20,980 bases of DNA. Source: a virus (Duplodnaviria; Heunggongvirae; Uroviricota; Caudoviricetes). Each line of letters starts with the position of its first letter. Within the stretch, counting starts at the first letter, position 1. A program made the translations under genes and the position numbers. The stretch lies in the IMG/VR virus record IMGVR_UViG_2695420487_000014, one strand, 5' to 3'. Shown one piece after another: positions 1 through 20,980 of this stretch. The notes beneath the pieces are model-generated. The model was not told where the DNA came from. It saw nothing but the letters and a program-made list of their open reading frames with translations, and did no database searches.

Positions 1-222
1 TCAGTATCTCGATAAGCGCAGAGAAATGATGCAGTGGTGGGCGGATTGGCTTGATGAAAAAGTGGAGTAATCCGGACCGTACTTCTTTATCCAGGCATAA
101 AGGCTGTGGGTGGTGATATCGAGACGTGTTGCAACGCTGGCAACAGAATAACCGCGATCAACAACCTGTTTGACTGCTTCAGTTTTAAACTCTTCGGGAT
201 AACGCTTACCGCTCATGGGCAC
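1..222 (-). CDS. IS3-family transposase OrfA-like protein (HTH N-terminus), 73-aa ORF whose stop sits at the window edge
   Basis: Translation MPMSGKRYPEEFKTEAVKQVVDRGYSVASVATRLDITTHSLYAWIKKYGPD has the helix-turn-helix N-terminus typical of IS3-family OrfA; GAGAGG Shine-Dalgarno 6-8 nt upstream of the ATG at 222; the last ~20 aa look unconserved and the remainder of the element lies outside the window. Confidence 0.55.
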   Translation of the reverse strand: MPMSGKRYPEEFKTEAVKQVVDRGYSVASVATRLDITTHSLYAWIKKYGPDYSTFSSSQSAHHCIISLRLSRY

Positions 223-270
223 CTCTCTTTAAGCCATCTTAAATGACTCTGAGGTGTCTGTTAAACCCGT
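223..270 (-). mobile_element. Probable left terminal region (inverted repeat) of the IS3-family element carrying the OrfA above
   Basis: On the minus strand the sequence begins TGAATCGCCACGG... (IS3-family ends typically start 5'-TG) and runs directly into the OrfA RBS/ATG; it abuts the point where IS2-like homology starts on the other strand. Confidence 0.35.
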
Positions 271-766
271 GGCGATTCAAAACTGCGTGTTACGTTCGCC
301 CTGGACTGTTGCGATCGTGAAGCCATAGACTGGGCCGCAAGCACGGGAGGTTACGATAAAGCGACAGTGCAGGATGTCATGTTAGGAGCGATAGAAAAAC
401 GCTTTGGCGATAAAGTACCGGAACAGTCCATCCAGTGGCTGACAGATAACGGTTCAGCGTATAGAGCGCATGAAACATGGCAGTTCGCCAGAGAGTTGAA
501 TCTGGAGCCCTGCACAACGGCAATCAGCAGTCCTCAGAGTAATGGAATGGCAGAAAGGTTCGTGAAAACGATGAAGGAAGACTACATCGCGTTCATGCCG
601 AAACCGAATGTAAGAACGGCATTGCATAATCTTGCAGTGGCGATCGAACATTACAATGAAAACCATCCGCACAGTGCGTTGGGTTATCGCTCTCCGCGAG
701 AATATCGACGTCAGCGGGTAACGTTAACTTAAGATACACCCCCTGTCTGGAAATAAGGGGGCAAGA
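271..766 (+). mobile_element. IS2-like (IS3 family, IS2 group) element, 3' remnant: transposase OrfB C-terminal DDE/rve domain plus right terminal inverted repeat
   Basis: Frame of ORF 367..732 extended upstream reads ...[42 protein letters not shown]...[21 protein letters not shown]...[16 protein letters not shown]...[14 protein letters not shown], co-linear with remembered IS2 InsD C-terminus (about 75 percent nt identity by eye); 3' end CTGTCTGGAAATAAGGGGGCAA resembles the IS2 right IR; the N-terminal ~180 codons and the orfA of this element are missing. Confidence 0.7.
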
Positions 767-773
767 ACAATGA

Positions 774-1526
774 TCAGATTCCCTGGTGAGTAAGAATTTT
801 ACTTTCTGAACTGCTCTGAGAGTATTGACTTGGAGAAACACCAAAATAACGTCTAAATACATAAGTAAAGTATGAGACACTGGCATAACCACAGACCTTA
901 GCTACTTTACTAATAGGATAACAACGAGTGCTGAGTAAATATTCAGCCATTTGCATCCTCTCATCAAGTATGATCTTACTGAATGATACCCCCTCTTCTT
1001 TCAATTTCCTCTTTAGTAAACTTTCGCTGAGATATAATCTTGATGATATATCCTTAAGACGCCATGGTGCAGATAAATCCGTATGAATAATCGTTTTAAC
1101 TTTAGCCCCTGTGCTTTTCAAACATTCAAACAGAAATACTCCAAATTGTTTTTCAGAAGAAAATGCAGAGAGACATGTAAAAGCAATAGACTCATCAAAA
1201 ATTTCTATGTATTCAGCACAGTGATTAGCCCAACTAATTAATCCTTTAATTAAACTGAAGTCAGCAAAGTTTATTTTTAAATAAGATGGATATTCCCTAC
1301 AATCAGAAATATCCCTTAAGTTATTAGCTTTCAAATAGCGACTAATAAACTCAGCGCCAAAATCCGCCACTATCACTCTTTCAGGATATGTCAGGAAAAA
1401 ATCTCTAGAGCTAGAGTCGACAAGTACAGATGAACCTCTCTCCAGAAACACACTCTCTTTTCCGAAATAAACATCAAAGGACTCCAAAATCAATATAACT
1501 GAACATGTAGTTGCCATATCATCCAC
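774..1526 (-). CDS. AraC/XylS-family transcriptional regulator (AppY/EnvY-like), low GC
   Basis: 250-aa ORF; C-terminus ...WRLKDISSRLYLSESLLKRKLKEEGVSFSKIILDERMQMAEYLLSTRCYPISKVAKVCGYASVSYFTYVFRRYFGVSPSQY is a canonical AraC double-HTH domain, roughly 50 percent identical to the remembered AppY C-terminus; AT-rich codon usage suggests horizontal acquisition; start could be M1 (1526) or M4 (1517). Confidence 0.8.
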   Translation of the reverse strand: MDDMATTCSVILILESFDVYFGKESVFLERGSSVLVDSSSRDFFLTYPERVIVADFGAEFISRYLKANNLRDISDCREYPSYLKINFADFSLIKGLISWANHCAEYIEIFDESIAFTCLSAFSSEKQFGVFLFECLKSTGAKVKTIIHTDLSAPWRLKDISSRLYLSESLLKRKLKEEGVSFSKIILDERMQMAEYLLSTRCYPISKVAKVCGYASVSYFTYVFRRYFGVSPSQYSQSSSESKILTHQGI

Positions 1527-2101
1527 CCAACTTAACTGAAACCAGGATGAAGTATATGCATATAAAGTTCACTTTGCCAAACTTCAATATAAAAAACCAC
1601 ATAAAAAATAGGGTGTGATAAAAAATACCGTAACAATAAAGCAAAGGATTATAAATTCCGTTACAGTTACAAATGATACTCAAGAAACAATTCCTTAGGA
1701 AAAACTTATTTACAGCCAATAAGTAAGACACTTATATGATATCAAGTTTTCATAAAACATAACTAGGCTAAATAGCTGCGCCTAATACCGCTACACTTTT
1801 GCCAGCCCATGTTTGCCTCCGGGTATTGACCCCTTCTCTACGCAACTTCAGTTCCCACCACCAACTTTGCGGCAGCTTTGTAGGATCAATGTCTAAAAGA
1901 ATAATGGTGACCGATAAGAAAACGACTGAATAACTGCAAATTTTCGCTCAAAACCTTCCTGTCAGATCCATAGCGAATCAAGTGCTGAATGTCACAGTAT
2001 CGAACAGAAAACAGTGACGATCTAACCCTTCAAGAATATTCTACGATTGTTCTGTTTAGGAAAAGCAAGGCGGGAAGTCGGGAGATAAGTCATTGATAAA
2101 G

Positions 2102-2163
2102 TGGCGGAGAGAGGGGGATTTGAACCCCCGGTAGAGTTGCCCCTACTCCGGTTTTCGAGACCG
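2102..2163 (-). tRNA. Partial tRNA-Ser gene (3' ~62 nt, serU-type, from anticodon stem through CCA): att-site remnant, not a functional tRNA
   Basis: Minus-strand sequence CGGTCTCGAAAACCGGAGTAGGGGCAACTCTACCGGGGGTTCAAATCCCCCTCTCTCCGCCA matches the 3' two-thirds of E. coli tRNA-Ser(CGA) from memory; the 5' acceptor/D-arm portion is absent (upstream sequence is unrelated). Confidence 0.7.
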
Positions 2164-2906
2164 ATGATACAGAGTCGAAAAATCAAAGAGTTAAAAATTT
2201 TTCTTGGAATAAATGTCTTTAAATCGTACACGAAAAATCAATGAATTACATAACATTAAAGAAGAATATTCCAAGCCTTCTTGAGGCTACCACCTGTTTT
2301 CAGGTGTCATTCAGACGTGATTTGCCCCAGATTGGGAAAGCACGCTTTTTTCTCAGCTATCGTCCTCTTATTTTGCCGTTACATTTCTTTTTGCACTCTA
2401 ATGATTAATTTACAATAATAATATCGGTAATTATTGAGTAATAATAAATTGATTATTGCAAATGTAATTTAATTCCATCTTAGCGTTATATTCCAATCTT
2501 TAATCTCCGCATGGAACAAGTTGCATGCGTGACTATATTAAGACAACTTATAACCACCAAAACATTTGCTTTGCAAGCAAAAACAGTGACCATTGACTCT
2601 AAGAAAATTCCGATCTATTGTTAGGGTCATCAAAGTTACTTAACAGTATTCCGAAATGAAAATACAAAGCAAGCTAATTGTCTTATTAAACATTATTATT
2701 GCATTTATATTATTTGAGCTTTTAGCTCAAAAATTTGGTTTGAGTACATTATTTTAAAGCAAGGTAAACAATATCGGGCACTCTAGTTTTTATAATTAAC
2801 AATTAAACGTCCATAAAATGTTATTTACTTTTCTTCGCTATTGTCACATCTTAATATAGTGGCTTACGCCACTCTACTTTCATCACATTTTGTACGTTTA
2901 TGTACT

Positions 2907-2941
2907 CGCCATGAAGCTCTTTCATGGCGATTTTTATTCTT
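2907..2941 (+). terminator. Strong rho-independent terminator hairpin (9-bp perfect stem CGCCATGAA/TTCATGGCG, 5-nt loop, then ATTTTTATTCTT)
   Basis: Perfect inverted repeat followed by a T-run on the plus strand only; lies in an ORF-free AT-rich region. Confidence 0.5.
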
Positions 2942-3021
2942 AATCCAAGAACATACTCCCTATCTATAGCAAAATCACTTTTTGAACAAAAGAATAACGT
3001 ATTTAGGTAATCATTACGAAT

Positions 3022-3603
3022 TTACCCTATAGGTGCTACTGGCCATTCAATATCCTGTGCAGTTGACGTATCAACACGGTTCAGCAATACCCGATACTTT
3101 TTCCAGGCTTCCAGCAACAAGGTTTCTTCCTCCGTTGCGATTTCCAGATCCACAGCATCCTGAAGCGGCGCTATATGCTCACTGGCTACCTGCATCAGGC
3201 TGTTTTTTGTTTCTTCCACCTCCCGGATCCGGAACAGTTTTTCTGCTTCCGTATCCTTCACCCAGGCTGTGCCGTTCCACTTCTGAAACTCCCCTTCCGG
3301 GGATAACCAGGTAACATTTTCCGGTAATGAGCCGAGTTCAGAAATAAATAACGCGTCCCCTGATGCCACGTCATAAACTGTTTTACCCCGATGGTCTTCA
3401 ACAAGATGCCACGATGACTCATCACTGTTGAAAACAGCCACGAAGCCAGCCGGAATATCTGGCGGTGCAATATCGGTACTGTTTGCTGGCAGACCTGTAT
3501 GAGGCGGAATATATGCATCACCTTCACCAATAAATTCATTAGTTCCGGCCAGCAGATTATAAATTTTTATGGTCCGTGGTTGTTCACTCATTCTGAATGC
3601 CAT
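3022..3603 (-). CDS. tfa: Tail fiber assembly protein (Tfa, lambda Tfa / P2 gpG family)
   Basis: 193-aa [43 protein letters not shown]...; start ATG overlaps the stf stop (TAATG) as in lambda stf-tfa. Confidence 0.9.
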
Positions 3604-4874
3604 TATGCAAGCCTCACAATATAGTTAAATGCGATGTTTTTGACGGTGTTTTCCGCGTTACCAGCAGCGTTAACGGTGATGGTGTGTCCGTGTGAGCCAA
3701 TCGCAACGGAGTGCGTATGAGCACCAATACCGACAGTATGTGCATGTGCGCCTGCGCTTGCAGCAGTGCCGGACAGCGAGTGGGTATGAGCACCATCTGA
3801 TGATGTCTTCCCTGCATTACGAGTCTGGCCACTACCGCTTGTTGTGCTCATAATCCCCGCGCTTAGATTTGAAATCGCGGTATAACCATTAGGGAAAATG
3901 CTCGTGTTCGTGCCACCAAATGCACCGGAACTCTTGTGTTGGTGCGCACCGGCACTATTTGCAGTCCCGCTAATACTATGGGTATGCGCCCCGGTGTTAT
4001 TCGTGGATTTGGTTCCGTAATCAAACGACGATGTGTTTTTCGTCCCCAAATCCGTACTGGATGCGCTGGCGCTGTGGGTGTGCGATTTAATGCCGTCCTG
4101 TTCCTGAGACAATACGGCACGACCACTGGCGGGTTTGCCCTTAATCGTCCAGCCACGCATATCAGGGATCACGGCTGACGGATAAGCGGCTGCAAGTTTC
4201 GGGTATGCAGATTTGTCAAAAGTCTGCCCCTGCATCAGGGCATAGCCAGACGGAACGGTATCTGATGGCCACGGGATTGGTGCGCCAGGCGGATAAAACT
4301 GCTCTGATGGCGTATAGAGTGAATAAACTGTACCGTCCGTTAACCCTTCCGGCTTATTAGCAGAATATGCTGGTGACGTATGAATCGTCACGCTGGCATT
4401 ACTGGTATAATCCCATTGAATATTTACACCAGTCGCATAATTTCCGATTGCAACGTAAATATCGTAAGTATCACCAGATGTATTGACCCAGGCAAAATTT
4501 GTAAACCCTGTCGATGTGCGCTGCCATAAAGCACCAGTAATCCCCTTCGGATTACCATTACCTGCACGCAAAACAAGTTCAGATATACCTGCCTGTTGAG
4601 GTGACCCCACGTTAAATCCCGCGCCACCAATCAACGTAATTGAAACAACAGAACTCGCCTGTGGCATGGTTACCGTTGCTAATTTGAACCAACCAGCACC
4701 ACCGCTGAATGACATTGTTGTTGAGTTAAGCGTACCAATATCTTTCGGCGTCAGTGTTATATCCGCTGAAAGCGCCTTACCATTCACCTTACGGGCAGAA
4801 GGTAGCCAGCTCATACGCGGCCTTAACGGCTTTTGGCGTTGCCGCCAGTGACTCGGAAGTGCTGTTAGTCGCAC
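3603..4874 (-). CDS. stf: Side tail fiber protein, C-terminal receptor-binding part (P2 gpH-like tip with HxH repeats); out of frame with the upstream stf segment
   Basis: ...[75 protein letters not shown]...GAHTHS...[49 protein letters not shown] is co-linear with the remembered P2 H C-terminus; frame differs from ORF 4789..6105. Confidence 0.85.
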
Positions 4875-6046
4875 TGCTGAGCTGTACTATCCCCTTTTTC
4901 GTCGTGCTCGCATCCTCAAGCGCCACGGCGGATGCAATATCCTCTGCCCGTTTTGCTGCTGTCTCGGCGCGCGTTGCCGCGGATTCCGCCGTACTTTTGC
5001 TCTGAGCTGCCGCCGTCGCACTGCCAGCTGCCTCTGTCGCCTTCGTGGATGCCGTCGTGGCGCTGCCCTTCGCTGCTGACGCCTGTCTGGTCGTCTCATC
5101 TTTTGAAGCAGACGCCGATGATGCCGATGACGCCGCCGAACTGGCTGACGATGCGGCAGCCGTTTTTGAGGATTCTGCGCTGGTTTCCGACGCTTTCGCG
5201 TTCGTTTCGGATGTCTTCGCTGCGGAAGCTGACCTCGCTGCTGCCGTGGCCTGTTCAGTGGCTTCGCCAGCCTTCGTTGTGGCTGTTGAAGCGGATGATG
5301 CGGCGCTTTCTGCCGACTTTCCGGCAGCGGTGGCACTGGCTGAGGCCTGCCCGGCATTTGTTGACGCGGCGCTGGCAGATGAGGCAGCCGCTGTTTTTGA
5401 GTCTGCTGCTGCGGAGGCACTCTGTGCTGCTGCCGTCTCAGAAGACTTAGCGTTCGTCTCGGACGTTTTTGCCGCCTTCGCGGAATTTCCTGCCGCTGTT
5501 GCCGAGGAGGCTGCACTACTGGCGCTCGAGGCTGCGCTCGTTTCTGATGATTTTGCCGCCTCTTTTGAGGCCGCCGCATCCCGGGCTGAGGTGGCAGCTT
5601 CTGACGCCTTCGTGGTCGCGGCGGATGCAGAAGTGGCTGCTGATTGTTGTGACGCTGCCGCATTCGTTTCTGACGTTTTCGCCGCAGCGGCACTGGTAGC
5701 TGCCGCGCTTTTTGAGGACTCTGCAGCAGCAGCACTTTTCGATGCTTCACTGGCCTTTGTTGATGCCGTTCCTGCGCTGGAAGATGCTGACTGAGCAGAT
5801 GATGCAGCCTGTCCGGCTGACGTGCTGGCGGCACGAGCTGAGCCTGCAGCATCGGTTGTATGAGTTGCCGCCTCACTGGCAGATGTGCTGGCATCACTGG
5901 CTGACTTCTTCGCGGCTGCCGTGTTCTGTGCCACTGCGGACGCGTTACGCGCCACCTCTTCCACCATCAGTTCAAAACGGCGCAGAGCCTCCGGACGGGC
6001 ATCATCCTCCGTCATGGCACCGAGAAAATCATTCAGCGTACCGGGT
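4789..6046 (-). pseudogene. stf: Side tail fiber protein, central Ala/Ser-rich shaft segment (lambda Stf-like), 5'-truncated at a deletion junction and 3'-frameshifted
   Basis: ...[40 protein letters not shown]...AKTSETNAAASQQSAATSA...[29 protein letters not shown] matches lambda Stf from about residue 95 onward; the first ~20 codons of the called ORF ([20 protein letters not shown]) are Nu1 DNA read out of frame. Confidence 0.8.
4890..5900 (-). repeat. GC-rich low-complexity coding repeat (Ala/Ser/Thr-rich stf shaft; reiterated AKTSETNA / SSASSA motifs)
   Basis: Reiterated GCn/TCn-rich codon blocks visible in the sequence; generates long spurious ORFs in five other frames. Confidence 0.6.
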
Positions 6047-6406
6047 CCGCGACAACACGAAAGTACAGAATGCGGTTTCCACCACTTCAGCGGAGTCTCT
6101 GGCATTCTTCAGTTCCTGTGCGTCGGCCTGCGCACGCGTAAGTCGATGGCGTTCGTACTCAATAGTCCCTGGCTGGAGATCTGCCTCGCTGGCCTGCCGC
6201 AGTTCTTCAACCTCCCGGCGCAGCTTTTCGTTCTCAATTTCAGCATCCCTTTCGGCATACCATTTTATGACGGCGGCAGAGTCATAAAGCACCTCATTAC
6301 CCTTGCCACCGCCTCGCAGAACGGGCATTCCCTGTTCCTGCCAGTTCTGAATGGTACGGATACTCGCACCGAAAATGTCAGCCAGCTGCTTTTTGTTGAC
6401 TTCCAT
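6047..6406 (-). pseudogene. nu1: Terminase small subunit Nu1, N-terminal 120 codons (winged-helix cosB-binding domain), fused out of frame to stf by deletion
   Basis: [120 protein letters not shown] matches remembered lambda Nu1 residues 1-120, then diverges (TRYAE stop). Confidence 0.85.
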
Positions 6407-6409
6407 TGT

Positions 6410-6600
6410 TCATTCCACGGACAAAAACAGAGAAAGGAAACGACAGAGGCCAAAAAGCTCGCTTTCAGCACCTGTCGCTTCCTTTCTTTTCAGAGGGTAT
6501 TTTAAATAAAAACATTAAGTTATGACGAAGAAGAACGGAAACGCCTTAAACCGGAAAATTTTCATAAATAGCGAAAACCCGCGAGGTCGCCGCCCCGTAA
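6410..6600 (-). other. cos: cos site: cosN 12-nt cohesive-end sequence (GGGCGGCGACCT on the minus strand at 6584..6595) and cosB between cosN and the nu1 start
   Basis: Minus strand reads ...GATCCGACAGGTTACG GGGCGGCGACCT CGCGGGTTTTCGCTATTTATGAAAATTTTCCGG..., matching lambda right end / cohesive end / left end from memory. Confidence 0.75.
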
Positions 6601-6794
6601 CCTGTCGGATCGCCGGAAAGGACCCGCAAAATGATAATAATTATCATCTACATGTCACAACGTGCATCTACGCCATCAAACCACGTCAAATAATCAATTA
6701 TGACGCAGGTATCGTATTAATTGATCTGCATCAACTTAACGTAAAAACAACTTCAGACAATACAAATCAGCGACACTGAATACGGGGCAACCTC

Positions 6795-6989
6795 ATGTCT
6801 ACGAAGAACAGAACCCGCAGAACAACAACCCGCAACATCCGCTTTCCTAACCAAATGATTGAACAAATTAACATCGCTCTTGAGCAAAAAGGGTCCGGGA
6901 ATTTCTCAGCCTGGGTCATTGAAGCCTGCCGTCGGAGACTAACGTCAGAAAAGAGAGCATATACATCAATTAAAAGTGATGAAGAATGA
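6795..6989 (+). CDS. ylcI: Small prophage protein, YlcI-like (DUF3950), 64 aa
   Basis: MSTKNRTRRTTTRNIRFPNQMIEQINIALEQKGSGNFSAWVIEACRRRLTSEKRAYTSIKSDEE; position between cos and bor as in DLP12. Confidence 0.6.
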   Translation: MSTKNRTRRTTTRNIRFPNQMIEQINIALEQKGSGNFSAWVIEACRRRLTSEKRAYTSIKSDEE

Positions 6990-7153
6990 ACATCCCGCGT
7001 TCTTCCCTCCGAACAGGACGATATTGTAAATTCACTTAATTACGAGGGCATTGCAGTAATTGAGTTGCAGTTTTACCACTTTCCTGACAGTGACAGACTG
7101 CGTGTTGGCTCTGTCACAGGCTAAATAGTTTGAATGATTAGCAGTTATGGTGA

Positions 7154-7360
7154 TCAGTCAACCACCAGGGAATAATCCTTCATATTATTATCGTGCTTCA
7201 CCAACGCTGCCTCAATTGCTCTGAATGCTTCCAGAGACACCTTATGTTCTATACATGCAATTACAACATCAGGGTAACTCATAGAAATGGTGCTATTAAG
7301 CATATTTTTTACACGAATCAGATCCACGGAGGGATCATCAGCAGATTGTTCTTTATTCAT
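7154..7360 (-). CDS. ybcW: Small prophage protein, YbcW-like, 68 aa
   Basis: [68 protein letters not shown]; GGAG Shine-Dalgarno upstream of the ATG at 7360. Confidence 0.55.
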
Positions 7361-7645
7361 TTTGTCGCTCCATGCGCTTGCTCTTCATCTAGCGGTTAAA
7401 ATATTACTTCAAATCTTTCTGTATGAAGATTTGAGCACGTTGGCCTTACATACATCTGTCGGTTGTATTTCCCTCCAGAATGCCAGCAGGACCGCACTTT
7501 GTTACGCAACCAATACTATTAAGTGAAAACATTCCTAATATTTGACATAAATCATCAACAAAACACAAAGAGGTCAGACCAGATTGAAACGATAAAAACG
7601 ATAATGCAAACTACGCGCCCTCGTATCACATGGAAGGTTTTACCA

Positions 7646-8056
7646 ATGGCTCAGGTTGCCATTTTTAAAGAAATATTCGATCAAGTGCGAAAAGATTTAA
7701 ACTGTGAATTGTTTTATTCTGAACTAAAACGTCACAACGTCTCACATTATATTTACTATCTAGCCACAGATAATATTCACATCGTGTTAGAAAACGATAA
7801 CACCGTGTTAATAAAAGGACTTAAAAAGGTTGTAAATGTTAAATTCTCAAGAAACACGCATCTTATAGAAACGTCCTATGATAGGTTGAAATCAAGAGAA
7901 ATCACATTTCAGCAATACAGGGAAAATCTTGCTAAAGCAGGAGTTTTCCGATGGGTTACAAATATCCATGAACATAAAAGATATTACTATACCTTTGATA
8001 ATTCATTACTATTTACTGAGAGCATTCAGAACACTACACAAATCTTTCCACGCTAA
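7646..8056 (+). CDS. ybcV: YbcV-like protein (DUF1398), 136 aa from the ATG with the best RBS (ORF is open from 7523)
   Basis: [50 protein letters not shown]...; GGAAGG Shine-Dalgarno ~10 nt upstream of the ATG at 7646; the upstream in-frame GTG/ATG starts lack an RBS. Confidence 0.6.
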
Positions 8057-8346
8057 ATCATAACGTCCGGTTTCTTCCGTGTCAGCACCGGGGCGTTGGC
8101 ATAATGCAATACGTGTACGCGCTAAACCCTGTGTGCATCGTTTTTAATTATTCCCGGACACTCCCGCAGAGAAGTTCCCCGTCAGGGCTGTGGACATAGT
8201 TAATCCGGGAATACAATGACGATTCATCGCACCTGACATACATTAATAAATATTAACAATATGAAATTTCAACTCATTGTTTAGGGTTTGTTTAATTTTC
8301 TACACATACGATTCTGCGAACTTCAAAAAGCATCGGGAATAACACC

Positions 8347-8640
8347 ATGAAAAAAATGCTACTCGCTACTGCGCTGGCCCTGCTTATTACAGGATGTGCT
8401 CAACAGACGTTTACTGTTCAAAACAAACCGGCAGCAGTAGCACCAAAGGAAACCATCACCCATCATTTCTTCGTTTCTGGAATTGGGCAGAAGAAAACTG
8501 TCGATGCAGCCAAAATTTGTGGCGGCGCAGAAAATGTTGTTAAAACAGAAACCCAGCAAACATTCGTAAATGGATTGCTCGGTTTTATTACTTTAGGCAT
8601 TTATACTCCGCTGGAAGCGCGTGTGTATTGCTCACAATAA
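8347..8640 (+). CDS. bor: Bor lipoprotein (serum-resistance-associated outer membrane lipoprotein), 97 aa
   Basis: MKKMLLATALALLITGCAQQTFTVQNKPAAVAPKETITHHFFVSGIGQKKTVDAAKICGGAENVVKTETQQTFVNGLLGFITLGIYTPLEARVYCSQ matches lambda Bor; lipobox LITGC; oriented opposite to the lysis genes as in lambda. Confidence 0.9.
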   Translation: MKKMLLATALALLITGCAQQTFTVQNKPAAVAPKETITHHFFVSGIGQKKTVDAAKICGGAENVVKTETQQTFVNGLLGFITLGIYTPLEARVYCSQ

Positions 8641-8671
8641 TTGCATGAGTTGCCCATCGATATGGGCAACT

Positions 8672-9133
8672 CTATCTGCACTGCTCATTAATATACTTCT
8701 GGGTTCCTTCCAGTTGTTTTTGCATAGTGATCAGCCTCTCTCTGAGGGTGAAATAATCCCGTTCAGCGGTGTCTGCCAGTCGGGGGGAGGCTGCATTATC
8801 CACGCCGGAGGCGGTGGTGGCTTCACGCACTGACTGACAGACTGCTTTGATGTGCAACCGACGACGACCAGCGGCAACATCATCACGCAGAGCATCATTT
8901 TCAGCTTTCGCATCAGCTAACTCCTTCGTGTATTTTGCATCGAGCGCAGCAACATCACGCTGACGCATCTGCATGTCAGTAATTGCCGCGTTCGCCAGCT
9001 TCAGTTCTCTGGCATTTTTGTCGCGCTGGGCTTTGTAGGTAATGGCGTTATCACGGTAATGATTAACAGCCCATGACAGGTAGACGATGATGCAGATAAC
9101 CAGAGCGGAGATAATCGCGGTTACTCTGTTCAT
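8672..9133 (-). CDS. Rz: Spanin inner-membrane subunit Rz (i-spanin), lambda type
   Basis: [80 protein letters not shown]... nearly identical to remembered lambda Rz; ATG at 9133 overlaps the R stop (ATGA). Confidence 0.9.
8731..8913 (-). CDS. Rz1: Spanin outer-membrane lipoprotein subunit Rz1 (o-spanin), embedded in Rz in the +1 frame
   Basis: [60 protein letters not shown] matches lambda Rz1; lipobox VVGC and proline-rich stalk. Confidence 0.85.
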
Positions 9134-9627
9134 TGCTGACCCCACAAACAGATTTCACGCTCAATCTCACGACGAGTCATGAGACCTTTCCATTGCTTAC
9201 CGCCAGCATATGTCCAGCGACGTAGCTGATCACATGCGCCTTTGATATCGCCCTGGTTTATTTTGCGAAGAAGCGTCGATGTTCTGAAATTGCCAGCACC
9301 CACGTTGTAAACGAATGAGTAAAGAGCGCCGCGCGTTGTTTCCGGTATATCGACTTTGATGTACGGGTTAATTTGTCTGGCGACAGTGGCAAGGTCTTTA
9401 TTCAAGAGTGCTTTGCATTCTGCTTTGGTATACGTTTTACCGAGCATGATGTCTTTTCCGGTGTGTCCGTGACATACAGTCCATACGCCAACGATATCTT
9501 TGTATGGTACGTAGCTGACACCTTCCAGACCATCGTTACCACTTGGGCCAGTAATTAACACTGATGCTATAGCAATTGCTCCGCCACCAATAGCAGCAGC
9601 AACGGCTTTTCGTAATGATGGAGGCAT
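9130..9627 (-). CDS. R: SAR endolysin (T4-lysozyme-family muramidase with N-terminal signal-anchor-release domain), phage 21 R / DLP12 RrrD type
   Basis: [57 protein letters not shown]...; Gly/Ala-rich weakly hydrophobic N-terminal SAR helix; ATG overlaps the holin stop (TAATG). Confidence 0.9.
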
Positions 9628-9842
9628 TATTCACCTCTCGCAGCCTTGCGCTTATCTTCTTTAATCTTGAAATAAAGGTTTGTCAGGTACGTCAGCAGGC
9701 CAAATACCAGGCTACCCAGCACACCTATTGCTGCCCACTGTGAGGGCGTGACTTTATCGAGCAGCTGTAAAAACCAGTAACCGGCACTACCTGCTGAGGT
9801 GCCATAGGCGACACCCGTTGTTAACTTATCCATGGATTTCAT
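9627..9842 (-). CDS. S: Pinholin (class II holin, phage 21 S21 / DLP12 EssD type), 71 aa with dual-start motif (M1, M4)
   Basis: [71 protein letters not shown]; the called ORF extends to 9887 but the conserved start is the ATG at 9842. Confidence 0.85.
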
Positions 9843-10429
9843 AACCCCACCTCGCAGACAAAGCGGGTGTAAATTGAGGGAATACAACGTATCGCAAAAA
9901 AGCAGAAACTTAACAGACTCGGAGTCAGTGAATAACTCAGGTATTGGGTTATCAGCTAATATCGAGACTCAAAAAATGGAAAAACCCGCTCGACGGCGGG
10001 TTTAAGCTGTGTGACGAAGTAACCACTCTTAACAGCATAACCAATTTTTTACGTACGTAAACCACTAAATGATATTTGCGAGAATGCTACCGAGTATTGA
10101 AAACACCACTACAAATACATAAGCAAATCTCAACAAATAACCAACAAATAATTTCCAGCGTTATTTTTAGCTGGTTTAAATTGAATCTTCAAATTATAGA
10201 GCACTTATAAATAACAGCCATTAATATAAATTGGCTAATAGATTTATTTTTATTCAGCCAAGAGCCATGAATAGGATTCGATAGAAAAAGTTCAGATAAA
10301 AATAGAGATCTACTTCACAAATCAAATGAGAAACCAAAACTTACATCTTGAAATAATCACATTGATTAGATGAATATTTATCGCGCAGTGACATCATTTT
10401 TTAATAATAGTTCAAAAAAAGGGCTCACG

Positions 10430-11512
10430 ATGAAAAAATTAACAGTGGCAATTTCTGCTGTAGCTGCATCAGTACTGATGGCGATGTCTGCTCAGGCAGC
10501 TGAAATTTATAATAAAGACAGTAACAAGCTGGATCTGTACGGGAAAGTTAATGCTAAGCACTACTTCTCCTCTAATGATGCAGATGATGGTGATACTACT
10601 TATGCCCGTCTTGGGTTCAAAGGTGAAACCCAAATCAACGATCAACTGACTGGTTTCGGTCAGTGGGAATATGAATTCAAAGGCAACCGCGCTGAATCTC
10701 AAGGTTCCTCCAAAGATAAAACCCGTCTTGCCTTCGCTGGCCTGAAATTCGGTGACTACGGCTCCATCGATTATGGCCGTAACTACGGTGTAGCATACGA
10801 TATTGGTGCATGGACCGACGTTCTGCCAGAATTCGGTGGCGATACCTGGACCCAAACAGATGTATTCATGACTGGTCGCACCACAGGTGTTGCAACTTAT
10901 CGTAACAATGACTTCTTTGGTCTGGTTGATGGTCTGAACTTTAGTGCTCAGTATCAGGGTAAAAATGACCGCACTGACGTAACTGAAGCTAATGGTGATG
11001 GTTTCGGTTTCTCCACTACTTATGAGTATGAAGGATTCGGTGTAGGTGCAACCTATGCTAAATCTGACCGCACTAATAATCAGGTTATCTACGGTAACAA
11101 CAGCCTGAATGCATCTGGTCAAAATGCTGAAGTATGGGCAGCTGGTCTGAAATATGATGCGAACAACATCTATCTGGCTACCACCTATTCTGAAACCCAG
11201 AACATGACTGTTTTTGGTAATAACCATATTGCCAACAAAGCACAAAACTTCGAAGTAGTTGCACAATATCAGTTCGACTTCGGTCTGCGTCCGTCCGTTG
11301 CTTACCTGCAATCTAAAGGAAAAGACTTGGGTGCGTGGGGTGATCAGGACCTGGTTGAATATATTGATGTAGGTGCAACCTATTACTTCAACAAAAATAT
11401 GTCCACTTTTGTTGATTACAAAATCAACCTGATTGATAAGAGCGATTTCACGAAAGCATCTGGCGTTGCTACCGATGATATCGTTGCTGTAGGTATGGTT
11501 TACCAGTTCTAA
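10430..11512 (+). CDS. nmpC: Outer membrane porin NmpC/OmpD family (OmpC paralogue), apparently intact
   Basis: [23 protein letters not shown] signal peptide, then [24 protein letters not shown]... and C-terminal ...[12 protein letters not shown] (terminal Phe beta-barrel signature); located between Q and S on the opposite strand as in DLP12. Confidence 0.9.
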
Positions 11513-11649
11513 TTTGATTACTAAAAGATATGTTGCGGGAGGCTTTGCCTCCCCAACATATAAGTGGCTCCCTCCAGCCACTTCCTTTAGGAGCACAACC
11601 TTGCTTCTAACTATATAAACCTTCTGTTATATATTACCCTTTATTTTTG

Positions 11650-11674
11650 GGGGCGTCTCAACGCCCCATTTTTA
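11650..11674 (+). terminator. Rho-independent terminator (GGGGCG-TCTCAA-CGCCCC followed by ATTTTTAATAATTTTT), probably the nmpC transcript terminator
   Basis: 6-bp GC stem, 6-nt loop and T-run, ~140 nt downstream of the nmpC stop. Confidence 0.5.
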
Positions 11675-11700
11675 ATAATTTTTAGTAAACAATTGGCATA

Positions 11701-12084
11701 TTAATTAGAGTTATTAACAACGATATCCATCTCTAACCGGATATCTAATGCCATTAACATCCCTTCAATTATACCCTCAGCCTTCTGTAACCTTTTCCCG
11801 ATATAACCATCAGAGCAGCAATGCTTACCTGCCAGTGACATGAATGTCATACCGACTACATAATAATCTACTAATAAATCGTGCAAATCGCTGTTGTTCT
11901 TTTTCAGACGGGCCATGCACCCGCAAATGATCATCGCGTCATCGTCACAACATTGCGGGCGAGATTTTACTTTTGAAGTAATTAATCCCTTAAAACCGGC
12001 GGCAATGGACGACCAGGTCACATCTTCATGATTATTAGCCGCCCACGCTCCCCAACGCTCAAGAACCATCTGAATATCACGCAT
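11701..12084 (-). CDS. quuD: Late-gene antiterminator Q (phage 82 / DLP12 QuuD type), 127 aa
   Basis: [94 protein letters not shown]...; GGAG Shine-Dalgarno 8 nt upstream of the ATG at 12084 (the called ORF starts at an upstream TTG). Confidence 0.85.
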
Positions 12085-12169
12085 CAACTTACTCCACAAA
12101 AATCAGACCAGAACGCCAATTACAAGCAAAAATCAATAAAACAGTATTAGTTGATTGTTATCTCTGACT

Positions 12170-12310
12170 TCATACTCCTGCTCCTGTCAGGGTTTTGGCG
12201 TAATTCCTCAGTATTCGGTAATCGGTCAAAACAGAACTGGGGAAACGATATAAGCGCAGGCGCATCCAGCGGTGGCGAAGAAGTTCTGCCATATTAAACT
12301 CAAACATCAT
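12170..12310 (-). CDS. ylcG: Small nin-region protein, YlcG-like, 46 aa
   Basis: [46 protein letters not shown]; start overlaps the rusA stop; recalled as present between rusA and quuD in DLP12. Confidence 0.45.
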
Positions 12311-12669
12311 TCATTCCCCATTTCGGTGATGGTCAGTTCCAGCCTCCCACCTTTGGTAACAGGCATCTTCACAACGCGGTAATCAACGACCTGAGCATCA
12401 TCCAGCCAGAAACCTGCTTTGGTGAGTGCGTCAAAAGCGGCTTTTTGCAGATTATCCAGGTCACGGCGACGGCGATCCGGCATGTGGCACTCAATACGGA
12501 TTTTCACTGGCATAGCCAGGCCGATATCCAGCATTGCGTTTTTAATGATTCGGGTGACGTTATCGCGGTATGCCTGCCCTTCTGCGCTGATGTGTGTGCG
12601 CCCGCGATTATGGCGGTAATAGCGATTATTGCTCGGAGGCCAGGGTAATGTGATGCTGTAGGTATTCAC
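12307..12669 (-). CDS. rusA: Holliday-junction resolvase RusA
   Basis: [120 protein letters not shown]; GTG start overlapping the ybcO stop (GTGA). Confidence 0.9.
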
Positions 12670-12956
12670 GCCTTAATAACCCCCTCTTTCAGCCAGATAA
12701 CCTGTGTTCTCGCCATACCTTCCAGCGCGCATTCTTTTGCATATGCAGCATCGACAAAATGTGTGCGGCGGTCGATTTCGTCGTGGCAGGCAGAACATGC
12801 AATGGTGGCAATCAGGTCTGGCGGTTTCGTACCGGTGCCGCACAATCCAGTCAGCCGGATATGTGCCAGTACAGACGTTTCAGGGTTGCCATTACATACG
12901 CCAGGGATTCTTACCTGGCATTCCCGACCACGCGCTGCTTTTCTCAAATCAGCCAT
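12666..12956 (-). CDS. ybcO: YbcO-like nin-region protein (DUF1364; Cys-rich putative nuclease), 96 aa
   Basis: [96 protein letters not shown]; the called ORF extends upstream to 12995. Confidence 0.75.
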
Positions 12957-13119
12957 GACTCCTCCTTGCTGCCAGTCGCAACCATTTTTTATCAACCAGG
13001 CTGGCGGTATATCCGAGCAGTGTTGGTATTTCGGAAGGCTTCAGCTCCGGTTTACGCTTACGACGATTTGGTACTCTGTAGATGTGTCCGTTCATGACAC
13101 GAATAAGCGGTGTAGCCAT
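12949..13119 (-). CDS. ninE: NinE-like protein, 56 aa (below the ORF-track size cutoff)
   Basis: [56 protein letters not shown]; ATG shares a base with the ybcN stop (TAATG); 3' end overlaps the ybcO start. Confidence 0.65.
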   Translation of the reverse strand: MATPLIRVMNGHIYRVPNRRKRKPELKPSEIPTLLGYTASLVDKKWLRLAARRSHG

Positions 13120-13574
13120 TACGCCTCCTGTTTGTCGCGGAGCTGCTGGAACTCGCAGCTCTGCGGAATAGTCAGGTGGCAGCCAATATTCACCGCCCAG
13201 GCTTCAACCTTACACAGGAAGATATACATCTCTCCGGTATCAAGATCGGAGGTATGGCGTAACGACTGGATAGTAGTGATTTCGCCGGTTACGACATCAA
13301 CCAGGTCCTTGGTTTCATAACCGAGGTATGTGTGTTTGAGAGCATCTTTTACCCATGCTGCGGTAGCGAACGATTTCCCCCTGCTGATGAGGTATTCACT
13401 GATTTCGCTGTACCACATGTGGCTGAGTGCATTCTGGGAAAGACTGCGTTTCTCACGCCACGGTTTAAGCACCATGCGAAAGCATTTTCCGTCCTCCAGA
13501 TAAGGCTGGATCTGCTGGCCGATAGCGGTGAAGTTACCGCGATGCAGTTTGATGCCATCTTGTGGTAGGTTCAC
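13119..13574 (-). CDS. ybcN: YbcN-like nin-region protein (DUF1367), 151 aa
   Basis: [69 protein letters not shown]...; GTG start. Confidence 0.8.
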
Positions 13575-13672
13575 GCTTCACCTCCGCAGAGGTCAGACGC
13601 TGGATGCAAAAAATCGCAGGTGCATTTCTGCATCTGTGAAGGGAGAAGAGAGTTTGGATTGTATGTGCGCAT
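13571..13672 (-). CDS. ylcH: Small ORF, YlcH-like, 33 aa
   Basis: [33 protein letters not shown]; its stop overlaps the ybcN GTG start (GTGA); assignment rests on recollection of a short gene upstream of ybcN in DLP12. Confidence 0.35.
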
Positions 13673-13764
13673 AAACGTCCCCGTTTAGCGCAGAAGTCAC
13701 CGGAGTTGTTCAAGCTCCGATGACTTTATTATTACGAATTGATTTTACAAAATCAAAAGGTATG

Positions 13765-14217
13765 TTAGTGACGCGGGTCTGTTATTATGCGAGAAGGGTT
13801 TCCGTATAAAACAAGGACCTTACTTCCTTGAGTAAATAACGGATCTTTGCCTTGAACAATGGTCATTAAATTCCCATTCTCAGTTTCGACAACATATTCC
13901 ATGCCTGTTTGTTTTGTTGCTGAAGATTCGATTGCTGCCCCGGCAATACCACCAATGACTGCACCACCAACGGCACCAACGATATTAGAACGAACTCCCC
14001 CACCAAGCGCAGAACCAGCGGTTGCCCCCACGGCAGCCCCAGCAGTCCCGCCTAACGCGGAAGTCCCACTGATATCAACCCCCCTAGCACTAATAACTGT
14101 ACCAGCGATAGTTCGATTAACCATGCCCACAGAGCCAACAGAATAACTATTTGGCGATATATTTTGTGCGCATCCAACCAACACTAAGAGTGGAGCAATT
14201 ACGAATAATCGCTTCAT
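13765..14217 (-). CDS. Outer-membrane lipoprotein with glycine-zipper domain, SlyB/Pcp-like, 150 aa
   Basis: Lipobox LVGC; central Gly/Ala zipper GGTAGAAVGATAGSALGGGVRSNIVGAVGGAVIGGIAGAAI; C-terminal ...GNLMTIVQGKDPLFTQGSKVLVLYG parallels the SlyB C-terminal beta segment; ATG overlaps the stop of the upstream lipoprotein gene (ATGA). Confidence 0.7.
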   Translation of the reverse strand: MKRLFVIAPLLVLVGCAQNISPNSYSVGSVGMVNRTIAGTVISARGVDISGTSALGGTAGAAVGATAGSALGGGVRSNIVGAVGGAVIGGIAGAAIESSATKQTGMEYVVETENGNLMTIVQGKDPLFTQGSKVLVLYGNPSRIITDPRH

Positions 14218-14774
14218 TTAGCTACCCTAACAGGAAACATTGGACGAGAAAGATCAACACTTTCTAATGCTTGCAAGAACTGCGTTATGTTGTTTTGCAC
14301 CGCGCGATTAACAGATTCGCGTGCTCGAACAATACCGTAGAATGCGTAACTGGCTGGAACAGTACCGGTAGACTCAATATCCTGCGTATATATAATATCA
14401 CCATTCGCACGGTTGATTATTTCATACCTTGCAATTGCTTTAGTTGTCATTGAAACACCAAAAGCAGGAACGTCAAGAGCCAACACTTTAACATTTAAGC
14501 TAACCGTATTTGGTGAACTATCACGAAAAATAGTCATTCGGTCGAGTGCTTCCTGCAAAGATTCACGCCAAATTGGAGTTATAGCCTCCATACCAGCAGT
14601 GATATCCCCTTTCTGCTCATCTGGACGAGCAAGTGATACCGTTAATGACTTAATTTCAGCATCTATTTTTTTCTGGCTAACTCCCACGTTAGGTGTTGAA
14701 AAATTCAATGGTGGCACACTAGCGCAACCTGTTAAAGAACCAATAATCATGGCTAATAATATTATCTTCTTCAT
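14214..14774 (-). CDS. Lipoprotein of unknown function, 186 aa (first gene of a two-lipoprotein operon)
   Basis: MKKIILLAMIIGSLTGCASVPP... with lipobox LTGC; AAGG Shine-Dalgarno 6 nt upstream; translationally coupled to the SlyB-like gene. Confidence 0.7.
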   Translation of the reverse strand: MKKIILLAMIIGSLTGCASVPPLNFSTPNVGVSQKKIDAEIKSLTVSLARPDEQKGDITAGMEAITPIWRESLQEALDRMTIFRDSSPNTVSLNVKVLALDVPAFGVSMTTKAIARYEIINRANGDIIYTQDIESTGTVPASYAFYGIVRARESVNRAVQNNITQFLQALESVDLSRPMFPVRVAK

Positions 14775-15030
14775 AAATTTACCTTATTGTTATAACCAAA
14801 GGAATTATAAAGTAAAAAAGTTCACTATCACTAGCCATTAACGACATCAATTTCAGAGAAACATGGTACTCATTTCCACAAATTTGACACAAGTCATTTT
14901 CACCTACATATTCCATCATACTTGATGCATATGTTATTGAAGCCTCTATCCTATCCGTTCATAATAGCAATAGTTACCCGGGTGATAGTACCTCTATGAT
15001 TACTCGTCTTTCTGATTGATTGGATTAAAT

Positions 15031-15222
15031 ATGCGCGCCAAAATTTATCAACTTTCGTTATGGATATTTATTTCGTTTCTAGCGATCTATGCCTTTATTA
15101 TCTATAAAGGTTCTTATATTGGAGTAGCATTGCATCAAATTGCTTGGATCATCATTATTGCCTCTGGCTTGATTGCTAGGCTAACTAAACCAAAGCAAAA
15201 ACCAATTTCGTCCAATAATTAG
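15031..15222 (+). CDS. Possible small two-helix membrane protein, ~63 aa from the ATG (ORF open from TTG at 15016)
   Basis: MRAKIYQLSLWIFISFLAIYAFIIYKGSYIGVALHQIAWIIIIASGLIARLTKPKQKPISSNN: two hydrophobic helices and a basic tail; divergent from the lipoprotein operon; weak RBS and AT-rich, so it may be a chance ORF. Confidence 0.3.
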   Translation: MRAKIYQLSLWIFISFLAIYAFIIYKGSYIGVALHQIAWIIIIASGLIARLTKPKQKPISSNN

Positions 15223-15379
15223 ACATGTATTAAAAAAATGATATTTTTATGTACATAGTCTATTGAAAATTGCCGCGATAAAATGCCAACACCCGCTTCA
15301 TCGCGGCACTCTGGCGACACTCCTTGAAAATCAGATTCGTGCTCACCTTTCCTTCCCGTTCTTCCCTGGTAGCGAACCG

Positions 15380-15827
15380 GTAATCATCCGATCTGCGTTA
15401 CCGAGTGGATGGATGAATGCCGCCGCGAACCATTCAAAACCCGCGAAGGCAGAGAAATTACGGGGCCGTGGCAGTCGCATCCCAAACGGATGTTACGGCA
15501 TAAAGCCATGATTCAGTGGCCCGTCTGGCCTTCGGATTTGCTGGTATCTATGACAAGGATGAAGCCGAGCGCATTGTCGAAAATACCGCATACACCGCAG
15601 AACGTCAGCCGGAACGCGACATTACTCCGGTTAACGATGAAACCATGCAGGAGATTAACACTCTGCTGATTGCCCTGGACAAAACATGGGATGACGACTT
15701 ATTGCCGCTCTGTTCCCAGATATTTCGCCGCGACATTCGCGCATCGTCAGAACTGACACAGGCCGAAGCAGTGAAAGCTCTTGGATTCCTGAAACAGAAA
15801 GCCACTGAGCAGAAGGTGGCAGCATGA
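15380..15827 (+). pseudogene. bet: Recombination protein Bet (lambda RecT-like), C-terminal ~150 codons only, with a 1-bp deletion frameshift near 15517
   Basis: NHPICVTEWMDECRREPFKTREGREITGPWQSHPKRMLRHKAMIQ in one frame and ARLAFGFAGIYDKDEAERIVENTAYTAERQPERDITPVNDETMQEINTLLIALDKTWDDDLLPLCSQIFRRDIRASSELTQAEAVKALGFLKQKATEQKVAA in the next, together matching remembered lambda Bet; upstream of ~15380 homology is lost. Confidence 0.85.
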
Positions 15828-15880
15828 CACCGGACATTATCCTGCAGCGTACCATCGATTGTGCTGACACTGCTGGATGA
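15824..15880 (+). pseudogene. exo: Exonuclease Exo 5' stub (first ~10 codons MTPDIILQRT, then unrelated sequence and a stop after 18 codons)
   Basis: ATG overlaps the bet stop in the lambda arrangement (GCAGCATGACACCGG); downstream sequence does not continue as exo. Confidence 0.5.
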
Positions 15881-16302
15881 ACGGGAAAGAAACCAGCAGT
15901 ACATCAAACGCCGCGACCAGGAGAACGAGGATATTGCGCTAACGGTGAGGAAACTGCGTGTTGAGCTGGAGACAGCAAAAATCAAAACTCAACGAGCAGC
16001 GTGAGTAGAAGGTGTTATCTCGGATGGAAGTAAGCGTATTGCTGAAATGGAGGCCTGGGTTGAATACACAAGAGCTGCATACGTAAGAGCAAAAGACAAG
16101 GGAGATTTGATCAGAGTTATTACCCGACAACCAACGGGATTTTACGCTTACGTACCATGTAATTAGGAATCCTTGAAGTGGCAGCCTAACTGCGGATACA
16201 CTGAAATGGCGATTTGGTAACATGTTTCGCACAAGGCTGTTACTACGCTTAAAGATAATCAGCCATGATTAAACGCTTTGTAAAAAGTAAAAGGAAATTA
16301 CA

Positions 16303-16917
16303 ATGAAAAAATCAATACTAATTTTAGGGCTTACGTTAATTGTCTCATCTCAAATACCATCGGCAATGGCAAAAAATGAATCAAGACTTTGGGTTGTTGT
16401 TGATCGAACGGAAAGACATACCTGCCCTTCAAGTAAATGTGGAGTGGCTGGGAAACTATTTTTCAGGGAAGGCGTAGATTTTCTAGAAAAAAAAGGTGAA
16501 TGGGTTCGTATAACTGAGCCATATTCAGCCTCATGTGTGGGAGGGGAAAGCGAATATATTAAAGAAGGTAATAAATCCTGCACAAGAAAAAACGGAATCG
16601 TCAATGGCAAGTTTTCAGAATGGGTTAAACTTAGTGATCTTAGCAGTGAAAGGCCATCAGATCCTGCTGAAAATGCGAGCGGAGATGATACTTTAATCAA
16701 AGGATCTGATGACTACCGTATATACAAAAAAGAGTTTTCTTCGGCAGCTAGGAAGTTAATAAACGAAGGGGTCTGCACGGAAAGCGACTTTAAGGAAATC
16801 GGAGGGTGGATGGCATCAAGCAATAAGGGGAAAAACATCTATTTCACATATTGCGGAGGAATGACGTTGTCGAACAGAATATACCTAGACGTTAAAAGTG
16901 GAAAGACTTTTAGATAA
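16303..16917 (+). CDS. Secreted protein of unknown function, 204 aa, low GC, Cys-containing
   Basis: Signal peptide MKKSILILGLTLIVSSQIPSAMA (AMA then K, SPase I type, no lipobox); 8 Cys in the mature part; N-terminal segment RLWVVVDRTERHTCPSSKCGVAGKLFFREGVDFLEKKGEWVRI is SH3b-like by eye. Confidence 0.6.
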   Translation: MKKSILILGLTLIVSSQIPSAMAKNESRLWVVVDRTERHTCPSSKCGVAGKLFFREGVDFLEKKGEWVRITEPYSASCVGGESEYIKEGNKSCTRKNGIVNGKFSEWVKLSDLSSERPSDPAENASGDDTLIKGSDDYRIYKKEFSSAARKLINEGVCTESDFKEIGGWMASSNKGKNIYFTYCGGMTLSNRIYLDVKSGKTFR

Positions 16918-16988
16918 TATGATATTACCAATGACAGTATTAATTTAATGCCTCCATAGAATTATCTCTAGGAAGTATGTATAAGAAA

Positions 16989-17025
16989 AGCCCGCACAAT
17001 GAGCTGCTGCGGGCTTTGTGTTATT
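16989..17025 (+). terminator. Probable rho-independent terminator of the 204-aa gene (8-bp stem AGCCCGCA/TGCGGGCT, then TTGTGTTATT)
   Basis: Inverted repeat plus T-rich tail ~70 nt downstream of the stop. Confidence 0.45.
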
Positions 17026-17577
17026 CGCCATATTTTATGAAGCAAATACGACACTATAGATAATTAAGCGTTGCTGGTTGTCGATTCCTCACTCACTCCT
17101 GTTGATGGCTCTCTTCTTGTATGTGCCATTGAAGGGTAATATCGAGTAAAAAGATACCGGAAGTATCCGCGCCGCCATGATTGTCTTTCTCCTAATGCAG
17201 GAAAAGCAGAATGGCTAAATCATCAGCAGAGCGCAAAGTCGATCAGAGAGCCAAGCAAGCATCATCCGGTATGCGTAAGCTGGAGCTTGTACTTGATGCT
17301 CAGGAAATTGAAATGCTGGATCGTAACTGAGCCACGCGCCGCTTCAGGCATGCGCCTTACGAGTTTGGTGAGTACATCGCGTTACTGAGCCGCCAGGATG
17401 ATGCACGTGTGCGCTAGCGTATAAAATCGATCAGCAGAAAACGTTGCGGTAAGTGCGGCGAGAGAGTTCCTGTTAATTCATGCCCGTGTAATGGTGACTC
17501 ACAATGCTGGGTGACCAAAGGCTGGCACGAAACAAAATTAATGATATAAATCTCTGTGACATGTCACGGAGGCGGCA

Positions 17578-18006
17578 ATGAAATTAGACCAGCAATATCT
17601 AAAAGATCTACTTATCGCATTCGAAAAAACTCATGGCCCTGACACGATGCTTAGTGAACTAGAGGATAATGGCTTTAATAGATATGACCAAAATTTTATT
17701 TTCCATATGCGATTATTATGCGACTACGAATTAATAGTCAGGGTTGATGGAAAACCTGGGTTCGGTCATATAATGTCCAACGAGTTAGGGGAAGGTGTTG
17801 GATATAGTTGGATCGAAGTACCACTGAGGTTGACAGCAAGAGGGCATGATTTTATTGCTGACTTGCGTCAAAAGGAGGTCTGGCAAACTATAAAAACAAA
17901 CTTTAAGGATGAGGGAATTAGTACACTAATAAGTGTTTCAAAATCACTAGCAAAAGGCTTTGCAAGGAAAAAGATAAAAGATATTACAGGAATAGATATT
18001 GAATAA
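17578..18006 (+). CDS. Cytoplasmic protein of unknown function, 142 aa, low GC (possible DUF2513-like fold)
   Basis: MKLDQQYLKDLLIAFEKTHGPDTMLSELEDNGFNRYDQNFIFHMRLLCDYELIVRVDGKPGFGHIMSNELGEGVGYSWIEVPLRLTARGHDFIADLRQKEVWQTIK...; no signal peptide; GGAGG Shine-Dalgarno upstream of the ATG. Confidence 0.6.
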   Translation: MKLDQQYLKDLLIAFEKTHGPDTMLSELEDNGFNRYDQNFIFHMRLLCDYELIVRVDGKPGFGHIMSNELGEGVGYSWIEVPLRLTARGHDFIADLRQKEVWQTIKTNFKDEGISTLISVSKSLAKGFARKKIKDITGIDIE

Positions 18007-18088
18007 TTCTTAGCATCAGCAACTACTGCCTTTGGTGGAAATTATATCTGAACTCGCTACGGCGAGTTTTGTTTTATGGAGATGATAA

Positions 18089-18256
18089 ATGCACTTCCGA
18101 GTCACAGGTGAATGGAATGGAGAACCATTCAACAGAGTTATCGAAGCAGAGAACATCAATGACTGCTATGACCACTGGATGATATGGGCGCAGATAGCAC
18201 ATGCAGACATAACCAATATTCGAATTGAAGAACTGAAAGAACACCAAGCCGCCTGA
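18089..18256 (+). CDS. Small 55-aa ORF immediately upstream of xis (position of lambda orf55)
   Basis: MHFRVTGEWNGEPFNRVIEAENINDCYDHWMIWAQIAHADITNIRIEELKEHQAA; GGAG Shine-Dalgarno 8 nt upstream; below the ORF-track size cutoff. Confidence 0.45.
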   Translation: MHFRVTGEWNGEPFNRVIEAENINDCYDHWMIWAQIAHADITNIRIEELKEHQAA

Positions 18257-18271
18257 TGGCGGTTTTTTCTT
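18248..18271 (+). terminator. Terminator-like hairpin GCCGCC-TGAT-GGCGG followed by TTTTTTCTT, overlapping the stop of the 55-aa ORF, ~25 nt upstream of xis
   Basis: GC stem plus T-run on the plus strand. Confidence 0.4.
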
Positions 18272-18295
18272 GCGTGTAATTGCGGAGACTTTGCG

Positions 18296-18514
18296 ATGTA
18301 CTTGACACTTCAGGAGTGGAACGCTCGCCAGCGACGCCCAAGAAGCCTTGAAACAGTTCGTCGATGGGTGCGCGAATGCAGGATATTCCCTCCTCCGGTT
18401 AAGGATGGAAGAGAATATCTGTTCCACGAATCAGCGGTAAAGGTTGACTTAAATCGACCAGTAACAGGTAGCCTTTTGAAGAGGATCAGAAATGGGAAGA
18501 AGGCGAAGTCATGA
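18296..18514 (+). CDS. xis: Excisionase Xis (lambda type), 72 aa
   Basis: MYLTLQEWNARQRRPRSLETVRRWVRECRIFPPPVKDGREYLFHESAVKVDLNRPVTGSLLKRIRNGKKAKS matches lambda Xis; 3' end overlaps the int start. Confidence 0.9.
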   Translation: MYLTLQEWNARQRRPRSLETVRRWVRECRIFPPPVKDGREYLFHESAVKVDLNRPVTGSLLKRIRNGKKAKS

Positions 18515-19562
18515 GCGCCGGGATTTACCCCCTAACCTTTATATAAGAAACAATGGATATTACTGCTACAGGGACCCAAGGACGGGTAAAGAGTTTGGAT
18601 TAGGCCGAGACAGGCGAATCGCAATCACTGAAGCTATACAGGCCAACATTGAGTTATTTTCAGGACACAAACACAAGCCTCTGACAGCGAGAATCAACAG
18701 TGATAATTCCGTTACGTTACATTCATGGCTTGATCGCTACGAAAAAATCCTGGCCAGCAGAGGAATCAAGCAGAAGACACTCATAAATTACATGAGCAAA
18801 ATTAAAGCAATAAGGAGGGGTCTGCCTGATGCTCCACTTGAAGACATCACCACAAAAGAAATTGCGGCAATGCTCAATGGATACATAGACGAGGGAAAGG
18901 CGGCATCAGCCAAGTTAATCAGATCAACACTGAGCGATGCATTCCGAGAGGCTATGGCTGAAGGCCATATAACAACAAACCCGGTCGCAGCCACTCGCGC
19001 TGCAAAATCAGAGGTAAGGAGATCAAGACTTACGGCTGACGAATACCTGAAAATTTATCAAGCAGCAGAATCATCACCATGTTGGCTTAGACTTGCAATG
19101 GAACTGGCTGTTGTTACCGGGCAGCGAGTTGGTGATTTATGCGAAATGAAGTGGTCTGATATCGTAGATGGATATCTTTATGTCGAGCAAAGCAAAACAG
19201 GCGTAAAAATTGCCATCCCAACAACATTGCATGTTGATGCTCTCGGGATATCAATGAAGGAAACACTTGATAAATGCAAAAAGATTCTTGGCGGAGAAAC
19301 CATAATTGCATCTACTCGTCGTGAACCGCTTTCATCCGGCACAGTATCAAGGTATTTTATGCGCGCACGAAAAGCATCAGGTCTCTCCTTCGAAGGGGAT
19401 CCGCCAACCTTTCACGAGTTGCGCAGTTTGTCTGCAAGACTCTATGAGAAGCAGATAAGCGATAAATTTGCTCAACATCTTCTCGGGCATAAGTCGGACA
19501 CCATGGCATCACAGTATCGTGATGACAGAGGCAGGGAGTGGGACAAAATTGAAATCAAATAA
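18492..19562 (+). CDS. int: Site-specific tyrosine recombinase Int (lambda integrase), 356 aa
   Basis: MGRRRSHERRDLPPNLYIRNNGYYCYRDPRTGKEFGLGRDRRIAITEAIQANIELFSGHKHKPLTARINSDNSVTLHSWLDRYEKILASRGIKQ...HELRSLSARLYEKQISDKFAQHLLGHKSDTMASQYRDDRGREWDKIEIK matches lambda Int nearly residue for residue, including the catalytic R-H-R-Y context. Confidence 0.95.
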   Translation: MGRRRSHERRDLPPNLYIRNNGYYCYRDPRTGKEFGLGRDRRIAITEAIQANIELFSGHKHKPLTARINSDNSVTLHSWLDRYEKILASRGIKQKTLINYMSKIKAIRRGLPDAPLEDITTKEIAAMLNGYIDEGKAASAKLIRSTLSDAFREAMAEGHITTNPVAATRAAKSEVRRSRLTADEYLKIYQAAESSPCWLRLAMELAVVTGQRVGDLCEMKWSDIVDGYLYVEQSKTGVKIAIPTTLHVDALGISMKETLDKCKKILGGETIIASTRREPLSSGTVSRYFMRARKASGLSFEGDPPTFHELRSLSARLYEKQISDKFAQHLLGHKSDTMASQYRDDRGREWDKIEIK

Positions 19563-19660
19563 TGATTTTATTTTGACTGATAGTGACCTGTTCGTTGCAA
19601 CAAATTGATAAGCAATGCTTTTTTATAATGCCAACTTAGTATAAAAAAGCAGGCTTCAAC
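19563..19660. other. attL: attL prophage-host junction: lambda P' arm (19563..19635), 15-bp core TTAGTATAAAAAAGC (19636..19650; reverse complement of GCTTTTTTATACTAA) and host B arm (AGGCTTCA)
   Basis: Sequence AATGATTTTATTTTGACTGATAGTGACCTGTTCGTTGCAACAAATTGATAAGCAATGCTTTTTTATAATGCCAAC TTAGTATAAAAAAGC AGGCTTCA matches lambda attP P' arm plus core, then the E. coli attB arm. Confidence 0.8.
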
Positions 19661-19696
19661 GGATTCATTTTTCTATTTCATAGCCCGGAGCAACCT

Positions 19697-20980
19697 GTGA
19701 ACACATTTTCAGTTTCCCGTCTGGCGCTGGCATTGGCTTTTGGCGTGACGCTGACCGCCTGTAGCTCAACCCCGCCCGATCAACGTCCTTCTGATCAAAC
19801 CGCGCCTGGTACCTCTTCTCGCCCGATTCTGTCGGCAAAAGAAGCGCAGAATTTCGATGCTCAACACTATTTTGCATCCCTGACACCAGGTGCTGCAGCG
19901 TGGAATCCTTCCCCGATTACCCTGCCTGCGCAACCTGACTTTGTTGTCGGCCCGGCGGGCACTCAAGGTGTAACGCATACCACGATTCAGGCGGCGGTAG
20001 ATGCGGCAATTATCAAGCGTACCAACAAGCGCCAGTATATTGCCGTGATGCCTGGTGAGTATCAGGGAACGGTATATGTCCCTGCCGCTCCGGGTGGAAT
20101 TACTCTGTACGGTACAGGTGAAAAACCGATTGATGTGAAGATTGGGCTTTCCCTTGATGGTGGCATGAGCCCTGCCGACTGGCGTCACGACGTCAACCCG
20201 CGCGGCAAATATATGCCAGGTAAACCAGCGTGGTATATGTACGATAGCTGCCAGAGCAAACGCAGCGACAGTATCGGTGTTCTCTGCTCTGCGGTCTTCT
20301 GGTCACAAAACAATGGCCTGCAACTGCAAAATCTGACCATCGAAAACACGCTGGGCGATAGCGTAGATGCAGGTAACCATCCGGCGGTGGCACTGCGTAC
20401 TGATGGTGACCAGGTACAGATTAACAACGTTAACATTCTCGGTCGTCAGAACACCTTCTTTGTCACCAACAGCGGTGTGCAGAACCGTCTGGAAACAAAT
20501 CGTCAGCCGCGTACGCTGGTGACCAACAGCTACATTGAAGGGGATGTGGATATCGTTTCTGGTCGCGGCGCAGTGGTGTTCGATAACACCGAATTCCGCG
20601 TGGTGAACTCACGTACTCAGCAAGAAGCGTATGTGTTTGCACCGGCTACGCTGTCCAACATTTACTACGGTTTCCTCGCCGTAAACAGCCGTTTCAATGC
20701 TTTCGGTGATGGTGTGGCGCAACTGGGCCGCTCGCTGGATGTTGATGCCAATACCAACGGTCAGGTGGTGATCCGTGATAGCGCCATCAACGAAGGTTTT
20801 AACACGGCTAAACCGTGGGCCGATGCGGTGATCTCTAATCGTCCGTTTGCGGGTAATACCGGCAGCGTAGATGATAACGACGAAATACAGCGCAATCTGA
20901 ATGACACTAACTACAACCGCATGTGGGAATACAATAACCGCGGCGTGGGTAGTAAAGTGGTTGCAGAGGCGAAGAAGTAA
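19697..20980 (+). CDS. ybhC: Host outer-membrane lipoprotein YbhC (pectinesterase-like / acyl-CoA thioesterase), 427 aa, complete
   Basis: GTG start with GGAG Shine-Dalgarno; lipobox LTAC; MNTFSVSRLALALAFGVTLTACSSTPPDQRPSDQTAPGTSS... matches E. coli YbhC, the gene that flanks attB-lambda on the gal side. Confidence 0.9.
   Translation: MNTFSVSRLALALAFGVTLTACSSTPPDQRPSDQTAPGTSSRPILSAKEAQNFDAQHYFASLTPGAAAWNPSPITLPAQPDFVVGPAGTQGVTHTTIQAAVDAAIIKRTNKRQYIAVMPGEYQGTVYVPAAPGGITLYGTGEKPIDVKIGLSLDGGMSPADWRHDVNPRGKYMPGKPAWYMYDSCQSKRSDSIGVLCSAVFWSQNNGLQLQNLTIENTLGDSVDAGNHPAVALRTDGDQVQINNVNILGRQNTFFVTNSGVQNRLETNRQPRTLVTNSYIEGDVDIVSGRGAVVFDNTEFRVVNSRTQQEAYVFAPATLSNIYYGFLAVNSRFNAFGDGVAQLGRSLDVDANTNGQVVIRDSAINEGFNTAKPWADAVISNRPFAGNTGSVDDNDEIQRNLNDTNYNRMWEYNNRGVGSKVVAEAKK

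Follow-up and report, generated by a model that had tools for sequence, protein, structure and literature searches.

The window, which is the whole 20,980-nucleotide stretch of viral DNA analyzed here, lies in the closest complete genome, that of strain 23CRST021, between bioA-ybhB and ybhC, and it differs from that genome by 7 mismatches over the first 15.5 kb and thereafter by an indel. A core search located an exact lambda att core (GCTTTTTTATACTAA) at positions 19636-19650, adjoining int and ybhC, and a second lambda core, with one mismatch, stands by ybhB, some 225 bp outside the left end of the window. The presence of lambda cores on both sides places window positions 1-19650, including the junction described below, inside a prophage. 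The prophage's own integration module occupies 18492-19650 on the plus strand and consists of a lambda-type int gene (18492-19562; 356 aa) and the core by ybhC. The prophage is a heavily deleted DLP12-like element that retains essD, rrrD, rzpD, bor, ybcV, ybcW and a fragment of nohD fused to a tail fiber remnant. Its late and lysis region is DLP12-like, yet it occupies the lambda attachment site with lambda-type int/xis and not argU. The head genes are all gone, as are most of the tail genes, and the nohD fragment joins the truncated tail fiber gene directly (6046-6047). An intact porin gene at 10370-11512 (plus strand) is annotated as ompC in the closest genome; K-12 DLP12 carries nmpC there in two gene fragments, split by an IS5.

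The opposite end of the prophage is a succession of short, unlike segments. Two transposase fragments at 70-732 (70-216 on the minus strand and 280-732, annotated "integrase core domain," on the plus strand) form the outer edge of a cassette shared with other genomes; homology to the copy of this cassette in Escherichia coli O157:H7 begins at position 296. They are followed by a gene for a 247-aa AraC-family, PatE-like regulator (774-1517, minus strand), a passenger that always accompanies the junction, and by a 56-bp terminal stub of an IS630-family element (1768-1823), which matches the ends of IS630-family elements in many genomes at 98%. Beyond the stub lie 278 bp of chromosomal flank (1824-2101), the tRNA fragment (2102-2163, minus strand) and a 195-bp phage arm (2164-2358), and these lead into AT-rich noncoding DNA (2359-3021; GC content, 0.28 to 0.33) with no open reading frame of at least 60 aa. 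The latter is contiguous with the arm in elements linked to a serU integrase, and the segment 2445-3030 is also found 3' of tfa genes in other prophages. The last structural gene of the phage on this side of the junction is the tail fiber assembly gene tfa (3022-3603, minus strand), identified from the open reading frame list and from how RefSeq annotates the closest genome. It is preceded by a frameshifted tail fiber gene remnant without its N terminus (3603-6045, minus strand, by annotation), fused at 6046/6047 to the nohD fragment, and homology to K-12 DLP12 resumes at 6046. The only Rfam match in the window at the gathering score, IS009 (3062-3260, minus strand, 218 bits), falls wholly within the tfa open reading frame, suggesting that this "sRNA" family corresponds to coding or pseudogene sequence of prophage tfa genes (the K-12 tfaD/tfaX region). 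A lambda-core-like sequence in L001, matching the core at 13 of 15 positions, was set aside, as its equivalent in the window (1584-1598) has three mismatches, which is the level expected by chance.

The initial annotation had identified an orphan 3' fragment of a serU-type tRNA-Ser gene, running from the anticodon stem to the CCA end, and both its identity and its limits proved exact. Aligned on the minus strand, positions 2102-2163, which read CGGTCTCGAAAACCGG...CTCTCCGCCA, are identical at 62/62 positions to the 3' part of serU, the tRNA-Ser(CGA) gene of BL21(DE3). ARAGORN places the whole BL21(DE3) gene, with anticodon cga, at 4203-4292 of the sequence used (L002), the matching part being 4203-4264. 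The fragment begins at the CCA end (2102) and ends in the anticodon stem (2163), of whose 5' strand it covers four bases, and therefore includes the CGA anticodon loop. At position 2164 the window has A and serU has G, and past this point the two sequences are unrelated. That no complete tRNA is present was likewise borne out: ARAGORN found 0 tRNA genes in the whole window, and Rfam gave no tRNA match in the window, either at the gathering score or at an E value of 1 or below. Nor was the match weakened by comparison with serU and its flanks. The 62 nt alone give an E value of 2e-22 against 28 Gb of sequence, far beyond chance, and homology to the serU locus continues for a further 278 bp on the CCA side (1824-2101).

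The fragment lacks the 5' acceptor strand and the D arm and thus the complete cloverleaf of a functional tRNA-Ser. We considered whether it might nevertheless be expressed as a functional tRNA-like or tRNA-half RNA. Its T arm and variable arm are intact, and Rfam reports a subthreshold match to a tmRNA T-arm segment in this region; however, the upstream DNA that drives serU is missing together with the 5' acceptor strand and D arm, neither ARAGORN nor Rfam calls the fragment, and a change in the anticodon stem is tolerated in phage mEp332. Expression of this kind therefore has next to no chance of being correct. The change in mEp332 (L009) is a C-to-G substitution at the equivalent of window position 2162 (GACGG for GACCG), as would fit a fragment free of selection as a tRNA. 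A second subthreshold Rfam match, to the "Plastid-psbI-rps4 3'UTR" family (2105-2156, plus strand, 40.9 bits, E = 3.5e-7), is antisense to the tRNA fragment; our guess is that it reflects the likeness of that family to an antisense serine tRNA and is biologically meaningless here. The fragment does not function as a tRNA, and in all likelihood its sole contribution is to the 340 bp that are homologous to the serU locus.

These 340 bp, the flank and the fragment together, are present at the serU locus in 5,423 of 5,426 complete E. coli genomes, and alignment to the BL21 and 95NR1 serU loci shows that the flank natively lies downstream of serU toward yodB. Comparison with the resident serU locus of strain 23CRST021 gave 332/340 identical positions. 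All 8 differences fall within window positions 1876-1954, in the distal 80 bp of the flank, and the 210 bp nearest the tRNA are the same in the orphan and resident copies. The bases by which the orphan differs can be found in other lineages (L049 and L054) at true serU flanks. On the other side of the fragment, the arm is common to genuine serU attR sites. The serU-resident prophage of strain 95NR1 has, in order, yodB, the flank, the 62-nt fragment, the same arm, nleC, a tail fiber gene, lom and J, and many further genomes match exactly 1824-2358 or 2164-2358, the matches to serU-resident prophages ending at 2358.

The integrase that would act on this arm could be recognized in viral contigs. 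In contigs L053, L055 and L061, 52 bp separate the fragment and arm from the 3' end of an open reading frame of 341 aa belonging to the Phage_integrase family (PF00589). In complete genomes that are serU lysogens, the same integrase gene adjoins a full tRNA-Ser, which is the attL arrangement. A single alignment sets side by side attB (BL21), an attP-like form (L055), attR (95NR1) and the window copy; the attL form stands outside that alignment and is known from the integrase context in complete genomes. The window, the true 95NR1 attR and the attP-like contig L055 share one boundary of the identity block, in agreement with the earlier proposal that the segment is the attR-side duplicate left by a tRNA-targeting integrase. 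Two substitutions in the L055 copy are absent from the window, from mEp332, from the O157 copy and from the true attR, which fits the expectation that attR keeps the displaced bacterial copy. The orientation, too, had been read correctly, with element DNA on the high-coordinate side and chromosomal flank on the low-coordinate side. The window thus contains a 3' identity block of a tRNA gene, native chromosomal DNA on the CCA side of this block and an arm shared with integrase-bearing attP and attL forms; the junction is not, however, the boundary of an element whose opposite end bears the whole tRNA gene and its cognate int. Judged from these alignments, positions 1824-2358 are a complete attR-type junction of a lambdoid phage with a serU-specific tyrosine integrase, in which the 62 nt represent the identity block (core plus B' half) and 2164-2358 the P arm.

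The proposal that the region is a composite which once belonged to an element integrated at a tRNA-Ser gene was well founded. Besides the arm common to serU prophage ends, window positions 2085-4807 are 99.7% identical to contig L061, in which the integrase is linked. The same composite structure offers a reasonable explanation for the change in composition around 2.1-3.0 kb, as the mosaic boundaries align with the composition steps. The initial annotation had further placed flanking DNA on the AraC/IS side. This stands for the 278 bp of serU flank only, after which come the IS630-family stub and unrelated AT-rich DNA. At the joint of stub and flank (1823/1824), which reads GTTTGCCTCCGGG/TATTGACCCC, comparison of the joined sequences found no bases common to both sides. 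The outer end of the IS faces the AraC gene, and its cut interior abuts the serU flank. This orientation rules out a plain insertion of the IS beside the flank and indicates a deletion or illegitimate joint rather than an insertion site.

The reading of the fragment in the initial annotation is that a second mobile element integrated at a tRNA-Ser gene at this position and decayed to its attR alone. The shape and orientation of the fragment are indeed those of an attR. However, the window contains no 5' half of a tRNA-Ser gene and no serU-type integrase; its sole integrase is the lambda-type enzyme, which is 22% identical to the serU-type enzyme. Chromosomally, this is the attachment site of lambda, with ybhB and ybhC to either side, and the fragment is situated about 2.3 kb inside the att-bounded prophage, not at its edge. 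The flank, moreover, comes from the serU locus at a different map position. In 23CRST021, serU is intact and unoccupied (mtfA, tRNA-Ser, yodB), about 1.2 Mb from the junction, and the same block is found in free phages and at thrW in O157:H7. A second, vestigial integration at this place is therefore contradicted by the sequences and very improbable.

The distribution of the cassette among phages and genomes bears on its age. The lambdoid phage mEp332 (PV340541.1) carries window positions 1-4286 at 98.3% identity, in a stretch that starts some 230 bp from the lambda-type P arm and core of the phage and runs through the AraC gene, the IS630 stub, the flank, the fragment, the arm and tfa into the tail fiber gene; its int end is lambda-type. 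This phage has lambda immunity, is plaque-forming and is maintained as a lysogen of K-12 (PMC3442831). The whole of window 2050-3030 is also present, at about 99% identity, in phages PhiR70_1 and ev099. Among complete genomes, the AraC gene and IS630 stub are found in 645/5,426, and the AraC-side DNA, flank, fragment and same arm occur together in 101/5,426. The junction is unannotated in RefSeq and phage records, where the features are "none" or "hypothetical protein," and our literature searches found no description of it. K-12 DLP12 was rejected as a source: its tfaX-appY region shares no DNA homology with window 733-3040, and the only serU copy in K-12 is the real one. In two strains with a prophage at the att-lambda site, 13P477T (L012) and Z1323CEC0003 (L013), an IS1 lies by the AraC gene where homology to the window stops (at about 1723), and the IS630 stub is unmatched. 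In 13P477T, tfa and tail genes follow the IS1. The annotation of Z1323CEC0003 passes from the IS1 straight to the porin gene, and the serU junction, tfa, the tail fiber remnant and the lysis genes are absent from it.

This distribution also bears on whether the junction arose by a chromosomal rearrangement in the lineage of this strain, in which a serU prophage and an att-lambda prophage recombined or an inversion took place, with deletions thereafter. Lambdoid prophages do recombine readily (PMC2669165), and the close identity of the tail fiber end of the window to a serU-integrase-linked element is what such an exchange would leave. Against this, only 278 bp of serU flank are present, ending at the IS stub, and in the closest genome serU and its surroundings are intact and collinear. 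Since the identical arrangement occurs in a plaque-forming phage and in 101 complete genomes, it predates this strain, and we regard a rearrangement within its lineage as improbable.

The cassette is not always joined to the same arm. In O157:H7 strain F8952, window positions 296-2164 recur at 99.25% identity within the prophage cluster at thrW, with a lambdoid remnant on one side and a P4-like element on the other; homology ends at the inner edge of the fragment, and a different arm continues from there. Among IMG/VR contigs, the IS630/flank joint is present in 30 and the fragment/arm joint in 27, and both are present in only 8; some cassettes there are joined to two arm types other than that of the window. 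In all, the cassette with this one IS630/flank joint occurs fused, where the anticodon stem has its inner edge, to no fewer than three different arms, ATGATAC..., ACCCGATC... and GTCCAATC.... The alternative arm of the O157:H7 type was also observed in a prophage at the ssrA site (strain HS-C, L011, about 5001-5020); the comparison covered L005 from 8431 onward as well. Of serU, only some 18 nt of the anticodon stem-loop (CGGTTTTCGAGACCGGTCC) stand before the arm in the ssrA prophage; the 3' portion of the tRNA and the serU flank are both absent, and the core at the HS-C ssrA site is a second kind of displaced serU core. Two other IMG/VR contigs, L050 and L056, carry the 62-nt fragment and arm with nonchromosomal DNA of a "CCATCC..." type on the CCA side, a DUF6387 gene and no integrase. 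The arm side of L056 has open reading frames matching a cytolethal-distending-toxin A/C domain and the endonuclease/exonuclease/phosphatase family. The arrangement in L050 and L056 may represent tandem elements at serU.

The occurrence of one cassette, with an identical IS630/flank joint, next to at least three unrelated arms that all begin at the crossover position raises the question of whether the captured core is still used, either as a secondary attachment site that moves with the cassette or as a patch of homology, 340 bp long, through which serU-type phages recombine with prophages at other loci. Such use would be compatible with the origin that we favor below, and a precedent exists in Sp10 and Rac, where a resident attR served as attB in tandem integration (PMC2669165). 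On the other hand, homologous recombination with ordinary serU attR regions gives the same pattern of arms. The roughly 210 bp nearest the core are invariant, so the pattern of single-nucleotide differences fits integrase-mediated and homologous exchange alike, and no cognate integrase is present in the window. We hold continued use of the core to be unlikely. It is only tentatively that we suggest that serU integrases, or RecA acting on the 340-bp patch, swap arms at the core and so move the PatE-like cassette among prophages at att-lambda, thrW and elsewhere. If this were true, such swapping could drive rearrangements between those loci and serU.

The AraC-family protein encoded at 774-1517 is identical at 245/247 positions to the copy in the thrW prophage cluster of O157:H7 F8952 and is 29% identical to K-12 AppY. 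Its best NCBIfam likeness, to YdeO/GadX, is below the cutoff, and the source records name it only "AraC family." PatE (z0321, in OI-8) has been placed at the location of the thrW prophage of O157:H7 (PMC10877973). From this location, the window gene may be PatE (z0321 of OI-8 in EDL933). Prophage-borne AraC-like regulators at the tail fiber/att end include PatE, PsrA and PsrB of O157:H7 and AppY of DLP12 (PMC10877973, PMC10057817). Compared with these, the window gene has the same prophage-end position, and its identity to the copy in the thrW prophage of O157:H7 is 99%. An origin of the PatE-like gene in the neighborhood of serU is possible but by no means certain.

Taken together, these observations make it very probable that the feature is a relocated serU attR scar with its host flank, carried as passenger DNA in the b region of phages, and that it originated by capture elsewhere. 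In a viable phage, host DNA is contiguous with the att junction, and the joint between host and nonhost DNA is illegitimate. The history probably began with a lambdoid phage resembling L061, carrying a serU-specific tyrosine integrase, that integrated into the serU anticodon loop in some other E. coli strain. Integration would have shifted the 3' portion of the tRNA gene native to serU to the far (tail fiber) end of the prophage, giving the order phage arm, 62 nt and host flank that is found at 1824-2358. Illegitimate recombination would then have linked the attR and at least 278 bp of host DNA to internal sequence of an IS630-family element beside the PatE-like AraC gene, perhaps through aberrant excision of the lambda-bio type or through a double crossover of an infecting phage with a resident prophage and its flank. 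The product would have become part of the nonessential b region of phages using lambda int/att, with a lambda-type int/att module replacing the original serU-type module, and the window would show one such phage, now the degraded DLP12-like prophage at the lambda attachment site. We infer the order of these events, and the aberrant-excision step among them, from the arrangement of the parts. No intermediate, either the cassette beside a complete serU or a full-length IS630 at the joint, was found among the sampled genome and IMG/VR matches. Because the serU-type int/xis appear to have been replaced rather than simply deleted, at least one recombination beyond a single aberrant excision is needed.

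The feature is an ordinary tRNA-derived att scar and an ordinary product of lambdoid mosaicism, to be explained by existing mechanisms. What sets it apart is only its displacement, the identifiable host DNA still attached to it and its presence in a viable phage. A partial tRNA gene inside a prophage thus need not record integration at that place, and because att scars can be inherited as cargo, prophage-boundary callers and surveys of integration sites can be misled where they depend on tRNA fragments. The junction offers a clean natural fossil of the capture of host DNA beside an att site, in a lambdoid phage that is still viable, and the position of the scar beside a regulator of the PatE/AppY type bears on how passenger genes gather at the tail fiber/att end of lambdoid phages.

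The nearest known counterpart is the attR of a prophage at a tRNA site, exemplified by the lambdoid prophages at serU in 95NR1 and by the record "Escherichia phage SerU-LTIIb." The window copy and these have the same block from anticodon stem to CCA end, with flank on the CCA side and an arm opposite that is common to attP and attL forms bearing the cognate tyrosine integrase. In contrast to such an attR, the window copy is off the tRNA locus, inside a prophage with a different integrase and a different chromosomal site. K-12 offers further parallels in the annotated pseudo-tRNA attachment remnants at CP4-6 and DLP12. Specialized transducing phages of the lambda-bio type are formed by aberrant excision. 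Like them, the captured junction has host DNA contiguous with attR in a packaged genome, by the tail fiber/b region, and a far joint that is illegitimate; unlike them, it has only 278 bp of noncoding host DNA, its int/xis appear to have been replaced by a lambda-type module, and the event itself is a reconstruction. A third comparison is with Sp10, which lies next to Rac through tandem integration using the resident attR as attB (Asadulghani et al. 2009, PMC2669165). The attR core was able to recombine there, and the cassette described here is likewise found joined to several arms at the crossover position, where its core would be a candidate for such use by an integrase.

Follow-up and report, generated by a model that had tools for sequence, protein, structure and literature searches.

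How does the gene for a phage terminase small subunit come to run, out of frame, into the middle of a side tail fibre gene? This arrangement occurs in the 20,980-nucleotide stretch of DNA analysed here (the window), and a first-pass annotation of its letters and open reading frames had ascribed it to a single deletion in a cryptic prophage. Over its whole length, the window corresponds to part of the E. coli 23CRST021 chromosome (NZ_AP045777.1, 3041789-3062769); the identity rounds to 100.0%, and the two differ in length by 1 base. The prophage it contains occupies attB-lambda, the site at which lambda classically inserts, and lies there in lambda orientation, with the bio genes to one side (bioABFCD-ybhB) and the gal genes to the other (ybhC...modABC...galETK). 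The integration end is marked by two features:

19636 to 19650, minus strand: lambda att core GCTTTTTTATACTAA (attL), an exact match (0 expected by chance), between int and ybhC.
18297 to 19562, plus strand: xis and int, the latter for a 356-aa lambda-type integrase (ORF list and PGAP annotation).

Read from right to left, the PGAP gene order begins with int and xis, continues through a few early-left genes and the recT' and ren' pseudogenes, and reaches nin-region genes (ybcN, ninE, ybcO, rusA and ylcG). Beyond these lie quuD, an ompC/nmpC-like porin gene, essD-rrrD-rzpD, bor, ybcV, ybcW and ylcI, and after ylcI come a truncated DNA-packaging gene, a broken tail gene, tfa, a gene for an AraC-family regulator and IS remnants. 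We found no genes for a terminase large subunit, portal, capsid or tail in the annotation or open reading frames of the window, and no cI, cro, O or P in the window. The element is integrated at a phage att site and flanked on either side by host genes, with int and xis next to one of its borders, and it is missing virion and replication genes, as judged from the annotation and open reading frames. It is a cryptic (defective) lambdoid prophage. The first-pass annotation had classified it as such and correctly listed the integration, nin, Q, lysis and cos modules among those kept, but it missed the loss of the immunity and replication region, and the element is decayed further than was stated. 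The early region carries two scars:

15382 to 15383, no strand: ren'/recT' (bet') junction, from PGAP pseudogene boundaries.
15851 to 15853, no strand: early-region deletion junction, with the first codons of exo to one side and the interior of an ead/Ea22-like gene to the other.

The deletion behind the first scar took P, O, cII, cro, cI, N, gam and the start of bet. Its junction is common to all closely related sister prophages, which implies that their common ancestor was already without immunity and replication genes; the whole interval is present in a fuller relative, TUM1887. The second scar, which removed 1.7 kb at an ACC microhomology, is specific to the window's clade. Both had gone unnoticed in the first reading, as had a 275-bp frameshifting deletion in stf that is described below.

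On the late side, a block closely related to lambda leads through cos to the junction in question:

6596 to 9133, minus strand: lambda right-arm block (Rz, bor, on to cos), 99.3% identical to lambda 45966-48502.
6407 to 6640, minus strand: cos region (cosB, cosN and cosQ), compared base by base with circularised lambda cos.
6029 to 6406, minus strand: nu1' pseudogene, with codons 1-120 at 6047-6406 and five out-of-frame, stf-derived codons plus a stop at 6029-6046.
6046 to 6047, no strand: deletion junction between nu1 (lambda 551) and stf (lambda 19895), from a three-way alignment of the window with both flanks in the PEC1009 sister prophage.

The left end of lambda (position 1) corresponds to window position 6595, and the 12-nt cohesive end to 6584-6595. 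Both cosN and cosB are identical to lambda base for base, and the cosQ side has 4 mismatches in 45 bases. Downstream of cos, the minus-strand open reading frame at 6029-6406 encodes 125 aa, the first 120 of which are identical to lambda Nu1 (120/120) and the last five of which are TRYAE, followed by a stop at 6029. This bears out the initial description of a lambda Nu1 that gives way to five unrelated codons. The Pfam family Phage_Nu1 (PF07471) matches with E = 7e-75 over profile positions 1-121 of 164, such that the N-terminal DNA-binding part is present and the C-terminal part (profile 122-164, the gpA-binding end) is absent. In lambda terminase, the N-terminus of Nu1 binds cosB and its C-terminal part binds gpA. 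Because this C-terminal part is gone and the window holds no gene A, nu1' is a pseudogene, and PGAP describes 6047-6406 as 'DNA-packaging protein, incomplete, missing C-terminus'.

The breakpoint was located by alignment to lambda and to a sister prophage. BLAST against lambda aligned window 6046-6595 with lambda 551-1 at 99.3% identity and window 5384-6046 with lambda stf 20557-19895 at 84% identity, leaving a lambda-equivalent gap of 19.3 kb. The parents at the break are lambda/PEC1009 nu1 and PEC1009 stf, and the two share a 2-bp microhomology at 6046/6047 (TC on the plus strand, GA on the coding strand). The stf parent reads ...CAGCGTACCGGGTC up to the break and GGGAATC beyond it, the nu1 parent reads ...CCTGCGATC and then CGCGACAAC, and the product joins ...CAGCGTACCGGGTC to CGCGACAAC. 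In coding-strand terms, the codons of nu1 are ...GTG TTG TCG CGG up to the break and ACC CGG TAC GCT GAA TGA after it, with stf read in the wrong frame. The out-of-frame junction that the first-pass annotation placed between nu1 codon 120 and the interior of stf is hence real, and the alignment and search for microhomology that it proposed yield a break at lambda 551 and 19895 with 2 bp (TC) shared. An 80-bp probe specific to this junction found it, identical, in seven complete genomes. No IS element or recombinase site was found at the junction, and none of 50,697 phage records spanned it.

On the other side of the break, the tail fibre gene is itself in pieces:

4805 to 6045, minus strand: stf' fragment 1, from codon 82 to about codon 496, with no start codon of its own.
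4804 to 4805, no strand: second junction, an internal stf deletion of 275 bp (about codons 497-587) that shifted the frame, with microhomology TA.
3603 to 4804, minus strand: stf' fragment 2, the C-terminal receptor-binding part with collar domain and fibre repeats (Pfam Collar and Phage_fiber).
3022 to 3603, minus strand: tfa, an intact tail fibre assembly gene (Pfam Caudo_TAP, E = 8e-43; PGAP annotation).

Fragment 1 consists of the end of the N-terminal domain and the Ala/Ser-rich repeat shaft, and it is 99.9% identical to PEC1009 stf. Stf-like sequence in another frame had been recognised below about position 6046, and Pfam phage_tail_N (PF08400) indeed matches there in a frame other than that of nu1', only at profile positions 83-134 of 134. 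Relative to the 987-aa PEC1009 protein, stf lost 244 nt at the junction, or 81 codons plus one base (residue 82 is the R of ...YEDSRPGTLN), rather than the first ~95 codons as originally estimated. A long open reading frame at 4789-6105 opens with an ATG at 6105, but this codon lies inside nu1 in a different frame and is not a real start of stf. The 275-bp deletion sits within repeated ...GKYTAQDATTAQKGIVQLS... units and splits the stf frame into two open reading frames (4789-6105 and 3603-4874); PGAP describes 3603-6045 as 'phage tail protein, frameshifted, incomplete, missing N-terminus'. Compared with the N-terminal domain (PF08400), shaft and collar that make up Stf, the remnant has neither a complete N-terminal domain with its own start nor, owing to the 275-bp deletion, an unbroken frame to the receptor-binding C-terminus. 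The scars at 4804/4805 and 15851-15853 occur in all examined members of the window's clade.

We would expect no functional product from the nu1/stf junction, given that Nu1' is without its gpA-binding part and has no gpA as a partner, and that Stf' is promoterless and startless with a frame that is broken again downstream. Both halves are already flagged as pseudogenes in RefSeq (PGAP annotation of 23CRST021).

When placed in the context of known prophages, the scar is an ordinary case of the well-known nu1/stf scars (DLP12, Qin and similar elements), and it is one of several alternatives in related strains. DLP12 and Qin of E. coli K-12 have the same architecture, wherein Q, lysis genes, cos and a nu1 homologue (nohD or nohA) abut truncated stf/tfa and the head and tail genes are deleted, and similar junctions occur at Qin-type and DLP12-type loci of other strains. 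Genes of DLP12 type are also found in the window's late region (quuD, the ompC/nmpC-like porin gene, essD, rrrD, rzpD, ybcV, ybcW and ylcI). Unlike DLP12 and Qin, which are at argU and ydfJ, the window's prophage is at attB-lambda between bio and gal. Its nu1 is cut at codon 120, whereas Qin/DLP12-type elements break at lambda 697-705 (codon ~170) or within A, and its Rz-cos-nu1 segment is 99.3% identical to lambda itself. Likeness to lambda further includes the att core, an integrase of the same length (356 aa), an identical cosN, identical Nu1 residues 1-120, and homologous Stf and Tfa. In contrast to lambda, the window is without A through lom and without the immunity/replication region, it has a DLP12-type Q/nin/lysis module and non-lambda cargo (the AraC-family regulator and IS remnants), and its stf is only 84-86% identical in DNA.

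Junction-specific 80-bp probes identified the genomes with the window's junction and those with the junction of PEC1009 and EC416, and a search with the whole window, with retrieval of the matching loci, brought out further sister states. Within one clonal group, about 25 complete genomes have this att-lambda prophage, in at least five late-region and at least six early-region deletion states and with several IS insertions. The sister states share the same site, and all except the fuller TUM1887 have the ren'/recT' junction. For the junctions between nu1/A and stf, there are at least five alternatives within this one E. coli clonal group, four of them in sister prophages of 99.9% identity. In PEC1009 and EC416, nu1 extends to lambda 700 (codon 170) and is joined to lom at codon ~61, followed by an intact 987-aa stf. 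This prophage is at the same locus, collinear with the window at 99.9% identity, and differs from it by 892 bp at the nu1/stf junction. Compared with PEC1009, NCTC9040 and 1332KP are short of 886 bp: their nu1 is joined at codon ~16 to a point 76 bp ahead of stf, which is intact. The NCTC9041 type (about 11 genomes) has a full nohD, and its gene A, of which 1050 nt remain, runs into the final 1203 nt of stf; in E423 and VG48B2 gene A is joined to points at or beyond the end of stf. TUM1887 (98.6% identity) is fuller, retaining A, W, B, part of C, U, J, lom, stf and the whole immunity/replication region, with internal head and tail deletions already present.

Since the NCTC9041 type keeps part of A and PEC1009 keeps lom' and a full stf, each of these being absent from the other, their common ancestor had more than either, and at least two independent large deletions must have followed. 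We also considered whether SNPs could order the deletion states. Over 20 kb of prophage, one site (window 9910, T in the window's clade) defines the clade and none groups it with PEC1009, while 30-kb chromosomal flanks from representatives of three states are 4-6 SNPs apart and star-like. Prophage and flank SNPs alike form a star that does not resolve the order. The many deletion states set against the few SNPs per 20-30 kb imply that structural decay far outpaces point mutation at this locus.

What kind of event made the scar? It has identifiable parents that share few base pairs, and neither an IS nor a site-specific recombination site, as is characteristic of short-homology illegitimate deletion. 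The breakpoint and its 2-bp microhomology, the change of frame, the Pfam matches truncated on both sides, the absence of an IS and the recurrence in seven genomes argue strongly for this type of deletion. Judging from these sequence comparisons, the scar very probably arose through an illegitimate, presumably RecA-independent, deletion across 2 bp of microhomology, in an already defective lambda-like prophage at attB-lambda. By analogy, the junctions would resemble the products of slipped mispairing or alternative end joining in E. coli, with 2-6 bp of microhomology, no mobile element and loss of the intervening DNA. They differ from those deletions in that the prophage family displays strong endpoint reuse and a TA bias, neither of which is, to our knowledge, a described property of short-homology deletion pathways.

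Both patterns emerged from a catalogue of all deletion junctions of the prophage family with identifiable parents. The stf site at window 4804 (the base after ...CGGGCAGAAGGTA) forms the left end of two deletions, the 275-bp one of the window and the one behind the NCTC9041 stf/A junction. Three different deletions end no more than 4 nt from one another at the start of exo (CTGCAGCGTACCGGGATC; site GCGTACCGG), and PEC1009 coordinate 18484 and TUM1887 coordinate 16523 (gene A) were each used twice. Six pairs of endpoints lie no more than 4 nt apart versus 0.08 expected under a uniform model, and a total of six was not attained in any of 20,000 simulations. At 11 of 13 junctions the microhomology includes TA, most often as TA itself or as GTA/ATA. 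By chance, 6.5% of junctions that share 2 bp or more would do so (binomial p of about 6e-12; about 2e-6 once reused sites are collapsed). IAL7255, a more distant relative that was held out and examined afterwards, contributed three new junctions, two of them with TA, bringing the overall count to 13 of 16.

Several other observations concern the positions of breaks. The stf side of the 6046/6047 junction directly follows CAGCGTACCGGG, a 12-mer that is also found at the exo hot site, and an unrelated prophage has an stf break 3 nt from the window's breakpoint. Elsewhere, in Qin-type, DLP12-type and other prophages, nu1-side breakpoints cluster at lambda 697-705, in GAACTGATACCGGGG.

These patterns raise the alternative that the family's junctions, the window's scars included, were made by a sequence-directed process of breakage and rejoining that prefers particular sites and T-A steps. 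We regard this as possible, though we do not lean towards it. The reuse of endpoints by different deletions (six close pairs versus 0.08 expected) and the TA microhomologies, both in the catalogue and at two of the three held-out junctions, are what such a process would leave, and the 12-mer beside the stf breakpoint and the unrelated break 3 nt away point in the same direction. However, the window's main junction has TC rather than TA, the description of the motif is post hoc, and the events may not be fully independent given hidden intermediates or shared ancestry. Nor does any candidate enzyme fit, as IS5 targets, an invertase or GTAC sites would account for only some of the endpoints. A narrower version of this idea, in which a site-preferring process that acts at T-A steps, frequently in (G/T)TA contexts beside CCGG/CGGG, drives the decay of the att-lambda prophage, is offered tentatively. 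On the same tentative reading, the products of this process would include the 4804 and 15851-15853 scars and possibly the stf side of 6046. No relevant description of a TA bias or of deletion hot spots in prophages was found in the literature.

Known mechanisms were compared with the endpoints in turn. Lambda Int acting at secondary sites was rejected, as CAACTTNNT had a mean best match of 3.67 within 3 nt of 21 endpoints and of 3.89 at random positions. Local hairpins or quasi-palindromes were likewise rejected, with the mean 40-nt DNA folding energy being -2.69 kcal/mol at both endpoints and random positions (p = 0.25), and so was Chi-limited resection, there being no Chi site in either parental locus. 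By-eye checks found that only a minority of endpoints fit any one of the IS5 target YTAR, Gin/Pin/Cin invertase sites, integron secondary sites (crossover between G and TT), GTAC or CCGG restriction sites, and RusA cutting 5' of CC. There is no IS at any of the family's junctions that would indicate IS-mediated adjacent deletion. One endpoint in NCTC9104 (PEC1009 coordinate 18433) adjoins the IS1 target duplication of NCTC9040.

Returning to the illegitimate deletion across 2 bp, we asked in how many steps the DNA between nu1 and stf was lost. The probable path, in our view, consists of two steps through a PEC1009-like intermediate. An older deletion would have fused nu1 codon 170 to lom codon ~61, creating the state that survives in PEC1009 and EC416, and a later deletion of 892 bp would have taken the end of nu1, what was left of lom and the first 81 codons of stf. 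This path is favoured by the existence of that collinear, 99.9%-identical state, by the window's and NCTC9040 junctions both falling wholly inside segments that PEC1009 kept, and by the deletion sizes, with 892 and 886 bp being in line with other small deletions of the family (275-2177 bp). Against it, no SNP groups the window's clade with PEC1009 and EC416, and independent large deletions did occur (the NCTC9041 type versus PEC1009), such that a third is not far-fetched. We found no genome with the window's nu1/stf junction that was without the other two clade-specific deletions.

The initial explanation, a single deletion from nu1 codon 120 to stf codon 82 that took A to lom in one event, seems to us the less likely one. 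It would account for a simple junction with two parents and a 2-bp microhomology, it has precedent in the family's other independent large deletions from nu1/A into or past stf, and it is compatible with the absence of SNPs linking the window's clade to the PEC1009 state. Yet a collinear sister exists that had only 892 bp left to lose, and both ends of the deletion fall in short segments retained by that sister, which would have required luck if the parent had roughly 10-19 kb between nu1 and stf. Moreover, the closest fuller relative has internal head and tail deletions, making a loss of about 18 kb unlikely regardless. A single deletion does not follow from the junction, as PEC1009 and EC416 differ by just 892 bp here and other sisters have three more junctions that are incompatible with one another, and we consider it unproven and somewhat disfavoured. 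The true deletion was probably smaller than the lambda-equivalent 19 kb, in one step or two, because TUM1887, the nearest fuller relative, is already without much of the head/tail region. The figure of roughly 18 kb is slightly off, the lambda-equivalent gap being 19.3 kb.

Two further explanations deny that a deletion occurred in nature, and both are highly improbable. That a nu1-like gene of naturally small size stands next to a tail fibre gene independent of it, which the first-pass annotation had named as the finding that would overturn it, is contradicted by a nu1 frame that is 100% lambda to residue 120 and then continues into out-of-frame stf DNA, by an stf that is without a start codon and its first 82 N-terminal profile positions, and by 99.9%-identical sisters that hold the missing sequence of both sides, with no phage record over the junction. 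An assembly artefact, such as a collapse across repeats, might be suspected because stf is internally repetitive, but seven complete genomes, each sequenced independently and with origins that include Ecuador, China, the USA and an Asian series, have the identical junction, and the parents share only 2 bp, leaving no repeat to collapse across.

The prophage described here is an example of how lambdoid prophages lose structural genes while keeping regulatory, lysis, cos and tail-fibre-tip modules. With all parental sequences at hand for exact reading of breakpoints, the locus is a natural time series of this decay. If endpoint reuse and TA bias were upheld at a larger scale, they would point to a specific mechanism of prophage erosion, and if the proposed T-A process were true, some of this erosion would be sequence-directed rather than random. 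Five places in the 23CRST021 genome match parts of the window, and this strain likely contains further lambdoid prophages. The intact cos could allow the remnant to be packaged by a helper lambdoid phage.

We compared the deletion junctions of this prophage family by setting loci L009, L010, L015, L016, L017, L022, L023 and L027 against L012 (the PEC1009 prophage, a sister of the window's with stf intact) and L011. Microhomology containing TA was found at 13 of the 16 junctions, as against the 6.5% expected, and in most cases it was exactly TA, GTA or ATA. Four endpoints were each used again by different junctions.

Deletion endpoints in the window and related prophages
Window 4804-4805 (also L009 5004/5005 and L012 5004): 275-bp deletion in stf and its shared left endpoint
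Window 15845-15853 (L012 17215-17223): endpoint site at the start of exo
L012 17221: exo-start break in the window's clade
L012 17219: exo-start break in NCTC9041
L012 17223: exo-start break in the NCTC9100/RM10410/E423/NCTC9087 group
L003 7190, L005 7086-7090, L006 7139-7141 and L008 7281-7287: nu1-side breakpoints at lambda 697-705

The 275-bp deletion within stf shifts the reading frame, and its left endpoint lies directly after ...CGGGCAGAAGGTA. The same base is the stf endpoint of another deletion, which joins gene A to stf in sister prophages of the NCTC9041 type; the right-hand partners of both deletions terminate in TTTCCCGT(T)A. Among the sister prophages, the first codons of exo (CTGCAGCGTACCGGGATC) served as the endpoint of three different deletions. 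For the one shared by the NCTC9100/RM10410/E423/NCTC9087 group, the recombination partner lay in recT' and was an imperfect repeat, GCGT(T)ACCG.

Endpoints also cluster on the nu1 side: in cryptic prophages that are independent of one another and occupy four different sites on the chromosome (att-lambda, Qin, DLP12 and one linked to pao), the breakpoints lie no more than 8 bp apart. These breakpoints fall in GAACTGATACCGGGG, corresponding to Nu1 codons ~169-171, and their partners differ, being either lom or one of three points in stf. In an unrelated prophage from a fox isolate, gene A (lambda 919) is joined to stf at lambda 19892 (L007 7037-7043), just 3 nt from the stf breakpoint of the window (lambda 19895, window 6046).

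At window 15382, the pseudogenes ren' and recT' (bet') adjoin head to head, which is the product of one deletion that took out P, O, cII, cro, cI, N and gam together with the first part of bet. Because this junction is common to all closely related sister prophages (deletion states B-E), their common ancestor was already non-inducible.

Insertion sequences have also entered the att-lambda prophage many times across the sister genomes (loci L001, L010, L013, L014, L023, L026 and L027), including five separate insertions of IS1 as well as IS2, IS4, ISEc52 and a member of the IS3 family. In SCPM-O-B-12142, IS1 replaces window 3598-4467, which is the pattern of an IS1-adjacent deletion. A deletion endpoint in NCTC9104 (L012 18433) adjoins the IS1 target duplication present in NCTC9040.

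The prophage end facing bio (window 1-1517) carries other DNA where lambda has its b region. As in DLP12, a porin gene separates Q (quuD) from the lysis cassette.

Other gene content of the window
70-216 and 280-732: IS/transposase remnants
774-1517: intact AraC-family regulator gene
8347-8640: bor
10430-11512: ompC/nmpC-like porin gene, 360 aa

In RefSeq, the 23CRST021 record (L018) is one base longer than the window and otherwise identical; the difference lies between ~15853 and 16303, beyond which feature coordinates are shifted by +1. The chromosomal flank of 23CRST021 is without 98 bp of the tRNA-Lys/tRNA-Val array beside nadA that are present in PEC1009 and NCTC9041 (L019 24999-25080 versus L020 and L021).

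Follow-up and report, generated by a model that had tools for sequence, protein, structure and literature searches.

Phage lambda packages its DNA from concatemers (PMC4856287, PMC2231350, PMC6092414), and terminases of the cos type depend on a second cos to bring packaging to its end (PMC6687093). When there is no second cos, DNA is left sticking out of the head, and no tail can be attached (PMC6687093, PMC4856287, PMC2231350). The functional complete cos used experimentally is a 238-bp insert, lambda 48446-182 (PMC4856287), of which the cosQ part serves in the termination of packaging (PMC4669245). The lower packaging limit is ~38 kb, and cos plasmids of 20 kb have been packaged in vitro only as 40-kb dimers (PMC9764419). 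A cloned lambda cos renders plasmids transferable (PMC6092414). Gram-negative PICIs of the cos type use the terminase and capsids of a lambda or phi80 helper and are packaged in multimeric form into heads of full size (Fillol-Salom et al. 2018, PMC6092414; Murialdo and Feiss 2022, PMC9026076); as they replicate and form concatemers, they meet the requirement of the terminase (PMC6092414). In O157 Sakai, the defective prophage Sp4 is packaged in trans by the terminase of another prophage, Sp14 (Asadulghani et al. 2009, PMC2669165).

Here, we describe a defective lambdoid prophage carried on a stretch of 20,980 nucleotides, to which we refer throughout as the window. The element keeps a cos site of the lambda type together with int, xis, and att sites, a combination from which the original prediction had concluded that it could be excised and then packaged by a superinfecting helper. 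In our analysis, this cos is likely a passive relic of a decayed lambda-family prophage and not the signature of a satellite.

The window is near-identical to a region of E. coli JNQH497, from which 12 mismatches and 1 indel separate it. It also matches SCPM-O-B-12142, except that an IS1 interrupts the correspondence in stf and the lengths differ by a net 102 bp; it is not identical to any listed genome. In JNQH497 the element sits between ybhB/bioA and ybhC, which is the classical lambda attB. From core to core it measures 19,875 bp, or 41% of lambda.

The 12-nt cohesive-end sequence of lambda, GGGCGGCGACCT, has just one exact match in the window (6584-6595, minus strand), for which dinucleotide shuffles gave a chance expectation of 0.04 matches per window. 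By blastn, window 6046-6595 corresponds to lambda 551-1 with 99.27% identity, and window 6596-9133 corresponds to lambda 48502-45966 with 99.29% identity. Because these two matches adjoin, the window contains the joined lambda ends, with lambda orientation on the minus strand. The whole cos-bearing lambda-like stretch comes to ~3.1 kb at 99.3% identity and is collinear with lambda across the joined ends. A lambda left-end bp p converts to window position 6596-p, or to 6597-p past a 1-bp deletion at lambda 138. The complete lambda-type cos interval, made up of cosQ, cosN, I2, and cosB, occupies 6415-6652 on the minus strand and is equivalent by alignment to lambda 48446-182. Its cosN cohesive end corresponds to lambda bp 1-12 and has lambda-identical flanks. 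The cosQ heptamer GGGTCCT lies at 6619-6625 (minus strand), identical to lambda 48473-48479 and at the lambda spacing to cosN; its exact coordinates are reportedly those given by Cue and Feiss.

The subsites of cos were mapped by the definitions of Feiss and co-workers (PMC4669245, PMC4856287, PMC9026076). On the minus strand, four of them are identical to lambda: I2 at 6546-6578 (lambda bp 18-50; extent from PMC4856287); R3, the critical binding site of TerS (Nu1), at 6531-6546 (lambda bp 50-65; extent and importance per PMC9026076); I1, the IHF site region between R3 and R2, at 6488-6530 (PMC4669245); and the TerS site R1 at 6431-6446 (lambda 151-166). The inverted TerS site R2, CTGTCGCTTCCTTTCT, at 6472-6487 on the plus strand (lambda 109-124), carries one substitution, A118G. 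The nu1 start codon is at 6406 on the minus strand. Between lambda 48487 and bp 117, a segment that covers cosN, I2, R3, and I1, the alignment contains zero differences. The 238-bp cos as a whole differs from lambda in six places, namely, C48459T, C48467T, A48471G, and T48486C, all of which fall outside the cosQ heptamer, A118G, and a 1-bp deletion of G138 between R2 and R1. Five of the six, all but A118G, are also present in phage Turner, which came from surface water, and in phage PhiR11_1, which was propagated on MG1655.

Judged by its sequence, the site has what defines a lambda-type cos, a 12-bp cohesive end within a partly symmetric cosN and a cosQ at lambda spacing, as well as the complex cosB arrangement R3-I1-inverted R2-R1 with a cosN-R3 distance as in lambda. 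It is essentially intact and not a chance match. The original prediction of an exact cohesive end with cosQ- and cosB-like flanks upstream of a truncated nu1 is thus confirmed by the lambda alignment. The span that it assigned to the site, 6410-6600, does contain cosN and cosB but stops ~20 bp short of cosQ. A scan for promoters and terminators around cos and nu1' returned weak consensus matches only.

The gene next to cos is no longer complete. The truncated nu1 (6029-6406, minus strand) encodes residues 1-120 of lambda Nu1 followed by TRYAE and a stop, and the Pfam model Phage_Nu1 matches over positions 1-121 of 164, with the C-terminal TerL-binding part absent. A first deletion junction is found at 6046, where blastn places lambda bp 551 (nu1) against ~19895 (stf/orf-401); missing at this junction are A, W, B, C, Nu3, D, E, FI, FII, Z-J, and lom (lambda 552-19894). 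On its far side, the annotation of JNQH497 gives a frameshifted side-tail-fiber gene, stf' (3603-6045, minus strand), and an intact tail-fiber assembly gene, tfa (3022-3603, minus strand; Pfam Caudo_TAP). An Rfam match to IS009 lies inside tfa at 3062-3260 (minus strand), scoring 218 bits where the gathering score is 117. At the second junction, 15380-15384, ren' (lambda ~40449) is joined to bet' (~32473), and gam, kil, cIII, N, rexAB, cI, cro, cII, O, P, and ori are gone; the two flanks are annotated in JNQH497 as partial ren and partial RecT. The overlaps in the lambda alignments are minimal, with 1 bp at 6046 and 5 bp at 15380-15384. By blastn against lambda, these two junctions account for all missing functions, in agreement with the predicted origin by deletion. 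The accompanying claim that all packaging and structural genes are lacking stands for lambda 552-19894 but needs correction for the frameshifted stf and the intact tfa that remain.

Between the junctions, a DLP12-type module with the order nin-quuD-porin-essD-rrrD-rzpD is followed by a lambda-like Rz-bor-cos segment. The DLP12-type late module (8672-12084, minus strand) includes quuD at 11701-12084 and essD, rrrD, and rzpD at 8672-9842. Between quuD and essD there is an intact porin gene of the OmpC/NmpC type (10430-11512, within an interval of 10370-11512, plus strand; Pfam Porin_1, E = 1.4e-152). Its homologue in K-12 DLP12, nmpC, is split by IS5, whereas the porin gene of the window is intact. 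An AraC-family regulator gene (774-1526, minus strand) occupies the slot that appY holds in DLP12; it is located between the tail-fiber genes and attR and is flanked by IS3-family transposase fragments, including one at 70-732. In the nin region (13765-14774, minus strand), there are two adjacent small ORFs of 150 and 186 aa, which are possibly morons; one of them matches a glycine zipper weakly, and for the other the annotation of one genome gives a YajG-family lipoprotein. Hypothetical ORFs number two or three in the element and are small, lipoprotein-like, or without an assigned function. Pfam models, scanned against ten ORFs, revealed neither a replication or primase function nor one resembling AlpA or Rpp, and the annotation of JNQH497 includes no replication gene, helper-responsive regulator, or packaging-redirection gene.

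The recombination functions have fared better than this. The xis gene (18296-18514, plus strand) is full length with 1 substitution relative to lambda. The int gene (18492-19562, plus strand) is also full length, encoding 356 aa with 5 substitutions relative to lambda, none at a residue known to be catalytic. Its product is 99.7% identical to the Int proteins of phages ev099, mEp332, and PhiR70_1. The attL site (19556-19650, minus strand) has an exact 15-bp core, GCTTTTTTATACTAA, at 19636-19650 and a P' arm equal to that of lambda. The core of attR, ACTTTTTTATACTAA, was read in near-identical genomes, where it lies 224-238 bp left of the window start. Both attL (BOP') and attR (POB') carry the 7-bp overlap TTTATAC. 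The attR core has a single change, outside the overlap, and this yields a CAACTT C site that we take to fit the core-type consensus. The P1 arm site of attR is unchanged, and its IHF H2 consensus (TATCAACGACTTA) is kept. Most of the P-arm differences from lambda are common to 434, HK97, and ev099, and the attR allele of the element has ~20 private positions in the vicinity of H2 and the core. The predicted integrity of attL, int, and xis was therefore borne out, with the exact core, the lambda P' arm, and only 5 and 1 substitutions in Int and Xis, and the check proposed for attR found a plausible site before the window start with its overlap and P1 kept. It is plausible that attR is intact enough to function and that the element could be excised if given Int and Xis. 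With pL, N, and cII deleted, and no early promoter or regulator left, there is no known way for the element to induce its own int and xis, so a lambda-type helper would have to supply them.

Packaging makes further demands. Since O, P, and ori are deleted and no replicon is left, the element cannot make concatemers, and, since its 19,875 bp are below the ~38-kb limit, packaging would be restricted to dimers. Such a dimer would have 39.75 kb, or 82% of lambda, which is inside the packageable range; the classical length rule for lambda gives 78-105%. We scanned JNQH497 in the packaging direction, from nu1' to stf', attR, ybhB, bio, and uvrB, and found no second exact cosN within 57 kb downstream of cos. 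The nearest cosN-like 12-mer with 1 mismatch, CGGCGGCGACCT, is in ybiT, on the same strand and ~57 kb from cos; this is beyond the capacity of the lambda head, and the match is probably due to chance.

We also looked for traces of the excised form. The excised attP junction (P arm, core, and P') had 0 matches in 2.9 million viral contigs, 0 in 241 million metagenome contigs, and 0 in 32 million genome contigs of a one-genome-per-species set. As a control, the integrated attR junction had 8 matches, in 5 metagenome and 3 IMG/VR contigs, and no match in the one-genome-per-species set. The nu1-stf junction was absent from the viral contigs. The three IMG/VR contigs with the integrated attR junction are 33-44 kb long (1-6 kb of each was viewed), and they include the host B' arm, which marks them as provirus predictions and not as packaged DNA; they might hold less-degraded versions of the element.

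The negative results on replicon, size, second cos, and excision are each weak singly, and together they point in the same direction. Neither the annotation nor the Pfam scan places in the element what would be expected of a satellite or PICI, that is, a replication module of its own yielding concatemers, a helper-responsive regulator, and a redirection gene. A cosmid-like molecule would have two cos 38-51 kb apart, and the element has a single cos on a 19,875-bp monomer. The satellite or cos-transducing behavior put forward in the original prediction is thus not supported for an element that has no replicon, is 41% of lambda in size, lacks a second exact cosN within 57 kb downstream, and showed no attP junction in the contigs searched.

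Prophage decay would account for the locus as follows. A lambda-family phage would have integrated at attB-lambda, between ybhB/bio and ybhC, and would then have decayed by deletion, one event taking the early, immunity, and replication region and others taking the terminase, head, and tail genes. Both large deletions are consistent with illegitimate recombination, as opposed to site-specific or IS-mediated loss. Because the deletions happened to end inside nu1, the 240-bp cos would have been kept nearly unchanged. A terminase of lambda specificity, if provided in trans, should be able to bind cosB and nick cosN in the chromosome, and a helper could bring about three outcomes. In the first, the chromosomal cut by terminase would be followed by an abortive packaging run toward bio without termination. 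This situation of one cos (doc) is reportedly the classical case of Sternberg and Weisberg. After cos is cut, complex I protects the nu1 side, and the cosQ side is exposed to nucleases (PMC4856287). In the second, two excised circles would fuse, and the rare 39.75-kb dimer would be packaged. In the third, a helper lysogenized in tandem on the ybhC side (attL) would create a ~40.8-kb cos-to-cos segment that leads from the helper cos through A to J, att, and the element from int through R to the element cos (27.7 + 13.05 kb). Termination of this segment would need just the exact cosQ and cosN, and the configuration mirrors the passive tandem-prophage assay of Feiss; the opposite tandem order would give only 27.6 kb and so fall short of a packageable length. 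Each of the three routes would be rare, and an element using them would not be self-propagating. With the trans-packaging of Sp4 by Sp14 as a precedent (PMC2669165), rare passive mobilization of the element with a helper is possible.

The alternative that holds up best goes beyond this and regards the locus as a helper-dependent mobile element, for which a lambda-type helper would supply or trigger Int/Xis and give terminase and capsids, such that the element is excised, cut at cos, packaged, and transferred along with its cargo of porin, bor, and AraC regulator. We consider it improbable, even though a good part of the necessary equipment is there. The cosQ, cosN, I2, R3, I1, and R1 of the element are intact, and a prophage that has its full set of terminase and head genes (strain 214-4) shares the R2 allele. 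The attL site is perfect, attR is plausible, and Int is near-identical to that of sequenced phages. The 39.75-kb dimer is of packageable length, as with the 20-kb cos plasmids packaged as dimers in vitro (PMC9764419), and precedents exist in Sp4/Sp14 of O157 Sakai (PMC2669165) and in plasmid transfer via a cloned lambda cos (PMC6092414). Against this, there is no replicon to produce concatemers, the loss of pL, N, and cII prevents the element from inducing its own int and xis, and the monomer amounts to 41% of lambda. No excised attP junction of the element was found in public contigs, its family decays without a sign of adaptation or any Rpp, AlpA, or primase-type genes, and establishment in a recipient would again require Int in trans.

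A more modest form of this proposal is mobilization at low frequency, in which a helper of lambda specificity would provide Int, Xis, terminase, and capsids, and the element would exit either as a 39.75-kb dimer, joined head to tail through homologous recombination or the action of Int, or as the ~40.8-kb hybrid ending at its own cosQ/cosN. This is unlikely as well. If true, a replication-dead fragment would remain a vehicle for the porin, bor, and AraC-regulator cargo, and mobilization would explain the survival of cos, int, xis, and both att sites through repeated deletions. It would also extend the idea of a "defective prophage pool" to elements without even a replicon and would be a natural route by which cos phages move chromosomal cargo.

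It could also be argued that the cos is dead and that A118G and the G138 deletion block productive TerS binding, leaving a helper terminase unable to use the site. A118G, at window 6478, converts the R2 16-mer CTGTCGTTTCCTTTCT into CTGTCGCTTCCTTTCT. When the CGTTTCC cores are aligned, its position is equivalent to R3 bp 55, with which the segment contacted by TerS, R3 bp 55-63, begins (PMC9026076), and the change was present in 0 of 87 matching phage records. Both of these observations favor a dead site, which we nevertheless judge quite improbable. The G138 deletion is shared with the viable phages Turner and PhiR11_1, R1 is only accessory (PMC4669245), and the transition of a conserved base is milder in R2 or R1 than in R3 (PMC4669245, PMC9026076). 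Termination at this cos would in any case require just cosQ and cosN, both of which are exact. In addition, an identical 251-bp cos with A118G is found in 22 complete E. coli genomes. One prophage, that of strain 214-4 (NZ_CP025840 141116-159366), has a 304-bp cos identical to the one in the window, A118G included, beside full-length nohD and genes for the terminase large subunit, portal, protease, decoration, capsid, and tail proteins. The A118G allele would thus be older than the decay and is probably compatible with packaging. The 214-4 prophage differs from the element in its lysis region, where a gene for a GIY-YIG nuclease is found, and it has an O gene that the annotation marks as partial.

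That cos and Nu1(1-120) act as an anti-phage decoy, poisoning an incoming lambda-type terminase as the Rpp of PICIs does, is very improbable: the fragment keeps the wHTH DNA-binding domain and the dimer interface (residues 11-13, 43, 47, and 51) without the C-terminal TerL-binding domain (PMC9026076), but it is found in only 7 genomes, its expression would require late transcription, and sister copies with full-length or 171-aa NohD make the nu1 truncation one of several arbitrary deletion endpoints.

Decay of a lambda-family prophage can be followed in the relatives of the element. These form a family of ~24 among 5,426 complete E. coli genomes, with ~99.9% mutual identity. The ren'/bet' junction is present in 18 genomes and a ren'/exo variant is present in 6 more, while only 7 of the 5,426 have the exact nu1-stf junction. 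E. coli B is known to carry a defective lambdoid at att-lambda; we considered whether the element is this prophage and rejected the identification, as none of the seven records listed with the nu1-stf junction bears the name of a B strain. At least four different structures of the late-region deletion exist in the family. In the window and 7 listed genomes, nu1 (120 aa) is joined to stf'; in PEC1009, nohD (171 aa) is joined to lom', with a full-length stf thereafter; in E423, nohD and A' (88 aa) are joined directly to the AraC-family gene; and in CM2010-0578/1, MS 124-1, and RM10410, nohD and A' (350 aa) are joined to the C-terminal part of stf. Some copies have also received IS1 or ISEc52 insertions.

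Changes have reached cos itself in certain members. RM10410 carries G48497A adjoining the nick, and MS 124-1 has a 1-bp deletion in I1. The 304-bp cos of CM2010-0578/1 has six clustered changes, C53T (in R3), A73G, T102C, 118A, A137G, and C151T, several of which match the K-12 DLP12 allele, with a divergence of ~0.1% elsewhere; this patch is a probable gene conversion between two cryptic prophages of one genome. Taken together, the pattern of the family is that of a vertically inherited, eroding remnant. Despite independent deletions, cos is kept in 7 of 7 family members examined, and int and xis are kept in all 6 of the members that extend that far, although this retention is weak evidence for mobilization because most members were found via cos or a nearby junction. 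For the same reason, and as a divergence of ~0.1% amounts to too few substitutions, selection on cos cannot be judged from this set.

The finding mostly documents ordinary prophage decay. The ~24 near-identical remnants, with at least four late structures and two early junctions, make up a natural series for studying how lambda-type prophages erode. There is also a lesson for annotation: an intact cos along with att, int, and xis is insufficient for calling a satellite, and size, replicon, and second cos should be checked as well.

How the element stands relative to the known systems can now be summarized. PICIs such as EcCICFT073 resemble it in being chromosomal and in having a lambda-like cosQ and cosN (PMC6092414; PMC9026076). 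They differ in having their own replicon (pri-rep), an AlpA inducer, Rpp redirecting TerS, and a cos without the phage cosB, whereas the element has a normal lambda cosB and no replicon, inducer, or redirection gene. In cosmids and in the passive tandem prophages of the Feiss helper-packaging assay, a repressed or non-replicating chromosomal cos-to-cos segment, or a cos plasmid multimer, is packaged by helper terminase. These need two cos 38-51 kb apart on one molecule, and the element offers one, with no second exact cosN within 57 kb downstream. Sp4 is likewise a defective lambdoid; its Nu1 gene is disrupted, and its cos matches the one found in a competent relative, but it is amplified by regional replication from a neighboring prophage and is near phage size (PMC2669165), unlike the element with its 19.9 kb and no known route of amplification. 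The cos of lambda itself (cosQ-cosN-I2-R3-I1-R2-R1) is matched in architecture, spacing, and sequence, with six differences in 238 bp; what sets the window apart from lambda is the private transition in R2 and the absence of a working terminase operon after cos.

The closest counterpart is the cos-nohD region of DLP12 of K-12, with nohA in Qin as a relative. DLP12 is also a lambdoid remnant without head genes, in which a Nu1 homologue is preceded by an exact GGGCGGCGACCT together with cosQ and three R sites, and it shares the module quuD-essD-rrrD-rzpD-bor-ybcV-ybcW-ylcI, such that window 6046-11454 is 95.9% identical. It is located at argU with its own integrase, and it has a full-length nohD and a cos with extra changes, including C53T in R3; the element, in contrast, is at att-lambda with int, xis, and att of the lambda type and has a truncated nu1. 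Of 5,426 complete E. coli genomes, 4,590 contain a lambda-type cos beside a Nu1 homologue, which is mostly annotated as nohD; the median is 2 places per genome. An intact cos in a lambdoid remnant is therefore, as the example of DLP12 shows, of an already known and common kind.

Follow-up and report, generated by a model that had tools for sequence, protein, structure and literature searches.

Only in recent work have SlyB-type glycine-zipper lipoproteins emerged as proteins that build protective rings or nanodomains in the outer membrane, and studies to date have treated them as stand-alone proteins. The slyB gene itself is monocistronic and PhoP-regulated. The alpha/beta fold of LptE, PqiC, PelC and the TraT core is typical of outer-membrane lipoproteins that form rings or plug barrels. 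TraT confers surface exclusion, serum resistance and resistance to some phages, and the lipoproteins Cor and Llp inactivate FhuA. In lambda, rexAB occupies the position directly downstream of the repressor gene. Cryo-EM of SlyB has revealed glycine-zipper hairpin rings around outer-membrane proteins and lipid, and TraT is a single chain, with an LptE-like core and two transmembrane helices, that assembles as a decamer, a ring holding a lipid plug (bioRxiv 10.64898/2025.12.22.696046; PMC12658005).

Here we analysed a 20,980-nucleotide stretch of viral DNA (the window; IMG/VR record IMGVR_UViG_2695420487_000014, Caudoviricetes) that carries two adjacent lipoprotein genes, protA and protB. The pair would build with two polypeptides what TraT (PDB 9E2V/9FS5), the IncF surface-exclusion and serum-resistance lipoprotein, builds with one. 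An earlier note, made from the sequence without database searches, had proposed that these genes form a prophage module that could mask an outer-membrane receptor or harden the envelope, and stated that no such module was known. Our searches agree on the last point: they turned up no description of the pair in the literature, in Pfam or among PADLOC models, neither protein matched PADLOC, and the PHROG families that were matched (phrog_12521 and phrog_13877) are both annotated as "unknown function".

Results

Both genes lie on the minus strand, exactly where the note had placed two lipobox ORFs. protA (14774..14214; 186 amino acids, MKKIILLAMIIGSLTGC) has the lipobox LTGC with Cys17, and protB (14217..13765; 150 amino acids, MKRLFVIAPLLVLVGC) has LVGC with Cys16; each has Ala at +2. 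The plus strand reads TCAT at 14214-14217. Read on the coding strand this is ATGA, in which the TGA stop of protA overlaps the ATG of protB (14214..14217, minus strand), and the two genes are translationally coupled. Under the Lol sorting rule, the residue at +2 after the lipid-modified cysteine sets outer-membrane targeting and, given the alanine at that position, both proteins are predicted to be targeted to the outer membrane. Database homologues number 512 for protA (best E 2.9e-112; 460 representatives at 50% clustering) and 581 for protB. When each gene was compared with its orthologues, pN was 0.10-0.24 against a pS of 0.72-0.88, indicating strong purifying selection on both. The homologues and the selection rule out chance ORFs, and protA and protB are real genes.

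Judged by full-length homology and by its structural model, protB is a paralogue of the E. coli outer-membrane lipoprotein SlyB (PDB 7OJF/7OJG), in keeping with the earlier description of a SlyB-like protein with a Gly/Ala zipper. Residues 2-149 align with residues 3-155 of E. coli SlyB (PDB 7ojf) from end to end (phmmer E 1.3e-14; 34% identity), and the protB family profile has SlyB as its sole match in the PDB (E 6.9e-16). The AF2 model (pLDDT 73) shows an architecture common to protB and SlyB throughout, with the lipobox followed by a beta strand, a glycine-zipper helical hairpin (~residues 55-101, within a sequence that is Gly/Ala-rich over residues 53-97) and a C-terminal beta domain; its best Foldseek match is 7ojf_A (SlyB13-BamA; E 3.9e-8, probability 1.0, TM 0.58/0.62). 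In the Pfam check proposed in the note, PF05433 (glycine zipper 2TM) scored the window's protB at 21.1 bits (E 3e-4), below its gathering cutoff of 24.2, and matched 35 of 42 orthologues at E <=0.01, while protA had no Pfam match. Cys16 is invariant across the 42 protB orthologues. The subfamily is nevertheless distinct from SlyB, with 42-100% identity internally and 26-38% to SlyB. Its members almost never occur without a translationally coupled upstream partner gene and, unlike slyB, they are accessory and phage-borne in E. coli, not core. Sequence similarity to TraT is not significant: the TraT family PF05818 matched neither window protein, and matched just 6 of the 42 protB orthologues, weakly. 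In K-12, yfgH-yfgI also places a glycine-zipper lipoprotein gene beside a second small envelope-protein gene. The gene order there is opposite to that of protA-protB, however, the similarity of protB to YfgH is weak (E 0.009), and yfgH-yfgI was rejected as a homologous pair since YfgI is a DUF5384 protein unrelated to protA (E 16).

The predicted fold of protA is beta-alpha-beta-beta-beta-alpha, a two-layer alpha/beta sandwich behind the lipid anchor. protA is a predicted outer-membrane lipoprotein whose predicted fold is like those of LptE, PqiC, PelC and the TraT core. Its nearest structural neighbours are PqiC-family/DUF330 proteins and LptE; it is nearer to these than to TraT, whose long beta-hairpin was not predicted here. 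Sequence identity to PqiC/DUF330 (XCC0632), LptE and PelC is only 7-14%, no Pfam match was obtained to the DUF330/PqiC, LptE or PelC families, and the protA-protB module, unlike those systems, does not have MCE transporter, LptD, PqiAB or Pel genes as neighbours. On its sequence, protA represents a conserved family that has no Pfam model.

The current PGAP name for protA is YajG (PF03923, Lipoprotein_16). Both are lipoproteins of ~190 amino acids, but yajG adjoins ampG, whereas protA adjoins a slyB-like gene. Membership of the YajG family was tried with Pfam, NCBIfam, BLASTP and hhalign and was rejected, curated thresholds being missed. PF03923 did not match protA at E <=1 and matched 0 of 66 protA family members at E <=0.01. 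The NCBIfam YajG model PRK11627 gave 11.4 bits for protA against a cutoff of 242; in the YajG family HMM test, 176.8 bits were obtained for YajG of E. coli. BLASTP of protA against YajG, as a single comparison, gave 26% identity over 166 residues (E 2e-4), and hhalign gave a probability of 93.5% over the N-terminal 103 columns only (within 5-112), signal peptide included. These alignments are compatible with a possible remote kinship of protA and YajG.

The linkage of the two genes was surveyed by metagenome and IMG/VR scans with an alignment query; a single-protein scan of genome contigs gave just 3 loci. A SlyB-like gene lies directly downstream of the protA homologue at 88 of the 89 loci from genomes and metagenomes, in line with the dedicated partner that the note had postulated, and protB is directly downstream in all 34 viral loci with a protA identity of at least 61%. 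Among 90 homologous pairs, 78 have a stop/start overlap of 1 or 4 nt and none a spacer of >20 nt. The divergence of protA is correlated with that of protB (Pearson 0.83; 57 non-redundant pairs), and no third gene is conserved beside the pair among the flanks of homologous loci. The pair is a genuine two-gene module. Tether segments of lipoproteins normally vary, yet those of protA (PPLNFSVPNVG and KPMFP) and of protB (SYSVGSVGxVNRT) are conserved to an unusual degree, which suggests specific contacts. Solitary relatives of protA also exist, at 29-35% identity and, on viral contigs, at 44-60% identity, so that the LptE-like protein can function alone. One distant relative lies directly after waaA-lpxK, and one chromosomal copy of the pair adjoins pgaABCD.

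In the window, the pair lies in a 1.53-kb low-GC cargo segment, or moron (13758..15287), flanked on one side by the 3' end of ren and on the other by ylcH/ninB. GC content is 32-44% where measured mostly inside the segment versus ~51% in the flanks, with the glycine-codon-rich stretch of protB (47-51%) as the exception, and homology to K-12 DLP12 breaks at ~15287 and ~13757. The backbone gene ylcH (13672..13571, minus strand) lies directly downstream of the cargo and is followed by ybcN/ninB (13574..13119, minus strand). On the other side, a C-terminal remnant of ren (15260..15382, minus strand; as annotated by PGAP in L001, an identical locus, with window coordinates equal to L001 - 401) ends upstream at a deletion junction, where it abuts a C-terminal remnant of recT/bet (15382..15828, plus strand). 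The note had named the ylcH/ybcN and bet flanks correctly. A small divergent ORF encoding a hydrophobic 68-aa product (15016..15222, plus strand) lies inside the cargo and outside the conserved module; it is "hypothetical" in phage PhiR30_1, is confined to E. coli-type loci and has no Pfam or PHROG match.

The same slot carries emrE-ylcJ-ybcK-ybcL-ybcM in the K-12 annotation of DLP12. In the intact phage PhiR30_1, an identical pair is situated between ren and ninB, with cI-cro-cII-O-P-ren immediately upstream. The idea that the pair stands where the immunity region should be is thus contradicted: it occupies the ren-ninB/ylcH cargo slot, and the window's immunity and replication genes were lost via a separate recT'/'ren deletion, the junction of which is also seen among the inspected E. 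coli copies. The prophage is a defective, DLP12-like lambdoid element at the lambda attachment site, without immunity, replication and most structural genes, and contains pseudogenes. Further surface-modifying morons, bor and a porin, are present in the same prophage. The pair is a discrete insert between backbone genes, of deviant composition and absent from K-12 DLP12, and is as such a moron. It resembles the lambdoid morons Bor, Lom and Cor and T5 Llp in its backbone breakpoints, deviant GC and cell-surface products, and in some phages it resembles lambda rexAB in sitting directly after the repressor gene. It is, however, unrelated to all of these in sequence, and differs from them as a two-lipoprotein operon with a SlyB paralogue.

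The pair was found in 280 of 5426 complete E. coli genomes (~5%), clinical and animal isolates included, and in the cases inspected no copy lay outside a prophage, so that it is accessory and not core in this species, as the earlier reading required. All these copies are at least 99% identical, and their retention therefore says little about selection in E. coli; in strain CM2010-0578/1, protA is annotated as truncated. Beyond E. coli, the designation as a prophage module holds less well, since the majority of 22 loci in an unbiased sample are among ordinary chromosomal genes: the module is mostly chromosomal and accessory, in Xanthomonadales, Burkholderiales and some Enterobacterales. The pair was detected in only one of the 50,697 phage genomes deposited, and plasmids gave distant partial matches alone (26-28% identity). 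Temperate phages acquired the pair independently at at least four different positions. As to the prophage position, on which the note had proposed a survey, PhiR30_1 has the pair at the same site (ren-ninB); in other phages the pair lies between tape-measure and minor tail genes (L121), between terminase and portal genes (L126) or, by gene coordinates, on the same strand 42-49 nt downstream of CI-like repressor genes (L125, L127, L129 and others). Given its presence in several temperate phages that are unrelated to one another, in some of them right after the repressor gene, the pair is a good candidate for lysogenic conversion.

A consensus scan identified a candidate sigma-70 promoter (14804..14831, minus strand; GTGATA, 16-nt spacer, a perfect TATAAT at 14809-14804; 10/12 matches) that precedes the protA start codon by ~30 nt; the total number of promoter-type sites in this region is not above that in shuffles. 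A Shine-Dalgarno motif, AAGG, lies upstream of the same start codon (14785-14782, minus strand). A promoter of its own is probable for the module, and with it the module would be a candidate cassette for lysogenic conversion. No terminator was found inside the cargo, and the 0.5-kb leader gave no Rfam match to a structured RNA. PhoP control of the slyB kind was rejected, as no credible PhoP box lies upstream of protA; the sole perfect box lies upstream of bor.

Discussion

The reading that we favour, with moderate confidence and largely by analogy, is that protA and protB constitute a self-contained, horizontally mobile two-gene envelope module of the outer membrane, in which a SlyB-type ring acts with a dedicated partner. 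Translational coupling would supply the two outer-membrane lipoproteins in a fixed ratio. protB would oligomerise in the outer membrane, as SlyB does, into an alpha-helical hairpin ring around a patch of lipid or protein, and protA would be its dedicated 1:1 partner, a cap or adaptor that docks on the periplasmic side. Jointly, the two chains would reproduce the single-chain architecture of TraT, with its LptE-like core, two helices, ring and lipid plug. The likely effect would be to reinforce or shield the outer membrane locally, and by analogy the pair probably does so in the host. On this model we infer that A and B associate physically, that rings form, that the lysogen expresses the pair and that an envelope phenotype results. 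The module is accessory on chromosomes and has repeatedly been captured by temperate phages, with the present copy a candidate for lysogenic conversion. SlyB works without a protA-type partner, which counts against a complex. A role as spanin, lysis or toxin-immunity genes was dropped on reasoning, since the pair lies outside the lysis cassette, encodes full-length lipoproteins sorted to the outer membrane, and includes a protein homologous to SlyB from end to end.

A more far-reaching version, which we consider improbable, holds the pair to be a split, two-chain counterpart of TraT: a SlyB-type zipper ring capped 1:1 by an LptE-fold lipoprotein, recruited by temperate phages from two or more orders of proteobacteria, in some of them into the repressor operon, and shielding the lysogen against phages, conjugation or complement. 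The receptor masking or envelope hardening that the earlier note had suggested gains some circumstantial support from the place of the pair immediately behind CI-like repressor genes in unrelated temperate phages. The same recurrence in unrelated phages would suit a dedicated exclusion device that blocks incoming phage or conjugative DNA at the surface, by receptor caging or masking or by steric interference, like TraT, Cor or Llp; so would the enclosure of outer-membrane proteins such as BamA by SlyB rings (PDB 7ojf title) and the company of other surface-modifying morons, namely bor and a porin, in the same prophage. We nonetheless regard such a device as unlikely, given that most loci in the unbiased sample are chromosomal, that the pair is so rare among deposited phage genomes, and that neither a PADLOC match nor a PHROG family annotated as superinfection exclusion was found. 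Moreover, sequence conservation of 55-75% across bacterial classes is less easily reconciled with a phage receptor that evolves fast than with a housekeeping-type target, be it lipid or a conserved machine of the envelope.

It is likewise doubtful that the two lipoproteins are co-transcribed without forming a complex, with protA acting in lipid, LPS or polysaccharide handling, protB giving generic SlyB-type stress protection, and the coupling serving co-expression alone. The PqiC-family/DUF330 and LptE neighbours of the protA fold would agree with this, as would the solitary relatives, among them the one behind waaA-lpxK, and the chromosomal pair beside pgaABCD. Near-obligate linkage in the subfamily, with fixed gene order and the frequent stop/start overlap, argues against it, as do the conserved tethers and the entry of the pair into phages as a unit, without transporter or biosynthesis genes. 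The E. coli copies could also be neutral passengers of a decaying cryptic prophage that contribute nothing to the host, because the prophage that carries them is defective and a truncated protA is annotated in one strain; the near-identity of all E. coli copies points to recent common descent. This is very unlikely, however, since the window and nearly all inspected copies have the two ORFs intact, intact lambdoid phages and cI-bearing IMG/VR contigs retain the pair, and purifying selection across species is strong. Other cargo kept in the same DLP12 slot is functional, as is the case for emrE.

Two database annotations that are spreading, "UDP-N-acetylglucosamine acyltransferase" and "YajG family lipoprotein", are corrected. 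Here a SlyB paralogue almost never occurs without a specific, strongly conserved partner of predicted LptE/PqiC/TraT-core fold, and the pair thereby offers a concrete case for a hetero-oligomeric alpha-helical outer-membrane assembly that may illuminate the origin of TraT-like architectures. If the split-TraT reading is true, the pair would be a phage-encoded complex of a new class that remodels the outer membrane, and protA would be the first known dedicated partner of a SlyB-family protein.

A translationally coupled lipoprotein pair in a defective prophage

On the minus strand, two ORFs encoding lipobox proteins, protA (14774..14214; 186 aa, lipobox LTGC, Cys17) and protB (14217..13765; 150 aa, lipobox LVGC, Cys16), are joined by an ATGA overlap in which the protA stop codon TGA shares bases with the protB ATG (TCAT at 14214-14217 on the plus strand), exactly at the coordinates claimed in an earlier note. 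Under the Lol sorting rule the residue at +2 after the Cys governs outer-membrane sorting, and since Ala occupies this position in both protA and protB, their sequences predict two outer-membrane lipoproteins.

The pair sits in an element that is annotated with identical sequence in many RefSeq genomes: a DLP12-like lambdoid prophage, now defective, which occupies the lambda attachment site between ybhB and ybhC. The pair has ylcH/ybcN (ninB) on one side and, on the other, a remnant of the ren C terminus, which in turn adjoins a recT/bet remnant. The head-to-head meeting of the ren (minus strand) and recT/bet (plus strand) C-terminal remnants at ~15382 marks a deletion that took kil, cIII, N, cI, cro, cII, O and P. 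Because the ren remnant abuts that of recT/bet, the immunity and replication genes were lost by deletion and not replaced by the pair. The gene order of the intact phage PhiR30_1 (PV340558), in which cI, cro, cII, O, P and ren are followed by the identical pair and then by ninB, proves that the pair is no substitute for immunity genes, and several IMG/VR E. coli contigs keep cI ~3.4-4.7 kb upstream of it. The same defective prophage with the same junction was seen in a second E. coli genome inspected, and the junction recurs in other E. coli genomes, so the prophage is passed on in its defective form. Among 5426 complete E. coli genomes, 280 carry the pair, with all copies chromosomal and at least 99% identical.

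Homology to DLP12 of K-12 stops ~25 nt before the ren stop (~15287) and restarts ~8 nt past the protB stop (~13757); between the same two points K-12 has emrE-ylcJ-ybcK-ybcL-ybcM. The pair is thus prophage cargo, as had been proposed. GC content is 32-44% in windows lying mostly inside the 1.53-kb insert versus ~51% in its flanks, the exception being the glycine-codon-rich protB stretch (47-51%). A site resembling a promoter, in which TATAAT is matched perfectly, lies 30 nt upstream of protA, such sites being no more numerous in the region than in shuffles; no PhoP box was found for the pair, and no Rfam match. Upstream of protA, the low-GC cargo also holds a divergent, very hydrophobic 68-aa ORF (15016-15222, plus strand), probably with two transmembrane helices, which is confined to E. 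coli-type loci, is annotated as hypothetical in PhiR30_1 and not at all by PGAP, and had no Pfam or PHROG match.

Elsewhere in the window, a perfect direct repeat resembling a PhoP box, TGTTTAGGGTTTGTTTA (8278-8294, plus strand), lies 53 nt upstream of the start codon of bor (8347-8640; Lambda_Bor, PF06291) and is the only zero-mismatch PhoP-box match in the window, which fits the membership of bor/borD in the Mg2+/PhoP regulon. A prophage general porin ORF in the nmpC position (10370-11512, plus strand; Porin_1, E 1.4e-152) is intact here, but in strain JNQH498 its annotation is that of a pseudogene interrupted by an internal stop. The second low-GC island (37-40% GC), set amid early-region remnants, encodes the 204-aa protein WP_000748284.1 (16303-16917, plus strand), which has an N-terminal signal peptide and no Pfam match and may be another uncharacterised secreted moron.

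protB is a SlyB paralogue and protA its near-obligate partner

The SlyB-like character proposed for the second protein was confirmed at full length: protB residues 2-149 align end to end with residues 3-155 of E. coli SlyB (PDB 7ojf; E 1.3e-14), and SlyB was the sole match of a profile built from 42 protB orthologues and searched against the whole PDB (E 6.9e-16). In the AF2 model of protB (pLDDT 73) a strand and a helical hairpin are joined to a beta domain at the C terminus, and the structure that this model matched best was that of SlyB13-BamA by cryo-EM (chain A; probability 1.0, TM 0.58/0.62), with TraT a distant second. Pfam glycine-zipper models place the window protB just under threshold and match 35-36 of the 42 orthologues. 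As identity to SlyB is only 26-38%, the protB orthologues form a separate subfamily.

For protA, sequence searches of Pfam, NCBIfam and the PDB gave nothing beyond the lipobox, and none of 66 diverse members of its family matches any Pfam domain. The family of 512 homologues (460 representatives at 50% clustering) is strongly conserved, with 58-87% identity across Klebsiella, Serratia, Edaphovirga, Bordetella, Pusillimonas, Xanthomonas, Stenotrophomonas, Lysobacter and Luteimonas. A confident AF2 model (pLDDT 84, pTM 0.76) shows a beta-alpha-beta-beta-beta-alpha sandwich. Database names for protA are unreliable. "UDP-N-acetylglucosamine acyltransferase" is plainly wrong, clashing with the 186-aa size, the lipobox and the predicted fold; this name has spread via NCBI and UniRef through many genera (protein records P0001, P0003, P0021, P0041 and others). 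The newer PGAP name "YajG family lipoprotein" failed the curated tests, with 11.4 bits against a cutoff of 242 for the NCBIfam YajG model and no match to PF03923; similarity to YajG is weak and collinear (BLASTP 26% identity, E 2e-4; hhalign probability 93.5% for an N-terminal half that takes in the signal peptide).

Among loci with protA relatives drawn from reference genomes, metagenomes and IMG/VR, a protB homologue lies directly downstream on the same strand in 88 of 89 genome and metagenome loci (including one where the gene caller had missed it) and downstream in all 34 viral contigs whose protA relative is at least 61% identical. This near-obligate adjacency bears out the suggestion of a dedicated partner. 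Of 90 pairs, 52 overlap by 4 nt at the stop/start junction and 26 by 1 nt, the gap never exceeding 20 nt, and protA and protB divergence are correlated (Pearson 0.83, 57 non-redundant pairs). No third conserved gene was found among the neighbours. Distant protA relatives lacking a SlyB-like neighbour (29-35% identity in contig look-ups, 44-60% in viral contigs) indicate that obligate partnership is a trait of protA's own subfamily. One of these, a 35% identical lipoprotein whose gene comes straight after waaA, lpxK and an SDR gene (L095 1-3585), hints from this single locus that the wider family is linked to LPS.

Repeated capture of the module by temperate phages

Among 50,697 phage genomes on deposit, a single one has the pair, and none was found on plasmids. 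In IMG/VR, it occurs in clearly different (pro)phage backbones at differing positions. In a siphophage tail module (L121 4665-9397; also L019 and L123), a 72-74% identical pair lies between the tape-measure gene and that of a minor tail protein, representing a separate capture at another site; in L126 it lies between the terminase large subunit and portal genes. In high-GC Xanthomonadales-like prophages, the co-oriented pair comes 42-49 nt after a CI-like repressor gene, of which at least three alleles occur (L125 7259-9025; L127 7203-9031, with L128 and L055; L129 7193-9031), an operon-like layout recalling lambda cI-rexA-rexB, with the pair in the position of rexAB. The idea that the pair stands in place of the immunity region, which fails for the window phage, is thus unexpectedly apt for some of these prophages. 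In five further contigs (L124, L130, L132, L031, L038) the pair and the CI-like repressor gene are convergent.

An unbiased sample took in 22 genome and metagenome loci, all non-redundant and with 2.5 kb or more of sequence on each side. Their 121 flanking ORFs were for the most part genes of the ordinary chromosome (TonB-dependent receptors, response regulators, MdoG, aconitase, IlvD, lipid A acyltransferase), with phage hallmarks at only a few loci. These flanks, together with the varied phage positions, argue that the module is primarily a chromosomal accessory unit repeatedly captured by temperate phages. PHROGs list both proteins solely as "unknown function", PADLOC has no model for either, and literature searches on the pair found nothing.

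A proposed outer-membrane assembly

Under envelope stress, the glycine-zipper hairpins of SlyB assemble into rings around outer-membrane proteins and lipid (bioRxiv 10.64898/2025.12.22.696046; PDB 7ojf title), and a like ring action has been proposed for its paralogue YfgH (bioRxiv 10.64898/2025.12.22.696046). TraT is a decameric outer-membrane ring with a lipid plug inside, each chain combining an LptE-like core with two transmembrane helices; found on chromosomes and plasmids, it gives surface exclusion as well as serum resistance (PMC12658005, PMC11733297). Whereas TraT holds both elements in one chain, the protA-protB module has the same two on two chains made in a fixed ratio, which leads us to propose a hetero-oligomeric outer-membrane assembly.

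The near-universal coupling and the tether segments of protA and protB, normally variable in lipoproteins and here unusually conserved, would fit the specific A-B contacts that we infer. The two lipoproteins could instead act independently. The pair might also be a dedicated exclusion device, a reading that the rexAB-like position favours and the mainly chromosomal flanks disfavour. In E. coli, it might be a neutral passenger. Occasional inactivation is suggested by strain CM2010-0578/1, where the annotation of protA covers just a C-terminal fragment of 107 aa (L093 9450-9773), although the region departs from the window at only about two of 1010 nt (99.8% identity). Compared with orthologues from K. 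oxytoca, Serratia, Edaphovirga and a phage contig, however, the two genes show 0.10-0.24 non-synonymous differences per site against saturated synonymous sites (0.72-0.88), which indicates strong purifying selection.

In the proposed hetero-oligomer, protB would form a ring in the outer membrane, and protA would serve as its periplasmic cap or adaptor. The finding is thus a lipoprotein of the SlyB family whose obligate partner is uncharacterised and has an LptE-like fold. The assembly of the two would reinforce or shield the outer membrane, an effect that temperate phages would exploit as lysogenic conversion.

Follow-up and report, generated by a model that had tools for sequence, protein, structure and literature searches.

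A mosaic accessory block in a decayed lambda-like prophage of Escherichia coli carries genes for a predicted exported SH3b protein and a DUF2513 winged-helix protein

The stretch of DNA analysed here (20,980 nt, hereafter the window) is 100% identical to the ybhB-ybhC interval of the E. coli chromosome, and the element that it contains is a decayed, defective lambda-like prophage integrated at lambda attB. Erosion is heavy: IS1 elements have inserted, bet, exo and ea22 are truncated, ren, RecT, exo and ea22 survive as fragments only, and pL, N and cI are missing, as is the greater part of exo. Bor is encoded elsewhere in the same prophage. Features of the region studied are summarized in Table 1. 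At its left end, a 1.7-kb deletion (junction 15851-15853) fuses an exo stub, recognized as such in an earlier note on this DNA and ten codons long, to an Ead/Ea22-like fragment that RefSeq lists as a partial, frameshifted ead/Ea22-like gene and that is the remnant of the last conserved gene of the exo-xis region. The deletion was mapped by blastn against the corresponding locus of strain EC416 (L029), in which window positions 15200-15853 correspond to 3001-3655 and positions 15851-18600 to 5356-8105; Exo of L029 begins MTPDIILQRT.

Table 1. Positions of genes, domains and signals at the accessory block, numbered from the first base of the window.
Feature	Position	Strand	Remarks
exo stub	15824..15853	+	lambda-type exonuclease codons 1-10
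Ead/Ea22-like fragment	15861..16004	+	Pfam Ead_Ea22, E 2.6e-11
204-aa protein, predicted exported (WP_000748284.1)	16303..16917	+	intact ORF
Signal peptide of 204-aa protein	residues 1-23 (16303-16371)	+	MKK, hydrophobic core, AMA/K
SH3b domain with Cys-bearing insert	~residues 27-110 (16381-16632)	+	
Uncharacterised C-terminal domain	~residues 128-204 (16684-16914)	+	
Terminator-like GC hairpin, T tracts on both strands	16989..17025	.	dG -19.5 kcal/mol, z -2.8; closes the 204-aa gene unit
UmuD-like gene, internal fragment (debris)	17071..17136	+	RefSeq 'DNA repair protein, incomplete'
112-aa RHH-like/Zn-ribbon 'transcriptional regulator' pseudogene	17211..17549	+	annotated with internal stop
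Perfect 12-bp palindrome GTGACATGTCAC, candidate operator	17556..17567	.	between pseudogene stop and DUF2513 RBS
142-aa DUF2513 protein (WP_000762730.1)	17578..18006	+	intact ORF
Acidic winged-helix domain of DUF2513 protein	residues 1-110	+	
Basic amphipathic C-terminal helix of DUF2513 protein	residues 114-137	+	
Terminator-like hairpin (18050-18069) with T run after DUF2513	18050..18078	+	
lambda orf55 homologue	18089..18256	+	phrog_676, E 1.7e-39
Terminator-like hairpin after orf55	18246-18265		
xis	18296-18514	+	precedes int
int	18492-19562	+	adjoins host ybhC; lambda attB end of the prophage

Homology to lambda restarts only at position 18041, with 96.7% identity from there, and the orf55 homologue delimits the foreign block on the right. 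Lambda has the same orf55-xis-int array and different genes in the slot of the block. In strain EC416 the order is exo-orf60a-orf63-orf61-orf73-ea22 fragment-block-orf55-xis-int, and the complete lambda-like isolate Chlobot, a live phage, carries the whole block in intact gene order. Together with the account of the slot in PMC8614690, these borders bear out the proposal of the earlier note that accessory cargo lies in the variable int-proximal exo-xis slot. The segment from ~16.0 to 18.04 kb would thus represent a mosaic accessory block that, in a lambda-like phage, took the place of the 3' part of ea22 and ea8.5. The two AT-rich ORFs of 204 and 142 codons, each with its own RBS, were likewise located correctly by that note: their GC contents are 39.2% and 36.1%, compared to 45.0% for the window and 45-53% for neighbouring genes. 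What had been taken for spacer is not empty, since the 660 bp separating the two genes hold an internal UmuD fragment, 87-91% identical to umuD-like genes of phages D6 and PhiR41_1, and a 112-codon pseudogene. An Rfam search of positions 15000-19700 returned no non-coding RNA.

We propose that the block consists of two independent cassettes with gene debris between them. Cassette A would comprise the 204-aa gene and a bidirectional terminator, while cassette B would be a two-gene unit made up of the 112-aa RHH-like/Zn-ribbon gene, the 12-bp palindrome, the DUF2513 gene and a terminator. Among 5426 complete E. coli genomes, 183 carry DUF2513 and 132 the 204-aa gene, and DUF2513 occurs without the 204-aa gene at some loci; both observations support the independence of the cassettes. 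We also considered an obligate link between the two genes. They adjoin each other independently once, at a Marinobacter locus (L060), and at no other of ~45 loci of the C-terminal domain and ~40 of DUF2513; we treat the Marinobacter adjacency as a coincidence within accessory islands.

The 204-aa gene is preceded by the RBS AAGGA, 9 nt 5' of its ATG. The signal peptide proposed for its product was confirmed, as MKK, SILILGLTLIVSS and QIPSAMA/K could be read directly off the sequence. These elements agree with a Sec-dependent substrate of signal peptidase I, defined by a basic n-region, an h-region of 10-15 residues and AxA at -3/-1. Homologues bear an equivalent signal peptide or a lipobox, and in the structure model residues 1-23 are unstructured and form the only part of low confidence. 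The protein is thus predicted to be exported by Sec to the periplasm. The model also upheld the SH3b-like fold suggested for the N-terminal segment, which forms an SH3b beta-barrel followed by a conserved RPxDP linker. The match of the protein to Pfam SH3_3 (PF08239) scored 16.1 bits (E 0.013), below the gathering cut-off of 27 bits; 36 of 39 homologues matched the same profile at E <= 0.1 (best E 5.9e-8), and one relative reached 30.8 bits. Cysteines number six (positions 41, 46, 78, 93, 158 and 184) instead of the eight counted earlier. All six are conserved in at least 90% of homologues, and they are lost pairwise in homologues lacking the Cys-bearing SH3b insert of ~20 residues (residues 78-97, ~C78 to N97); P0080 and P0081 are the two short-SH3b homologues that lack it. 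The predicted disulfides pair cysteines 41-46, 78-93 and 158-184. Judging from its fold and the predicted periplasmic location, the most likely role of the SH3b domain is to anchor the protein on peptidoglycan.

The C-terminal domain of ~80 aa is marked by the motifs SDDY, GGW, YFTYCGG and NRIYL and by a single conserved, predicted disulfide, and it has hundreds of relatives, which form an uncurated but widespread family. It occurs alone behind a signal peptide or lipobox, including in stand-alone lipoproteins of ~100 aa; elsewhere it is preceded by a zinc ribbon, a transmembrane segment and SH3b. In all these architectures the domain thus seems to be extracytoplasmic. This disulfide-containing domain may be the carrier of the activity of the protein. 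A PDB search with the domain profile matched de-novo designed TIM barrels at E ~1e-8; we rejected this match, as it was the sum of four repeats on a low-complexity helix, each with E >20. The family of the 204-aa protein adjoins integrases in Pseudomonas islands and in an Aeromonas prophage, and lies near integrases in other elements, which is consistent with a gene that moves as stand-alone cargo among prophages and integrase-linked islands of gamma-proteobacteria. Some members of the C-terminal-domain family occupy plain chromosomal contexts. Neighbours of this family include two TIR genes (CAP12/PCTIR) and one McrBC, and a Pfam scan of 121 ORFs neighbouring the SH3b/C-terminal-domain family found no recurring partner. 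Most likely, the 204-aa protein would provide the carrier cell with an envelope-acting accessory function, such as exclusion of, or protection from, cell-wall-attacking invaders, and our best guess is that it acts as a moron or lysogenic-conversion factor.

The 142-aa gene has the RBS GGAGG, 6 nt 5' of its ATG. The suggestion that its product is winged-helix or DUF2513-like proved sound: Pfam DUF2513 (PF10711) matched residues 2-115 over profile positions 1-100 of 100 with 42.9 bits (E 6.8e-11), above the gathering cut-off of 29.6 bits, and PF10711 is present in every listed homologue except the short fragments P0193 and P0195. Its fold, H1-S1-H2-H3-S2-wing-S3, superposes on solved MarR/PadR-like wHTH proteins, with a long, hypervariable wing at residues 59-80. 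The protein is small and cytoplasmic, and it probably dimerizes via its C-terminal helix. The winged-helix domain is acidic across the family (median net charge -5), which fits protein binding as well as DNA binding. DUF2513 genes are always co-oriented within lytic operons, in one of three slots: the distal pL operon, the nin-like region, or just before terS. With this placement and its small regulator-like partner, DUF2513 resembles an accessory regulator of the early or late phage programme rather than a moron expressed in the lysogen, and it seems not to be a defence effector. DUF2513 and its partner would most likely bind nucleic acid and, in the manner of other exo-xis genes, modulate the development of the phage or the expression of its genes.

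The 112-aa gene is the usual upstream partner of DUF2513, lying 5' of it at 16 of 38 distinct viral loci from outside E. coli; it also recurs with three different downstream neighbours. In the window it is interrupted by in-frame stops at 17328-17330 (TGA) and 17415-17417 (TAG), and its homologues are intact in phages Chlobot and TL-2011b and in Cronobacter prophages. The palindrome GTGACATGTCAC is present once in the window, 11 bp 5' of the DUF2513 ATG, and is near-invariant among 10 palindrome-bearing contexts from several genera while its flanks vary. As an autoregulatory operator of DUF2513 it is weakened as a candidate both by TL-2011b, a phage that lacks DUF2513 yet has the palindrome 3' of the 112-aa gene, and by some DUF2513 loci (L118 and L141) that have the partner gene without the palindrome. 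It travels with the upstream gene and not with DUF2513, and hence may not be a DUF2513 site. TGnTATAAA, an extended -10 element that precedes the palindrome in E. coli and Cronobacter, was not retained as a promoter, as it is absent from Serratia and Yersinia-type loci and from TL-2011b and overlaps the upstream stop codon.

Both cassettes are closed by terminators of their own. The hairpin that follows the 204-aa gene, already picked out in the earlier note, has the stability and T tract expected of a terminator and could also terminate transcription on the minus strand, and a hairpin equivalent to that after DUF2513 occurs 3' of this gene in all genera checked. Deviating composition and presence/absence variation, which like terminators are characteristic of morons, were also found for both genes. 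No plus-strand sigma-70 match of at least 9/12 was found before either gene, and none of the upstream sequences formed a convincing promoter; weak candidates are TTGAAG-18-TACACT at 16173 and TGnTAACAT at 16215. In an intact phage, pL would read both cassettes. Since pL is gone from the remnant and no promoter of their own was found, both genes may be silent in this host.

Both are real, uncharacterised accessory genes. Every allele from the E. coli lineage is intact (15 for the 204-aa gene, 14 for DUF2513), and pN/pS ratios of 0.16 and 0.44, respectively, indicate purifying selection; constraint on DUF2513 is the weaker, and its partner gene is dead in the window. Their PHROG families (8310 and 585) are annotated without function, and literature searches with DUF2513, PF10711, the WP accessions and the PHROG numbers yielded nothing relevant, DUF2513 being named once in an unrelated paper. 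PADLOC-DB 2.0 HMMs gave no match at E <= 1 for the 204-aa or the DUF2513 protein, and at E <= 0.01 neither the 112-aa partner nor the homologues from Marinobacter were matched. Among the ten proteins tried, weak matches were limited to two neighbours at other loci, namely a 305-aa Serratia ORF beside DUF2513 (to TIR, E 1e-4) and a Marinobacter NERD protein (to PglW); PIN7 and NERD lie beside the Marinobacter pair. Nothing links either cargo gene to a known defence system.

Taken together, these findings lead us to favour, with a probability of roughly 0.55, a mosaic block in which cassette A supplies an exported, envelope-acting accessory protein and cassette B a nucleic-acid-binding regulatory pair, both read from pL in the intact phage. 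The earlier note had instead viewed both genes as candidate factors of anti-phage defence or lysogenic conversion, a reading in which they are morons expressed from the repressed prophage. Their low GC, terminator-bounded units and accessory slots adjoining integrases agree with that view, as do their survival in a prophage that is without pL, N and cI and retains little of exo, and the defence-type genes near their relatives (two TIR, McrBC, PIN7, NERD and the weakly TIR-like Serratia ORF). We nevertheless consider it unlikely, because neither protein matched PADLOC, no upstream sigma-70 promoter was convincing, a conserved effector partner was not found, and DUF2513 is always co-oriented inside lytic operons, whether distal pL, nin-like or pre-terS. 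Alternatively, both genes could be functionless passengers in this host, left over in a decaying prophage whose erosion extends to the UmuD fragment and to two nonsense codons in the partner gene as well as to IS1 insertion and truncation of bet, exo and ea22. The loss of pL with no evident local promoter would fit, and the ORFs are short enough for chance survival to be plausible. Such an explanation is very unlikely in view of the intact alleles and their pN/pS ratios, the presence of the block on the complete phage genome of Chlobot, and the retention of both families across genera.

For the 204-aa protein alone, export combined with an SH3b targeting module might instead denote an orphan periplasmic immunity protein or inhibitor directed against a cell-wall-degrading attacker, be it a T6SS or bacteriocin amidase or the virion lysin of a superinfecting phage. 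The logic would be comparable to that of T4 Sp or of acquired immunity-gene islands, and the stand-alone C-terminal-domain lipoproteins, the repeated position of the gene directly 3' of tyrosine recombinases, the strong purifying selection and a SUKH/SMI1_KNR4 immunity-type gene at one locus all point in this direction. However, a cognate toxin or hydrolase neighbour was found at none of 33 genome loci, some relatives reside in plain chromosomal contexts, and the SUKH neighbour is a single case, so that we regard this role as quite unlikely. A bolder proposal, which we also rate as quite improbable, is that the C-terminal domain founds a new family of extracytoplasmic modules, spread by mobile elements as single-gene envelope protection (superinfection exclusion or immunity to cell-wall-degrading effectors), and that the RHH/Zn-ribbon gene and DUF2513 form a new and portable regulatory switch of two proteins, working in temperate phages via GTGACATGTCAC.

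The two genes are ordinary swappable cargo for this slot, and cataloguing them is useful yet routine. Exchangeable genes with effects on host physiology or on the choice between lysis and lysogeny are known to collect in the int-proximal part of the lambdoid early-left operon. The gain in annotation is that a 204-aa 'hypothetical protein' becomes a predicted exported protein with SH3b and an uncurated C-terminal domain, and that DUF2513 becomes a winged-helix protein whose gene is usually accompanied by a conserved palindrome and the 112-aa RHH-like/Zn-ribbon gene. Chlobot, in which the block is complete and the partner gene intact, offers a direct genetic system for both cassettes.

The closest comparison in position is with the lambdoid exo-xis int-proximal genes, such as lambda ea8.5 and orf55 and phi24B gp05 with its wHTH domain, which fill the same slot from ea22 to xis; orf55 of this set is also present in the window. 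According to the available text of PMC8614690, the gene set 3' of ea22 varies between phages in number and kind, and its members, like the cargo genes, are small, non-essential and read from pL. The exo-xis proteins covered there include none that is exported, in contrast to the prediction for the 204-aa protein. DUF2513, unlike genes of the exo-xis slot, is also found before terS and in nin-like regions. Homology to lambda ea-region proteins, which would have spoken against the reading of the earlier note, was sought: neither gene matches DNA of lambda or is related in sequence to Ea8.5, Ea22, Orf60a, Orf61, Orf63 or Orf73, and the only match to Ead_Ea22 is the fragment joined to the exo stub. 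The winged-helix comparators (MarR, PadR and HxlR-type regulators, STIV F93 and plasmid TubR) share only 8-21% identity with the DUF2513 protein, at Foldseek E values of only ~0.1, and the DUF2513 protein differs from them in its acidic domain and long hypervariable wing. With respect to the 204-aa protein, homologues score on SH3_3, as do the SH3b cell-wall-binding domains of lysostaphin, phage endolysins and NlpC/P60 peptidases; the protein itself differs from these binders in scoring below the SH3_3 cut-off, in its Cys-bearing insert, and in having the uncurated ~80-aa domain as partner in place of a catalytic domain. Envelope-acting phage morons are exemplified by lambda Bor and Lom, T4 Sp and phi80/N15 Cor. 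Although not homologous to any of them, the 204-aa protein resembles these morons as a small prophage protein, predicted to be exported where they are exported or lipid-anchored, whose gene deviates in GC, has a terminator of its own and occupies an accessory slot.

The window comes from an E. coli chromosome in which a defective lambdoid prophage occupies the lambda attachment site. Across 15200-19700 the sequence matches strain SCPM-O-B-12142 at 100% identity, and in that strain the element sits between bioA/ybhB on one side and ybhC on the other; the direction of lambda pL transcription corresponds to the plus strand. The prophage is badly eroded, with tail genes broken by IS1 copies. Fragments of ren and of RecT/bet, on opposite strands, lie side by side without a gap, and the immunity region (cI, N, pL) has therefore been deleted. 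Compared to strain EC416, the window has lost an additional 1.7 kb, so that exo breaks off after codon 10 and runs into the middle of an Ead/Ea22-like fragment; the junction carries a 3-bp microhomology (ACC).

The intact order is seen in EC416 and in Chlobot, an isolated, complete phage of 46.5 kb: exo, orf60a, orf63, orf61, orf73 (TraR/DksA-like) and an N-terminal ea22 fragment precede a block consisting of the 204-aa gene, a UmuD fragment, the 112-codon gene and the DUF2513 gene, which is followed by orf55, xis and int. Since lambda homology resumes only ahead of orf55, the block sits in place of 3' ea22 and ea8.5. Published work (PMC8614690) notes that precisely in this part of the exo-xis region the genes differ in number and kind, and that they are early genes read from pL. 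The earlier note had reported two AT-rich cargo genes and a terminator here, and this observation is sound. Both ORFs were recovered at the positions tabulated below, each with an RBS, at 39.2% (204-aa gene) and 36.1% GC (DUF2513) versus 45% for the window, and the hairpin is a credible bidirectional terminator. Similar hairpins lie 3' of DUF2513 and of orf55. The 660 bp between the cargo genes are no mere spacer, as they contain the UmuD fragment and a pseudogene. Taken together, the content of the block is ordinary for its location, namely exchangeable accessory cargo, and both cargo families are uncharacterised yet already catalogued (PHROG 8310; Pfam DUF2513/PHROG 585).

Positions of the features discussed, in the window and in comparison loci
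Feature	Sequence	Position	Strand	Remark
OmpC/NmpC-type porin gene	window	10430-11512		from L001 11231-12313
Two overlapping AT-rich ORFs	window	13765-14774	minus	
ren fragment/RecT-bet fragment	window	15260-15853	minus/plus	
exo-to-ea22 deletion junction	window	15851-15853		
204-aa gene	window	16303-16917	plus	WP_000748284.1
Terminator hairpin	window	16989-17025		
112-codon gene	window	17211-17549	plus	
Palindrome GTGACATGTCAC	window	17556-17567		−22 to −11 from DUF2513 ATG
DUF2513 gene	window	17578-18006	plus	WP_000762730.1
Lambda homology resumes	window	18041		
Region of intact 112-aa ORF	Chlobot (L068)	about 17149-17505		
IS1 upstream of 204-aa gene	ATCC 8739 (L150)	2779-3476		
IS1 upstream of DUF2513	FMU073332 (L012)	4246-4943		
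Lipoprotein-DUF2513 islet	Marinobacter litoralis (L060)	5947-10352		
305-aa ORF and DUF2513	Serratia prophage (L026/L027)	4064-5417		
204-aa homologue islands	Pseudomonas (L003; also L016-L019)	6402-12411 (L003)		

A search for sigma-70 promoters upstream of the two cargo genes returned none that was convincing. Because pL is deleted and a local promoter is not evident, the cargo genes may not be expressed at all in this host. Independent IS1 insertions interrupt the block at different points in different strains: upstream of the 204-aa gene in ATCC 8739, and immediately upstream of the DUF2513 RBS in FMU073332, where the palindrome and everything leftward were removed.

The 204-aa protein begins with a classical signal peptide for Sec export (MKK, a hydrophobic core, AMA|K), the only part of its AlphaFold model (pLDDT 90) with low confidence. 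The proposed SH3b-like N-terminal segment was borne out. Although the window protein scores below the SH3_3 threshold of Pfam (16 bits vs 27), 36 of 39 homologues match SH3_3 at E <= 0.1. Six cysteines are present in the exported protein rather than the eight originally counted, and each is at least 90% conserved in the family. Two homologues with a shorter SH3b lack a ~20-residue insert together with C41, C46, C78 and C93, while C158 and C184 are invariant. The pattern fits three putative disulfides that would form in the periplasm.

The C-terminal domain (~128-204) is predicted to comprise two main helices, a short N-terminal turn and three strands, and bears the motifs SDDY, GGW, YFTYCGG and NRIYL. 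Pfam returned nothing for it and the PDB nothing genuine; a profile search retrieved 537 cluster representatives. The domain occurs alone after a signal peptide or lipobox (~100 aa), after SH3b (~200 aa), after a cytoplasmic zinc ribbon, membrane segment and SH3b (~330 aa), and, in one case, after ankyrin repeats. All four arrangements are consistent with a predicted extracytoplasmic location. Our analysis adds the domain architecture of the exported protein and the recognition of an uncurated, putatively extracytoplasmic domain family.

Close homologues of the same length (60-69% identity) occur in Pseudomonas and Aeromonas. In Pseudomonas a tyrosine integrase gene precedes the homologue by ~80 bp, within small islands whose other genes encode KilA-N-like and DUF6971-like proteins; a 336-aa ORF found there appears capsid-like by eye only and had no match in Pfam, NCBIfam or PADLOC. 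These islands may be phage-satellite-like elements. The Aeromonas homologue occupies a prophage slot between antiterminator and holin, and distant relatives reside in plain chromosomal settings or adjoin integrases. No recurrent partner gene was found among 121 neighbouring ORFs in 33 genomes. All 15 E. coli alleles sampled were intact, with a pN/pS of 0.16. We read the 204-aa gene as genuine cargo that stands alone, is under selection and encodes a periplasmic protein. Peptidoglycan is the probable target of the SH3b module, and the C-terminal module would carry an as yet unassigned activity; an envelope-protecting role is a plausible inference.

The suggestion that the 142-aa protein is winged-helix/DUF2513-like was correct: it scored 42.9 bits (cut-off 29.6), and its model (pLDDT 92) consists of a winged helix followed by three helices. 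Features of the family are an acidic winged-helix part (median net charge -5), a final helix that is amphipathic and basic, and a hypervariable wing (residues 59-80). The 490 relatives retrieved, most of them from Enterobacterales, have a single domain and a length of about 135-150 aa, and none bears a functional name. The gene occurs in phage contexts only and in every case shares the orientation of the lytic operon around it. Its slots are of three kinds: the distal early-left operon before xis/int (E. coli, Serratia), the position directly 5' of the small terminase gene (in Cronobacter and in a Klebsiella phage), and a nin-like region (Serratia). All 14 alleles were intact, and a pN/pS of 0.44 indicates weaker constraint than on the 204-aa gene.

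Comparison of E. coli, Cronobacter and Serratia upstream regions revealed conservation of the 3' end of the preceding ORF and of a perfect 12-bp palindrome. In the window it ends 10 bp before the DUF2513 ATG and abuts the RBS; across 80 viral contigs it is nearly invariant in ten distinct contexts with freely differing flanks. The preceding ORF, of RHH-like/Zn-ribbon type, encodes 112 aa, with an N-terminal segment weakly like the LexA-regulated RHH protein YbfE (E 0.04) and a C-terminal Cys cluster. Of 38 distinct loci outside E. coli, 16 have it directly 5' of DUF2513, and it has three different downstream neighbours among the loci compared. In phage TL-2011b, which lacks DUF2513, the 112-aa gene is present and the palindrome occurs just upstream of terS; the palindrome therefore goes with the 112-aa gene. 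DUF2513 thus comes second in a portable cassette of two genes that is closed by a terminator; this cassette, palindrome included, is likewise an addition of our analysis. The ORF is intact in Chlobot and several prophages; the window copy has two nonsense codons, leaving DUF2513 as the sole surviving gene of the cassette. The Chlobot annotation misses the ORF: it lists only a 'transcriptional regulator' of 46 aa and, overlapping it, a dubious 'UmuD-like protein' of 105 aa. In a Serratia prophage a 305-aa ORF ends 20 bp before DUF2513, a pair kept in three contigs that may be a separate two-gene unit of that DUF2513 sub-clade.

We questioned whether the two cargo genes form a unit. Among 5426 complete E. 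coli genomes, DUF2513 occurs in 183 and the 204-aa gene in 132, and loci with DUF2513 alone exist. In Marinobacter litoralis, the gene for a 106-aa lipoprotein made up of the C-terminal domain alone ends 80 bp before DUF2513 (Pfam 7.9e-24); an uncharacterised 334-aa ORF and EEP, PIN7 and NERD nuclease-type genes come next, with the urease operon adjoining. No second independent adjacency outside the E. coli phage lineage was found at the other loci examined. We regard the genes as independent cassettes and leave Marinobacter as an unexplained exception. Against the proposed role of both genes in defence or lysogenic conversion stands the result that neither cargo protein matched a PADLOC model; among ten proteins tried from this and other loci, weak matches came only from two neighbours at other loci. 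TIR and McrBC genes adjoin some C-terminal-domain loci, a SUKH immunity-type gene lies near one stand-alone copy, and the Serratia 305-aa ORF weakly matches a TIR effector (E 1e-4) in one prophage type. Such neighbours are circumstantial hints in favour of that role; the functional reading is neither supported nor refuted.

Elsewhere in the prophage, the ybhB end has transposase fragments and a regulator of the AraC family close by. Between nin-type genes and the ren fragment, two ORFs of unassigned function, a 186-aa predicted lipoprotein (MKKIILLAMIIGSLTGC...; no match in Pfam or PADLOC) and the 150-aa WP_000825400.1, constitute a second cargo pair. As in DLP12-like elements, bor and a porin gene of the OmpC/NmpC type are present too.
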